Positions 1 through 64,000 of a stretch of DNA of 64,000 bases are shown here, piece after piece (the first letter of the stretch is position 1; each line of letters starts with the position of its first letter). This DNA is from Amphiscolops sp. MND2022 (taxonomy: Eukaryota). Made by a program: the position numbers and the translations under genes. The notes below the pieces were generated by a model, which saw only the letters and a program-made list of their open reading frames with translations, was not told where the DNA came from and did not search any database. Location of the stretch: contig OZ076420.1 of the NCBI GenBank assembly GCA_964187785.1, positions 35,402,001 to 35,466,000 of the forward strand. The letters are read 5' to 3'.

Positions 1-4
1 CATA

Positions 5-2221
5 ATGAAAAGTAGTAATTTGTTTCTTGTAACTCCGAGGGAAGTTACCCGCAGATTCAAAAATGCTGAATCCTGCTTGGACCATATCTACTCAGACTTA
101 CCAGTGGCTGAGAAGATAGTCTATCAAAGCTCAATAACTGATCATTACATGGTATGGACCGAATTTGAAAAACACCTACAGCCAATCATGTCAACACCAA
201 CGTGGTATAGAAATTTTAAGCCTCTAATGAGACCCCAAACCATGTCAAGTTTTCAAAATGGAATAAGCATACAACTTGAAAACATTGATTGGAATAACAG
301 TAGAATAGATCAATGTTTTGCCAGTTTGAATGAAATCATTTTGGACGAAACTGATATCTATGCACCTTATAAAAGAGTTTTGGTTGGTATGAAGAACAAC
401 TGGATAGATAACACGGTGAAGCGTTCCATTAACAAACGTGATATAATGCATAAGATGATGTGTGACCTCCCTGACGACCAAGAAGTAAAACATGCATTCA
501 CCATTCAACGGAATAAGACGAAATCTTTGATAAGAAAAAAGAAACGTCAGCATATACAATCAAAGTTTGACCAGAGCATAGGAGATCCTTTTCATCGAAA
601 TCTGAATGAAGTTTTCGGCAAAGGTAAAGAACCGATACTCCCAACGTTCGATGATGGAAAAACGCTAGATGACTTCAATAAGTATTTCGCTCTTGTTGGT
701 ATTAAGAATCGTGAGGGTATCACTCCGACCAGTGCAACTTTCAACACAAAAGACCAAGGAATGTCTCTATTCAAGAAACCTACGAATGAAAACGAAGTTT
801 CCTGTATAATTAAAAGAACAAAAAACACAACATCGATGGGAATCGATGGTATCAGCAATAAGCTATTAAAGCTTTGCATCCCTGCAATTTTACCTGCAAT
901 AACTACGTTGTTCAACCGCTGCATGCGGCAGGGGTATTTCCGAGAACGAATGAAAATTGCAAAAATCACCCCGGTATACAAAAAAGGAAATCGCGAAAAC
1001 TTCGTGAACTATAGACCAATATCACTGCTGCCTTGTATTTCTAAAGTCTTCGAAAGAGTTATATACGCCAGGTTGATCAACTACATAGATAAGTTTGACC
1101 TACTTTCCAACAATCAGTATGGATTTAGGAAGAAGAGGAGTACTATTGACGCATTGACTAATGTAATCGAGCAGATCAGGTGTGCAAGTAACGATGAGAC
1201 CCAGCTCTGCATTTTCTTAGACCTCAAGAAAGCTTTTGACACAATCGATCACTCCTTATTGTTCGGAAAGCTATATTGCCTTGGTATACGTGGTCCTGTT
1301 CATGATCTGCTCAAATCATATCTCACTAACAGGTTGCAATTTATCTGCATCAAAGGATCATCTTCTCAGATGGAACAAATCAATTGAGGTGTGCCACAAG
1401 GATCTGTACTTGGCCCCCTGCTCTTCATCATCTATATCAATGATCTACCCTCTGTAGTAGAGTCGAACCTCACATTGTTCGCTGACGACACTAATATCTT
1501 AGAACGAGTACCTAAAAACGATTACAATGGAGTCTTGAAAACACTGGACCTGGGCGTGATAATTGATGAAAATCTTTCCTTTAGAAGTCATGTGGATAGT
1601 AAAAAAAACAAATTTTTATATCATAACTACATTCTACTTCGAGTTAGACAACTCCTGACTCGAGAACAAATGTTATTATACTACCGAACTAGAGTGAATC
1701 CCATCATACAATACGGTGTTCTAGTTTACGGTTGTGCTCCCTTCTCGAATCTTCAGCCGATACATAGAACTCAGAGAAGAATAATGAGAACAATTTTCTT
1801 TTTTCCAAAATTTGCAAATGTACAACACTTGATGGCTAGTCATGAACTGCCAACTGTATATGAGCTCCATATTTACGAAATAATCAAGCTGATAATCAAT
1901 GCGATTTGCGAAAAGCAATCAGTACCATTCTTGAACCACTTTCTTGAACAACAAAGTAAACTATATTCATTACGGAAAACTAGCGTTGAACACTCCATCG
2001 TACCATATACCCGCTATGCGAGTGACAAGCAGTCGTTCAAATTCAGAATCCCGCTGCTTCTGAATAAACTGTATAAGTGGACTGTTTTTCCTGAATCATC
2101 AGCAATAAAGAGCTGGACACCTCATTATCAACAATTTTTCTGTCATCAAGTTCTGAGAAATTACATCATAGATAACCAAGAATTAATAGATGCTGTGTAT
2201 GGACTATCTCGAAATAAATGA
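5..2221 (+). mobile_element. Decayed non-LTR retrotransposon (CR1/L2/Jockey-group LINE) ORF2: end of APE endonuclease plus reverse transcriptase
   Basis: ORF 5-1387 has the endonuclease SDH-like motif (ITDHY) and RT motifs (NYRPISLLP, NQYGFRKKRST, FLDLKKAFDTIDH). An in-frame TGA at 1385-1387 is followed in the same frame by GVPQGSVLGPLLF and LFADDT. About 40 aa appear deleted between GVLKT and LDLGV. Non-functional. Confidence 0.93.
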
Positions 2222-2292
2222 ATTCGTCCAACCATCTGCTTCCAAAAACTCTGAGTGATTTTCATGAATAAAGTTTTATGTTAACTGCCTGA

Positions 2293-2429
2293 CTTAGCTG
2301 TTTTTTTCTTTGCGATCAGCTAAGATATGTTAGCCCCACTAGAAACATTGGTGAAACACCGATCCTTCACATCGGGACCCCAAAACTCAAGCAGTTTTGG
2401 AAGTATCGAGTGTTTCTAGTGCAAGGCTA
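2293..2429 (+). other. Structured 3' UTR of the LINE (hairpin plus multibranch stem-loop)
   Basis: CTTAGCTG/CAGCTAAG hairpin (2293-2323). A 13-bp stem CACTAGAAACATT (from 2337) / AGTGTTTCTAGTG (ending 2421) encloses GGTG-AAA-CACC, CCGAT-N7-ATCGG and CCAAAACT-N5-AGTTTTGG hairpins. Paired by eye. Confidence 0.6.
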
Positions 2430-2975
2430 GCATCGCCCGGAATAGTTGAATAATGATCAACATCGCTCGTAGAAAAATGTTTTTCCCAATTTGAGAAATC
2501 ATCGCTCGTCGTTTTCTCAAATTGGGTAACATAATTTTCTCGGTGAAAATGTTTTAAAAATAGCCCTAGGGGTTAACCTATGCCCAAATTTTCGGCAGCT
2601 AAAAAGTGTGATTTCTAGGGTTAAACCCCCCTTAATGAAGTGCAAATATTTTCATTGCCTATTTTCAGCAGTTACTTGAATTTGTTACCATTTTTTTTCT
2701 CCACCTCTCAAATTTTATACATTTCAATGATGTTCATACAGGCGGTCTAAGGCTACAGCCACACGTCATAAAATCGAGAAGAACTGATCTTGTGTGTGAA
2801 ATAGGTGTAAAACATCCTTACCATAACACAAACACTGGCTTATCATAAAAAAAATGTTGATTGAATAAAGTTTGATGATGAAGATGCTGTTTGATATTTT
2901 GATATCAACGTCCTCTTGAGCGGGCATTAGCCCTTGAGGGTCTTTTCTGGCTCTTTGCATACGGGTTTACTCCAT

Positions 2976-3148
2976 NNNNNNNNNNNNNNNNNNNNNNNNN
3001 NNNNNNNNNNNNNNNNNNNNNNNNNNNNNNNNNNNNNNNNNNNNNNNNNNNNNNNNNNNNNNNNNNNNNNNNNNNNNNNNNNNNNNNNNNNNNNNNNNNN
3101 NNNNNNNNNNNNNNNNNNNNNNNNNNNNNNNNNNNNNNNNNNNNNNNN
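2976..3148. other. Assembly gap (N run, 173 nt)
   Basis: Run of n characters. Confidence 1.
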
Positions 3149-3766
3149 TACACTCAATATTAAACTGCGCAGGACAAGTAACTCCGCTGTGTAAATAGCA
3201 ATGCCAAGTTACACCTTTAGTATTAAGATATTAAGGGGGTTATTTGGAACACGTAGATTGCTTCCAAAGGGGCTATTTGTCCTTAAGAATAACCCGTAAA
3301 ACAGATTTCCGCGGGCCATTTAAACCCCTGCAGTGGGAAACTAGTTTCAACAGTGCTAATGATATTGTTATGATGCATTACAACTCCAGTTCATTACCAC
3401 GTAACCAATGTTGGATAGGTACCTGCACTGCGTTTTCAGTTTTAGCACATTTCCAATTATGAATAAAAATTGTTCAGTTTTCTTCAAGTTTACCGAAGTT
3501 ACGTTTTTTACTTGGTTTTGGATAAATACTGCAGTTCCGGAGAAGTGAAATTCAAGAAGAAGAACTGTTTTATGATACAACGTAATTAATTGAGTTTTCA
3601 TTCAACCGTGCCTCGATCTTTTCAGTTAATTTCGATTTAGTACCCCCTCCTGCAGTAATTTATTAAAAGAAAACACTTTTGAATTGAAAAGTCTAAAAAG
3701 CTTTAGACTTAAGGAAAAAAACGAAAAACACTCCTGTTTCTCACGCTAACACCCATTCAGGGCTTT

Positions 3767-4273
3767 TCAAAAATTAATTGGAGGATCAACAATTTGCTTC
3801 GCTTGTATATGTAGCGGAACAAGTGCAACGAGTTCTTCTGCTGACAATGTTTCCAAGTTTCCAGAGAGGCATTTGACTACAGCATTGTCAAAGACCTTGC
3901 AGTGCACGATATGTGCCTCCTTGTCCAAATACTTCTTGAATTCTGGTTCCTTATATTCTTCGAGGATTTTGTCAAAAAGTGCTCTTGCATCACATAGGTC
4001 AATGTCTTCGCCTTGAAGTGCAACTGTGACAGACTTCAATTTCACAAGTTTCTCGCTTAACTCGTCTATGTCAGAGTTTTGCACTGGAGAAGGAAGGAGA
4101 TCAACAAGCTTTCTATCACTGCTAAGAAATTCCAAACTTGGTTTCAGTTTTATGTATCTCTGGACCATTGTCATTGTACTTAGCCAACGCGTCTTGTTTC
4201 GGACAACCGGTTTTAGTTTTGTAAATTCGCGTAATCGTCCAGCCAGCTTCGGCGATCGCAGTTTAACCATCAA
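3767..4273 (-). mobile_element. hAT-superfamily transposase fragment (truncated both sides)
   Basis: 168-aa ORF with the hAT TRW-S motif (KPVVRNKTRWLST) followed by LLPS...L.SV..ALQ...L.DAR.LFD...A.IVH...F..AVVK. No N-terminal DDE segment and no C-terminal dimerisation motif are visible. Confidence 0.75.
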
Positions 4274-4554
4274 ATTTTAAAACTCCCCCCCCCGGTTACC
4301 CTTGGAGGAAAGTATTTCATCAGCATATTCTCTCATACCAAGCCAACCCCCAAGTCTTTATTTTCCCAGCTAGGTCATGAAAAATTATCCTTGTGGTAGC
4401 AACTATTAATTAATGGTAGCAACTATTAATTTCATTTGTTTTTCCATGTACTATCTAGTATGCACTATCTACTCATTTTTTGTAACTTCTTCCAACTTAT
4501 TTCTCAACCTCGCTCAAACATACGGATACGAAAACTAACACTAGAGAAGTGAAT

Positions 4555-4682
4555 TTCCAAGGAAAGCGTAAGGGGAACATTACCATGGTGGAGACTACAA
4601 TCTAAATACTAAATCTAAGCACCAATGGAGAGAGGGGAAAACAACAAAGTTTGCCAGGACCAAGACTTGCGAAGCGACAGCT
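4555..4682 (+). pseudogene. Degenerate inverted partial copy of the 5' part of the FLYWCH-like gene
   Basis: TTCCAAGGAAAGCGTAAGGGGA..TACCATGGTGGAGACTAC..CAATGGAGAGAGGGGA..CAAGACTTGCGAAGCGACAGC matches the reverse complement of about 5153-5275 with indels and substitutions. Confidence 0.85.
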
Positions 4683-4879
4683 TAGGTGGGGAATGAAATG
4701 GGCCGAAGATGTTCAAAAAATGAATGAAGACATGAAGAAATGAACAAATGATAACGATTGAGAATTGAAGTGTTGAATGAGAAAGTTACTCGATCAATTT
4801 TTGAAAATTTGACTCTTATTCGGATGAAAATGTTGTATAGAGAATATAGTTATATAGGTCGCTTGGCAAGGTCAAGGCT

Positions 4880-5305
4880 TCACTGGGCTTCCGCTCTTCG
4901 TAGGCGGCTTCGACGCTGACGCATAGACGCCAACGTCTGCTGCCGCCTCTTCCGAGCTTCGGCCCTGCCTGTGGAGGACGTCTCCGACCACGTGACTGCC
5001 TCGTCATAGATCTGGCTGCAGCCAGGGCCGTCGAACGTCCTCTCGGCTTCGTCCTTGACTCTTGCCAGCCGTTTGATGTCTTCGATTTCTTGCATCGATG
5101 GTTGAGTATGGTTGTGGGCCCTTCGTTGAATTAGGATTCGGTCCCGCACCACGGCTGTCGCTTGGCAAGTCTTGACCTGGCACTTTAGATATGTAGTCTC
5201 CCCTCTCTCCATTGACTTCAGGTATAAGTAGTCTCCACCATGGTAGTAGAGGCTCCCCTTGCGCTTTCCTTGGAAGGTGATGTAATTAGGAACGTTTGTT
5301 GTCAT
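4880..5305 (-). CDS. Small FLYWCH/WRKY-GCM1-like zinc-finger protein (141 aa from ATG at 5305), with a basic helical C-terminus
   Basis: Pattern Y-L-Y-L-K...T-Y-L-K-C-x4-C-x16-H-N-H (YLKCQVKTCQATAVV...AHNH). Intact single ORF, more GC-rich than its flanks. The Trp of canonical FLYWCH is replaced by Leu. Confidence 0.72.
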   Translation of the reverse strand: MTTNVPNYITFQGKRKGSLYYHGGDYLYLKSMERGETTYLKCQVKTCQATAVVRDRILIQRRAHNHTQPSMQEIEDIKRLARVKDEAERTFDGPGCSQIYDEAVTWSETSSTGRAEARKRRQQTLASMRQRRSRLRRAEAQ

Positions 5306-6307
5306 TTCTAACAAAGTTGATTTCTCTATTTAGAATTTGAAGTGAATTTTTGCCAACTTGCACATTAAGTTGATTGATATTTTCCCTAAATTTATAAACT
5401 AATTTGAAAAGCGTTTTCCTACTTTTGAATGTTCAACTGAATTTCTTAACACCCCCCCCTGGGAAGTACAAAAATTTGACTAAAACTTATATGCAATTAA
5501 TTTATTATTGTTTTAATTGGTTGCGGGCAATTAAAATATAAATTAATTGCAAATAATATTTTTTGGGGGGGGGGGGGTGGTTGTGGTATAAAAATAACAA
5601 AATACTCAATTTCAAATTTGTGTTTCGAAATTCAGAGATTTAAACTTTTAGGAATTTCAAATGAAATTAGCTTTAAAAACTTTCAAAATTAGATAAGCCA
5701 GAGAGAAAAGCAATTCATTCGATTAATTTTTCCGGGGGGAATTAAAAGGCAAGACCCAATTTGAGTATTGTTGTTTCAAAAATCAAGGATTTCAAGTTTT
5801 AGAAATTTCAAATGAGTTTAGATTTAAAAACTATCAAAAATAGAAATGAATGAATGAAGTCATTCAATCAAAAATAGAAATGCAATAGAGAAACCAACTG
5901 CTGTATTTGGGAGCTCAGGCAAACAAATGATTTGTAATGGCGAATTGCTCGCGTTGGCGAATTGCATTGTCCAGGTTGTTGACGTTAGTCACGCGTAAAT
6001 AGGAAGAAAGTGCTAGAAACAACTAACAAACTGGCTATTACAGAAACATCGGATGTAAACCGATATTAGCATGACACGCATTTTATGGTGAAGGGAACTA
6101 CTGTCGTTTCAATTTCATGCTATTCGCTCTCATGCTGATTTTGACGTAATCCTTTTGCCGACCCATGATCGGAATGAAAGAATTCGGAAGGAGAGAGAAA
6201 GTGTTATGTTAGGAAATACAGAAATACAGTAAACGATCCATTGAAAGTAAGTAATTGTTGACGTTTGTCACGCGTAAACTAACTGGAATAGTTGTTAATT
6301 TAAACAA

Positions 6308-6570
6308 AGGAGTTATTTGTCCTTTAGTATGTATTGTACGGGGGTTATTTGTCCTCTGATATTAAACAGGAGTTATTTGTCTTTTATTATTTCTTATACG
6401 GGGGTTATTTGTCCTCTGATATTAAACAGAGGAGTTATTTGTCCTTTAGTATTTTTTAAACGGGGGTTATTTGTCCTCTGATATTAAACAGAGGGGTTAT
6501 TTGTCCTTTAGTATTTTTTAAACAGGGGTTATTTGTCCTCTGAAATTTTTGGTACAGGGGTTATTTGACC
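6308..6570 (+). repeat. Tandem array of 9 copies of GG(G/A)GTTATTTGTCC at about 30-32 bp spacing (alternating ~61-bp dimer)
   Basis: Read directly: units alternate ...GTCCTTTAGTAT.. and ...GTCCTCTGATATTAAACAG; the last copy ends GGGGTTATTTGACC. Confidence 0.95.
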
Positions 6571-6937
6571 TCTCAATTACTCAGAAAAAATTTGTAACAA
6601 GTACTGCGAAAATTCAATAAAAAAACGAGTCCACATTTTTTTTTGGATCTTGGGTATAAACTGACTGGTGTGAAAAAGGCAGAAAGTGAAAAACGACTCA
6701 ATTCTTGCGACACATTTCTAAACGAGTAGTCACACACTCAAAAGCCTCAATTTTTTTGTTCGCACTTGCATCAGCCGAGACTCTTTTTGGTCTCTCGCTG
6801 AAACTGTAGTCACAATCTTTCAAATTAGTTTCTATTCTTGATCATCGCAGGTCACATCGAATTATTTCAAAAACCAATCCCTCATCTAAGCTACAAAAAA
6901 TAGCTGCTCTGCTTTAAACTTCATTAATCTTTCAATA

Positions 6938-8869
6938 ATGCCAAGAACAAGGTCACAAGAAGAAACCCCGAAAATTCAACTTCGAAGTCGCCAAGTTAAA
7001 ACTAAAATCCCTCCACCAAATAATTTGAATAAGAAAATAAAAATCACAAAAGAATTGGCGTTCAAATTCCTGGCTCACGCAGACGCAGAGGTAACAACTG
7101 AATACCTCGATTCAGAAAAGATCAAAAGTCATAAGATTGAAACAGAAAAACCCACTGATGAAGAATTGAAACTCCCAGAATACAAAAAACTGGAAACAGA
7201 GCTCCGAGAAGCGTACCTCCAAAGTATGGAGGAAGTTGTTTTCCTCGAGAAGGAGAAATATCAAGAAGAGAAAACGTACAGCGAGCTCGGCGTTTTCACA
7301 AAAAAAGCATTTAAGAAAGCGCAAATTATACCCGGTTTGAAAGGAATGACAGCATTCTGCCCGAACACTATCACAATTGATACTTTTTCCGTTTTGGACA
7401 AAGGGAGAAAAAACTTAGAACGTGTAATGCTGGGCCCAGCTTCCTTTATTAATCATGCGTGCAAACCCAATGCAGATTGGGTAGTTCAAGGCGAGTGGTC
7501 AAAAACAACTTTGGTTGTGAAGACAATTCGACACATCAAAAAAGGAGAAGAAATTACGCTATCTTATGGCAAACACTTTTTTGGCGTCGATAACAAGGAT
7601 TGTGGTTGCACTGATTGCAAGGACAAAAAGAACGGCACTGAGGAAAGAGACGAAACATCAGAAGCAGATATCTCATCAGAGCCAGACCCAAACTTGCATC
7701 TTGAACCAGAGTTACAACCAGAATCAGAACGTGAACGGGAGCCGGAGCAGATTGAACGAGGGTCAGAACGAGAACCAGTCTTGTCTGTTGCTACAGAGTT
7801 ACAACAAGAATCAGAACCACATTTGCAACTTGAAACTGAACGGGGGACGGAAATTCATGTTGAACCAGAGCCAGAGCCTGTCTACACGGAATTGCTACCA
7901 GTGAACAGGGATTTAATGGAGTTCCTGGATTCACAGGACCTCGCTGATTTTTTGGACGTCAATTTCGCGGAAATGTCAGCGATTCCCCACTACACCCCAA
8001 TGGAACCTTTCCAATTCCAGCAATTCCCTTATATGCATCCTTGCCCACCTTACATGGAAAAAATGAATTACATGCCACCATATCCACAGCAATTCAATTA
8101 CATGCAGCCGTTTTATCCCCCGATGCCACCTCAACCACTAATACAACAACATCCTCAACCCACCAACTCAACTCCGCTCTCTGCTCCAAAAATGCCGCAA
8201 GATCCAGGTCCTAGCAAAAAATCCACCAATTGCAGAGCAATTAAACTAGATGAGCATATAGAATGCCTAATTTGCCGAAATGTTGTCAAACGAATGGACA
8301 AGCACCTCGAGAGTCATAATCTAGAAAAAAAAGAAATTAGGTATATAATGGATTTTTTTCGGACAAAAGACCCTGGAAGAAAAACAGTATGGCACTGTGA
8401 AGAATGCTACCGAAGATTCTCATGTAAAAAAACACATAGAAAAACATGTCAGGCTACATTACAAGAACTTGAAAATCCCTCGAGTAAAAAATCTCTCCCT
8501 CAGAGCATCCGCGACAAATGCAAAACAAACATTCTCGCTCGGGAAGATGATGTGCAAGTGGTTGAAAGATTTATGAAGCAGCAACAGGTTCTGGCGGATA
8601 TGTCAGAAAAAAACGGCCCCGAACAGTCAGTTGCTGCCAAGGTTCAAATTTGCGCGCTGTTGTTCAACGAAACAAAGAAACTGACTGATGCTAAAGCCCT
8701 TGTGGAGTCAGCCCGCAGAATTCAGATGAGGAAATCGTTGAAGCCGCAATCCATGCTTAATTACCTAGCAACATTCAGCCATTTTGTGGAGTATTGCTTC
8801 ATGTACGAGGATGGAGTATGCTCCCAAAATAATAACCACCACATGATGATGAATGCTGCAATACGACAG
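6938..8869 (+). CDS. SET-ZnF-tyrosine recombinase gene, exon 1 (644 codons): SUV4-20/Set9-type SET plus post-SET, acidic and P/Q/M/Y-rich linker, two Zn-finger-like motifs, start of YR core-binding domain
   Basis: SET motifs FSV...RKN...LGPASFINHACKPN...IKKGEEITLSYGKHFFG..N..CGCTDC (about 7280-7620). CLICRNVVKRMDKHLESH (8264-8317). CEECYRRFSCKKTHRKTC (8396-8449). LKPQSMLNYLATFSHF resembles a YR core-binding helix. Donor CAG|GTAATT at 8870, phase 0. Confidence 0.88.
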
Positions 8870-8975
8870 GTAATTATTCAAGAAAAATTAAAAGTTTAGC
8901 TCTATAAAATTAAAACTCATTTGGAAAAAAATAAATTATAGAAATCTTTCAATGAATCGATTTCTGAACCGACAA

Positions 8976-9240
8976 AATTGTTGACGTTTGTCACGCGAAA
9001 GAGAAATGCTATTCTCGCAAAAGAGTTATTACAATTGAATATTGAATCTTACAATCGCATTGAATGATAGAAATAAGATTCGAAATATACTAACTAATTG
9101 TTGACGTTTGTCACGCGAAAGAGAAATGCTATTCTCGCAAAAGAGTTATTACAATTGAATATTGAATCTTACAATCGCATTGAATGATAGAAATAAGATT
9201 CGAAATATACTAACTAATTTTTGACGTTTTTCACGCGGAA
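8976..9240 (+). repeat. 120-bp tandem duplication (2 identical copies plus start of a third) in intron 1 of the SET-YR gene
   Basis: Lines at 9001-9120 and 9121-9240 are near-identical; each unit starts with TTGTTGACGTTTGTCACGCG. Confidence 0.95.
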
Positions 9241-9320
9241 GAGATGTTATTGAACGATGGAAATAAAAATCGTGGAAAAAACATCGTGGAAAAGTTGGGC
9301 AGAAAATTGTTTTGTTTCAG

Positions 9321-9779
9321 ACTAAGAAAGCATTCAGAAGCGCTGCTGCTCGGGATTACAAGAGAGTGGCAAAACAGCTTAGAGCGTTGGTCCCTAGCAC
9401 GGAATTGATAAGAGAAAGGATGCAAGGGACACTTGAAATCCTGAAAAAAAACTTGAAAGAAAATAGCCTGTCGTACAAATTACAGCAGACCCTAAACTTC
9501 TTCCTTTTACAAGGTAGACTCAACGTAAGAGCTGGACCAATCCTAACCCTAACTTGGGAGGATTTCAGATGGATTGAGGAAAACGATGCCCCCTTGCAAA
9601 CCGATAAACATAAGACAGGGTCATACTATACAGTACACATTCAAATTGAAAAAGACCAGCGGGAGTTCCTGAAACGCCAGAAAGAAGCTTTCGTGAGAGA
9701 GGTGGGGGAACAACCTAAATTCATTTTCGCCTCACACAAAAATAAAGAAGAGAGGTCCATTTGCCGGTATTTGCGCGAG
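9321..9779 (+). CDS. SET-ZnF-tyrosine recombinase gene, exon 2 (153 codons): YR catalytic domain N-half
   Basis: Acceptor TTGTTTCAG| (phase 0). Encodes GRLNVRAGPILTLTWEDF (catalytic R at 9528-9530) and TDKHKTG (K at 9612-9614). Donor GAG|GTAATT at 9780. Confidence 0.88.
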
Positions 9780-9856
9780 GTAATTTTTAGACTTGTGATT
9801 TTACCACCACAAACGAACAAATACTTTCATTCCATTTTCATTTCTATTTTTTCCAG

Positions 9857-10157
9857 GTCTTCTTCACTCTGTTCAATGACGATCCCAGTGTTGTGCGATT
9901 CAATGCTAACTCTATCAGAAAGTATTGGGAACGTCGTTGGAAAGTTATTGGAAAGGACTCTGGGGACGGCGTAATGAAAGCGCATTATGCCCAAACTGCA
10001 CATTCGGCAAAAACTGCCGAAGATCATTACATTGGACGAGAAGGCACAGAGTCGGACCGTGCATGTCTCCTTTCAATGTACGCAAACGATTTGGCTTTGA
10101 GACCAGGATGCCAGGAGGAACCTGCAATGGAAGAGCCCGAAGAGGCATCTGACTCAG
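9857..10157 (+). CDS. SET-ZnF-tyrosine recombinase gene, exon 3: YR catalytic domain C-half
   Basis: Acceptor TTTTTCCAG| after a 77-bp intron (phase 0). Encodes NANSIRKYW (second R at 9917-9919) and AHSAKTAEDHY (H at 10001-10003, nucleophile Y at 10028-10030). Donor CAG|GTAATT at 10158, phase 1. Confidence 0.88.
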
Positions 10158-10300
10158 GTAATTTTCATGTTTTTTTTTCATTTTGCGTATTTACTAAAAT
10201 TACGTAATTTACCTAAATTAATGCCCCTTTACTGAAACTGTATTTAGACAAAATGTCTCAAAATCAATGTCTCAGAATGATTTTTTCTCTTTTTCTCTAG

Positions 10301-10671
10301 ATTCTTCAGATTCTGACATCAGTGAGCCGGATGATCAACCGCCGCTGAAACGCCCCTGCCTCACTGCCCCCGCCCCCAAACCAAAGCCCAAAGTTAACAA
10401 CCCGCGTGACTCCATAAATTCAACACTACATTCAGATCCACAACGTGACGCATTCATAAAGTCGCTGAAGTGCTTCCGCAGCACCGGCGGCAAAAACGTA
10501 TGGACAGAGCGGGAAAAAGATGCAGTTGCCCTTTTTTTCCAAGTGAAGCTGAATCCTGCTTATGGGGATATAAAAGCCCGCTGCGAAGAAGCCGGATATA
10601 TTTTTGCCGAAGACGTCTACATCAGAATATACAACAAAGTGAAGGCGGCCACTTTCCTTCATTTGAGATAA
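10301..10671 (+). CDS. SET-ZnF-tyrosine recombinase gene, exon 4: acidic/basic linker (NLS-like PPLKRP) and Myb/SANT/homeodomain-like HTH; stop TAA at 10669-10671
   Basis: Acceptor TTTTCTCTAG| in phase 1, matching exon 3. KNVWTEREKDAVALFF...P....I...C resembles a W-T/S-x-x-E helix-turn-helix start. Spliced total is about 1,020 aa. Confidence 0.78.
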
Positions 10672-11112
10672 ACTTCATTTGCATTAGTTTCATTTATTCT
10701 TTCTTCAATTTAATTCCTATTAATACAATATTATACTGAATCTTATAACTCTAGAGAGGGATCCAAACTAACGAGAAAGTTTGGATCCATTTAGGCAGGA
10801 AATACAACTAAGCAAAATTGTGATTCTACCTCGGTGTCCCGGCAAATTCTTCCGAATAATTCGTCGAAAAATAAGTCGAACCAAATGAACCAAATATGGA
10901 TCTTTTCCGTTAATTCCCCCCAGGGGTGTTCAATAAACATTTATGGGTAAGAAAAATTATACTGAATAAAATAAATGTTTTGTTTTCACACTCACTTAAA
11001 TAAAAATGTTTTTTTTTGCACCTGTTAAAATAAAAATAATTATTCTTGAGAATTCAATTAAATTCGAAAATACTGTGGGGGGAATTGACAGAAAGCTGCA
11101 AATCATTGGTGA

Positions 11113-11402
11113 CTTCCCATAGCTCCGAATATCCATAGCAAAATCGAGTACCATAACTCCGAAAATTTATTTATTTATTTTAGTTGAAAAAATACGCAGA
11201 TCAAGCAAAGAATGAAAATTCAACTGGCGCTCTCGCTTTGGTCATTTCTCTCAATATCGACCTTGTAATTGAAATCAAATAAATGAGGTAAATTCAGTTT
11301 AATTTCTATGGCAAATTAGCTGTGGCACTAGATTTTAGTTTAGGAGCTATGGCACTGAAATTCAAATTCGGAGCTATGAATAGTCATGAATAGTCTATGG
11401 GA
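11113..11402. repeat. Small foldback/MITE-like inverted repeat with CCATAGCTCCGAA subrepeats
   Basis: Left arm carries CCATAGCTCCGAAT, CCATAGC and CCATAACTCCGAA; right arm carries GCTGTGG, GGAGCTATGG, TTCGGAGCTATG and CTATGGGA. No TSD seen. Confidence 0.55.
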
Positions 11403-11573
11403 TCAAGGCCCGAATGCATTTTCAATAAAAACGAAGATAAGTGGTTGAAGTAACAGCTACAACCTGTTTGTAAATAAGTACCTGCTAAATGTCTAAACTC
11501 TAGTTACAGTTGAAGCACAGAAAATTGAAGATTAAACAAATATTAAAAAGACTAACATCAATTTGTATGCTTC

Positions 11574-11913
11574 TGCGTGACTAAAATCAACAATTCTGTT
11601 TCTGCTTTAGACTAACTAACGTCCCAATGTCTTTCTTTTCCATTCCACCTTTTTATGAGAAATTGCGTGACTAAAATCAACAATTCTGTTTCTGCTTTAG
11701 ACTAACTAACGTCCCAATGTCTTTCTTTTCCTTTCCACCTTTTTATGAGAAATTGCGTGACTAAAATCAACAATTCTGGTTCTGCTTTAGACTAACTAAC
11801 GTCCAAGAGTCTTGCTTTTCCTTTCCACCTTTTAATGGGAAATTGCGTGACTAAAATCAACAATAACGTCCAAAAGTCTTCGTTCTTCTCCTTTCCACAT
11901 TTTTATGAGAAAT
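11574..11913 (+). repeat. 90-bp tandem array (about 3.8 copies)
   Basis: Unit starts TGCGTGACTAAAATCAACAA at 11574, 11664, 11754 and 11844. Confidence 0.95.
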
Positions 11914-12691
11914 ATAAAGGAAAATTGATTTGAAATATAATTTGTTCGAAAGGAACAAGAACACTTAAGCTCCCTAGAATGGTGATTCAAGGGAACTTAG
12001 ACAAAGTTAAAAAAACAAAGCTCCAACTTCCTGCAACGTCTAAGAAATAAACGTCAGCTCACCTCTTTCTGTCTTTAAGGGTGTGTAAAGCGACTGAAGT
12101 TGAATCAATTGATCAGTTATTATAGTATATGAAAGGTATGATCTTTATCGAAAACAAGGACACTGTTGCTTTGGGAACCGATCGATTTGCATTGATCATC
12201 TATTTGCACCTCGGTACTCGGAATTAAAGTGAAATTACACCAAGTATTGATCACCAAAAATGTATCAAAAAGGAGTAATTTGGCATTTCTTGCGTTGGTA
12301 GAAAACTTCAAGCAGTATATATACGGTACTACGTAGAACTTCTCTGATACCAATATTGTGTGTTAATTGGCTTGACTGGCCTAATTAACGACGAGGCGCC
12401 ATAATAATGCACTAATAATAAGGGTGTAGTTTGTCCTTGAGATTATCTGAAAAGGGGTTATTTGGCATTGGGAAAAGGCCCTTAATATTTTGGGATATAC
12501 GCGATCGATTTCGTTCAAACTTTGTGAAAAGTATTTTTTAAGGGTTTCGGGCAATTCTGCCAAATTTCGTTTTCCTACGACCCGTGGAAGTGGAGATTCA
12601 GGGTCATGCCAAACTACTCCCCAAATAACCCCTCAGCTGGTGGTATTTGGTATGTGCTAAAATACAACTGTGGGGTTATTTGGCACTGCGT

Positions 12692-12694
<3 letters not shown>

Positions 12695-12762
<68 letters not shown>

Positions 12763-12763
12763 T
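12695..12763 (+). repeat. (AAT)n microsatellite, about 22 units
   Basis: Read directly; it produces the poly-Tyr ORF on the minus strand. Confidence 0.98.
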
Positions 12764-15700
12764 GATAAACGGGCAAAGTATGTTCCGTAATAAGGAGAAC
12801 ATTTTTGCTTCAAAACGGGAAAAATTTTGTTTTCATTTTAAAAATGTTCTGATACTCAATCATAATTTCCTTTTTTGACAGTTACAAACTTGAGATACGA
12901 GATCATGAACAAGTGCCTTACTGTAAAACAGCATGAAGATATTAATTACATGACTTAAGCTCCAATTCCGGACAAACAAAATCACTCTCGTGATTTTAAA
13001 CATTTTCAAGTTTCACTCATTCGATGAAAAAAAATACTTCAGCGTGAACAAGCCCCTTTGTATTTTCAGTATTAACAAGTCTCTTGATCATTATTTACAA
13101 CTTTCAAACTCCTTAGCATTGTTGTGTTACATTCTAAACGTCAGTTGTTCTACTTTTTGTCAATGTGAAGTGTGATTTAATAACTCACTAGAAAACACAA
13201 AGCAGAACTTTATCGGCGATTTTCTTGAAGCGGAAAAATGTCGAGTGAGGTTAATGCTAACTTAGTTAGTTTTTTGTAAATGCGATTTCGAGTTATCAGA
13301 GCAAAGGAATGAAATTCAGAAACTCAAACGGTATAATATTCGTTTTCCGTTAGGACTTTTTGAAAGATACTGAAGACGTGGCGCGCAGTGGCACTGCTAT
13401 ATGTTTAATGGGCGCTTTTAGAAAAAAGTTCAACAATTACTGGCACTCGTTTTTGTTTTTATTTAGGATAGGCGCGAATGCGACGAATTTTTTGTTTAGT
13501 TTGTTCAACTAAACGAATACATCGGAAACGCATCTAAGTAGTGCAAAGGGTCCCCCTTTAATTTTTTCGGCTTTGTGAGATTTTTTTCAAAAAGCAACTC
13601 TTCATCTTTTTGATATTTTGCAACAAACTATATTTTGAAGCAAAGTCCAAGGGGTCTCATTCACATTCTTGAGAATTGATAATTTCCGTCCATATTTCAT
13701 ATGGAAAAAGAAAACATTTAAAACAAACGTTTTTTTTGTACAACATTTATCCAGCACCAAATTTATAGCCAAGCTAAAAGGATTCACCGAAAGAATTCAA
13801 ATTCAACTGACGCAAAATTAGTATCATGCGGTTTGTATTTGTAGAGAATTTTGGATTTTTTTTGGTTAGACCCAAAGACCCCAGAATGACCCCACAAAAA
13901 GTAAAAACAGATTTCGTGGCTTGGAATGTTGAAAACGTTCAAAGGGAAAAATTTCGTTATCCAAGAGCTTTTTCAAAGAAATAAATGCAATTTTCAATGA
14001 AAAATGTCCCAAATTGAGACCAAGATTGAAAAAAAATACCAAAAAATTAGAAATTAACATTCTTAGGAACTTTTTAACAATTTTTTGATACACTAGCTAG
14101 CTTAAAAAGTTGAAAACGTTCAACAAAAAAATCTTTGTCCAAGAGGCTTTTTCGAAAACATAAAAGCAGTTTGTACTGAAAAACATCAAATTCAGACCCA
14201 AATGCACAAAAAATCCATAAAAATCAGGTTTTTAAACTTTTCATGCACTTTTGTCTGTTTTTCGAAAAACGTGGAGGCTTAGAATGTTGTAAACGTTCAA
14301 CAACGAAGGACTCGTTGCCCGTGCTGCTTTTATTAAGAAATAAACGCAGTTTTTTTCATGGCAAAAAGGCTCAAATTGTTACCAAAATGACAAAAACTCC
14401 AATTTTTTTTCATTCTAATGCAACATTAGTTCTTATGTTACCAAAATAACAAAAACTCCAATTTTTTTCATTCTTATGCAACGTTTCATTCTTATACAAC
14501 AACGAGTTCGTTGTCCAAAGGGGTTGTTTGGGGAGGTAATTACAGTTTTGTGAAAACAATTGCCACAATGACCCCGAAATATTCAAAAAAATCTTTTTTT
14601 TCCAAAAAAAATTGGTTTTACTAACGCAATTTTTGTAAAACTCTCAACGTTTTCATGAATTAGAACTCTGATCTTAAACTGTTCAACAACAAGTGCTTGC
14701 GTTGTTCAGTAGGTTTTTTAAAGGGATAAATGCCGGTGTCTGATAAAAATGTGCTTTAATTTGACACAAAAATTGTCGAAATGCCCAAAAATTTCCAGCT
14801 TATGAAGCTTCTTCATGTTATTTGAGTTCAATTGTTGAGAATTTTGGTACGTTAGAAGGTTCAAAACAATCAAAGGCAAAAGAATTAGGTGTGTAATGTC
14901 CGTTTTTCATGAAAAATTAGAGTGTTTGACATCAGAAATACTTCAAAACGAGAAGTGAGTCAGAATTGAAATATTTAGTGCGCAGTCTGTCAACTTTTCG
15001 AAGCGATTCGATCGAAGATTAGAAAAATGAAATGGTTCAACATCAAATGCAAATGATATCCAGTGGGCTTTTGTAGGAGGTTTTTGCTAATCTATGTTTG
15101 GAAAATGTCTCAAATTGACCCGAAAAATACAAAATATCGAACGTTTCCCTTTTTTTACCAATTTCATGCTGCAATGGTTATTCTTGAGCCTCAAATTATG
15201 ACAATGCTAGATCAGTTTGGACGGAAAAATCTTGCTGGTCAACAGGCGTCGTTTTTTGTTACATTGAATGTACAATCTTTTTGCACAATCTCTACAGAAC
15301 ACTCCTGCAGCGACCGAAGCCCAGTAGGCTAAATCTGAAATTCTGACCTTATTTCCAACAATATTGCCTTTTTCTAACAAGAAGAGGAGCTTCGAAAACT
15401 AGCGGTTTCATTTGTTCAGCACGCTACAGTCGAATTTTTGACGTTGTTTCCGAAGTAATTCGCTTTTTACACGGGGCAGAGGTTCAAAGAAACGCTCCCA
15501 TGCCACCCAGCACGCTATATCCGAACTATTTAGGCGTTTTCCGAGCACCGATGGACACGTTTGTGAGTTTTCCTTCAAAAAACGTGCTAAGAGATTTTTG
15601 AGCATTAACTGCGGCACCGACTTCAGACATTCTCATCTTGTTCCTATATTTATTATTTCTGCGATAGCCTATATTTTAATAATATTGAAAATTTTCGGTC

Positions 15701-16384
15701 CACTTTTGTTTAGAATTCTGAGTACCTACAGAAAACTTGAGATATTTTGTTTGGCAGTGAGTATAAGCAAGAGATTTAAATCTCTCAAGCTGCCGACAAC
15801 AATTCGTTTTTCGTGCGATGGAACCAGCGAGTGGTAATTATGCATTCGCACGCCGAATTCATTGAGATGAAGTGAGCGAATTTTTGTAATTATGCTTTCA
15901 GCCGCCGAGTTATTGGAAAAAAGCGAACGAAAGATAAATATTCGTTCGCCGAGAGCATCGCCTGAATTCAAATGCGAATGCGAAACTTCGTCTATGCTTT
16001 TTAGTTGTATTTGCTTTAATCCCAGAAGAATTAAAGGCGGTGTAAACTTGTACAGTGAATAATTGTGCGCTAAATAAATAATTAAGATATGCTTCTAATA
16101 TTGAACATGAAAGCCTCAAAGCAGAAATGATACGGTGCCCGCAAGGGCCTCATTTGTTGAAAGACGCCTTTGGGCAAAAAGGCACACTTACAGAACGGAC
16201 CTTTGTGTAAAAACGAAAAAGCAACGCAAGGCTCAACTAGAATGCCTCTACAGCTCTGCGAGCTAGATCATGCATATGCTCAAAAGGGCGATTCAAAAAG
16301 AAGTGTTCCAACAACTCTCATTTCCAAGACTTTACTCGAAGAAAAGTAAACAACTTGGATACACCGCTTTTTATTGATCCGCTT

Positions 16385-16444
16385 TTGAGTTTTCTGTGTT
16401 GAGTTTTCTTGTGTTGAGTTTTCATGTGTTGAGTTTTCCGTACC
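16385..16444. repeat. About 15-bp tandem repeat (GTGTTGAGTTTTC x4) ending in CCGTACC; possible orphan MITE arm
   Basis: Four copies read directly. The end reads GGTACGG on the minus strand, like the GGTAC terminus of the MITE at 36703. Confidence 0.6.
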
Positions 16445-16559
16445 CATCAATATGTCTGAAAATAGTATTAAAATAGTTCAATTTGGAAAGGAAACGAATG
16501 TTTGAAAGCAATTTAATTAAAACCCCAAGTTTCTCGTGTCAGCAGAGAAAAAATGTGAA

Positions 16560-18700
16560 AAGATTAGCAGATTGGATCATCGAAAAGAATTTCAGCCGAA
16601 ATCGGTAATATCACGGTTCAATTTGAAAGATACAGAAGCTGGACGCAGGATTGGTGCGAACTCACACGCTGGGGAAACAATTTTTTCATGGAAACAATTT
16701 CAAAAAGTTTCAAAAGTTCGCACGATCAAGAAAATTTTAGAGTGATTCCTTGAAGACTCAAATCAGAAATTGCGAGAAACAATTCAGAAAATGATGCCAA
16801 AAAAACTTTGAAAGAAATTCGAAAACCAAGCTAACAGCTCCACGAAAACCCACAACGAAGGACTCTTTGGTCTCCTCAACCTTTGCAACCATAAACAAAT
16901 TTTAGGCTGAAATGGACAGCTGGCCAAGAGAAAGCTTCCAGCGCAAAGCAAAACAGAAAATCATCCACAATATCACAGAATTGTATAATTTCAAACAAGA
17001 TATTACACTTCGAGTTGTGGGTGATTCAAGTAAGGAAGTCAGTGTGGCTGTTTTACAAACAAAAGTTGTCTCTGATCATAAAGCACCGACGTCAATTTTA
17101 GAAAAAAAAACGGTATAAAAAACTGGTTGAAAGTATAGGAATCAGTAAACTGTCAAATGTTTCAGCTAACTAAAAACCCGTAAGTGTCAGAAATCGAGCA
17201 ATCATAAACTCAGTCAGTTTAAAATCAGTGTAAAGCATAAAGTTGATTGTCAAAATCAACTGGTTGAGAGACTAAGGAAATGGCAGCCGGGTACAGCGAA
17301 AACGAAACCGCCCGTAGTGCACTCAAGGAGAAGCGACCAACCGAGCTAATAATAATTCTAATCTGCAACATTCAATTGACAGGTAGTCATACAACTGATT
17401 TTGACAACTTCATCACAACAATGAACAAGCTGCCACTGAGAACACAGAAGTGTTATGCCAGCAATCAGGTGATATTATTGTGCAAATCTGTTGCTTTCTT
17501 CCTTTTTTCTGATCTTTTCTGTAACCAATTTGTGATCTTGTTAGAAAGCCAGACTCCATGTACGTGAATCGAACACAAAGTGCTTGGATTCGGAAAACTA
17601 AATATCTCGTTTAGGCTATCAAGGTTTTCTGTACATTGACTAAAAGCTCGGAAAACCCAAGTCATTATAGCCAATCATGTTTCGACAACGGGAAATAATG
17701 CTGCCAACATGTTAACAGTAGCCAATGTGTGGTAGCCTTGAATTCATCTTGAAGGCATGTCAATTGCCAAGAAGTGCCCGCTAAGGGATGTTTCTCGTGA
17801 GATCATCAAAACTGTTATACAAAAAACGTTTTGGTGAACTGTCTGAACCCACTGAGAGTAATCAAGAACGTTCAATTGATTTCGCCGGTCCATTCAACCA
17901 ATCGAATAAATATCAGACTTTCGGACGCTATGTTCTACATAGAACGGACCACTAAAATTTTTGTCGTTTCGAAAACAGACATTGCTTTATGCGGATTCCA
18001 ACGAAAAAAAAACAAATCCTTCTATAGTTTTCCGAAGCCGAAAAATTCAAATATTCCGTGCTTAAAGGATCATCAAACACAGATGTCTCGATAGGCACTC
18101 ACCGATGTAATGCGACCGAAATGAGGAATATTTTTGGCACTGAGAATGAATCCATCAAGCTCAACGAAATCAACATTTTACATCATTTTGGGTGGAGAAC
18201 GCAATACGATATAAAAATCTTCGAAAATAGTAAATGTCTAATTTAGTTTCACCAACACTGCCTTTGACCGGGAAGGAGGGAAGGACATTGAAAGTTGAGG
18301 AGATTCCACAGTATTAGTCGGCGAAAGTGTCCAGGGCACCAAGTTTGAAAGGGTCTTCTCAAAAAGAAAAGCCACATTGCTAGACCAATCTATCTCCTCA
18401 TATGATTACGTTTTTACCAGCGCGACAACCAGTGCAAGCGAACAGTCATTTAGAAAAAAGGTAAAGCTGCGATAAGGTCGTGCTGTTCCCGTTAGGCGAA
18501 CAAAAAATAGCGTGTGCAGATCAGCTGCCGGAATTCATGTCAATGGACAAACCTAGAGTATACTGATCGACCAGATGACAGCGTTATCACACTGCGAGCA
18601 AACCCGGCAATTACCAATTCGTGTTCGTGAAGGAGACAATGCCAAAAAACAAGACACCTGCACTGAGGTTTTTGGATGACAGAATTTGAAAAGAAGCCTG
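16560..18700 (+). mobile_element. Heavily decayed Ty3/gypsy-like pol remnants
   Basis: Scattered fragments resembling the integrase Zn-binding region (NAANMLTVANVW*P, like HPG...M...A..WWP) and post-integrase text (DSTVLVGESVQGTKFE); many stops and frameshifts. Confidence 0.35.
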
Positions 18701-18810
18701 CAAAAAGAACAAGATATCAATCAGTAGCGCCTAGTGTATTCTAATATGTCATTAAAAAAGAAGTACATTTATCAAATTAAACCGTATTCAATCAAATACA
18801 GTATTCAATT

Positions 18811-19280
18811 TGTAGTTATGTTTGAGGTGACTAATTAATTAAAAGAGTCTGAAGTTATAGTTTGTGAGCTGACGCTCTTTACCACATTGGGGTTGCGCGT
18901 GATTTCTTTGTGGCGCTTGTTCCTCCACTGGTCCCTTGTTTCGTGGTCGGGTAACCGTTCGCAGCTCTTACTGGTGTCAAGGTGTTGACTTAACCGTAAT
19001 GTCTGATCAGCGTCTATTGATCAGATCGTGATAGACTGTTGTTTTCCATTTCCGGTTCTTGCTCCAATTGTCACGGTTTTGCTTCCGAGCTCAGCCTTCT
19101 TACAGTGTTTCCTGTACCATGACATACTGAGTTGTTACATCTAACAATCGGATTAGTTCTTGTCAATCTCATTGATCTGCGTACAGTGTTTTCTCACGAT
19201 TTAAGATCAGTCGCGAATTCAGTGCTTGAACTCAGATTTCTTGCCAGATCACGATTTGTGTGCCAGAGTTGTATAGTATA
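18811..19280 (-). mobile_element. LTR-like segment (about 470 bp) preceded by a polypurine tract
   Basis: On the minus strand, AGTAGGGGGAAAA (19294-19282) precedes TATAC..., and the segment ends ...AACTACA at 18811. It lies directly downstream of gypsy pol C-terminal remnants (19300-19920). Confidence 0.5.
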
Positions 19281-19299
19281 GTTTTCCCCCTACTTTGAG

Positions 19300-22200
19300 G
19301 TGTAATGTGAAATACTCAAATACCTTACCGTTTTCATCTATAAATAAGAGTCCTTTATCTGCGCATTTAGCGTCATCTATTGCACGGTCGTTCTCCGTGT
19401 CCGTCATATGGGCGGAAACGACAGTCAGCGGACCAGAACTGTCTTCCCGGCGAGCTCAGGGGAGAGTTTGAGCCGAGTAGGTTCCTTATCAGCTTTGGGC
19501 TGTGTCCGGACCAAATGTGCCCTTCTGTATAGTGGCGTTGTCTGTCGACTTTTGTAAATCGGGCGTCTGATACCTGAGAACCGGTTCCTCTGTTGTTTGG
19601 GTTCTGCACAATTGCAGCTTTTAGGATACTTACACATCGCATATGTACAATTTTCCCAACTTAGGTGGTAATTGGGAGTTTCCGCCCGATATTGCAATTT
19701 GTGGTTTCTCGGAGTACGGAGAATTTTGACGCATCGAGACTTTTTAGGAGGAAAGATCTATTGAAAATCTTTTTTTTCTTCGGCTTCATGGGTAGCTGGT
19801 CAGAAACACCGCCAGCTTGACTGAATGAGTACACCTGCAAAGTATCAGGTTTCGCTGAAATGAAATTTTTGTTAGTTTTTGCAATATTTCTAACTTGCTT
19901 CTTCAGCAGATTGCTCATTTTGGTCTTTGGTTTCTAGTCACAACAAAGTTCGAAAGCAGATTTTTTAGCCTTGTATTCGGTGTTTTTAGTCGGCGCTTTA
20001 TCCTTTCAAGGAAAATTGTCCAACTATAGCAAAGACCTTTTTTAGTCAGCGCTTCATCTTTTTAAGGAAAAATGCCTGACTATAACATTTTTTTCTTCAG
20101 ACTACAATCTTCACACTGATCGGTCCACTTTTTAGAAACAATCCTGGAACCACCTACGGCTCCAAGTCCGGCCAAGGGGCCAAGGCAAACTTAGTGCAAA
20201 GGGTCCATCCTTTCATTTTTACTTTTTTAACATAACCTACAAAATCGCCCGAGACTAAAGGGTCCCCCCTTTTGATTTTTCTGGGGACTGTGCAACTTTT
20301 TTCGAAATTTTTTAATGTCCCAAAGGGTCCCCCTTTGAGTTTTTTGTTATTTTGCACCAGAATGCATGTTTATAAATCAAAAAGGTCCCCCTTTTACATT
20401 GTTTGGCACTCTGCGACATTTTCCGAAAGATAATAATTTTCGAAAATTTCAAGTTTTTTTCCAAAAAAAGCTTTTGCGCTTTTTGAGCATCAGATATAGC
20501 GCCGTCTTTAGACGTTCTCGTCTTGTTTTCTTCAGACTACAATCCTCACACTGATAGGTCCACTTTTTAGAAACAATCCTGAAACCACCTGAGGCCAAGT
20601 CCGGCCAAGGCAAACTTAGTCCTAAAGTTCCCCCCTTTCATTTTTTACTTTTTCAAGGTCCCCTACAAAACTGGACGGGACTAAGAACGTCCCCCTTTTG
20701 ATTTTTTTCCGCACTGTGCGACTTTTTTCGAATAACTTTTCATCGTCTCAAAAGAGTCCCCCTTCGAGTTTTTTCATAATTTGCAACTGAATGCAGCGCC
20801 GACTTTAGACGTTCTCGTCTTTTTCTAAATATATCTAGGGACATTTCCAAAGCTTTGCTAAACTTTTCGCCGTTTTTGGAAGTGAGTAGACTTTTTGTGA
20901 AGGTTCTGACCCCAGGTTCTACCAGGCCCTTCGCGGTGTGAATTTCGCAGATTATTTTGAAAAAATGAATTTGCGAAACTTTCGGAAGGACCGGACCGTA
21001 AAGGCGGTAGCTTTATCGTCCCAGTGGTTTTTGATAAACCGTTCAGTTCAATGTCCTGTTCGAGAAATCTTACTGCCAATACTTCGTCCGTTGTCGTACA
21101 AAATCTCGCCGCCGGATATTGCGTTCGATGGTTGTCCGATGTAATAGAAATGAATTTCTTCATTTGCAACTTCCAGTGGTGGTAGTCCGCTTTTTCTCTA
21201 CTTGGTATATTAGGTTTAATTTTTTTACCTGACATTTGCAGAGAATGCAAGTATTGCATTTTTTTTCGAAGTGTCTCCATCATCTTCGGCCACCAGAGGT
21301 TGCGCGCTACGAGCACCATCTTGTTGATTCCGGGATTTTCCTTGAGTAGGTTGGCTTTTTGTTGTGGTTTGGAGACTCTTTGACATCACAATTTGTCTTC
21401 TGTACAGGCCAGAACGAACCTGCTGGATAGATTTTCCTCGTTTGATCTAGTACATTTCAAGTATTATTTCGTGCTGTTGTCGTCCCACATATACTAGCGT
21501 CTTCAGTAGGTCTGAATCATTCATTGGAGGTCTCCGTCATCAGTAGCCGCAAGCCTACTGAATAAATTGTTCAGTTTCTCTGACGGCATGCTTGAGATCC
21601 TAATTGTTTGTTTTCTTCTGCAGCTAGTCGAGGGGCTTGCCTCATCGTGACATTTTGGACGCTCTTTACTCCGAACTTTTGTGTCCAATTGATTGCTGGC
21701 ACTTCGAGGTTGGACGAATCTTGGTCCGTCTCGGAGTCGATATGTTCCCCTTCCATGGCAACCGGCATTTACTGGTTTTGTCTGTTTAGGGCTGTTGATG
21801 GTCGTAATCATTTTGTGATGAATGTGGTTATGGTCACTCCGTCTCTTTGAATGGGTGGTCGGTCCACTGTCTTGATTGTAGTGTCTGTTGTTGAAAAATC
21901 TTTCAGCGTTGTGGTTCGCTCTGCTGACGTGAATCACCTGGGCTGCGGTTTCTAATGATTTGCTGTAATCGATCATTGATTACTTTGCGTTCCTCTCGAG
22001 GAATTTTAGTACGTTATGCCTCTTAAATTTTGCTCCGCTCATACCGGGGTTTCCAATCTCTTCCTACGTTCTAATCATTTCTGTGGTTTCAGATGTTTGT
22101 TTGATTGGAGCGATTCCGTTTATTTAACGGCTCTAGTGCCTGGTGATCAGTTAATAATTTTGTTGCCTTACCGTAGACGTACGAACTAAAATGTTGGAGA

Positions 22201-24349
22201 CCCCAAACTACTGCTAATAAGTCAAGTTCAATCATCGCATAGTGTTCCAGGTGTCTGATATGAAGCAGCTTGCTAACCTTATTTGTTTCAGCTTTCCGTA
22301 TTTCTGCTCCTGTTACAAAGTTGCTCTGTGGCATTTGGTACTTGCGCGTCTGTTGTTATGATTTTCGGCTAGTTTGCATTATGGTGACCCAGACTCGACA
22401 TTCGTATTTCGTCCGCCGGACCGTCTGCAGTTTCTCTCAATTAATTGAGTTCAGTTGCTCCATGTTCGGTATTGGAGCTTTCCTCTTCACAGTGATTCCA
22501 ATAGTTTTTACGTGAGTCAAGAGCGCTTCTTTACTGTGATAACGGGCAGGCTTGCAAAGCTGTTGACGTCGATGTTTTTGAACTTTGCGGAGGGACATTG
22601 TTTTTTCATTTTTTGTTTTTTTTTCTACTGATTGTTGTAAAAGAAACGGTACGGATCTTCGCTTTTGTTGCATAATTTTTATGTCTTCTTTAAGCTGTAT
22701 TTTCACCTCCAGACCCTTCATTGTATAGTTTTCTATGACTTTTTTTGTCCGCGTCGTCCGTTTCACGGTTGATTTATGGCTCGGTTCCATCAAAATTCAG
22801 TGTTATCCCCAGCTTTTTCATCCAAAATAGAGCCATTACAGAATGTCGTTCTGTTGTTATCAAATATTCGAGACGTTTTTCTTCGCCATCCGTTTCACAA
22901 ATTAACATTGCTTTTCCTTCGAATGTAATCCGCTTGTCGGTTACGTCTCTATACTTTATCTAGCGGATGTAGGGGTGCTGAGTTGTCGAATACTGACTTT
23001 GGTAGGATTGTAACCAGTGAACTGCTGTCTATAATACATATGATTGATAGGTTGTTGAGCAATGTGCTTATCGTGAACAAGCCAGGACCATTTTGGTTTG
23101 TAGAGCGCATCAAATGTATCGTTTTGATCCCATGATTAGATGGTGTCCGATGACCAATCGTTTTCTTCCTCGCTACTTGTTTCTTCTTCCTGTGTATAGT
23201 TCACTCTTTTACTGGATCGGTAACATTTTGCAAAATTGGACCGTTTTCCACAATTCGAACCTTTCTTTCCTTCAGACGGGCTTTGATGTTGTCGCGTCTA
23301 ATTGAGAGCTGCATGGCTGTTGCAATCCACTGTTTAACAATTTGCAGGTTTGTCAACTGGTTTGCTTGTGGGTTTTGTTTTTCTTCTGTCAAGGTAACTT
23401 ATTTCTTCTCTTCTTTCTCTAATGAGTCATTCATTTCATTGCACATGTACTCGTGAATGGTATCGGTTATAGCCTCCGCCGACATGTCACTTACTTGTTT
23501 TTCTTTTACTAAATGTCACCGGTTGACTTCCGGATATGGGATAAAAATTTTCAAGCGATGTAAGCGGTTGTGCCTATGTTGTGGAATTCACTGTTCTTTC
23601 AACTTCCAAAGTTTGTTTCGTGACGCTGGTCGTCCTGGTTTCGTACGTCTGCTGCTGGTCCTCCATTTTTTCGTTTAAGGTCAACAAATCTGCTGTTGTG
23701 TTTCACGTTTCTGATTGGACAAAAATGTAGCTGGAACAATGCGTACACCACTTTGTGTAACTGTAACGAGCTTGGTTCTCTTCACCTGACCGTCTTTGTA
23801 ATCTCTGTGGAAGCGTTTTATCCAATCGTTCTTTGGAATGTCTCTTTTGTTTCAATTTCTGGTTGCTCACCGTCTTCTGGCAGTATTTCTTTGCAGCTTG
23901 TGATTGTTGAAATGTCCAAATCTTTTGTCATCCTTATGTATTGTACAAATTTCCGCCACCACAGGCTACCATCGATGTGATCATGCTATTGGAGTGTTGG
24001 ATTGGGAAGTTTCTGGATACAAGGTCGGTCTTCTGACCTGTTCAATGTGTCGTTGGGCACAAAGTCTCCGCTTGTCCCTCCCTGATCCCGCCGTCATTGT
24101 TGTTGTCGTTCCTTTTCTTGGATGTGTTTCTTTATTTCCATACAATGTACGTTTTGTTGTTTCGGGTGTATGGTAATCTGATATAACATGAATAGTGATC
24201 CGAATGCAACGCACCATATTGTATTCTTTTATCGCAAGGCACGGGAACTTTTATCAAACCAAATTGTATTCTTTTTGCAGTTAAACCTAGCCCCTCTGCA
24301 CCCAACTGGCAGGTATAAATAAAATACGTAGCAACAGTAGACAAATTAA
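19300..24349 (-). mobile_element. Decayed, internally deleted Ty3/gypsy gag-pol composite (probably more than one element), interrupted by Helentron-like repeats
   Basis: RNase H motif YAMIELDLLAVVWGLQHFSSYVYGKATKLLTDHQALEPL (22089-22334). RT start IQLKED..IMQQKRRSVP and TVKRKAPIPNMEQL (22437-22793). Integrase Zn-finger/core VARNLWWPKM...SGKKIKPNIP (20858-21319). Gag-like low-complexity remnants at 21500-22050 and 23100-24300. Confidence 0.8.
19960..20824 (-). mobile_element. Two tandem copies of a non-autonomous dispersed repeat (AAAGGGGGACCC-rich), DINE-1/HINE (Helentron)-like
   Basis: The 5' end AAACAAGACGAGAACGTCTAAAG(A/T)CGGCGC appears on the minus strand at about 20528 and (degenerate) 20824, with internal AAGGGGGACCC repeats. 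A shared segment CTTCAGACTACAATC..GGTCCACTTTTTAG lies at about 20095 and 20530. Confidence 0.7.
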
Positions 24350-24717
24350 TGAAAAACTTCTGAGTTTATAATTTATAGTTTAAGAACTGCCGCTCTCTAA
24401 CACAACGCCGCAAAACGTGAACCTGAAAATTATGATAGCAAAGAGTAACCAATTCTCGCTCTATCCTCTGTGGAAAATGGGACCATGATAAAGAACGTGC
24501 CGATGTCAACTATTGAAGCAACTCAGGCCGAGTTACCAGCTCCCACTGTAAGACTCTAAGTATTCGTTGCCTCAAAGCCCGATCACTACGAGCAAAACGG
24601 TTCTCATTCACTATGTCCCCCCTTATAGCAAAGCGGGAGTACAAAGTGGAACGCTCTTAAATACACCGTAAAGGGGAGCACAAAGCAAACACTTTTAAAT
24701 ACGTGTACTAAGTATCA
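24350..24717 (-). mobile_element. LTR (about 368 bp, TG...CA on the minus strand) at the 5' side of the gypsy composite
   Basis: Minus strand begins TGATACTTAG (24717) and ends ...ATAAACTCAGAAGTTTTTCA (24350), directly upstream of gag-like sequence. Confidence 0.55.
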
Positions 24718-24989
24718 ACGTTTCTGATTGTATGGGTGGAGTGTTGCAAATGAAAACGAATACAGAGACTTAGTGTAACGAGTCAAAAAGCGGGATATAG
24801 TGAAGATCCGGCAAACATTGAAATCACAATCATAGAAGAAACTTTTGAAAAAACAAGTGAATATAAAACTCAAGCACATTAAACAATCATTTGCATTGTT
24901 GTTGTTAAGATTATATTTCTGTTCTCTGAATGTCACTGACGTGGCGCATCAGAAACTGAAATACTCTAAATGATTTCATGACTAATTCA

Positions 24990-26730
24990 AGCTTCGGTTG
25001 GATTTGTGGTTACATTGACATTGAACTGAATTGAAGTGAAAGAAGTCAACCTTTTACATTTTGGCACTCCTGGGTCTTCTGTAAAACGTCTACTGACCGG
25101 ACCTGATCTTTTGGCCGACTTGCCAAAAAGACTTCTCTCCGTTTTCGAGAACCAGAAATCGGTGTCATTGCAGGTATCGAAGACAAGTTCATGCAAACAG
25201 CAATTCGCCTTACGTCTTCTTTGATTGGACGACAGCGTGATTCGCCAGTACCAACACATTCGCCTGATTTGTGGTGCTAACTGCTCACAGTTATGTGCAA
25301 TTTGCGTTCTCCAGAAATGCGCCACCGAACACGCGACTCAGTTCTGGATTTTTATCAAGCCTTCAGAACAAAATTTCTACATGGATGACTTTAATAAGTC
25401 TTTTCGGAATGTGTCAGATGCTTGTAGTCTTACCCAAAACTTACGCAGCGTCCTCATAGCTGTTTTCGTCTCACCAAATTTTTATCTAACAGCTCCGCCC
25501 TAATTATTCGTCTTCCAGGATCCGAGAAAGAAACGCCTGTTCAAACAACCAGAGATCTTGGTCAGAATTGGCGTTTGACTGCTCATCCGACGAAGCCCCT
25601 ACCCACGCCGACAACTCTGCGTCGGCTTTTGAGTTCTATTTTTGATCCCATCGGTATACTAGCGCCCTTCGTCGTTCAAATTGAAATTTATCTACAGTTC
25701 CTATAGAAACGTGGACAGAAAGTGGATCAAATGGTTCCGAACGATCCATCCACATGTATTCACAGATGCCGCTATTTCAGCATTCGCTGCCGTCATTCAC
25801 GCCCGTCCGTCGAAAAACCGCTCACTACAAAACATTCACTTAAGTAATCGGAAAACCGCGCGTCGTCCTTCTCAAACAATTGGGAGTTCCGAAATTTGAA
25901 CTTGAAGCCGCTTTACTGGGAATCCGTCTTCTCTGAGTCGCCCGAATAGCTTTCGATCGAAAATTATCGTTTATTCCTTTCTTGACAGACAATTGTGTTG
26001 TGCTCGACTGGATGCAAAACCAATAAGTTTTGTAGCTCACCGAATTGACCGAACTTCGCGCTCTTCTGCTCCCGAGGATTGTATGTATAATTTAATCCTA
26101 TCTACAGTCAGTCGACCACGGCACAAGAGTTCTGACACAAACAGACATCAACGAGAAATGGACAAAAGGTTCAAGGTTGTCAGTAGAAAACGCTCAACAC
26201 TGGCCAACGTATCCAAACATCTCGTCAGCCGATAACGTTTGCGCATTGTCGAGCGCTAAGAATCCGCTCGTCCTACTTGATTTTCGTCATGGCTCTGCTT
26301 TCTTAAAACGACCGCACAATTCATGCGTTTCATTTGCCGCCTACGCTCTCGAGACTCTGATATAGAACTAATTACCGCTGATTTCCAACTTGCCCGTTTT
26401 CTGCCCATCAGACAGTCACAAGGTGAGTCTTTGTCGTTAACAGTTGCCAACCTCCAATGCAATGATCGTCCATCTCCGCATGAAAAGCATTTGCCGTACA
26501 ATTCAGAGCTCGATGATCAAGAAATTCTTCATTCTGCCGGCCGTCTGAAATACGTACCATTCCCGGAATCAACACGACTTCCCATCACTTTAGATGCTAA
26601 GAATCCGCTCCTGAAACTTTGTGTTGAACATTCGAATGCCGTTTGCCACCACGCCGGTCAGGAATACTTCAAAGCTTTCCTGCCACAACGGTATCTGTTT
26701 ATTGGAGTTCGTTCCGCATTCGCTGCGTAA
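24990..26730 (+). mobile_element. Decayed BEL/Pao LTR retrotransposon pol fragments (RT, RNase H, integrase Zn-finger)
   Basis: LLTGPDLL, YQHIRLICGANCS..CA, NFYMDDF, HVFTDAAISAFAAV and GRL....RLPITLDAK...HHAGQEY match BEL/Pao pol motifs; multiple frameshifts. Confidence 0.85.
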
Positions 26731-27091
26731 GTCACAGATGTTTCGCTTGCGGTAGTTTTCGCTTAAATTTTGTTCGAGTTTGAGTGAATTCTATTTTAAC
26801 ATTGTCTGTCAAAATTCGTTCTCATTTTATATCTTTTTTCATTGTGAATGTCACCAGGCTGTAATTTGCTCAAAACGCTGATTGTGTGGACTCTATTCAG
26901 TCTCACCACGTTCACTACAACCCATATTTTCCCTAAAATCATTTCACCACGGAATCATTTAACCCACGTTCATTTCGCACCGCGTTTTAAATTCACACAC
27001 GCTGTAAATACTTTCATATGTGATTTTATTTTTCCCGCATCCTGTGTGTTTTAATTGTTAAACACAAGCTTTCCAAAAATAATCTTTCCTT

Positions 27092-27704
27092 TTATAATCC
27101 TTTTTCGGCCGATGCAGCTGCCTGGCCCATGTCGTAAGCTTGTTCCTGACAATTCTCAAGAAAACATTCTCGTGTAAGCTCACTTCTGAAGTTGCTCTTA
27201 GTTTTCTCTCTGCGGTAATCTTCGGGATTTAATTCCGGTCTCTCGGCTGGAACGTTCCATCTATTTTGTGTCAAATGTCCGGATCCGGCCCTCAGAACAT
27301 TTTGTATCTGAGGCAATACTTGATTGCTTATTGCATCACTAATTGCCCTCTGGATCTGGGTATTAACACTATTCATCATCTCATTCATCTCTCTAGATAT
27401 CCTTGAGATTAGTTCACTTGACAACCTGTTAAGCTCAGCATTTGAGTTAGCGCTTGTAGAGTTTTGTCCGGAATCGTCATCTTTACCAAGTCCCATTTCT
27501 CTATGATTCAAGTAGAGGTTTTCTTCATTGTTTTCAAACACATTGCTATTGGCACTTTCTGGCCTCCTAGCTGTTTGCTATGCACACTTTCTTCTCTCAC
27601 AGAGTGCCTTTCACCTAACATTATGTCAAGGTTTTCTATGTCTGAGAGCATCTCTAGTCCTCTTGATCTTCTTACCTTTTTCTGTTTTTTTTTGTAGTAG
27701 GCAT
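27092..27704 (-). mobile_element. Gag-like N-terminal ORF fragment of an LTR retroelement (one frameshift)
   Basis: ATG at 27704 gives MPTTKKKQKKVRRSRGLEMLSDIENLDIMLGE, then a frameshift into FENNEENLYL...LSSELISRISREMNEMMNSVNTQIQRAISDAISNQVLPQIQ (coiled-coil). The family assignment is inference from context and my recollection of similar elements. Confidence 0.45.
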
Positions 27705-28379
27705 TACCAAAGACCAGGTACGAACACTTGATTTATTTAGTATCGGAAAAATAACAGTGAAACCGTTTGTAGGAAATATCTTTACCAGAGTATGCAATTT
27801 TAAAAAAAGCCCCTCTCAGGCGAGATACTGGAATATATACTCCTGAGAGGATGACATCTACATCTTTACTTTTTCTGATCAAGCTTAAGTCATATGATAT
27901 AGGGTGACTTCAATCCTGGTAAGTAATATGAACTTCATCATCAGAGAGGTATCAAAATATTTTACACAACAAATGACAGGTATTCGTGACATCAAATGAA
28001 TACCTCTACTTCATCAATCGCTTCAAAGCAACAACAACAAAACGAGGAATTGTAAATATTCATTGCAGGCACACGTTGACGCACGTGACTTAATAGGTTA
28101 TACTACTCTAACTGTACTGCAAATTACATGTAACAACAAATATACTAAAACTGCCTGAATGGGCTATTTGCCTCATGCCTAGTAAGCACTGGCAAACTAT
28201 ATGTAAATAACCTCAATCGACAAGTAATACCAAGCCTTCGGTCTCTAACTATTGCACAGGAGCATCTATTTAAAGCGTAGAACACAAGCACCTAATTACT
28301 GGTTAATTACAAGCATAATTAATTTCATAACTTAGCGCTTTCATGAAATGACCGGAACCGGCTATTTGACTGCATCGCT

Positions 28380-28520
28380 AATCAAGATTGGAGGAGTTGC
28401 GTCAATTGGCCTTACTCGGCCATTAATGGACAAAAGCATCAATAAAGCAATAAGTAATGAAATGTGATTGGCTGTGATTACGTGCTCAGGTGACGTTTCT
28501 GGACTAGCACTTTACGTCAC
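28380..28520 (+). promoter_or_regulatory. Candidate promoter (three ATTGG/CCAAT boxes, two TGACGT/ACGTCA sites), possibly of the Eph gene
   Basis: ATTGG at 28387, 28405 and 28467; TGACGT at 28491; ACGTCA at 28514. Non-repetitive-looking DNA just after the TE pile and upstream of exon-like segments. Confidence 0.3.
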
Positions 28521-31500
28521 TTGAACACGTTTCCTTTGCTGCCTTACAGTTGTATTCAACTTGCATCAATGTAATCTACATTTACTACGTCTTTTGACGA
28601 AATCTAGCAACTTGATTTTGATTCGCCAAATCGTAAATTTAACAGACTAATACTACGAAAGCATACTAAGTAAAACAAATCAAAAATAAAAAATAAAAAA
28701 TAGTTTGTAGCGTTTCCGTCTTTAGTAAATGGGCAACGTACCGGGTACTATTTCCTGCCCATCGGCTGTAGTTGTTATCCTGGTACCGTCACAGGCGGCA
28801 GCCTGCGACAGCCCACCTTTAAAAGATTGTGGCTCTCGGTGAGAAACAATTTGGTCCGCCGACCCGGACCTTCGAACTTTGAATTTTGGAAAAAACACTA
28901 CTTTTTAGACCTTTATACCAAACGTTGTCCTCACAAAAGTAACACTTCGATTCTCAAGTAACTAATTACCACGTAACTAACATCAAACCCTTCAACCTGT
29001 TAGTCTCAGCTTCATCCAGGATTGATCGTCATTCAACTTAAAGGCATTTCGTTTCTTCGACGGTGAAAAAGCTGTGGATCTCCTTGATAGTTTGTGCTTC
29101 AATATTTCTCAAAATTTCGGATAGCTTGTGTTTAATAATTAAAACACGTGTACACCACAGGATGCGGGAAAATTAAAAACTCATGTGAAAGTATTTACAA
29201 AATGCGGCGGAAAATATTTATCTAGGATACATGTATGATCTTTTACAATTTGAACTATCATTTGAACTCATTTATTTGAAGCAATAACTCATCGATTCTA
29301 AATGAAATTCCATTCAGAACGCACTCATTGGAATAATGAATTCATTTTTCGAATGCTTTTCAGGGATCTTTCCTGTTAATCCCACCGCCAAAGTAAGCGC
29401 GAAGATTTTAATTCCCCCAAATACAATTAGCGATGAGTTTCAGTTACAGTTAGTTATGCAAAGCTGCAATTTGATTGGCTTTTACTCTATTAATTCACTG
29501 ATAATTTCACTTGACCGCTTAACTGGAGGGGAGATTAAATCGGTGAGGGGAAATTAACAAAAAAGATCTGCGTTTCAGATTAATTACTTTTGTCACCGAA
29601 TTTCATGGAATCTTCAGAGATTCTGATCTGATACCAATTTGAACGTGCGTCGAAATGAATATTACTTTGCGAAGTTCTTTCAGTCGTTTTTAGTTGCCTA
29701 AGTTGACTTGTTTATTGGTTAATTAAGGTGAGACGCGTTAAAATAATAAAAATGTGGGGTAAAATGAACGTGAGGTGAAATGAACGCACGCTGTGGAATC
29801 TGATGCATTGCTAGATTGAAACATTCGGATCTGAATTCAACGTGTATTTCGTTTTTCTTTGCAAAAAATACAAGTATGTGAACTGCATATTTTACAATAA
29901 TAAACGCAACATTTTTCAAATATTCTTGGATGAATTCCGAGACAAATTAGGGTGGATTGAAAAAAAATTGCAATGCACAATTGTAAAGTACTGGTATATT
30001 TTCCTATTCGTTGAGAGAAGCAGTGTTAGAGCTCCTCAGCACAGACGAATTTCAATTTCAAATGACAAAATTTGAAGCTGCAAAATTCAGCCAATAGAAT
30101 TCGAGTATTTAACCGGCGCTTCTGATTGACAGTGGTTAGCTTTTGTAATCGATTTCATTTTATCACCGAATCGATCATTCAGTACGACACGAATTATCTC
30201 AAAATTCTTGTTTTATAAACGAATCGCCTCATAAATTTTTTCTGCGGGCTCTTACCTAAAAAAATCTATGATCATCTACTTTCTCGGAGCAGCTCAGAAA
30301 AAATAGAATCTCTTTTGGAATTAGTTGCGTCTTGTTTTTGCTAAAAGTTATCATAAATGGCACTGAATAAATTTAGTTTCAGTTATTTTGTTATTTTATT
30401 TGTTATAAATCCCAGTTATTCTGATAAAGGTAGCTATTTAAATATCATTTGCAGTTCATTTATGAAGTATAAATTGCTTTTATATTCCTGAAAAAATATA
30501 ATTTCAAAACGGCACATAAAAAGTGACAAAAAATGAAGCAAAATTGTAATGAAAATAAAAACAAGCTTCTGAGGCATATTCAATAAAAACCAATTTTTAC
30601 AAGCATTCCGCATCAAAATTGATCAACTTTAATGCGACACGCTTCTAAAGTTTGGTTTTCGGAATATATCTCAAAAGCCTGTTATAATTAGAATTTTCTT
30701 TCCAACTAACAAAAATTGAAACAAAGTTCTCAGAATTCTTATTGCAGGGATTTCAAGAGGATCGATGTTTTCCAAAAGTAAATCATGGAGCCTTGTAAAA
30801 AGTTTGGGGCCCTATGAAAGTTTTCATTGCTTTTACAGTTCACATTGTTGTATACACCTTTATATCTGCTTTCATGTGTAACACCTGGAAACTTTTTCAT
30901 GCAACAAAATTTGATGGGAAACGAGACGCGTAAAAAATCAATTTTGACTTGGTTGAAAAAAATTGAGATTTCAAAAAATTGGGAATTAGGTTTTTCTACG
31001 TATCTAACCAATGAGGTGATTAAGGTGGTTTTTTCGAGTTTTAAAACAGAATAAGACTTGTCCGAATTTTTTAACAAACAAGAGCCCGGAACATGTATCC
31101 CACAACTCTAGATTTAAATTGTGGACAAGATTATTCAAAATTATTTGAAGTTGAAGTAGTATCAATATTTAGTCCAAAATATTTTTTCAATTAATGAAAT
31201 TTTCGAAATAAACTAATACAATACATGATATGCTGTGCTGGCTTGAGTATAGTTTGAGATCGAGAAAAATTTCGAAAACTTGGGCTTTCAAGAATTTCTT
31301 TCATTCATTCGGTTATCAATTTTTTTCAAATTTTTCAATGCTGTCTCATTACCCGGCTGTTATACGAACCTTTCTTACAAATTGCATGTCTCAATTTTAT
31401 TTAGATATTTCCAAATCACAGCATGTTTGTAATTCGTTAGGTATTTTCCAAAAAAATTATGGAAATCATTATAAAAGATTGGCTATCTTCTCTTTAAAAA

Positions 31501-32763
31501 AACTGAGTCATAAAACAATTTGATCACCTCTGGTAAACCAATACACCATTATTTTTTCCAATTTACTTCCATTTTAATTTTATGGTGCGGTGAGCACAAA
31601 TGCTAAAAACCCCGCTTGTCATTTCACCCCTCAAGGGGTAAATCCGGCTGCCCTATTGCTGGGAATGTTGCCTTGGAATCGACACCATTCTGCGAGCTAC
31701 AAATTATCAATCAGTATAGAATTTCTCCACTCTCTGTCAATTAAGTGTCAAATTAGGTGACATTTTCAACTTTTCAGTCTTTTTCATTTTCTTTTCCATT
31801 TAACATTCCCATTTCCTGTCATAAATTGAGCCAATTTGCGTTGAATTTCTGGGCGCACATTTTTCTTTCAATTACCGCTTTTAATCCTTGTGAGAAAGCG
31901 CAGCCTAGTAAATGTATATGTTGTGTATATGCAACAATATTAGAAGACAAGAATTGTATTCCATTAAAATACTTTTCCTATTTACATCAAGTTTTAACTT
32001 TTTAACGTACCGAAAAAAAAACGAACCTTTTTAGAAAAAGTGCAATTAGGTATTCACTTTTTGCTGGTTTTTAAACCAACTTGCAATGGGAATAGTAATT
32101 AATTCAAAGCTTTAAGCTCTCTAATTCAGTAACATCCAAGTTCAATCAAGTTGAATGAAAGCTGTCTATTGAAATTTGTTAGACTTGTCCCTATTCAGTC
32201 GTCGTAGAATTATGAACAAAAAATCAAGGGTTGAAAATGTCGAAATTTTTTTAAATGCCAGGTCTGTGTGAGTCGCACGAAGAAAATAGAAGGTATGAAA
32301 ACTGATAAACCGAATCATGAACTTAGTGTAAGTTTCTTTAAAAATGTAGTTTTTTAAACTTAATGCTGCAAAAAGTCGAACTTTATTCAGCCCAAGTTTG
32401 TGTTTTATTGAAAAAATTTCATGTGAATAATTTTGCACACATCATTGCAATTTTGCACTCATCTAAAAAAGAATATAAGCATATTGACATATGAACGGTT
32501 TAGATTTTGAGGGGTGTTATTTAGTTACTTAATAAAGGCTTTATTGTAGCCTAGAAATTATAGGTTTTAAAAATTTGTAATCTATCGTTTCAGGAAGAAA
32601 CCAATTCATTCAATTTTAGGCTCTTTGAAAAACCTCTCTCTAATCTTGCAACATTTGGCATTTAATCGGATAGCTTACCATTGAAACTGAGAACCTGTTT
32701 GTGATTATATTGTTTTCTGTCATTATTATGTAATTTTGTTATTCTTACGTAATTTTTGTTTAG

Positions 32764-32843
32764 TTCACCTAATGAAGACGGAGACGCATGATCCAAATTG
32801 GGGGTTCCGAATCTACAAGACACCTGGAAGGTCGAGAGACGGG
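32764..32843 (+). CDS. Eph: Eph receptor exon (ligand-binding domain start): (V)HLMKTETHDPNWGFRIYKTPGRSRDG
   Basis: TTTTGTTTAG| ... GGG|GTTTGT, phase 1 to 0; aligns to the Eph EVxLxDT...LGW..YP..G segment. Confidence 0.75.
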
Positions 32844-33541
32844 GTTTGTATTTTATATACTTTATGTCGATCTTAATCTATTTAGAATATTAAATAAATC
32901 AATTGATTAATAAACCGATTTGTTCAATCCAATCCGCTTAGCAACACCTTCACTCTAAGACACAATCACCTGGTCAAAAGCTGGCAATGGGTTCGAACTA
33001 TCTATAAAATCTTTGGCATTGTTTTGGGTCTCGATTTTTATGGACTCAAAAACCAGACAGCGATACGGACCAGGTTTTGTTCCGACAAAACATGAATTTC
33101 ATTGTCTTGCCTTTTTGGAACTGAGATTCACCTTGTGCAACAAACACTTCATAGACTGTGTTCTAAAAGCTAATTCACTTGATCGCTTTTTGGAGCCGTG
33201 GGTGTTTTTTTACAGTTGAATCTCGATTGTTAAATCGAAATTTTTACACAGAAAACTAGAAGCAAAATTAGATAAAGGATGGAAAAATCAGCAAGTTCAA
33301 TTTATTTTGAGAAATGTTGTATTTAGTTCATAATACAATTTAGACTTTTTCAAAATGTAGCATTTCTAGCATTTTTCCAAAATTTTCAGTGTCTTATAAT
33401 TCCTCAAAGTTTTCAAAATATATGCTGTGAAGCGACAAATCAGAAATACAAATGGCGAAGAATTTAGTGTGCAACATGTAAAACTTAGATGTTTTTGCTA
33501 AAAAAAACTTGGATGTAAAACTTAGTGTTTTTTGTTTTCAG

Positions 33542-33666
33542 TGGGTGTTCAACCAGGAGGCGGCTGCTTTCCAAGTTTGTGACGTCAGCATCCAGGGTGC
33601 AGATAACTGGCTGCTTTCCAAGTACATTGATGTTTCCAATGCCGACTACATACACATTGATATACT
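33542..33666 (+). CDS. Eph: Eph receptor exon (LBD): WVFNQEAAAFQVCDVSIQGADNWLLSKYIDVSNADYIHIDI
   Basis: TTTTCAG| ... CT|GTGAGT, phase 0 to 2; matches YQVC...NNWL.T..I. Confidence 0.9.
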
Positions 33667-33910
33667 GTGAGTATTAAACACGTGTGCATGTATTTCATGA
33701 ATGTCACATGAATGTTACGCCAACAAATCTTTTTTTCGTTTTTTTTTTTCGAAATTAGATTGTTAGAAAAAATGCGCTCCATTAAATCGGTACTAAAATG
33801 GTAGAGGAAAAAAGCCAAAATTAGTGAGCCAAACACACCTAAGCGCTGTTTCCATAGAAATCCTTGATAGGCAATTTGAAGTTTGATTTGCTTAATATAA
33901 TATTGGGTGC

Positions 33911-34103
33911 GGTGAAGCGACAATTTGGACCACGCGCCGAATTCGGACCAAAGACTTATTCGGACCAAATATTAAATTTGGACCAAATTTATATATTCGG
34001 ACCAAGAGTAATTTGGTCCGAATTTATATATTTGATCCGAATCTGGCTTTGGTCCGAATTTGTATTTTGGTCCGAATCTGTCTTTGGTCCGAATTATAGA
34101 GCC
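33911..34103. mobile_element. 193-bp foldback MITE with 9-bp TSD (Mutator/MULE-type)
   Basis: ATTGGGTGC duplicated at 33902-33910 and 34104-34112; GG...CC termini; about 5 TT(C/T)GGACCA copies on the left and about 6 inverted TTGGTCCGAA copies on the right. Confidence 0.85.
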
Positions 34104-34785
34104 ATTGGGTGCACCTTCACTGTCAAATTTTCATGAAACTTTTATATTAAATTTACTTAATTGTTTGTAGAACTTCGAGTTCACACATCCGCTGTTTTTA
34201 TCGAATTGTCTCCCGAACAATTGACATCTAGTCCTAATGATTTCGACAGTACATCATCATTATCATTAAATTTCGGACACCAAAATTTCTATCCGAAGTT
34301 TTGATTAAATTAATACATTTGCTTATAAATTCACATACAATTGTATTGTGTACAATTATTTATCAACTGTCGGGTCCACGTATAGATGAAAGATGTCCCA
34401 AATATATAGATAAGATCCAGATTCTTCACTGCGTTTGATCGGCAATCAAATCAAAGTCAGTTCTTGTCCGAAACGTTCAGCGAAAGTCTTCTTTTGAATT
34501 ATAATCCCCTCCATTAAACTGTGTTCTTCTGTGACCTAAAGACCTTAGATTCTCGGTTCAGCTATGTTTGACCCTTTGATGGTGTTTTTACTCAAAACAA
34601 TATTCACATCTACTTCTAAGAATGCTATAAGTAAGAGTATTAGTTTAATTAAAAATTACTGGACGGTGAAAAATCATCATGAAGCAATTTGGGATCTTGG
34701 GGGAAAATTTGAAACATCAAAGATTGAGTTTTCAAGACTGGAGTAATATTGTACCTTTGTTTGTCAAATTGTCTAACTTTGATCA

Positions 34786-35924
34786 GTTCCACAAGGATCA
34801 GTGCTAGGCCCTTTTCTTTTTCTACTGTATATTAATGACCTAGACAATGCTTGCACCGAAAGTTCTTTAACAATGTTCGCGGACGACACGACAGTTATCA
34901 AAGCAGGTCGTAGAACTGATTCTCTTATCCGCAAAGATGTGAAAGTAATGACCCATTGGTTCGATGCTAACAAATTGACAATCAATGTCGATAAATGTGA
35001 AGCGATTCATTTTGGAAGGGGCATACCTGATGAAGTTCAGATCAAAGATAACCATTTACATTACAAACCCTGTTGCAAATATTTAGGTGTTTACATTGAT
35101 CCAACGCTGACTTTCAGAGACCACATAGATTATGTTGTGAAAAAACTGAATAAATTCTGCGGTTTAATTTACCACGTAAGGCATCTGTACCCTAAAAAAT
35201 GTTTGTTAATGTTTTACAACGCGTATGCTAAATCGATCATAACATATGGCTTATTAATTTACGGAGCCGCGGCCAAAACTAATCTATCTAGAATTGAGAG
35301 TGTACAAAGAAGAATTCTACGAGCTATTTTTTTCAGAAAACGACAAGATTCCTTGCAAGAAATACTTGCTGTGAACAAAATCAATACTGTCTACGAGCTT
35401 TTCTTGAACGAAGTGGTTTCTGAAGTTTTCAAAGAAATGAGATCTGATTCTCCATTGAAATTACTAGACTTTGAAAAATTGCCCAAGTCCAACACGACAA
35501 CAAGATGGAACTCCAAAGGAGTTTTCGCTCCAATTGCGTCTCGAACTGTAGTCAAGAAAAAATGTTTAGCAAATTCATTAATGAAAGCTTATAATTGGTT
35601 AACTGAATTGAACCTAATACCCCCTAACTTGCTAAATTTGAGCCAAGAGCAATTGAAAAAACATCTAAAACTTGTCAACGACCTATACATCACTGACAAT
35701 AAAGAACTTTTTTGTCTCTATTTTTGTGCCTAAAACATTTAACCGAGCAAGATAGCATGCAAGTTGGTGCTTCTATTATATGCAAAAAGGGCACTAGCTG
35801 GAAGAGCAATTATGCTCATCTGGTGTCCTAACTGGATAAATTGAATGATAAATAATTATTTGTATTATTTTGTTTCATGCTATCCAGTTAAATAAACTTC
35901 TTCTTCTTCTTCTTCTTCTTCTTC
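34786..35924 (+). mobile_element. 5'-truncated CR1/L2-group LINE (RT C-terminal half, 3' UTR stem-loop, AATAAA, (TTC)n tail) in an Eph intron
   Basis: VPQGSVLGPFLFLLYINDL, MFADDT and KYLGV in an open frame to 35733. GAGCA-ATTA-TGCTC hairpin in the 3' UTR. AATAAA at 35891 followed by (CTT)n to 35924. Confidence 0.93.
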
Positions 35925-36702
35925 AGCGTAGAAAACTTTCAGTATTGCCGATTTCTCTGTGAACTAAAAAAAACTTCCAGACATTTTATTCGCTTCATTT
36001 CCGCTTGGTGAAAAAGAACAGCGCAAAAATATTTTTGTCTCCACAACGGCACCTATCAAGGGACATTGTAACAAGATTTGATCACTTAAGTAGTTTTGTT
36101 GACCTGAACCAATTTCGAGTTTCTCATCAATTATGCTTTTAATAACTGCCTTTCATTTTTCTCGTTTTAGCATCAAACGACAAAATGCGAGACTTCTTCC
36201 GGTATTTTTTTCAAAACAATGATTGCTAATTTTTAATCCCGAGCCTGCGGGGTCCTATCGCAACCGACAGACATTTCTTTTTGATTTTCCCGCTTTATCT
36301 TTGGTCCTCTTTCGCCGCTTTGCGTCACCAAAAATAAAACAGTAAAAAATCAATCACTGCCGATTGCAAGGAGATCCAACTATATTTATGCTTGTACAGC
36401 ATAAAAACAGGCTGAATTGACTGATGTTTATTTACAAAAATAGCGTGATGTATATTGATAGCTTGTTTTTCCTCTGATTTTTGATAATCAATAAATATAA
36501 TGAGCTTCATCTGAATCGGAATATTTGAAGTGCATATTTTCACACATTGATTGCCGAATTATTCACGCGACTATTTTAAAATTCGTTTGCTTTTTAAAAA
36601 TCTTTCATGAATGTTGTGGAGATGCTCTATGCAAATATCAATTCTGTATTTGTATGATTTTGTATGGTGAAATATCGAGATCGGAAAAACTTCAGCTCCC
36701 AG

Positions 36703-37024
36703 GGTACTCCTGACTAAGTGTGGCCCCAGGCGATTTCTCCTTACAAGGTGTGGTCCCTATTTTTAAGTGTGGTCTCTGCATAGTTTGTCGGAATTTTTAT
36801 TGTTACGTCGTCAACTATATTCACATACCCCTAGTGCCCTAATTGCATGAGCGAAGCGAAGCGGAGCGACGTGCCATATGGCCATGTCTCAATGTTGCTA
36901 CTTGGCGAAGGGAGCGAAGCAAAGCCATACAACAAATATGCTAACCTCTTCTAGGGACCACACTTAGTTCGTTTTCAGGCCGGCTGCATAAATTTTGTAG
37001 GCACCACACTTAGTCAGGAGTATC
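36703..37024. mobile_element. 322-bp MITE with 21-bp TIRs and 8-bp TSD (Merlin-like)
   Basis: TIR G(G/A)TACTCCTGACTAAGTGTGG at both ends (1 mismatch); GCTCCCAG duplicated at 36695-36702 and 37025-37032. GG-start TIRs with an 8-bp TSD fit Merlin/IS1016 (family call is inference). Confidence 0.88.
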
Positions 37025-40000
37025 GCTCCCAGAATTATTCAGTTTTTTCTAAATGCAATTGGCGAATGGGGAAAAATTCTGTACTTATATGACCTCAGGT
37101 CATTGCCCGCAAGTTTTTCTTACATTTTAAAAGCATAAATTGTTCAATCCCTTCTTTATCATTCGTACATGTATGCGTGGTTTTGTATTGTATCTGAGTG
37201 TGTTTGTTTAAATGTAACGTTTTTGCTACTTTTATAAATAATATAGCGTTTGACAGGCTATTATGTTTTTGAAAAAGTACAAGATCTATTGAAAAAGAGC
37301 AAATGTGGCGCAGAATTGGTGACAATTGATCACGTTTCGCAGCGCAACAAGCTGTGAAATGTCAGACGCAATTCAAGTGACGCATTTTGAGTGCGAACGC
37401 TTTTTGAACATCTCACCCGCAAAGTTCTTCAGGTGCCAGAAGAATGCCAATTACGCATCCGAAGTGTCAAAAGTCCAGTCAACAACTTATTCAATGTTCA
37501 CACAAACTTTTAGGAACAATCATTTTTGCTTGAAAGCTAATTTTGTTCACAAATTGTTCAGAATTTGTTCACAAGTGTATTTTCAACAAGCAAGCATTTT
37601 TAGGCTGCCGGACAATAAGAATATACAATGTACTGTGTACATGTCTGAATTTAACCTTGTCTGTACTGAATCAGCAAGCTGACATCAAGTAAACCTGAAG
37701 GAAGTTAAGAAGACAACTTTTTTTTTCACCAAAGACCTGGTTTTTTAACTATAGCTTGCCCTTGCAGTTGCAAAAGGGCAAAAATTGATCAATAGATTTG
37801 AGACAAAGATGTAAAATTGGGCAAGAGCTCTTGAAAATTACTATTCTTCTAACAGTACTTGAAATTTGCGTTGCGATTTGACGCCTTGAAATATTCCGGG
37901 CAATGAAATTGAATTAAAGCCCAAGTGGTCCCAGCTTTTGTATGTGACTGATCATTATAACATTTTCAGTTAATTATATTGTGAAGAAGACCTTTTCAAG
38001 AATACTACTTTCCAACAAGAAAACCGCTTAGTTCAAATAGATTTTTGAGAAATTAAATTGCTTGTAATGTCCTGGGAGATTTCCCAGGTAAAGGACTAAA
38101 CGCTTAAGTTTGCATAAATTTCTGTAAAAGCGAAGAAACACGAGGACTCTTTTCAGCGAACCTCATTTAATTAAATCTGTGATTTTAAATGAATATCAGT
38201 GAATAGAAATTGTTTGAAAATTTTAATAATAGGTGCTTTCAAGTTCCCAGAGAAAGGTTTGATTTATTGATAAGTTTTTTATGTGCATACAAAGCAATCT
38301 GTACCATCTCCAGTTTTATGAACTTCAAGATTTCTTGTTTCCATCAATCCTCAATTATTGTGTTTTTTTTTGGTTTGTCAGAATTTCCTGATTGCTAGGA
38401 AAGGTGGCACATATTTCATCTTTTACGAATACACCTGGAACTTTCACTGCAATAAAATGAAAATGGTCTCCTCTAAATTCATACTAAAAATTTAAGCTAC
38501 CTGAAATTCATTTCTCAAAAATGCCCCATTGTTCGCTCGCGTTGCCTTTAGAATTTATGAGAATGGAATTTTTGGTCTTTGATCCGGTTTTTGTCCTGCG
38601 AAAGGGTCTTAGACAGGTACTTGTACGTTAATTCATTTGTTTATTCATGTAAAGAGCTGCGGATTGGGAAAGCTGTTGAAAAAAGCCTGTTTTAACGATC
38701 GTTTGAATGACATTTTCGAGATGGTTTAATAGAAATCTAAAATCTATTAATTTTACATGATCGTGCCTGTCACAAGCCACTCATATGTTAAATTCCTTAG
38801 CTCTCCAGACTCGCAAAATCTGCTTAATATTCCATCTTGCAACCATACGCAAGTATGTGCAACTACTTTTAGTCCTGTGAGATAAGGTAACCGTGTAAAA
38901 CGTCAACGTGAACTAGAAAATTCAATTTAAATTACCTGTCTCATCTAATTTGCCCATTTTACCGTAAATCTGCTTTTTGTCTTCGAATTTGTCCTGATTC
39001 ATTCACTGCCAATTTTGAGCTCGTTCGTCCGTTTCCTTCCAATCTCTTTCATGTCATGATGAAAAAGTTCATGATTGCGAAATTTGATTAAAAACAGCTC
39101 GCCCGGAATCAGATTTTTATACCCTTTCACAGATTTTAACGAGTTTATTAAAATCCTTCATTCGAATGACGTTTTGGTCTTTCATAGCATGCTGATTCAA
39201 TATTTGACTTTTTCAAGTTTAATTTTTGCGTCTTTTCAGCTACAAACCGGGACTTTTTTATAGGTGAGGATAGATTTTAAAAGATCAAACACTTCGAAGT
39301 TACAAAAATAGCCTCTCGCGACTATCTTGAAATATAAATAACAAAAAAGCTGTTTCAATTGTGAGTCTTTGTACTGATATTGTCAAATTTAGTTCTCACA
39401 CAATTTTTTGTTTGAAAACAACGAACTTCATAGACAGGTACTTTATGTGAGCCATTTAAATCAGTTTATCTGAGCCATCTAAAGAAAGCGCTTTGCGTGT
39501 GTACAACACAGCCGGGTTAACTGATTGTAAATTATTTCATAAAATTGTCGTCAGTTTCGGAAGAATTGCTAATGGATATTTCCTTTCCTTTCCTCTAAAA
39601 ATCTTTATTGTTTTCATCTCAAATCCCATTCGCGCTATTCACGTTCTATCGGTTATGAAGCTAAACGGGGCTTAAAGGCAAAGAAATTAATCCCTGCGCG
39701 CATATAAACTAAACATGGGAATGTAAGGTTGCTAAAATTGAACACTCATGCTGGGATTTAGTGAAATTTGGTGGTCTCAAATTGGGCAAATTAGATTTAT
39801 GTTTATCGATGGCGCTAAGCGGCTGTTTGATCACTGAACAATAATTACTGCAATCCAATAACACGTACGTCTTCTTCCGAATAAAAAGCTCCAGAAAAAG
39901 CAAAAGAATTCACAAAGCGTTCACACGCACCAGTGGCGCTGTAGGGTTCTACGGTTCAATGCATTTTCAGCCCCTTTTAGCTTGGGAAAGCCACCAAAGG

Positions 40001-40883
40001 TATCCTTAGCAGGACATAACTAGAAATGGACATGTTATCTTTAACAGCTCCACGGCGACGCGGCTCATTTTGTAAATTCACTGCTCTTTATTTCAAAGGC
40101 ACTCCGATCACAATTGTTTAGCTCTAATCAAAGACCTAATAATGTATTTTTAGAGATACTACGTAAAAACAAATTGCACTTGAAAAGGAGCTTCCTTTAA
40201 ATTGAAATCGCGCATCTACCGATTCTCATTGTGCTTTTGATGTAATTAAAGGTGACTATAAAAGGGGTCATGATTCACTGGTTTTTGTCAAGCTCGAAGC
40301 TTTTCCGAAAAATAAAATATCATGGAGGGAAAAACCATTATTTTGTACAAATTGATTTGCAAAAAACAAACATGGTTAAATGTAGTTTCATTTAACTCTT
40401 AGAAGCTTCCTTGATTAATGTTTGTTTCAAAACTTTAACATCAAATTGAATGGTTTAAACCATACTTAAAATGTGAAACACTGTAAATCTTCATTATTTG
40501 AATGCATTTGAGACGTTATGTAATCGCTAAGCTTGGTTTCAAGCAATTGAATGATTTTGATTCTTCTCATTTTCGTTTCCAGTGTGCAAATTCTTGCATT
40601 TTCGTGAAACCCGTGATAAGAATCTTGGCAAAGAAGATTTTTATCAAGAGCGCCAAGAATATATGTACGATCTTGCAAGAGCTTTACAAGACAAACGTGA
40701 ATGAAAAACAAAAACCGTCGCCAACTGCGGTGAATCTTTTATACCGCCACAGCCGTTCACGCTACCAATCATACTACTGAATTTCAATACTTTGTGTATA
40801 GCAACCTTGAAACAAACTAAAACCAACACTTGCGGGAAGCCACCGAAAAATTCCTCAAATATCATGGAACAGTTTTTTTTCAG

Positions 40884-41133
40884 TTACAAACAACTCGAAT
40901 GTTCCGCGCAACCCAATGCTGTTTCTGGTTGCGACAACACCTTGTCAGTGAAGTACGGCTTCTCAGACCGACCTCAACCCCCCTTGAAACCCTCTGACTC
41001 TTTGACCTCCGACCTGACCCTTCTGGACCACCAGGGACCCCTCCTAAACTCCTGGGACGAGTCCAAGTTCGGGTGGCTTGTTGAGTCCACACTCAACGTG
41101 CAAGACCGCTCCGGTCTTTTTCTGGCCTTCCAG
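40884..41133 (+). CDS. Eph: Eph receptor exon (LBD): YKQLEC...SGCDNTLSVKYGFSD...GLFLAFQ
   Basis: TTTTTCAG| ... CAG|GTACGT, phase 2 to 0; matches FTLRDC...TCKETF.LYY.ESD and GFYLAFQ. Confidence 0.92.
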
Positions 41134-41382
41134 GTACGTTTTTTTTAATTTTCAAAAATTAACAGAGAACAAAAATGGCGATAAAACACAGAAAAGTAAT
41201 AACGCATTTGCTGACTTGCAGTTTACATTTCTGTTTATTGTTGTGATTCTTTTCATGAATTTTTTTTCGCAACTTCTCCGATTGGAGCCCATTTTCGGTA
41301 TCAAAATTTTTGGATGATGTCAAAACCAACGTCTGTAGCATTCAAGAGAGAGCATTTTCTTTCAAAAAACCTGCGTTTCCAG

Positions 41383-41668
41383 GACAAAGGTTCCTGTTCA
41401 ATGCTGCTTGCTATCAACATATACCACTATGTTTGCCCGAAGCAAGTTTTGGGTTTGGCCTGGTTCCCGAAAACGGCCATGGGAGCCAGCGGGTCCAAAA
41501 AACGAGTAGAAGCATTCCACTGTATAGAGCATGCATCCACTAGTAGCGAGAGCGATAAACCCGAAGCCTATTGCAAAAACGGGGATTGGGAATCGAATAG
41601 GTACTTGACCTTTCTCTGCGAATGTGACCCCGGGTACACCCCGAACAGGGAGAACACGATGTGTCTGC
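41383..41668 (+). CDS. Eph: Eph receptor exon (LBD end plus sushi/Cys-rich region): DKGSCSMLLAINIYHYVCP...CECDPGY
   Basis: TTTCCAG| ... C|GTAAGT, phase 0 to 1; matches D.GAC..L.SV.VYY..CP...LA.FP.T. Confidence 0.93.
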
Positions 41669-44600
41669 GTAAGTATTTTCGATTTTTTTTTGATTCAATG
41701 AATTGTATGTTGCCTTTCAGACCCCTGCTCTCAACTTCCAAATTTATTTTCGTAAGTTCAAAAGGTTAATTACAAAATTTAATCGAGCAATAGATTTTTC
41801 ACCGCTGCAAAAATCCACTTTTATTCTACTACATACGGTAGTTTCCAAACCGGAAAATAAAATAAATTTATAGCCTGAGAGATAACTCCATTTTAGCATT
41901 TTTCCATGGGATTTGTGTTATGAAAAACAACTGTTTATACGCTTTCCGTTTTTATCTCATTTTAATGCTAAATTAGACTAATTTAGAATCGATATATAAC
42001 TCATTAATGTCATTTGGGAATTATGTTTTCAAACAGTTGAATTTTATAATAGATGTTGAAAATGTATTCTACTTGTTTATAAACATTTTAATGGCGTCAA
42101 AAAGTTTTCATCACACTAAGCATAAATTTATTGCTTCCACGCTATTGTATTCATATAAATTCAAAATTATGAATTTTCCTCTTTGATCTCAATTTTTGGG
42201 AATTTTAATTAGCGCAAAATTTCTGGAACCTTTAAAAAATGTTTGAAGTACAATTGATTGATTACTGTTCAATCGAAGTTTAATATTATTTATCGCTTTT
42301 GAAAAGTCAGAAAATTTCCCTAATTTCAATATCCTGGCGTCGATTAATGAGGTTCTTGAGAAATTGAAAGATTTATTGATGAATTTTGTCTGCCATCTTT
42401 TATTAGAGTCCTTGTTTATTTGCATTAAAAAGGGAAACATCGGAAGACTTGATGAATTTAGGCGATGGCTAGCCTATGTAACAATGCCCGTTCATTGTGA
42501 TGTTGAGAGTGTTCGCAGTGATGTTGAGAGAAACGCCGTTTGAATATTCACTGTAAATTACGTTCTTATTAGCGCATTTTCACCATCCCTCTTTCTTCTC
42601 GTGAGCCGGGGATAGCAGTTTTGGTTGGAACGTTTAAAACTCTTTTTTAAGATATCAAAGATATTTTTCCCAGGAACTTCCATAGTAGTTCTTTTGAACT
42701 TTTTATGAATTAGGTCCAAAAGTCTGTTTATGCTAAGTTGACCTCAAAATGAATGAATTTTCTTGTATAAAAGTTTTGCAAACTGTGTATAGCTGTGTGC
42801 TGTAACTGAATATACAGAATGTACATTTTTTCCCTTTGTGACGACTTCTAGACGAGAAGTTGAACGAATTTTAATTTTTTATAACTTTCCCATTGAAAAT
42901 GTATGGAAACTGCGCTCGAGTAAACAAACTAATTAATGTACCCGTATAGGAACCATCTGATAAAAATTAACTTTATGTATTGGAAAATATCTTCACAAGA
43001 AACATCTGTTCTATTTCATTTTCGCGTGCAGATGAAATTGTGGGAACTTTTAGAGTCTGAAAGCAAACTCATTTGGATAAAAGCATGTGCATTTGTGCTC
43101 TCAACTGAATTCGGACGCCAATTTCTCAATTCTCCTCAGAGTTTTCCAAACTGGAAATGAAAATTTAAATGGAAACAATTGATAACAATTCGCAAAATAA
43201 TTGAGGAATTTGTTCATGTTTACATTCGCTCGAAGCTAAAAAAAGTGTGAAAAAATCTGACTCAAATATTATTCCACAAAATTTGTTCATTCCAAACGAC
43301 GGAAAATTTAACCATTCCATTCATAACCGGAAATGATAACTTCCAAATATAGTCATTCGAACACAAGTTTGAACACAGAAATCAGTTTAGCCTTCTCAAA
43401 TATATGAGACTATATTCCACTTTCTGATAAATTGACTCTCTACTGATCTAATGGGAGGGCCAGGCGGGGAAAGTTCACGGCTCTTGGTCTGAAAAGTTCA
43501 TGTCTGAAGAGATAATCTTTTAGACTGGAGTTAAAATCGATAGCTAAGACGATGTAACGCGTTCCCTTTATCTAGATTTAGATTGTAGTAAAAGTTCTCT
43601 AAACGCAAGAGTGTAAATTCAATGATAATTCTAATCCTGACTATTCATTCTCTAATTCTGCTCTATTTTAAAGCTTTTTGTCAGAGGTGAATAAAATTGA
43701 AGACCATTCAATTGCGAGAGCCTCTTGGATTGAAAGACGCCAGCCATCAAAATTGAGCATCTAATCTGCCACCAAATGCATTAACGTTCCAGCGTTAATT
43801 CAGCCCACTTTTAATCATGGATCTCAATTGCTCTGCTGTTGTTATCTTTATTTCCCAGTTTTTATTCAACCTTTTTCTGGCTCTCCGTGACACTAGGGCT
43901 GTAACTCAACGCGATGACATGAATGACCGTATTTTCAGACTTTTTTTTCAATCCCGGTGAATTCTTCTGCTTTTCAATTTCCTTCTTTTCACAAATGTCA
44001 ATTATTCCGTTTTTAATTACATTTAACGTCTGCCAGTTTTTGTAAGGAAATTTCCTGTCTAGAACTGACTACTTCAAGAGCCTCTAGAGTCGACAAGCCA
44101 TTCATGCCATTTCAATGCTGGACATTAGGAAATTAATGCAAATTAAGGAAGCACTGGTATATACATGTAGAATAAGCGTCACTAGTGCACACACTAACGA
44201 ATATTAATGGAAAATTTTAAAATATATAAATGCTAAAACTAGGAGTTTTCATGACCTATAATGCTTCTTTTGATGTATAATCATTAGTTATCATAAGTGT
44301 GGTTTTAATAAAACTTGTAATTTGTTCAGCTTGTTTTTCACATTGCAACCAGGGAAAACTCAATAGTTTTTAATTGGCTAAAAGCTGTAACGAATTTATT
44401 TTGCTCAGCTGAATTAGACCAGGGTTTAAGTTTTATGGATTTGAGAAAATGAGTTTGATTCCGGTTTAATAGTCCTAGGATAAGCTTCACCCGTTGACCT
44501 CATTTCGCCCGCTCTGCTTTCAAGAAGCTTCGCTGATTAAGTTAAGCTGAGTGGACCTTCATTCAGACCAGAATTGGTTCGAATATGTAGAATCTATAGA

Positions 44601-45446
44601 ATTTGGACACAGTAACTGTAAAGGTTTGTGAAATTCAAAAGCGGGTTGCTCTAATAGAAATGCTTACATTGAAGTATTTGTTGTGCTTACAAAGAGAGGA
44701 ATCTTCTTATTCCTCCTCAAGTAAAGGCTGCGTTTGGTCTGTGTTTGGAAACGCAGAGGCTTAAACTCATCGATGTTTACATACTACTATGCTTATTTAT
44801 CTTACTGTGGTTACATAAACTTACATACTGGGAAGAATTGAGGAACCCCTGCTTGTAGCACCCCAAACATGCCCCCCCCCCGAATCCTGGAATCCTCCCC
44901 TGTAGGATATAATGGCACGTGACCAAAACTCTTACACAACGCCTTTGAGTGATTCTTTACTCTTAAACTCAGGTCTTCCTTCTGTCTCTCAGTAGGTAGT
45001 CGTCTCCAAGTCTGTTTTCTGTTGCTAGTCTTAATGTCTTTATTTATAAAATCTTGAGTAATGCTCTGTTTAAATACACAAGACTCCACACGATTGTTTG
45101 TACCTTAGTGTGAAAAATGACACAAAATATCTCATTTGTAAGAAACACAATCCACAGGAAGCAACATTTTCAAAACCAATACTCCACATTCTTCAACTCA
45201 CTGATAAATATTCATCAATAAGTTGGACCGCATTTCAAATCTAATATTTACATACAAAACGTACATATATATGCATATTCATGTATTCAGGATCTCAACA
45301 TATGCATGAATTCTTCAACTGTCGATCATGTATATTAATATATCTGATAATACATGTATATATTATATCTAATATGTATATACCCAAAGGATTCCTACTG
45401 GGAAAAGCAAAAACCCTGCAAGTGTGATGAAATTTTTCATTTTTAG

Positions 45447-45624
45447 CATGTTCTGTAACAAAGTACAAAAGTCGTCGAGGTAACATGGACTGCAAACCCT
45501 GTCCGGCTAACAGCATTTCCCCGCTAGAGGGCTCCTCAAGTTGTCGATGCAGTTCTAACTTCCACAGAGCCGTCAATGATTCACTTGATACACCCTGCCA
45601 AGCGCCCCCACCGAAACCCATCTT
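45447..45624 (+). CDS. Eph: Eph receptor exon (EGF-like Cys-rich region): PCSVTKYKSRRGNMDCKPCPANS...CRC...PCQAPP
   Basis: TTTTTAG| ... TT|GTAAGT, phase 1 to 2; canonical Eph C..G.YK...G...C..CP.HS....G...C.C...RA..D....PCT.PP pattern. Absent from the ORF track in this frame. Confidence 0.92.
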
Positions 45625-47001
45625 GTAAGTATCCCTACCTTCCTTCCCTATTTCCCGCCTTTTTCCTGGCATTGCACTTCAAGTGCCCCCAATGTACCGG
45701 CTCAAGTACCGGCACCCCTCCAAAAAATGAACTGCGCCATGTCCTGCCTTTGATGGAAACTGGAAGTACTAGAGAAAAATCAATTTTCCCATATTTGTCG
45801 AATTCCTTATTCTTTTTCCTTGTGTGAGAAAAAGATATGAGGCATGGAACACTTCCTGCATTCAAAATTAGAATTAAATTTGAAAGAAAAATCTGAATAT
45901 CATGGAAAATGACCAACAATGACTCATCTTAGTCTGGTTTCTCGAGTTTTTTCCAAGTTTCCAAGATAATCTTTTATGGATTTAGGCATTAATTTCCCAA
46001 ATTAAGTTCCCTAGGCGTTGGATAAGAAGATCATAGCAATGATGTCCATTGCTTTTATCCTGGAAATCGATTTAATGTTGTAGCGCCATAGAGTATGTGA
46101 ACTTTAATCGGGCATATTGTAGCCAAATTTCACACCTGATGTCTTTGGCAACCATCCGTCCGTTCACAACACACGCTTTCTTTGCTGAACAAGCCATTAC
46201 TGACCATGGTACTGCAATAGAAAATAGGGGGCGGGGACTTAGTGAATTTCTAGATATTCTTTTTCCCAGAAAAATCGAAAAAAAATCGTTTGGCGACAGA
46301 GCAGCGAAAAACGTGGGCGAAATTTTTGTGGGTGAAACGCACCCTTGTGACCCTTTTATTGTCTGAGTTCCATCTCTTGTTTGGTCGATGAAGATCTGAT
46401 TAAATCAATGAATGCTTCAATAATTGTTTTGGCAATCGTTGTTTGAGCATTTCATAAAAATTCCGAAATTCGTTAAAACTTTCAAGACAAGAAGGAACTT
46501 TTGGCAGTCATAAAACAACGCTAAGTAGCTAGAAAAGGACTTTCAAACAATTTATAATGAAAAACAGAATAAAACAATAATAAGTACTTGTATCATGATG
46601 CTATACGTATTTCACATTGAATAGACTTCACTCAATACCAATCAAGATCCACTCAGTTTTTAAAAGTTGTGTTATTCAATCAATTACAAGATAGATATCG
46701 AGCCTCAAAGTAATGATTTGAATTGTTCAAGCTTGACAAATTCGAAGAGTACTTTTGCACCAAGTGTTTTTTTCATAACGTATCTCGCTTGTTGTAGAAA
46801 TGACGTATAACTCTAAATTTCTATACTTTTGCACATTCAATTGAAGAAAAAACATGAAGATCTCCCATGAATTTTCTGAAAAAAAATGAAATGAATGGAG
46901 AAAATTGGTTGCGTTTGCGCTTTTAATGAGATCTATATTGGGATAAAAACTCGTTTTTTGGAGGTTTGAACTTGGAACTAATTTTTGTTCTACTTTTGCA
47001 G

Positions 47002-47264
47002 GAAGTCGACAGAAGTTCAAAATACTGACGTCACTATAAAATGGGGAACTGACCCTTTGGGTGAACCCGTTGGGTGGTACACAGTGCAGTGCATTCAATG
47101 TGTGAACAAGGTCATCAAAGTGTCCGGAGCCGAAGAGGTCACGCTGCGCAATCTGGATCCAGTCACAGAATACACAATCCAGATATTCTCAGAGAATTAT
47201 CTCACCGACGGCCAGAGAAACATTGCAAACTTCGCCGAAACAAAGTTCACTACAAAAACACCTC
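47002..47264 (+). CDS. Eph: Eph receptor exon (FN3 domain 1)
   Basis: TTTTGCAG| ... C|GTTAGT, phase 2 to 1; VTIKW...YTVQCIQC...VTLRNLDPVTEYTIQIFSEN. Confidence 0.92.
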
Positions 47265-50200
47265 GTTAGTACTTTGTATACAACGATGTCCAGTTTAACC
47301 CATATTTTTAGCCTCGTGTTTAAACAATATAGTTTAATCAACGAATTCAGTACGGCATTTTTCACTTTCTTTCTTAACAACAGTTAAATTTTCTGACTTT
47401 ATTGAGTTTTATATCATTCCCCGAGAGCGTTTATCGGAGCAAAAAAACACGTAACTTTTAAAACCTGGCATCATTACTTGTATGAACTTGTCAGCAAATT
47501 TTATGAGAGTCTACTGTAGTTCTCAGCTCTTCGGACTTGTTTTGATGCAGCAACGTGGAATTTGCACAAACTTGTATTTTCTTTGAAGTTTACTAATTGC
47601 CGTTTGATTGTCTCCTGTAATTTGTTCAAAGGTGTGATTTTATTAGTTTCAATTATGATAATCACTGTGAAAGTATTTTTGGCTGAAACATTAAAGTAAA
47701 ACTTTTAGTTATGAGATGCTCTGAAAGTAACTCATAACTACCTCGGGTTGTAGATTTCAAACATAAACAATTTATTCTCGAAGCGTAATTCAATTTGTTC
47801 ACTCGTGACCAGGGTTTTGACATCGCTATTTCTTTTCGCTAATCGCTAAACAGATAATTTCGAAATCGCTTTTCGCTAGAAATTTAATCTTCAAACTATT
47901 GAAAATTTGACTTCAAGTATATTTTGAAAATTAATGATAACTTGAGTTTTTATCGGTACGAGTTGGAAAATCACTTTGAAACTCCGTTTGTACTCTGAAG
48001 TATTTTCGAATTTGGACATTCTATTTATTAGTTACCCCTTATTTAAATAGCTGAAAAATTCGCTAAGTAGCGGTGTCAAAACTCTGCTCATAACATTATA
48101 CCATGAAGTGAACTCATAAAAAATTCATGCCACAGTTTCGGCGTTGCGAGACTAATACTCAGGATTGTTTGAAAATTCACTTTCCGTTGTTAAAGCTCCA
48201 ACTTCAAAGCAAACTTTATTCAACACTTGACCGAAGTTCAAAAACGGCGCCAAAAACAGCCAAGGGTTTTTTGTTCCCTAATAACTCCTTGTAAATAATT
48301 ACTTATTTGTATTACTAACAAGTCATTGTTACACACTTGCAGGCTTGTAAAAAGTTGAATTGACCTAAAGTGTGTTTGGCGTCGGATCATAATTTCATAT
48401 GGAAGTCGCAAATTGTATCTACTTAGTTTTAATGCCTAGCAAATGGGGCGAAATTATTAAATTGAAAGCACTTGATCCCTCTTTAATTTGCATCGACAGT
48501 TGTGCTAATAACTTTATAAATTGAAAAAAAAAAGAAATTGAATGGACGAACAAATTGTACACTCAATTTTCCCCACTTTTTTCAAGTTTGAATTATCAAG
48601 TTTTCCACTCAAGTAAATTCTTGTTTTTGCAAGCACTGTGCCCCAGTTTCTATCGAATTTGCGATTGCAAGTGGAAAGTGTATTCTCAAGTTATATTATA
48701 TAGTTAATACCTGATAATTTATTACGAATGACTTTTTTGCTACTTATCAACAAAATATAAGTATATCCACCAGCCGAAGAATTTTTTACTAGATTCGGAT
48801 TGACTTGAAAGTCGCCTTGAAAGCTTTCAGAAACTTCTTTCGTTTAAAGAATTCTTTTGTTCAAGTATACATGTATTCGAATCAAAGTTTGAGCAACTTT
48901 GCAAATAGCGACCGCACCCGAAGAGCTTTCAACAACTTGATAGTGGGCCGCGATCTATATAAACTCCGGTTTCAAGTAAAATGTTTGCGTGCGAAGACTT
49001 TTTAGGTCACTGAGACAGGCAAAAATGATGTGGGTCAAGAGTATAAACGGTAGCTGCTTCCTTGATCCAATTGTGTCATCTTATATAATATTGACCTGAT
49101 AAATTGGTTGATATAAACCTAAAAAGAGCACTTGGCTCCATTTCTAGTAATAAAATGACAATACCGTGTCGGCGATAGTCAACAATCAGTCATCAAAATT
49201 TGGCTGTCCGAGATGAAAGAAAATTTAAGCAGCATTTAAGGTTCTGTCATAAAACCAAAGAAATTCATTGAAACCTTGGCGATGCAAATGGCAAGAAATG
49301 CAAAACAAAATTTATGAAATTTTGTAAAATTGGTGACATTTTTTATGTTTCCAACATTCGCTTAGTCTACTCGCAGTTCTGATGTAAATTTCTTGCAGCT
49401 CTTTTGAATAGTGAAGGGAGATGCTAAAATTTGTCTTAATCAATCGGTGCTCACGTTTGAAAAATGAACCTAAAATGACGAAGCTAGCTAGGATTATACA
49501 TGAAAATCAGCATTTAAGAATACCTCCAGCGTGTAATTTTCCTCCTTTTTTATTTGACTGCAGGAATTTTAATTTCAGTGCTGCTAAGATAACAACTCTC
49601 AGGAAACAGGGAACCTATTACGCTTGAGAAATTTTAATTTTCCAACTAATGAATGACAAAAAATAACTTTTGGGAAATTATTGCAGCGCGGAACAACAAT
49701 TGATGGTAGAGCAATGTGAGGATAGAAATTTTAGTTTGCGCAAAATTCGGTGTTTCCCTGTGGATTTGGAGGAAGCCGTTGAGATTGTAATTGAGAAGAA
49801 ATTAAATGTATCTTGTAAATTACAGGCAAAATAATTGTCATTCACCCATTATGACAGACTAGCTCAATCACATGGACAAAAAGCAGCACTTAAATACTTC
49901 TCCCAGATTTCCCAAGGCTAAAATTCCGTCCGACAGACAGATCGCCGGGAACTGAGAAAATAATCGATGAATTTTCAAACTAATCCTCTCCTCAAATTGC
50001 ACCAACTCGAAATACGTCAATGAACATTTTTCTCCAAATCTCCACCTATTACATGTGAATCAACACTTGGGAATTTTCGACTTCATTATCACATTTTTTC
50101 TGATTACCGCTGAGTCTTCGATTTTTGCGAGGTTGTGTGGCTAATTTAGCTCGTGAAAAGCCTACATGACGGATTTGCAAATGCATATCCGAATGGTAAA

Positions 50201-50689
50201 TGAACAATCATGAACAAATAAATGAACAAAATTTCCCACTTCCGGTTTTTGTGTTCAATTCGGGCTCAATTCTATAAAGAAAATTTCATGCAACCGGATT
50301 GAAAAGAACAAGATTCACGATCTAGTAATAGGAAAATTACTTATAATGAAAAAGATGGAACTTCATGCTGCGTTAATTTATCTACTTCCTTTCCCATAGA
50401 TATTTCACATTTTTAATCTCATTTTTTCGTGCCATCAATGCGGACATTACAGACGGGAATAAATTTACAATAGGAAATATATCTTTTTTGACTCGATCAC
50501 CTTTTCCTTTTTGTGTTTCTTCTGAAATTTTAGCTTGAGTGGGTTGAGAAAAAATGAGAAAAAGCAATTATTACTCAATTCGGCTTTCAAGTACGACCAC
50601 TTGGCGTAGTGGATGAGTGCGTGGATGTAAAACCAGGATGGATTTTTTTTCATTTTCGCAAAAGTAAACGATACCAAAGGCTTTGGGTT

Positions 50690-50866
50690 TTTTTTGACGC
50701 TGTGCGACTTTTACCGAGAAATTTAAATTTTCATTAAAAGTACCAAATTTTCATTTACCGGTAATTGAAAAGTTTACAACAGTTGCCCTTTGATTGAATA
50801 TTTCAAAAACCTTGCTCTTTTTGAACCCTGAGCGGGGCGCCGACTTGGGCCGTTCCCGGCTTGTTT
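50690..50866 (-). mobile_element. Short copy of the DINE/HINE-like repeat family
   Basis: Minus strand begins AAACAAGCCGGGAACGGCCCAAGTCGGCGC at 50866. Confidence 0.65.
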
Positions 50867-53234
50867 ATTATTTCCTCCAGTATTTCTAATGATACCCGGA
50901 ATGAAAAATATTCTCCAGAATGGAAAATAATATCAAAGCTATAAAAAATTTTTTCTTGATTAAGCATTGTATGATCAATTTTAGATGTTTATAGATTGTT
51001 GAATTTTTCACCCTCGGACGTTTTTATAAGCCATTCCAAAAGAAACAACTTTTAGTTGCTCAAATGTCTGACAGGTCAAGCTGTCTTTATAACCCGGCGT
51101 TCTCGCATCTCAGCTTTTGAACTGAAATAACGAACACCTTCTGAAGACCGCACCTATTAACTTTCAATGAGCGTTCGATTACCAATTGAGATTTCTTCTA
51201 TTGTTTTCGAATACTTGTTTCTATCGTTTTAAAACTGTTCTACAGCTTGTAAGATGAACTTTTTTGCTTGTAGAATTGCTTCTTTACTTTACTATCGGGG
51301 CAATAAGGTGTGCTTCGATTGAAACTTTAGCATGCTTTGATTACAGCTTTAAATGATGACGAAATTGCTCAATAAATTTTTTATAACTGGACTAACTTTT
51401 GAGCTGGTTTTCAAGAGGCTGTCCAAGCTTGTCATTTGGAGTGCCAGAGACTAAGACTGATCAGTGAGACTTATAAATCATGAAAAATGTGTCAGCAAAG
51501 AAAAATAGACTCGAATAAAACTGATCAAGACTCAGATTAGCTGTTAAATAGTTGTTAAATGTGGTTGTCAGTAGCACTCTTTAATTTTAGAACCCCTTAG
51601 GCCTCTCTTAAAATCTCCAATCTTCACGGGGACACTTTAAAGTCTCGAATTTGACGAATAAAAACATGCATAAAATGGTTAATAAATCAACGATTTCTAT
51701 CTTTTCAGCGGTTTCAAAAACCAAATCTTAGTGTTTTTCAAATTCACTTCAGAAGCTTGACAAATCAAGGCCATAAAAAGGTCTCGCGCTTTCTCAAACA
51801 TGATTTTATTTTATTTGCCTGGAGAAATTGAAAAAAAAGTTACCAAATTATTCAGTTTCGTCGAAATACCTACCTTGCTAGTTTGAAAGTACGAAAAATT
51901 GGTTGAAATCTTTTTGCACTTGTACTCAAATTACACATTCCAACTTTTTTAATTGAAGAAGAAACTCCCGACCACGATGAAGTACCTTCCTTGAGTACTA
52001 TTTTACGTGGTTGCTTCAAATTTTTGAGTCAGTACACATCGCATCTTTCCGTTCTGTTGACATGTGAATAAGTTTTAACTTCAAACTTCGAAGTCAATCC
52101 GCTGGTTATCGGCAATCCCATTCCATTACTTGAGATGTTTTTTCCTAATTTTATTACTAATACGATGCCAATGGAAAAACGTTTTTTTTTCAAGCTTTAT
52201 AACTTGTCTTTTTGTATCGTAAAATGTGTATTTGCCTAATTGTTAGTCATTCCTTCAGATGACAAATGAGCTAATTTAACACCGTTAATCACTTTTTTCC
52301 ACTGCAAATTGTTTTTCGAGAGTTTTTCACTCACTTCTGTGAGTTTTGCACACTATAAACGCTCAAATAAATAAACTGAAAATGGTGATTAGTAAGCTTC
52401 AATTAATTTTTTCATGCGTTCTTGGTTGACTTGTTTTAAGATTGTTTTAAACATGTCAGATAAATGTGATTGACGTTTGTCTGAAGTGTCAAACATTCAC
52501 ACCCCCCGTTGTCAGTACACAACAGCTAGTACTCAATTGGAGATGTCTAATGCGAACAAATTCACGCCGCCGGTGACTCGCTAATTTAGCTGTTAACTTC
52601 GTGGGCTCATGTACCTTTTTCAAAGATGCCTCAAATGTGCTCAATTAATTGAACACTTACCAATGGTTTTAATAAGTTAATGAACGTCTAAGAGGTCTCC
52701 TTCGTTTTGTTTCTCTCAGAGGACGAGAACAATGAAGTTTATTGAATAGAAACATGTTTTTCAAAGTAATAATGAAGCCAATTATTAGCCAAGAAAGGCT
52801 GAAACCCTCTGTGCAATGAAAGTACTGAATGTTGACAGAAAACGACAAACTGACTCTTATTTAAAATTTCTTCATATTTTCGAAGTAGTCAATTTCAATC
52901 TTCAATCTTTGACCGTTTATTTCAGCCTAATTCTCTGAATTTTAAAATTTTTTCCAAACTTGATTTTTATAGAGCGAGATAAGTTTTTTCAAGGTCTAAC
53001 TAATATGTCGCCCGCCCTATATCGGAATTGGCATATCGGACAATTCCAACTCTGATCGATTATATACACGAATTTCACAGCTTTGAAAGGTAACATAATT
53101 TTTGAAAGGTTGAATAGAAACTCCATAATCTTACATATTTGTACTTCAACTTAACTCTTTAAACAAAAGTAGTTATCAAATTTAACGTGTTTCTTCAACC
53201 CTGTAACTTATCTCTTCTGCTTTTCATGGTTTAG

Positions 53235-53399
53235 CAGTGGTAGGCAACTTGACGGCGACGCAGAGTAGCGACCAACAAACCATTGCCCTCCAGTGGACCA
53301 TCTTCCCAAAAATGGTGACTGAATACGAGGTGTTTGTCTACCGAAATGACAATCTGGAAGTCATCTATGGGACACAGCAGACATCATACGAACTGCCCA
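53235..53399 (+). CDS. Eph: Eph receptor exon (FN3 domain 2, N-part)
   Basis: TTTAG| ... A|GTAAGA, phase 1 to 1; IALQW...VTEYEVFVY. Confidence 0.85.
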
Positions 53400-53540
53400 G
53401 TAAGAACTTCCTAAATCATTTCTTTCATGCACCACTTTGATCACTACTTTTTTAAAGATGAGATGTATGAATCTCATTTCAAAAAAAGTAGTGAAAAAGT
53501 TCTGTAGTCTCTATAGTTGAGGGAACTATAGTAAATTATT

Positions 53541-54079
53541 GGTTTAGTATCATTTCACCCCACATTCATTCACCCCAGGTTCATTTCACCCCAAATTCAT
53601 TTCACCCCACGTTCATTTCACCTCACACTTAAATTATCAAATGCGTCTCAGATAAATGACTATTGCCACCCAATTTCAATCTTAGCGCTAATAGAAAAGC
53701 GTCTTGGTTCTGATTACCAATTAGATTTCAGCAAACGATGCTTGCTATGTGAACCACAAAATCGGAACCGAAAAGTTTCACTTATCGGAATTGTAATACT
53801 TCAGAAAGAACAAGGAGCTCAGAAAAATCATTTTTCTGTCAATCAAAATCTACAACTATGGATGCTGCGAATCTTCAGCAAAAAAATCCTATTCCGTTTT
53901 CCTACGGCAAAAATTTCCTACAGGCCAGAAACCTCAAAGCTAACTCAAAAACAGTAGGCATCAAAGTTTAATTGTTGATTAACGTGAGACGCTTTTGTAT
54001 AATTACAATATGGTGTGAAATGAAAGTGGGGTGAAATGAACGTGGGGTGAAATGAATGTGGCGTGAAATGAACGTGGGC
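53541..54079. mobile_element. 539-bp foldback element with ~15-bp subrepeat arms and 9-bp TSD (MULE-type)
   Basis: TAAATTATT duplicated at 53532-53540 and 54080-54088. Five CATT(T)CACC(C/T)C copies on the left and four inverted G(T/G/C)GTGAAATG copies on the right, plus inner GCGTCTCA/TGAGACGC. A one-arm remnant of the family lies at about 29727-29790. Confidence 0.85.
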
Positions 54080-54651
54080 TAAATTATTAACTTGACGGCA
54101 CTTAAACTGCTAAATCAATTATGCAATGTGTTCGCAATTCATGTCAAATTACTGTGAATTTCATTAAAAGCCTCTAACATTTTCTGTCAAAGTAGCAACA
54201 TTTCTAGAAGAGAACCATATTTAGTTCTGCTCGGCTTCGTCATAGCTTACTGAATTTCATAAAAACACGAGTTTCTAAATCTACAGGGTTATGATATTGG
54301 GGTTATAGCTGTTGAATTATTTTGTCACTTTATTGTGATTCCATGATCAATAATTATATTGAATTAGCCTCGAGATAATTTTTCTGATATCAAATTGCTT
54401 GATTCTTTTGAACCGCAGTTTTTCATGTTTGAATTAGGTGATAAATTGCTCTCTTTATGAAGTAACCAAAATGTAACAATTTCTGAAACATTCTAGTCGC
54501 AATAAGGTGCAATGAAATTCAAACAGGTCTTGTTAATGTTTTTGTAAACACATTTTGAAAATAAAAGACAATCATGTAACAATTGAATGGTATTTTCACG
54601 CTTTGTAAATGCCGAAAACTGAGTGAATAAATAGTTTTGGTCTTGTTTCAG

Positions 54652-54738
54652 CTACTCAAGGGGGAAAATATGTGTTCAGGGTTTGCATTCAAAGCAATGA
54701 CAGATTATGCAGCGAAGATTTGTATGTGTCAGTCATAG
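54652..54738 (+). CDS. Eph: Eph receptor exon (FN3 domain 2, F-G strands): TTQGGKYVFRVCIQSNDRLCSEDLYVSVI
   Basis: TTGTTTCAG| ... TAG|GTTGGT, phase 1 to 1; YVFRV matches the FN3 Y.F.V strand. An alternative GT at 54722 is phase-incompatible. Confidence 0.75.
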   Translation, partial: LLKGENMCSGFAFKAMTDYAAKICMCQS

Positions 54739-55552
54739 GTTGGTATGAAATTTCCGAATGCAATTCTTGAAGAGACCTAATTTTCATGCTACCTAAGTTT
54801 CATGCTACTTGGAATTTTTCAGCTAGGGGACTGCTGAAGAAAGTTGAAAATTTTATTGAATTGTTTTGCTTCTGAAAAAGGTGATTGACAATTTTTGGTG
54901 ATTTCAAAGGTTTTCGAGTTTTTGCCTCAGTCTGTGTGAAACATTACTATTCTAATGCTACCTATTGCCAGCTTCAGGCGCTCCTAAGTATAAAAAGTCC
55001 ACATTTGCAAAAATTGCCGTTCAAGGCTGCCCGTGTTGACATCCCATGCATTTCCATGCATGATCATGTAAAGTCCATGCTTGCCACGCATGGTCAAAAC
55101 AAGGCACATCAGGGAGTCGCTGTTTTTCGAAAAGTTTCAAAAAACAAAAAAAATCAAAACTTGTTTAGTTTTTGCGCTTCACATGGTGGGAAAACAACTT
55201 GAAACATTTCTGTTTTATGTGGTTTTAAAAAAGTCAAAATTTTGTTTAACGCGTAATTCATCCTACATTTTGGGTTCAGTTCAGTAACTATCTCGCCACC
55301 AAAAAATCTAGAAATTCCTCTGGTATATATATTTTAACAATTTCTATGTGTCCTACTATCAATGGTAGAAAGTCCCGCTAGGTTTCAGTTGATTTCTATG
55401 TGAAACTGAGATTCGTGAAAAACTCATTCGAATAAAATTATGCATTATTCTTCATTAATTTGTTGAGTATTATAAGGTGCTTTTTGATGCTTTTAACTTT
55501 TTCGGACTCTTTTCTTGGTTAGTCTATTCACGTTTTTTGTTCTTTTTTGCAG

Positions 55553-55780
55553 ATCATCAAATGTGGACAGGTATGAATCCACGCAGCCTAGTGCTAGGAG
55601 CAGCGATGATCATGGCTGTTATCCTGGTAGTGCTGATTCTACTTCTCACAGCCGTCTGGTGCTACAAAAAGAGTCACCCTCTTGACATGAGTCAGATGCA
55701 CCCTGATTGGTCAGGTCACAACAAGTACACTCTGGGGGGGCTCTCTCACGTTCCACCCATGGGGGCACCTTACTGTGAAG
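55553..55780 (+). CDS. Eph: Eph receptor exon (transmembrane helix plus proximal juxtamembrane)
   Basis: TTTTTTGCAG|, phase 1; LVLGAAMIMAVILVVLILLLTAVWCYKK is a TM helix with a basic stop-transfer. The 3' end is placed at a GC donor (AAG|GCGAGT, 55781); an alternative weak GT donor lies at 55715. Confidence 0.85.
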
Positions 55781-55905
55781 GCGAGTTTGTTGCAGAACAT
55801 CCTTGTATATAGATGTTTCCATTCGTAATCGATTCTCGTTTTTTCCGCCTATGAAAATTTACCCGAAGTTAAAAGTGGGCTTATTGCTGTTATTTTTGAA
55901 ATGAA

Positions 55906-56364
55906 AAACAAGCCGAGAACGGCCAAAGTCGGCGCTATATCTAAGGCTCAAAATTGTGAAAGGGGGGACCCTCCGGGCTTTGTGAAACTCCAGCTGGTTG
56001 CAAAATATGAAAAAAAAATTGAAGGGGGACCCTTTGGTGACTTTAAAAAATTTTTGAAAAAAGTGATTTTTGAATCGTGTCACAGTGCCGAAAAATGTAA
56101 AAGGGGGACCCTTTGGGATTTTTTGACATCCATTGTGTTGCAAAATATCGAAAGAAATGAAGGGGGGACCCTTTGGTGCAATCCAAAAAATTTCAAAAAA
56201 AAGTCGCATAGTGCTGAAAAAAAGTGGGGCTAAGGTGGGACCTCCATAGTTCAAGTTGTTGAACAAATTAACTGAACAAAAAAGTGGACCTTACGCGTCT
56301 AAAAAAAACTACCCACTGTAAGAGTCGGGCACATTTTCTACTAAAATGCGCCGACTAAAAAAGG
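55906..56364 (+). mobile_element. DINE/HINE (Helentron)-like non-autonomous element
   Basis: Starts AAACAAGCCGAGAACGGCCAAAGTCGGCGC. Subterminal inverted repeat AGTCGGCGC (55927-55935) / GCGCCGACT (56348-56356); internal AAGGGGGACCC repeats; same family as 19960-20824 and 50690-50866. Confidence 0.72.
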
Positions 56365-56662
56365 TTGAGGGTTAGAAAAGTGTGTCGTTCTTTTTTGACG
56401 CGATTGTTAATGTTGATTACACCAAGAAATAATGTTTAACTGGTTTTTTCTTGCATTTTTGTTTTTTTTTCTGGCAAGATTTCATAGCTTTCTATCCGCA
56501 TGAAAAGCTTCGTAACTTCGATCAAAAGACTAATTTTCGGGTATTGTATCCTAGTATTAAAATGCAGTTTCTTTTTTTTGTTGTATCAAATGAGCAAATT
56601 TAGAGGAATATGTTTGCAATTGTTTGCTTTGTTCACGTGTTAATGCAATTATCCAATTACAG

Positions 56663-56791
56663 GCGGAGCCATTCCCTACGGCCAGTCGTTCATCGATCCC
56701 AGTTTCTGCGAAGAACCCGAAAAGTTGCTGTTCGAATTCTCGCGGGAGATTTTTCTGGAACAAATTCAATTTTTCAAGGAATCTCACAACG
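56663..56791 (+). CDS. Eph: Eph receptor exon (juxtamembrane to kinase beta1): GGAIPYGQSFIDPSFCEEPEKLLFEFSREIFLEQIQFFKESHN
   Basis: CCAATTACAG| ... G|GTAATT, phase 1 to 1; aligns to YxDPxxYEDP..A..EFAKEI....I.IEKV. Not in the ORF track. Confidence 0.88.
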
Positions 56792-59700
56792 GTAATTACC
56801 TTCCGCCATGAAATCCAATTATCAGCAAGTGGCCGTCGCCGACTTGCCTCGGCTATTTCAACTTTCCTCGTCCTATTTCTACTAACTTTTGATTGGTCAT
56901 CGAAACTGAAAATTCAAACTATTTAGACAAAACACGCGCAAAGCAGTCTCTCTTTTTTCGAATACAATTCTAAAATTAACCTGGTCTTGTTTTACATTTT
57001 TTTAAGGTTGTCAATAGTTTTCCTGCACTTTTTGTCTGTTCGAATTTTCCTGACGCCGTTAATTGGATTTCATGCATTCAGTATTACATATGTACTTTGT
57101 ATAGCCATTCTGCACTCAAATCATTAAGGGGCTACCCTCTGGGGACGGGCCGGTTATTCTTTCCCCCTGATTTTGGGGAATGAACTAATTTGGCTGCATA
57201 GTTTATCCAGAATTGTGCTGCCATGCTTGATAAGTTCTGCATGAATGATGATTACCAATTTGACTCTTTGTTTTCAAAATATAAATCAACTTGTAACTTT
57301 TAATTAAATTCCAAAAAGTCGCTGAACTGGAGTAATAGTTGCAAGATGTTAAAATTTCCATCACCAAAGTTGGTCGATATTTATTCTAACTTGAAAAAAA
57401 ATGGTAAACGGAGTTGAGTTTTTGATTGCCCGTTTTCTGCACTATGATATGAAAAGTTTTTCAAATACTCATCGAAAATACGGCCGAATTTCATGTTTTT
57501 AATTTGAATGACCAAAAAATTGATTTTCTAATATGAAGAAATCATCCATAAGTTTTCAAAAATTTAATAATGTTTTGGAAAAAAAAGCTGAATAAAAAAT
57601 AATACAAAAAACTGCTAAATAATTGATTCTAACGTCCTATGAAGCCGACGTAGCATGAAAACTTTTGAATTTTGAATAGTGATAATACTGTCTCACTTTT
57701 CAATACACAGCCGTATTTTTTCCTATGACTGAATTGAGTTTTCAAGACTTCCAGATTTCAGCTTTTGTTCATGCGGACGAATGAATTTTGGAAAACAATA
57801 AATTTTGTGCTTCAGTGATCTCTGAAAATTCAATATGGTGTGAAGTATCTCACAAATTTTCACAAAAAGTTGTATAAACAAGTTACAAAAGAAAAGCGCG
57901 ATCGATAAAGTGCTTCTTAGAGCAAATTGAAAAAGGGTTACAGTATGAATTGAACTTTTTCTCAAAAGTCGCAACAGTGTGTTGATAATTTCTTTAAACA
58001 AAACACTTTCCGTTTGAAGCGGAATTCAATAGGACCTACACCCGTTTTTAGTCTCAAGCTCCTAAAAGCTGTCGCCGAAAAGTTGTTCAACTTTCTCTGT
58101 CCTTTCTTTCATGCCAGCAAAACCAGATGTGCAATTATCTCACTTTTTGTGTTTGTACGACGTTCGTAATTCTTATTATGATAAATAACTTTTCGGGACG
58201 CCATGTATTCAATTTGAACAATTCTGGTTACTATTTCCTATTTTTAATTAAGTTTCTTCCAACTTTTTTCAATTTTGATTCCATTATGAATCATATGCTG
58301 TTGTGTAATCTCAAATATGCGGAGCAACTTACGATGAAAATGCTTTAGTTACTTCTGTAAGTTATCAACGCAATATCGACCAAAAAGCTCAACAAATATC
58401 AATTGCCTTGAATCGGCATCTTCGAACGAAAAGTTAGCAAAATTAAGATGGCATTGTGACTTGATTTTGTCTAGGATAGAAAGAGGTGAAAATTTCATTT
58501 TTATTACACCATACCTATAGAGCTCTAAATGCAAGAGTGAAGCGACGTGCCACTACCTGACCAGCGGAAGGTTTTGGCAAAGTCAACCTGGAGGGGCGCA
58601 AAGCGCCCTGGAAGGAGGAAGGCCGAGTCATACAACCAATTTTGGTTTCTAAATTCATAATGACATTATCATTTTCTATACTGTATATTTCGATTCTTAA
58701 TACTTAGACTCTAGATAGACAACTGCTTATTTGTGCTTTCGAACCCATTCCATACTTCTCCCTTTATAACTACTTTAAGTCGACTTTAAGTTAAGTTAGC
58801 AAATTTCAAGCCATTGATTTCAAAAAGAAAAAACTTAAACTTTGAATCTTCATTTAAGGGCTAATTACTCTACAAAATCAATCACAATGATTTAAAAATT
58901 GATTTTTCTGAAAAGGCGTATAATACCGGAATTTTGAACTAGGAAATCGAAGCTTATTTCCATCAGATTTGCATATAGATTTCCTGAGCTATACTTTCTT
59001 CAAATAAGTCTAAACACTTTGAGAGAAGATATCTAGTTAAAACTTGCCTGCAAGTTAAAAATATTTCACATGTTCATGTAGCACTACCCTTAGATTTCAG
59101 AGCTCGTTTTTCATGAAGTTCTCCGTGCGATCAATCATACTAGATTTTCTTACTTCATGAAAATACACAGTTCGATAAACGCATCTAGTATATTTTACTT
59201 TTCTTCCACTGATAGTTCAACTATATCCAGTTTTATTTCGCAATTTTTGATTTATGGAAGCCTAAACGACACACAGGTCTCATAGGGGCGTGTCCAATAT
59301 TGTACTTTGTTATTAAAAATGTCATTTTTTCTTGGGAGAAATCGGGTAATTGTAAATTGGACCAGCCTGTAACTCCCGTTAGATTGCAAAATAGGCGATA
59401 TAGGTGCCTGCCTAGTAATGAAAAGAGAATACGAAATTTAAGTTGTATATTTTTATGATCACGTCCAACTTTCAAATAAAAAAGTTATCAGCGATTGAAG
59501 AAAGAAAATATGTAGTGTTTCTTTTTTTTCTAACTAATTTTTTAAAACTTTAAACTAAAGTTTGATTTTTACATTGTCGAAAAGTCCGTTTTCCATTTTG
59601 TCGACGCTTTTTTTCGTTTTTTTTTGTGAATGTTTTTTGGAAGTTTGATTGCGAGTTTGAAATGATAACTCGTCGAAATTTTTCAAGTCAATTTTTCTCA

Positions 59701-62700
59701 TACTTTTTGAAACTTCCTTCATACGATCAAACCTGATGATCGATCTTTATTCTGAATAAATTATCATAAATACACGTTGGTATTTATATGAGCTGGATCA
59801 ACGGTTTACGCAGAAAAAAATTAACAGTTTTCGCTTATTTTCACCACAACGCTCAATGAGCTGTGTTTAGCATTGACAGCGTTTACAATAAAACATTGAT
59901 CATTAGGCTTTGGAATCAAAATTTATGGGAATGTTTTAACATTACGAGTTGTTATGGGAAAAGCCAATCTTAGGCAGTATGCCCAATCCCAGTATGCATC
60001 AGAAATTTTGTGAATTATTCCTGAAATATTTTAGCAACTCAAATGAAAGAATGAAACCAGTAAACTTATGCCGACGAAAAGGTTCGATAAATTGTTCAGT
60101 TACAGAGTGTATTGTTTATCTAATTTTTTTTCTAAAATACCAAAGTTTTGACATAAATGTACTTTCCCATTTACATACAACCATGGAATCAAAATAATTT
60201 AATTTCGTCTTCGTCTTAGTTTAATTTCGCATGGCAAAAATTGTATTTAAAAGTGTGAAAAAAAAGTGTCGAAAAGTGAAAAGCAACCGATGATTTTGTT
60301 CATTTTAAACTCGCCTCTTGGTTCTTTTTGCCACTCACCGACTTTTAAGATGGCTTATCTAAACAACGTTTGCTCGACTCGCTTTTGCATTATTTTTTTC
60401 AAATCACAAGAATTTGATAAGTTGATCATTCAATACAACAAGAGTTGGTAAACAACTCATTAAGTTTGGTGCTCAGGCCATAAAAGTTAATTAGTTGATG
60501 AAATTTAACTTTCAATTAAACCATGGCAAGTTCTCCTTTTAGTTTTTTTTGCCGCAAACTTGTTTATTGAACTTTTCGGGTGGTTTTCTAATTGAATTTT
60601 CATCAAGTTCAAAGGACTTTTTAAGAATAATTTGAGTAGATTTGTAAAATTGAGGTAATAAAACGATTTTACCGGTATCATTTTCTATCAGCAATACCTC
60701 CCTCGACTCATTTAGTGGTCATAAAAATTTCAGTTTTCTTTAAAAAAATTCATGTCCCAAAAGTCAGTCATGTTACTATGAAAACCACTTTGGAATGGTT
60801 GTTATGTACAGAACGGTGATTAAGAAATGGTCCGTCCGAAAACCAATTTCAGGCTTAAAACCATGAACAAGTTAACGACGCTCAGTTCACAGAGGGACGA
60901 ATTTTATATCACAATACTGTATTTTCAAAATGGGAGTTTCGATGATCTAAGTGAATCCTATTAAAAAAACCAATGAACAAGTGAAGCGAAGGCTCAAAAA
61001 AGTAGGAAAACGAAACAAAAACGGTCAGTTGAAAAATCTTTTTTCCCGAAATAGGTTTAATGGCACTTTTTACGCTATTGGGAAGTTGGTCAATGTATAT
61101 CCTTCTCTCTAGCACCTCTGTATTTGTTGAAGTGTAAAATATAAACTTATTTTTACAAATATATAATTCATACGTTTCTCCCACTGTTGCCAAACTACTG
61201 GCCGTTGTTCACAACAGGAATTATATTTTCACACATTTCGGACTATAATGAAGTTATCAAAAATTCAGCGAAGTCAAATAGATTGTAAGTTCTGAGACCA
61301 GGTACAATAATACCCGGCTCCTGGATAAGTTTTCACACCTGGAACTGTGATTATAAGTAATTTCACGGGGGATTTCCCAGATTTTGACTGAGTTTCCATG
61401 GTGCTCGAGTTTATGAGCAGACTGAATTTACTTTTATTTGATTTGCAAACACTATTTAAGCATTTTTATAAATAAGTTACTAAAATTTAATGGTTCTTGT
61501 TATTTTCCGCCCATATTTCATATGGGAAAGGAAAATATTTAAATCAAACGGGTTTTTTTTTTTTTTTTTTACAAAATTTGCCAAGATTTTATTTATATTT
61601 AAATTTAAGGGTGTTACCCATAGAATTCAACCCACATAAATTTAGCTTCGTGCGATATGTATTTGTAGAGATTTTTGAAGTTTTTTTTAAAAATGACGAA
61701 AATGACGAAAATGACCCCTTAATGACAAAATTTTTGCCATTTTTTGAGACACCGCGAATTAGAAAAATGGACAAGATGAATCGAAGCTTTCTTTTCTTCG
61801 AACTTCTCAGCGTTTTTATAGTGCATTAGTTATTCTTGAGCCTCAAATTTATGTAGTTGTAGAACAGTTCGGGGCGGAAAATATCCCGCTCCTCAGCGGG
61901 CGTCTTGTTCTAAAATTTTAAAAGTTTTTTTGCAAAAATGTTTAAGCGAAAATTCAAGCACTTGATTGCTCTTATATGTGCGTTTATTATCCTTAAGTTG
62001 GCCAGGAAAAATTTTGTTCCATCCAAAAATCAGATGCTTCAACTTTAAACCGCAATATCTCCTGAACTATACAAGTCCGACAAACGATTTATACAGCGTT
62101 CAAAAGAGGAGCATTGGGGCTTTCAAATCAATTTTTAAACTGCTGGGCTTGGGGCACGCTAGCTCGGGCCCCTTGCGCGCAATGTTTTTTGCGCGAAGTT
62201 CTCCGCTGGCGTGCGGCTTCGCCGCACTGGCTCCGAACTTTGCGCCAAAACTTTGCACGCGTCGTGTCTCTGCTTGCTTTCCAGCATGTTTCAAAACATG
62301 CTTGGGCCGCTTTGACCCAATGTTGATACCCGGTATGTGATACCTGGGCCAGTGGGATAAAAGGGGCACAAACGAAAACTGGGAAAACGGAAAGTCTGCA
62401 CTTATTTTTCTTTTGATTTTTTCGCCTCATTTTCTGGATTTTGGAGACATCACGTCAATTTTCCGTGAAAAGGCGCCGAATGCTATGCAATATTGTCTGA
62501 AACTCTTATTAAAGGGTTTGCTTTACCATACAATCAGCTGGTGCGTTAAGAATTTGCAGAAACTAAATGTGCCAAATTTGGCACATTGGCCAAGTTAAGG
62601 TTAAGTAAAAATTAGGGCTGTAATTGTCATGAAAAACCGTTGTAAATTCACTCATAAACATACATCATATTTTTAATATATATTATTTAATCGATTATCT

Positions 62701-63173
62701 GTGAATCAATTCAACTTTTCCGCGGAATCAAAAACTCAGATTGTTAAACTATGGAAAATCGTTTCGAAAAACGGATAAACATGATTGGAAAAGCTTTTAA
62801 AAATTTCAATTTGGGCAACATTTCAGCTTTGGTAGGTAATTTACTTGGTTTTCCTTTTTATTTTTAAAAAATTAGTAATTTCATTGAAGCTGACGAGTAG
62901 TAACGACTCTAACAAAGCATCAAAAACTGTGATGGGCCCAGATCATAATATTCTTGTTAATCCGGGTTATAACTTCATCAGGGACAGTCGATTTTCAATA
63001 ACCATTTTAATATCCATCATAACCCCGTATTTGTATCACAGATAAATAAAAAACGTTAGCAAAAATAGAGATTGTCGAAGTTCATTGTAGCGAAAACGTT
63101 CGTAACATGTGGCAATATCCACTAAAAGCGGTTGTGAATATGATGTAATAATGACGTCATTTTGGTGTTTCAG

Positions 63174-63361
63174 ACGATGGTGGGTTCAAGGCCACCTCGA
63201 CTGCGTGTGGTCAACAGGTGTGCAGGGCCACTTTGCATGGTACTGACAATCAGAGCTGTGCTGTGCTCGTCAAGTCCATTCATGATTCAGACTCAGAGAG
63301 TGTGCGTAGCACCTGTATAGAAGCCGCAATCATGGCACAATTCAATCACCCCAATGTCCAG
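63174..63361 (+). CDS. Eph: Eph receptor exon (kinase subdomains I-IV)
   Basis: GTGTTTCAG| ... CAG|GTAAAT, phase 1 to 0; QVCRATL...AVLVKSI...EAAIMAQFNHPNVQ matches EVC.G.L...VAIKTL...EASIMGQFDHPNI. Confidence 0.92.
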
Positions 63362-63700
63362 GTAAATTTCCATCAATTTTTTTCTCTGAAAATGTAATCC
63401 TTCGAAGTTTTCCGGATTAATATTTTTGACATTTTTTTTTGGCTAAACTTCTAAATTTTGCCGAGAGAATTTGCTAAACTAGACAACCAACCAAATAACC
63501 ATTAGCGGTACATAATTTCAATTAGAAAATGTTCACTAGCCGCAGATCGAACTTTTTTTGCAATTCTTCATAGTGATCGCAACACTTCCTTCAAAAAAGG
63601 AAAAACACGATACTTTCATTTTTGCTAACTTTCCAAGTTATTTCTTTTTTTTTTATGTTTTAAAAAAGCGTCTAAAATTTAGAAAAAACCGTGGTTTTAG

Positions 63701-63886
63701 ATGCTACATGGCACTGTGGTCCAGAGCACGGAGCTGATGATCTGTGTGGAGTACGCTTCCCAGGGTCCCCTCAACAACCTGCTGCGGGATAACCCCACCC
63801 ACTTTTCCCTCATGCAACTCGTACATGTGCTGAGGGGCATCGCATGTGGCATGCAGTACTTGTCCGAACTGGGATTTGTTCACAAG
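63701..63886 (+). CDS. Eph: Eph receptor exon (kinase subdomains IV-VIa); gene continues beyond the window
   Basis: GGTTTTAG| ... AAG|GTAAAC, phase 0 to 0; LHGTV...MICVEY..QGPLNNLLR...FSLMQLVHVLRGIACGMQYLSELGFVHK is the Eph-specific F...QLV..LRGIA.GM.YL..VH motif. Confidence 0.95.
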
Positions 63887-64000
63887 GTAAACACGCCAAT
63901 CATTTTTTCCCATGCTATTATTTCATGTTAGGGTTCTCCAAATGGCTCTTTTTTTACCTCAAAATGTCAAGTCAAACATCTTGACTCGATACTTTCTGGC

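Follow-up and report, generated by a model that had tools for sequence, protein, structure and literature searches.

We found a 9.6-kb repeated DNA element that encodes, in one spliced gene, a SUV4-20-like histone methyltransferase domain joined to a predicted tyrosine recombinase. The element lies in a 64,000-nt stretch of contig OZ076420.1 (hereafter the window; all features are on the forward strand unless stated otherwise). Several distant relatives share this architecture, and we found no description of it in the papers that could be searched. The observation made in the first-pass annotation, that four open reading frame pieces join through three introns into one protein of about 1020 residues, is confirmed.

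The gene consists of four exons (6938–8869, 9321–9779, 9857–10157, and 10301–10671; 1932, 459, 301, and 371 nt) separated by three GT-AG introns (8870–9320, 9780–9856, and 10158–10300). All three donors read G|GTAATT, and each acceptor follows a pyrimidine tract. The intron phases are 0, 0, and 1, giving 644 + 153 + 100 + 1 + 122 = 1020 codons before the stop at 10669–10671. Intron 1 holds a 120-bp tandem repeat (8976–9244).

Three independent checks put this splice model beyond chance. First, a diverged sister family (loci L002, L008, and L009; ∼76%–86% nucleotide identity) keeps the GT/AG sites. Exons 2 and 3 align to it without gaps and exon 4 has only in-frame gaps, whereas the introns are 57%–67% identical, with length differences that are not multiples of three. 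Second, dN/dS of the window against L008 is 0.16 for the SET domain, 0.30 for the linker, 0.03 for the zinc-finger and helical part, and 0.04, 0.07, and 0.04 for exons 2, 3, and 4. Third, contiguous database proteins bridge every junction in tblastn searches. The intron-less relatives P0006 and P0039 (database proteins) and L012 (a genomic locus) run straight across every junction. Intron 1 is absent from P0006/L010 and L012, exons 2 and 3 are contiguous codons in L010 and L012, and P0006, P0010, P0063, and P0022 continue into exon 4. In the alignment of the recombinase family the last residue of exon 2 abuts the first residue of exon 3. The exons were searched one by one, with the natural intron-less relatives standing in for the joined protein.

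Exon 1 encodes an N-terminal region, the SET/post-SET domain, an acidic and P/Q-rich linker, zinc fingers, and a helical region. The SET and post-SET part (7235–7636, about residues 100–233) has a Pfam SET match at residues 118–211 (E = 4.7e-12). Residues 148–233 match ten PDB chains of KMT5B/C (SUV420H1/H2) at E = 7.7e-16 to 1.6e-14, far better than any other solved protein; the next best is a viral SET protein (1n3j, residues 116–214, E = 6.8e-5). The NH.C motif, the catalytic Tyr, and the C.C..C post-SET cluster are invariant between the window family and P0039, whose own SET domain also matches only SUV420H1/H2 and KMT5B (2.6e-7). The similarity covers only the C-terminal half of the SET fold and the post-SET cysteines: The alignment to KMT5B starts at chain residue 164, no match to the SUV4-20 N-terminal domain was found, and the structure model of residues 1–250 failed (pLDDT 38).

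The acidic, then P/Q/Y/M-rich linker (7643–8227) contains internal repeats and varies in length between copies; exon 1 ORFs of 653, 698, 728, and 767 codons occur in different copies. The next segment (8264–8437) holds a C2H2-type zinc finger (C443, C446, H456, and H460), whose four residues are conserved in 11, 11, 11, and 10 of 11 distant relatives, and a second Cys pair (C487 and C490) conserved in 11 of 11, followed by H500 in seven of 11. These residues are invariant in a further alignment of relatives, and the segment gives a weak ROS_MUCR hit. The remainder of exon 1 (8438–8869) aligns to relatives that lack SET and is predicted to be helical. The first-pass annotation called this region core-binding and the C terminus a helix-turn-helix; both labels are only inferred, since they rest on helices in the AlphaFold model of P0006 and there is no family hit.

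Exon 2 encodes the first half of the recombinase catalytic domain (Arg I and His-Lys-Thr-Gly); we found 80 relatives of it among 1.84 billion representatives. Exon 3 encodes the second half (Asn-x-x-Arg-Lys, His, and Tyr nine residues later) and an acidic tail. In the family alignment, Arg I is conserved in 17 of 18 sequences, Lys in 17 of 17, Arg II in 18 of 19, His in 17 of 18, and Tyr in 15 of 18, and all are invariant in ten relatives of 21%–27% identity. However, the His of the His-x-x-Arg motif is Asn in 17 of 19 sequences. Exon 4 contains a Ser/Asp/Pro-rich stretch and then a small conserved domain, predicted to be helical (pLDDT 85–96 in the P0006 model), which is 38%–47% identical in P0006, L010, and L012 and has no Pfam hit.

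An integrase fold for exons 2 and 3 had been set beforehand as a test of the recombinase assignment. In the AlphaFold model of P0006 (47%–58% identical to window exons 2 and 3; pLDDT 77), the ten best Foldseek matches in PDB are all tyrosine recombinases: an MRSA integrase at probability 0.99, then lambda Int and XerA, with XerH, Flp, and Cre further down. Matches in BFVD are led by VLF-1 proteins and phage integrases at probability 0.99–1.00. The E-values are weak (0.06 in PDB and 1.3e-3 in BFVD). The window's own recombinase exons have no Pfam or PDB sequence hit, and Pfam Phage_integrase (PF00589) is reached only below threshold in two relatives, at 5.5e-4 and at 2.8e-4 (21.2 bits against a cut-off of 27.1). 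We found no DUF3504 (PF12012) hit at E up to 10 in 20 family members, or at 0.01 in 18 further proteins.

SET and recombinase are linked in six further lineages, down to 27% identity, although other relatives lack SET. These are P0039/L003, one uninterrupted 895-codon ORF; L012, with the whole order in one frame; L010, from a second assembly; L011; L004; and L008/L009. The SET ORF of L004 gives only weak, generic SET hits.

The gene lies in a repeated unit that runs from 3149 or earlier to 12694, or to 12762 with its right-hand (TAA)n tract (12693–12762); the true left end is hidden in a run of N (2976–3148). Four other loci that we read (L001, L005, L006, and L007) carry the unit at 98.6%–99.4% identity over this span and no further, with different flanks, either singly or, in L001, in head-to-tail arrays. 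Cluster members of the SET exon lie on at least 12 contigs. On the right, homology ends sharply in the (TAA)n tract, and a similar tract lies on both sides of copies in L005, L007, L008, L009, and L011 and at the unit-to-unit junctions of L001. Two further families in the same assembly have the same layout and (TAA)n flanks. Some copies are truncated, internally deleted, or frameshifted; all four other near-identical copies have at least one break in the recombinase exons, so the subfamily may be decaying.

A 12-bp motif marks both ends of the unit and an internal array: 16 of 21 motif hits lie in the element, against 4.4 expected for the whole window, and the layout is kept in the sister family. 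The left terminal region (3149–3560), 77% identical in the L008/L009 family, has two copies (3236 and 3269). An array of about nine copies with a 32/62-bp period (6300–6585) lies 350 bp upstream of the start codon and is kept in L002, L008, and L009. The right terminal region (12348–12694) has copies at 12454 (+), 12621 (−), and 12672 (+), the last two forming a 19-nt inverted repeat; at 90% identity in the L008 family, this region is more conserved than the coding parts. A 90-bp tandem repeat at 11574–11864 holds a second repeated motif in inverted orientation. A repeat search found only these motif families and short arms between the two ends, with no long terminal inverted or direct repeats, although the outermost bases of the masked left terminus are outside this comparison.

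The unit also contains a FLYWCH-like zinc-finger ORF on the reverse strand (4880–5314), transcribed away from the SET-recombinase gene. Its Pfam FLYWCH match is below the gathering cut-off (E = 0.0013; 19.3 bits against 23.6), but it is 80% identical in amino acids to its L008 counterpart, with dN/dS of 0.20. A 168-codon ORF, also on the reverse strand (3767–4273), has no Pfam hit and no match in the L008 family and lies in a variable segment absent from L007; it is probably not a core part. There is no other ORF of 120 codons or more in 3149–12723, and no ORF of the unit has a reverse transcriptase (RT) or RNase H family hit.

The region is best explained, with fairly good confidence, as the coding core of a Crypton-like DNA element that integrates into (TAA)n tracts. 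Our data directly establish a dispersed, nearly identical repeat, single or in head-to-tail arrays, bracketed by (TAA)n, with conserved motif-bearing ends and no RT; they also establish the single spliced gene with its domain order and conserved recombinase residues, and the divergent FLYWCH-like ORF under purifying selection. The mechanism, by contrast, is inferred. In this view the recombinase would excise the unit as a circle carrying one (TAA)n tract and re-insert it by strand exchange within a genomic (TAA)n tract, leaving (TAA)n on both sides and, when the target is a resident copy, a head-to-tail array. No empty site, circle junction, or transcript has been seen, and tandem arrays can also arise by unequal crossing-over. 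Likewise by inference, the 12-bp motifs would be binding sites for the zinc-finger, C-terminal, or FLYWCH modules. The weakest inference is that the SET domain was captured from a host KMT5-like gene and is brought to the element's DNA by the recombinase moiety, where it would methylate a lysine on a nucleosome, most likely histone H4, or on a partner protein, which could temper the element's own expression or mark the recombination site.

The interpretation offered in the first-pass annotation is supported only in part. One spliced gene, a SET domain closest to SUV4-20, a recombinase that keeps its catalytic residues (apart from the Asn noted above), and a multi-copy, Crypton-like element rather than a single-copy domesticated gene are all supported. 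Its placement of the element in an animal genome is plausible but unproven from the sequence alone. Its statement that no RT is linked to the gene needs correction, since an RT gene lies 4.7 kb upstream on the same strand; this gene is outside the repeated unit and looks LINE-like, so the element is still not DIRS-like, but for a different reason. Its suggestion that some oomycete CryptonS elements carry a separate SET ORF is not borne out by the Crypton paper, which reports a C48 peptidase and never mentions a SET domain (PMC3212892). Its proposal that the integrase deposits H4K20me2/3 at the element's own copies is pure inference.

A more far-reaching reading is that the enzyme that cuts and joins the element at (TAA)n tracts would also write a histone mark on the nucleosomes it lands on, by means of a host-derived H4K20-type methyltransferase. 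This would be a mobile element that sets its own chromatin state in cis, kept for long enough to span relatives of 27% identity in at least two hosts and in environmental samples. The evidence does not exclude this, but we consider it doubtful.

Among alternatives, the most viable concerns the SET domain only, and it remains a real though less likely possibility: The domain may instead methylate a non-histone protein (the recombinase itself or a host factor) or a different histone lysine, or it may be a noncatalytic binding module. The KMT5B/C match covers only residues 148–233, the N-terminal 100 residues have no match in P0039 or L004, the SET of L004 is only generically SET-like, and selection on SET is looser than on the recombinase (0.16 against 0.03–0.07). 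On the other hand, the key residues are invariant between the window family and P0039, and only KMT5B/C score strongly for both proteins.

It is unlikely that the recombinase module no longer recombines and serves, like the DUF3504 domains of domesticated Cryptons, as a sequence-specific DNA-binding module that brings SET to the motif arrays, with the units multiplying by unequal crossing-over or segmental duplication. The Asn at the second-His position, the head-to-tail arrays, the broken recombinase exons of the four other near-identical copies, and the motif array in front of the gene, which resembles a regulatory target, are consistent with this. However, Arg, Lys, Arg, His, and Tyr are invariant across relatives of 21%–27% identity, dN/dS is 0.04–0.07, and copies on many contigs with unrelated flanks share exact boundaries at (TAA)n. 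Second-His substitutions in Cre-type enzymes reduce activity but do not abolish it.

Still less likely is a host family of domesticated SET-recombinase genes duplicated in tandem. Strong purifying selection on every domain, the spliceosomal introns, and the tandem copies would fit this, but ∼9.6 kb including noncoding DNA is 98.6%–99.4% identical at unlinked loci, copies are broken, at least 12 contigs carry cluster members, two further families share the layout and (TAA)n flanks, and homology ends sharply at the microsatellite. Least likely is that the gene is the recombinase end of a DIRS/Ngaro-type retroelement whose RT is the upstream gene (5–2221; Pfam RVT_1, interrupted once by a stop), since, although L005 also has an RT upstream of its copy, the repeat unit starts after the RT, no other locus read shows DNA similarity to the window's RT gene, the L005 gene is only 36% identical in protein and carries an Exo_endo_phos_2 endonuclease that marks it as a LINE, and no RNase H, inverted terminal repeats, internal complementary region, or split direct repeats were found.

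Crypton DNA transposons (Goodwin et al. 2003; Kojima and Jurka 2011, PMC3212892) likewise have a recombinase as the only enzyme of mobility, lack RT and long terminal repeats, and have genes with introns; their integration is thought to proceed by recombination at a short sequence shared by a circle and its target. The present recombinase differs in lacking a DUF3504 match, which is reported for the three animal Crypton recombinases tested by Kojima and Jurka (PMC3212892), and in having N-terminal C2H2 fingers, a fused SET domain, and a C-terminal domain predicted to be helical; the unit differs in its (TAA)n tracts on both sides, 12-bp motif arrays, and second, FLYWCH-like ORF. The Crypton papers that we read mention no SET domain. 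KMT5B/KMT5C (SUV4-20H1/H2), histone H4 Lys20 methyltransferases, are the best and only strong PDB matches to the SET domain, with about half of the residues identical over 86 positions, including the NH.C motif, the catalytic Tyr, and the post-SET Cys cluster, but only the C-terminal half of the catalytic domain aligns. DIRS, Ngaro, and PAT retrotransposons also use a tyrosine recombinase, and DIRS elements carry a methyltransferase-like domain (PMC13465315), but the present unit has no RT/RNase H, no inverted terminal repeats with an internal complementary region, and no split direct repeats. In domesticated Crypton genes with DUF3504 (KCTD1, KIAA1958, ZMYM2-4, and QRICH1; PMC3212892), a recombinase-derived module is joined to other chromatin or transcription domains, including zinc fingers. 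Those are single-copy host genes, most of which have lost their catalytic residues, whereas here the residues are kept and the unit is multi-copy. Finally, chromatin or DNA-modification domains of hosts have been built into the coding capacity of mobile elements and kept under selection before, as with DNMTs in retrotransposons (PMC5890265), TET/JBP in fungal DNA transposons (PMC12730594), and MBD in arthropod Copia (PMC6673714); here the domain, inferred to be captured from a host, is a histone-lysine methyltransferase-like SET domain, fused in one chain to the recombinase of a DNA element.

The window is AT-rich eukaryotic DNA (about 36% G+C), with ORFs on the + strand at 6938-8899, within 9312-9974, within 9893-10207, and at 10267-10671. 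The three introns proposed in the first-pass annotation are bounded by GT at 8870, 9780, and 10158 and by AG ending at 9320, 9856, and 10300. Every donor reads G|GTAATT, and every acceptor follows a pyrimidine tract. The resulting exon lengths of 1932, 459, 301, and 371 nt give phases 0, 0, 1 and 1,020 codons, and the window copy is open throughout.

We tested the splice model with the exons taken one by one, using three comparisons. First, a sister family in the same assembly (loci L002, L008, and L009), 76-86% identical in DNA, keeps GT and AG at the three introns. Exons 2 and 3 align without gaps in this family and exon 4 has only in-frame gaps, while the introns are 57-67% identical, with length differences that are not multiples of three. 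Second, dN/dS between the window and L008 is 0.16 for the SET domain, 0.30 for the linker, 0.03 for the zinc fingers and helical region, and 0.04, 0.07, and 0.04 for exons 2, 3, and 4. Third, proteins found by an exhaustive HMMER search with exon 2 (80 hits among 1.84 billion representatives) are collinear with the window across each junction in tblastn. In the alignment of these recombinase relatives (A2), the end of exon 2 abuts the start of exon 3 with no gap or overlap. In two related loci, L010 and L012, exons 2 and 3 are adjacent codons and the exon 1/exon 2 junction is uninterrupted.

The SET domain scores 4.7e-12 against Pfam SET. Against PDB sequences, the 10 best matches are all KMT5B, SUV420H1, or SUV420H2 (E 7.7e-16 to 1.6e-14, residues 148-233); the next is the 119-residue viral SET protein 1n3j (6.8e-5, residues 116-214), followed by KMT2, ASH1L, and SETD2 at 1e-4 or worse. 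The NH.C motif, the catalytic Tyr, and the C.C..C post-SET cluster are invariant between the window family and the distant relative P0039, whose own SET domain also hits only SUV420H1/H2 and KMT5B. However, the match does not reach the N-terminal half of the KMT5 catalytic domain, and an AlphaFold model of window residues 1-250 built from a four-row alignment reached a pLDDT of only 38 and is unusable. The SUV4-20-type assignment is therefore supported by sequence for the C-terminal half only, and the substrate, which the first-pass annotation took to be H4K20, remains an inference. Protein word-index searches with the whole of exon 1, with the SET region alone, and with a profile of long relatives added nothing beyond the window's own family.

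The recombinase exons of the window have no Pfam or PDB sequence hit, exon 2 alone included, and a profile of 20 relatives likewise finds nothing among PDB sequences. By contrast, an AlphaFold model of the relative P0006 (441 residues, 47-58% identical to exons 2-3, mean pLDDT 77) gives only tyrosine recombinases as its 10 best PDB matches, comprising an MRSA integrase at probability 0.99, lambda Int, and XerA, with XerH, Flp, and Cre following, although the E-values are weak (0.06-0.5). In BFVD the best matches are VLF-1 proteins and phage integrases at probability 0.99-1.00, and the fold neighbors include recombinases of insect viruses. Two relatives touch Pfam Phage_integrase below threshold. 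The candidate catalytic residues are conserved: Arg I in 17/18, Lys in 17/17, Arg II in 18/19, His in 17/18, and Tyr in 15/18 sequences. All are invariant in 10 relatives of 21-27% identity, as are the C2H2 finger and a second Cys pair. The nine-residue spacing of His and Tyr matches lambda Int, Cre, and XerD, but the His of the usual His-x-x-Arg is Asn in 17 of 19 sequences. No member matches DUF3504, a match that Kojima and Jurka report for the three animal Crypton recombinases they tested (PMC3212892).

The fusion is also real outside the window. P0039 (895 residues, encoded on JGI metagenome contig L003) has SET and recombinase in one uninterrupted ORF. L012 (GenBank WGS contig JAAUXW010332506.1) has SET, fingers, helical region, catalytic domain, and C-terminal domain in one frame without introns, with one in-frame stop. 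L010, from a different ENA assembly (ERZ25071359), has a SET ORF just upstream of its recombinase ORF on the same strand, and so do L011 and L004, from the window's assembly. Other relatives of 680-750 residues begin with the fingers and have no SET. The recombinase with its fingers is therefore the older module, and SET an addition kept in part of the family. In scans of the JGI metagenomes, alignment A2 found L012 and a further locus, L013, whereas P0039 alone found nothing.

By blastn, window positions 3149-12723 form a unit that is repeated at 98.6-99.4% identity in four other loci (L001, L005, L006, and L007). In L001, three units lie head to tail, one of them cut by the locus end and one internally deleted; in L005, L006, and L007 the unit is single, with unrelated flanks. 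Members of the exon-1 protein cluster lie on at least 12 contigs. On the right, homology ends in a (TAA)n tract (12693-12762). A like tract lies just left of the unit in L005 and L007 (left flanks were compared by length only), at the L001 junctions, and on both sides in L008, L009, and L011, although L006 lacks a clean left tract. The only N run of the window (2976-3148) covers exactly the place where the left end of the element and its left (TAA)n tract are expected.

The 12-mer at 3236-3247 (GGGGTTATTTGG) has 21 matches with up to two mismatches in the window, against 4.4 expected. Sixteen of these lie in the element: two at the left end, nine in the array at 6300-6585, and five at the right end. 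The layout of one left, five or six internal, and three right motifs (+, -, +) is kept in the sister family, whose right terminal 415 bp is 90% identical, more than its coding DNA. A second repeated motif of about 17-19 bp contains a TGACGT core and may be a regulatory or protein-binding site. It occurs upstream of the gene (5969-5998 and 6248-6277), three times in the 120-bp tandem repeat of intron 1 (8971-9240), and four times inverted in the 90-bp repeats downstream (11575-11863). Rfam found nothing in the window.

A FLYWCH-like ORF on the other strand (4880-5314) is 80% identical in L008, with a dN/dS of 0.20. A 168-codon ORF, also on the - strand (3767-4273), sits in a segment of about 0.5 kb that is missing from L007 and has no match in the L008 family; it is a variable part of the unit, with no family hit. 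The acidic linker contains direct repeats (7676-7875) whose number differs between copies, and exon-1 ORFs run to 653, 698, 728, or 767 codons. The window copy is open in all five pieces tested. Each of the four other near-identical copies (the L001 full copy, L005, L006, and L007) has at least one break in the recombinase exons, always including exon 2, in the form of frameshifts, stops, or a deletion. L001 and L007 also have a frame change in exon 1, L006 has a stop in exon 4, and the L001 units carry one deletion in the FLYWCH-like ORF. L008 and L009 are open in all pieces, and L002 has one shortened piece.

There is no RT in the unit. A LINE-like RVT_1 gene at 5-2221 (+) lies just upstream of the element on the same strand but outside it, and no other locus read shows DNA similarity to that gene. 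L005 also has a LINE-like RT gene just upstream of its copy on the same strand (1916-5577), but the two are only 36% identical in protein, and the L005 gene has an Exo_endo_phos_2 endonuclease ORF. Both element copies may have landed in the (TAA)n tail of a non-LTR retrotransposon. Far from the element, another RVT_1 ORF lies at 34801-35733 (+), and an ORF at 41314-41769 gives weak EGF/ephrin-type cysteine-rich hits; neighboring loci hold Ty3/gypsy-type polyproteins and a weak trypsin hit, which fits an animal host but does not prove one. The region 20001-24000 shows a strong AT skew (-0.22 to -0.31), with two minus-strand ORFs of about 150 codons (20858-21319 and 21521-21976) that have no Pfam hit.

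The architecture, the selection, the copy structure, the motifs, and the (TAA)n flanks are shown by these comparisons. The mechanism, however, is inferred: In this view the element would be excised as a circle with one (TAA)n tract and integrate by strand exchange within a genomic (TAA)n tract. Such a model explains the tracts on both sides and the head-to-tail arrays. It also fits L007 (541-6355), where a solo right-end fragment (85% identical to the window's right end) is followed by two head-to-tail copies of an unrelated 2,666-bp unit (99.96% identical) and then by the full element, each separated by (TAA)n, so that different units seem to have used one (TAA)n tract repeatedly. It is likewise an inference that the fingers, the C-terminal helical domain, and the FLYWCH-like protein are candidate readers of the 12-bp motif, and that the SET domain, tethered by them, would methylate a nearby nucleosome or a partner protein.

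Among other readings, a single-copy domesticated gene is rejected because of the many near-identical and broken copies, and a DIRS-like retroelement because the RT lies outside the unit. A resemblance of the ORF at 3767-4273 to hAT transposases carries no weight, since it has no Pfam support and the ORF is absent from the sister family.

Full-text literature searches found no description of a SET-recombinase element, and two Crypton papers (PMC3212892, PMC13465315) mention no SET domain. The elements found here define a recombinase lineage that matches none of the Pfam families used to find Cryptons or Starships, and annotation pipelines therefore probably miss it. If the inferred mechanism is correct, they would give a clear case of microsatellite-specific integration with head-to-tail arrays, and the family also offers natural variants with and without SET for comparison. 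Mobile elements are usually the targets of histone methylation rather than its authors. Precedents for captured epigenetic domains (PMC5890265, PMC6673714, PMC12730594) concern DNA methyltransferases, TET/JBP dioxygenases, and a methyl-CpG reader; to these the present family would add a histone-lysine methyltransferase, covalently tied to the recombinase and conserved across deep divergence, which argues that it helps the element.

Follow-up and report, generated by a model that had tools for sequence, protein, structure and literature searches.

An intact Eph-type receptor gene with a predicted pseudokinase domain, and a loss of catalytic residues common to the Eph loci of a non-vertebrate genome

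The window (the whole stretch of DNA that was analysed, 64,000 nucleotides long) and the DNA directly downstream of it hold an intact, conserved gene which, judged from its sequence, encodes a cell-contact receptor of the Eph type with a pseudokinase in place of an active kinase domain. Very probably, the product is a full-length Eph-type receptor with a conserved pseudokinase that goes back to a loss which happened once, before the family expanded, and it would work as a scaffold or switch, or as a ligand for reverse signalling. As predicted from the catalytic motifs, an entire expanded Eph family is kinase-dead in this genome and yet has been conserved over long evolutionary time. The Ephs are the largest family of receptor tyrosine kinases, and the need of their functions for the kinase has long been debated.

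Results

All coordinates are on the scale of the window (plus strand), and values above 64000 extend the same scale (Table 1). From Pfam matches and the reading of open frames, the domain order is an ephrin-binding domain (LBD), a cysteine-rich region, fibronectin type III (FN3), one transmembrane (TM) segment, a juxtamembrane region, a kinase fold, a SAM domain and, at the C-terminus, a hydrophobic tail. The gene model starts at a mapped LBD exon, the signal peptide and the first LBD exon lying outside the mapped part, and its splice junctions are predicted from sequence and from comparison with relatives. In a whole-genome Pfam search, the ephrin-binding domain (PF01404) scored 34.7 bits, above the cut-off, at 33554-33763 of the window, with part of the domain mapped. 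The exon at 41383..41669 matched Ephrin_CRD (E 4.2e-4), EGF_CA (E 7e-3) and positions 155-176 of the Ephrin_lbd profile (E 0.048), all three under the curated cut-offs; the Ephrin_CRD match and the Ephrin_rec_like match that follows it, both under their curated cut-offs, stand in the order expected of an Eph. The Ephrin_rec_like and TM exons are 41% and 48% identical, respectively, to the matching exons of the paralogue C3:3708, and the hydrophobic run of the TM exon lies in an open reading frame at 55459-55809. The cytoplasmic exons are all open and join in frame through GT-AG junctions, which are predicted from sequence and comparison. With a slash marking the exon boundary, the predicted junctions from A to C read ...AAC G/gtaatt, tttcag/AC, CAG/gtaaat, ttttag/ATG and AAG/gtaaac, and the E/F junction, predicted to be in frame, reads GA/gtacgt ... 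ag/G. The sole candidate for an in-frame alternative acceptor inside exon B, a CAG at ~63217, was rejected, as it shifts the frame into a stop.

Table 1. Mapped features of the Eph-type gene on the window scale
Feature	Position	Strand	Evidence and remarks
Ephrin-binding (LBD) exon	33542..33667	+	Pfam Ephrin_lbd E 7.3e-6, profile 35-71; flanks ttttcag/ and /gtgagt
Probable middle LBD exon	40900..41133	+	Ends ...LFLAFQ/gtacgt; open frame and splice signals by eye; tentative, no Pfam match
LBD end and cysteine-rich/EGF-like region	41383..41669	+	Acceptor tttccag/; 3' boundary approximate
Ephrin_rec_like (TNFR-type Cys-rich) exon	45446..45624	+	Pfam PF07699 E 1.3e-3, under curated cut-off; boundaries approximate
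First fibronectin type III exon	47002..47264	+	Pfam fn3 E 4e-8, 33.8 bits, above cut-off; boundaries approximate
Probable second FN3-like exon	53228..53407	+	Open frame at expected position; tentative, no Pfam match
Transmembrane exon	55553..55790	+	Hydrophobic run LVLGAAMIMAVILVVLILLLTAVW, then basic residues; 3' boundary approximate
Juxtamembrane exon A	56663..56792	+	FIDPSFCEEP; ends ...FFKESHN, phase 1
A-B intron, 6.4 kb	56793..63173	+	Without alternative Gly-loop exon
Kinase exon B	63174..63361	+	Degenerate Gly loop (DDGGFKATSTACGQQ); beta3 Lys VLVK and alphaC Glu IEAAIM kept
Kinase exon C	63701..63886	+	beta4 to catalytic-loop start; ends LSELGFVHK
Exon D	65706-65969	+	VLFSGN..., ISGFDMRT, APE; 1.8 kb past window
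Exon E	66502-66695	+	Beyond window
SAM/tail exon	67991-68393	+	Pfam SAM_1 E 1.8e-11; ends VHIII, then stop

Exon A carries, after the TM segment, an Eph juxtamembrane motif of the xIDPxxxEDP type and a weak Pfam match to EphA2_TM (profile 49-72, E 0.041). It is also matched by paralogues, in which juxtamembrane motifs read FIDPKLCEDP and FVEPKIFDPP, and gave no match when queried alone against the PDB. Both regulatory juxtamembrane tyrosines (JX1 and JX2) are gone, with Phe and Cys found instead in FIDPSFCEEP. The original prediction had described a spliced N-lobe without GxGxxG, and this holds: exons A, B and C translate as written there, the PDB alignments agree, and the Pfam PK_Tyr_Ser-Thr profile (PF07714), which matches exons B to E, does so from position 14 only, i.e., past the Gly loop. 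An insertion of 8-11 extra residues had also been described; the insertion itself stands, and its length is approximate, with 6 to 10 residues estimated from the Pfam profile positions. The motifs were compared with EphB4, EphA3 and EphA8 through PDB alignments. In these, QVCRATL lies on the Eph beta2 strand (EVCRGRL), VLVK (Lys at 63272-63274) on VAIK, IEAAIM on SEASIM, and the last Lys of exon C (VHK, AAG at 63884-63886) on the Arg of HRD, so that the beta3 Lys, the alphaC Glu and the VHK opening of the catalytic loop were all read correctly at the outset. When exon C is searched against the PDB, the first 43 matches are Ephs without exception (E 3e-13 to 6e-10), ALK follows as the next family at 3e-6, and the best matches of exon B are EphB4 and EphA7; by these alignments the kinase fold is closest to the Eph kinases.

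The original prediction of a kinase-impaired Eph was borne out once the next exons had been fetched. At the start of exon D (VLFSGN), the catalytic Asp is replaced by Val, turning HRD into H-K-V, and where Ephs have VSDFGLSR (EphA8 alignment) the exon reads ISGFDMRT, turning DFG into G-F-D with the Mg-binding Asp gone. The activation-loop Tyr is missing as well, whereas the catalytic-loop Asn is kept (VLFSGN); farther downstream a SAM domain is present and the tail ends in VHIII. The Lys is thus the only one present of the four hallmarks GxGxxG, VAIK Lys, HRD Asp and DFG Asp. We use pseudokinase operationally for a kinase fold in which one or more of the VAIK Lys, the HRD Asp and the DFG Asp are missing. 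With two of these three residues gone and the fold under selection, the domain is a pseudokinase of predicted inactivity; the joint loss of the Gly loop and both Asp residues gives a clear pseudokinase signature, and the domain is predicted to be unable to transfer phosphate.

We consider it extremely improbable that the gene model is wrong and that alternative exons or micro-exons supply the Gly loop or the catalytic loop in normal form in the real mRNA. Such an error would be favoured by the long introns (A-B 6.4 kb, C-D 1.8 kb) and by junctions that are predicted from sequence, but no G.G..G motif occurs in any plus-strand frame of the A-B intron, the open reading frames of this intron do not match the paralogue or orthologue loci, and the 30 kb downstream contain no DLAARN or DFG frame. 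Moreover, orthologues whose introns are much shorter also have the HK/V junction and an exon B lacking the Gly loop (in one of them, L015, exons B and C are fused), and in the paralogues C6 and C11 HK and its continuation lie contiguously in a single exon.

The altered kinase is not a peculiarity of this gene. While the original prediction of an impaired Eph stood, its picture of a single odd gene did not, as the whole Eph family in the genome is alike. We found 12 Eph-type kinase loci, all of which carry HK. The Eph-type motif RG[IV]AxGMxYL has 12 genomic matches (control 0), with HK next in 12/12, and these correspond to 11 gene loci and one dead fragment copy of exon C; the twelfth gene, C3:374061xx, has RGIASGMQFF followed by HK and falls outside the pattern. 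The DFG position is G-F-[D/E/A] in 11/12 genes, those where it is readable, and a nearby Ephrin_lbd match was found at seven of the loci. In two paralogues the beta3 Lys is gone, too (VITR in C3:3708, VRLR in C4). By contrast, [YF]VHRDLAARN has only three matches in the genome, all in non-Eph tyrosine kinases, with a normal DFG in the two of the three that are readable (the Src-like L032 and L033). Because HRD and, where readable, DFG are intact in these unrelated tyrosine kinases, the change is specific to the Eph family, and the presence of HK and G-F-[D/E/A] throughout the Eph loci argues that the loss predates the family expansion. No catalytically intact Eph was found in the genome by this motif-based census, which an intron-split or very divergent canonical Eph could escape. 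An exon-level search for ephrin ligands with PF00812 gave a best match of E 1.3, which is not evidence of absence. Apart from the gene loci, a dead copy of exon B with an in-frame stop lies on C13, and an isolated inverted copy of exon C lies just upstream of the window.

Two orthologue fragments come from other species, L015 (NCBI assembly GCA_013332895.1) and L014 (ENA contig). Both have VHK/VL.SGN and ISGFD as in this gene and lack the Gly loop, the tail of L014 also ends in TVHIII, and the orthologue introns are much shorter than those here. Most matches of a representative search with exon D were unrelated multi-kinase proteins, and only three were relevant fragments (P0005, P0014 and P0016); there were no Eph gene models among the 150 matches of the relatives search with this exon, and a word-index search for relatives gave nothing beyond the fragments already found. 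Against the orthologues, dN is 0.33-0.35 versus a saturated dS over 259-319 codons, and omega, where computable, is 0.10-0.24. In the family tree, which was built without vertebrate sequences, this gene has the shortest branch.

These comparisons bear on two further explanations. The gene could be a decaying copy (an unprocessed pseudogene), its lost motifs reflecting drift, and dead partial exon copies do exist elsewhere (exon B on C13, inverted exon C upstream of the window). We regard this as very unlikely: every cytoplasmic exon, and every ectodomain exon that was found, is open and has canonical splice sites; 11 paralogues and two other species are fixed for identical substitutions; dN stays far under the saturated dS; and the branch of this gene is the shortest of the family. 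Alternatively, the domain, although atypical, could still function in nucleotide binding or be weakly active as a kinase, using ATP binding as a switch (as in EphB6) or retaining residual transfer (as in HER3). The gene and its orthologues indeed keep the Lys (VLVK), the Glu (IEAAIM) and the Asn (VLFSGN), and the heavily substituted EphB6 still binds ATP (PMC8347583). However, the catalytic Asp and the DFG Asp have disappeared together with the Gly loop, even the beta3 Lys has been lost in the paralogues C3:3708 and C4, and the orthologues show little conservation across the Gly-loop region, as expected if a nucleotide is no longer bound, and we therefore consider this explanation improbable.

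Discussion

Our analysis points to a conserved Eph pseudokinase, and a way in which such a receptor may work can be outlined. Through its ectodomain, the receptor would detect a partner carried by an adjacent cell and form clusters, and the pseudokinase, the SAM domain and the V-H-I-I-I tail could then jointly act as a scaffold or a conformational switch that recruits other proteins. The G-F-D-x-R activation segment is strongly conserved. Alternatively, the main role of the receptor may be that of a ligand, with the signal passed on in the opposite cell. Because the loss is common to every Eph paralogue found, there would be no active Eph partner and thus no trans-phosphorylation, unlike in the case of EphB6 and EphA10, and Eph signalling in this species probably proceeds without Eph kinase activity. 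A single loss would have been followed by an expansion to at least 12 genes. A farther-reaching version, which we put forward tentatively as a possibility worth considering, is that a whole bilaterian lineage is without a competent Eph, and that a single ancestral pseudokinase (H-K-V, G-F-D, no juxtamembrane Tyr) gave rise to at least 12 conserved genes that would signal without kinase activity. The conserved G-F-D-x-R would then serve as a surface for interactions, and the ligands might be ones that standard profiles fail to recognise as ephrins.

Among known systems, active invertebrate Ephs such as C. elegans VAB-1 and Drosophila Eph have the domain order predicted for our gene but keep VAIK, HRD and DFG. 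Kinase-independent functions of VAB-1 are documented, and they are a precedent for Eph function without catalysis. In the main evolutionary survey, Arcas et al. report that Ephs from all phyla in their sample, sponges to humans, have VAIK, HRD and DFG, and that jawed vertebrates are the only group in which dead Ephs arose (PMC6993872); their sample does not include the present lineage.

Outside the Ephs, our gene resembles ROR1/2, RYK and PTK7 in having a receptor tyrosine-kinase-fold domain with altered catalytic motifs. In these receptors, which carry H-K-D, the altered domains are used as scaffolds. The original prediction had drawn a parallel to this H-K-D, and the parallel had to be dropped, as the motif here is H-K-V and the Asp itself is gone; in addition, these receptors have other ectodomains and belong to other families.

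EphA10, a gnathostome-specific class A gene (PMC6993872), is kinase-dead and also lacks the juxtamembrane tyrosines (PMC8347583). Compared by description only, it is like our gene a kinase-dead Eph without juxtamembrane Tyr, whereas the present family is non-vertebrate and every member is predicted to be dead. EphB6 co-exists with active Ephs and is phosphorylated by them; in this genome, by contrast, no active Eph was found. EphB6 has the full Eph architecture, as our gene very probably does; the two lack the activation-loop Tyr as well as the Asp of HRD and of DFG, and both are thought to be scaffolds or switches in Eph clusters. EphB6 keeps the Gly loop and both juxtamembrane tyrosines and has lost the VAIK Lys, the alphaC Glu, the Asp and the catalytic Asn, with RLG in place of DFG (PMC8347583), whereas our gene lacks the Gly loop and the juxtamembrane tyrosines, has the Lys, the Glu and the Asn, and reads G-F-D at DFG. 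Orthology to EphA10 or EphB6 is not supported, as the substitutions run opposite to those given for EphB6 in PMC8347583. An origin independent of the vertebrate dead Ephs, as originally proposed, is supported by this converse pattern, which is common to 12 paralogues and two orthologues of a non-vertebrate lineage. The family would then be a natural experiment in which Eph functions are run by the ectodomain, a pseudokinase scaffold, the SAM domain and the tail alone, and an Eph pseudokinase would have arisen independently a second time, with retained residues opposite to those of EphB6.

Results

The three exons on which the original prediction of an Eph pseudokinase was based, juxtamembrane exon A and kinase exons B and C, are real, with translations that agree with the earlier ones, and PDB alignments identified QVCRATL in exon B as the Eph beta2 strand, VLVK as VAIK, IEAAIM as the alphaC helix, and the terminal K of exon C as the Arg position of HRD. 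The match of the Pfam tyrosine-kinase profile begins only at profile position 14, past the Gly loop, which upholds the proposed loss of this loop, and the additional N-lobe residues are also present, with a count that is only approximate (an estimated 6 to 10 vs. the 8-11 originally read). An alternative exon with a normal Gly loop was sought in the + frames of the 6.4 kb intron between exons A and B, and neither G.G..G nor a paralogue-like ORF was found there.

The remaining exons were retrieved from the next 30 kb past the window, and exon E joins the last exon in frame (GA/gtacgt ... ag/G). From VHK into exon D, the catalytic loop reads V-H-K-V-L-F-S-G-N vs. the canonical V-H-R-D-L-A-A-R-N, with the catalytic Asp replaced by Val and the Asn retained. 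The DFG motif is assigned to G-F-D because the EphA8 alignment sets ISGFDMRT on VSDFGLSR, and the activation segment is devoid of Tyr and retains APE. The SAM domain, among the elements that the original prediction had proposed to retrieve, and the C-terminal tail are both encoded by the last exon.

Exons, copies and repeats of the Eph-type gene, and related loci (window scale, continued past 64000, unless prefixed; the window is G000:C12:35402001-35466000; G000, whole genome; C numbers, its sequences; L003 and L019, fetched stretches of it)
Feature	Position	Strand	Details
Ephrin_lbd exon	33542-33667	+	
Second LBD exon, probable	about 40900-41133	+	
LBD end and Ephrin_CRD/EGF	about 41383-41669	+	
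Ephrin_rec_like	about 45446-45624	+	
fn3	about 47002-47264	+	E 4e-8
Second FN3, probable	about 53228-53407	+	
TM exon	within ORF 55459-55809	+	
Exon A, juxtamembrane	56663-56792	+	encodes GAIPYGQSFIDPSFCEEPEKLLFEFSREIFLEQIQFFKESHN; phase 1 end, gtaatt donor
Exon B, kinase	63174-63361	+	tttcag acceptor; encodes D-DGGFKATSTACGQQVCRATLHGTDNQSCAVLVKS...IEAAIMAQFNHPNVQ
Exon C, kinase	63701-63886	+	ends ...LSELGFVHK before gtaaac donor; Lys codon 63884-63886
Exon D	65706-65969	+	tttcag acceptor, gtgagt donor; starts VLFSGNVLLTGSSVAKISGFDMRTMLEVEEMNGAKPNIFGALMPWLAPEV
Exon E	66502-66695	+	completes kinase fold; Pfam profile 221-258
Last exon, SAM and tail	67991-68393	+	SAM E 1.8e-11; V-H-I-I-I then stop
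Inverted partial exon C copy with flanking intron	G000:C12:35396570-35397662 (L019:4570-5662)	-	
Exon B copy with flanks	G000:C13:52022704-52023163 (L003:1501-2260)	-	
316-codon open frame	34783-35730	+	
Dispersed repeat	19938-20787, 55829-56246	+	
Overlapping open frames	25000-27000	+	up to 149 codons
N run	2976-3148		173 N; gap in the assembly, or masking
Motif-matching loci (11)	C12 (this gene), C6:169359xx, C3:370852xx, C3:555923xx, C4:822420xx, C11:232940xx, C13:143203xx, C13:385234xx, C1:339611xx, C2:130805xx, C2:783731xx		
Twelfth gene	C3:374061xx		RGIASGMQFF then HK

As judged from its predicted exons, the gene is a whole Eph: the upstream ectodomain exons, two of which gave no Pfam match, stand in Eph order, and the 5' end lies outside the mapped part. 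An intron holds the 316-codon frame with reverse-transcriptase-like motifs (...FADDTT...), which has a match in the region of the C6 paralogue and is probably a non-LTR retrotransposon remnant. The dispersed repeat (frames ...KGGPFG.../...EGGPFGDFKKF...) recurs within introns of two different Eph paralogues, including those of the C6 paralogue (stretches L004 and L011). The several long frames upstream of the mapped exons resemble the degraded remains of a mobile element.

An inverted partial copy of exon C (93.6% identity over about 990 bases, exon C protein 100% identical) lies some 4.4 kb upstream of the window, with no other exon of the gene nearby. It directly abuts a piece matching window positions 62866-62977, and the exon B region has therefore been deleted; the copy appears to be the dead remnant of a duplication. 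The exon B copy (about 82% identity) lies on a different chromosome, C13, and is a pseudogenised piece of this gene with an in-frame stop (RAT*HG).

By comparison with two orthologue fragments from other species, L015 (NCBI assembly GCA_013332895.1) and L014 (a 434 kb ENA contig), the locus itself is not a decaying copy. Both are nearer to this gene than any paralogue in the genome, both lack GxGxxG, and in both VHK closes the same exon, followed by VL[CT]SGN and K-I-S-G-F-D; the L014 C-terminus is TVHIII. Over 259-319 aligned codons, dN was 0.33-0.35 with dS saturated, and omega was 0.10-0.24 where computable. We rejected decay because the motifs are shared and dN lies far under the saturated dS. 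In a maximum-likelihood tree, this gene, L014 and L015 had the shortest branches, the remainder being ten paralogues, with weak support (86/51).

The genome was also searched with the exons and the back-translated Eph motif RG[IV]AxGMxYL, a census that could miss canonical Ephs with split or very divergent motifs. The motif had 12 matches vs. 0 in the control, namely 11 gene loci and the dead exon C fragment, and H-K followed in 12/12, HRD in none; a twelfth gene diverges from the motif pattern and likewise continues with HK. At C6 and C11, a single exon encodes H-K and, without interruption, the remainder of the catalytic loop, and the reading is thus independent of splicing. Of the 12 genes, 11 have a legible DFG position: nine read G-F-D there, one G-F-E and one G-F-A. 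An Ephrin_lbd match lies near seven of the loci. [YF]VHRDLAARN matched only three times in the genome, always in non-Eph tyrosine kinases (one Src-like), and both whose DFG was legible have a normal one. As all Eph genes found are dead and non-Eph kinases keep HRD, parsimony suggests that a single kinase loss preceded the Eph expansion in this genome. For the Ephrin ligand family (PF00812), the best exon-level match in the whole genome had E 1.3, even though no fewer than 12 genes encode Eph-type receptors; either divergence or splitting puts the ligands beyond detection, or the receptors use a different partner.

Discussion

At the level of sequence, the receptor has a conserved kinase fold, SAM domain and hydrophobic tail, and it lacks the Gly loop, the catalytic base, the Mg-binding Asp and every regulatory tyrosine. 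It probably signals without catalysis of its own. It could do so by clustering and scaffolding via the SAM domain, a tail that may be a class II PDZ ligand, and the pseudokinase domain, in which the G-F-D-x-R segment is invariant, or it could serve the opposite cell as a ligand. The retained Lys-Glu pair might instead be the basis of a nucleotide-dependent switch, which we consider very improbable.

We found no invertebrate Eph pseudokinase of this kind described in the literature that we searched. VAIK, HRD and DFG were reported in Ephs of every phylum sampled by Arcas et al.; in their survey, kinase-dead Ephs trace back to Gnathostomata alone, and Xenacoelomorpha go unmentioned (PMC6993872). 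EphB6 and EphA10 have active Eph siblings able to phosphorylate them, whereas the genome census found none here. Mammalian EphB6 retains the Gly loop and the juxtamembrane tyrosines and has lost Lys, Glu, Asp, Asn and DFG (PMC8347583), which is the converse of the present gene, where the Gly loop and the regulatory Tyr are lost and Lys, Glu and Asn are kept. Because the substitution patterns are converse, the comparison argues for an Eph pseudokinase of independent origin, in support of the original prediction.
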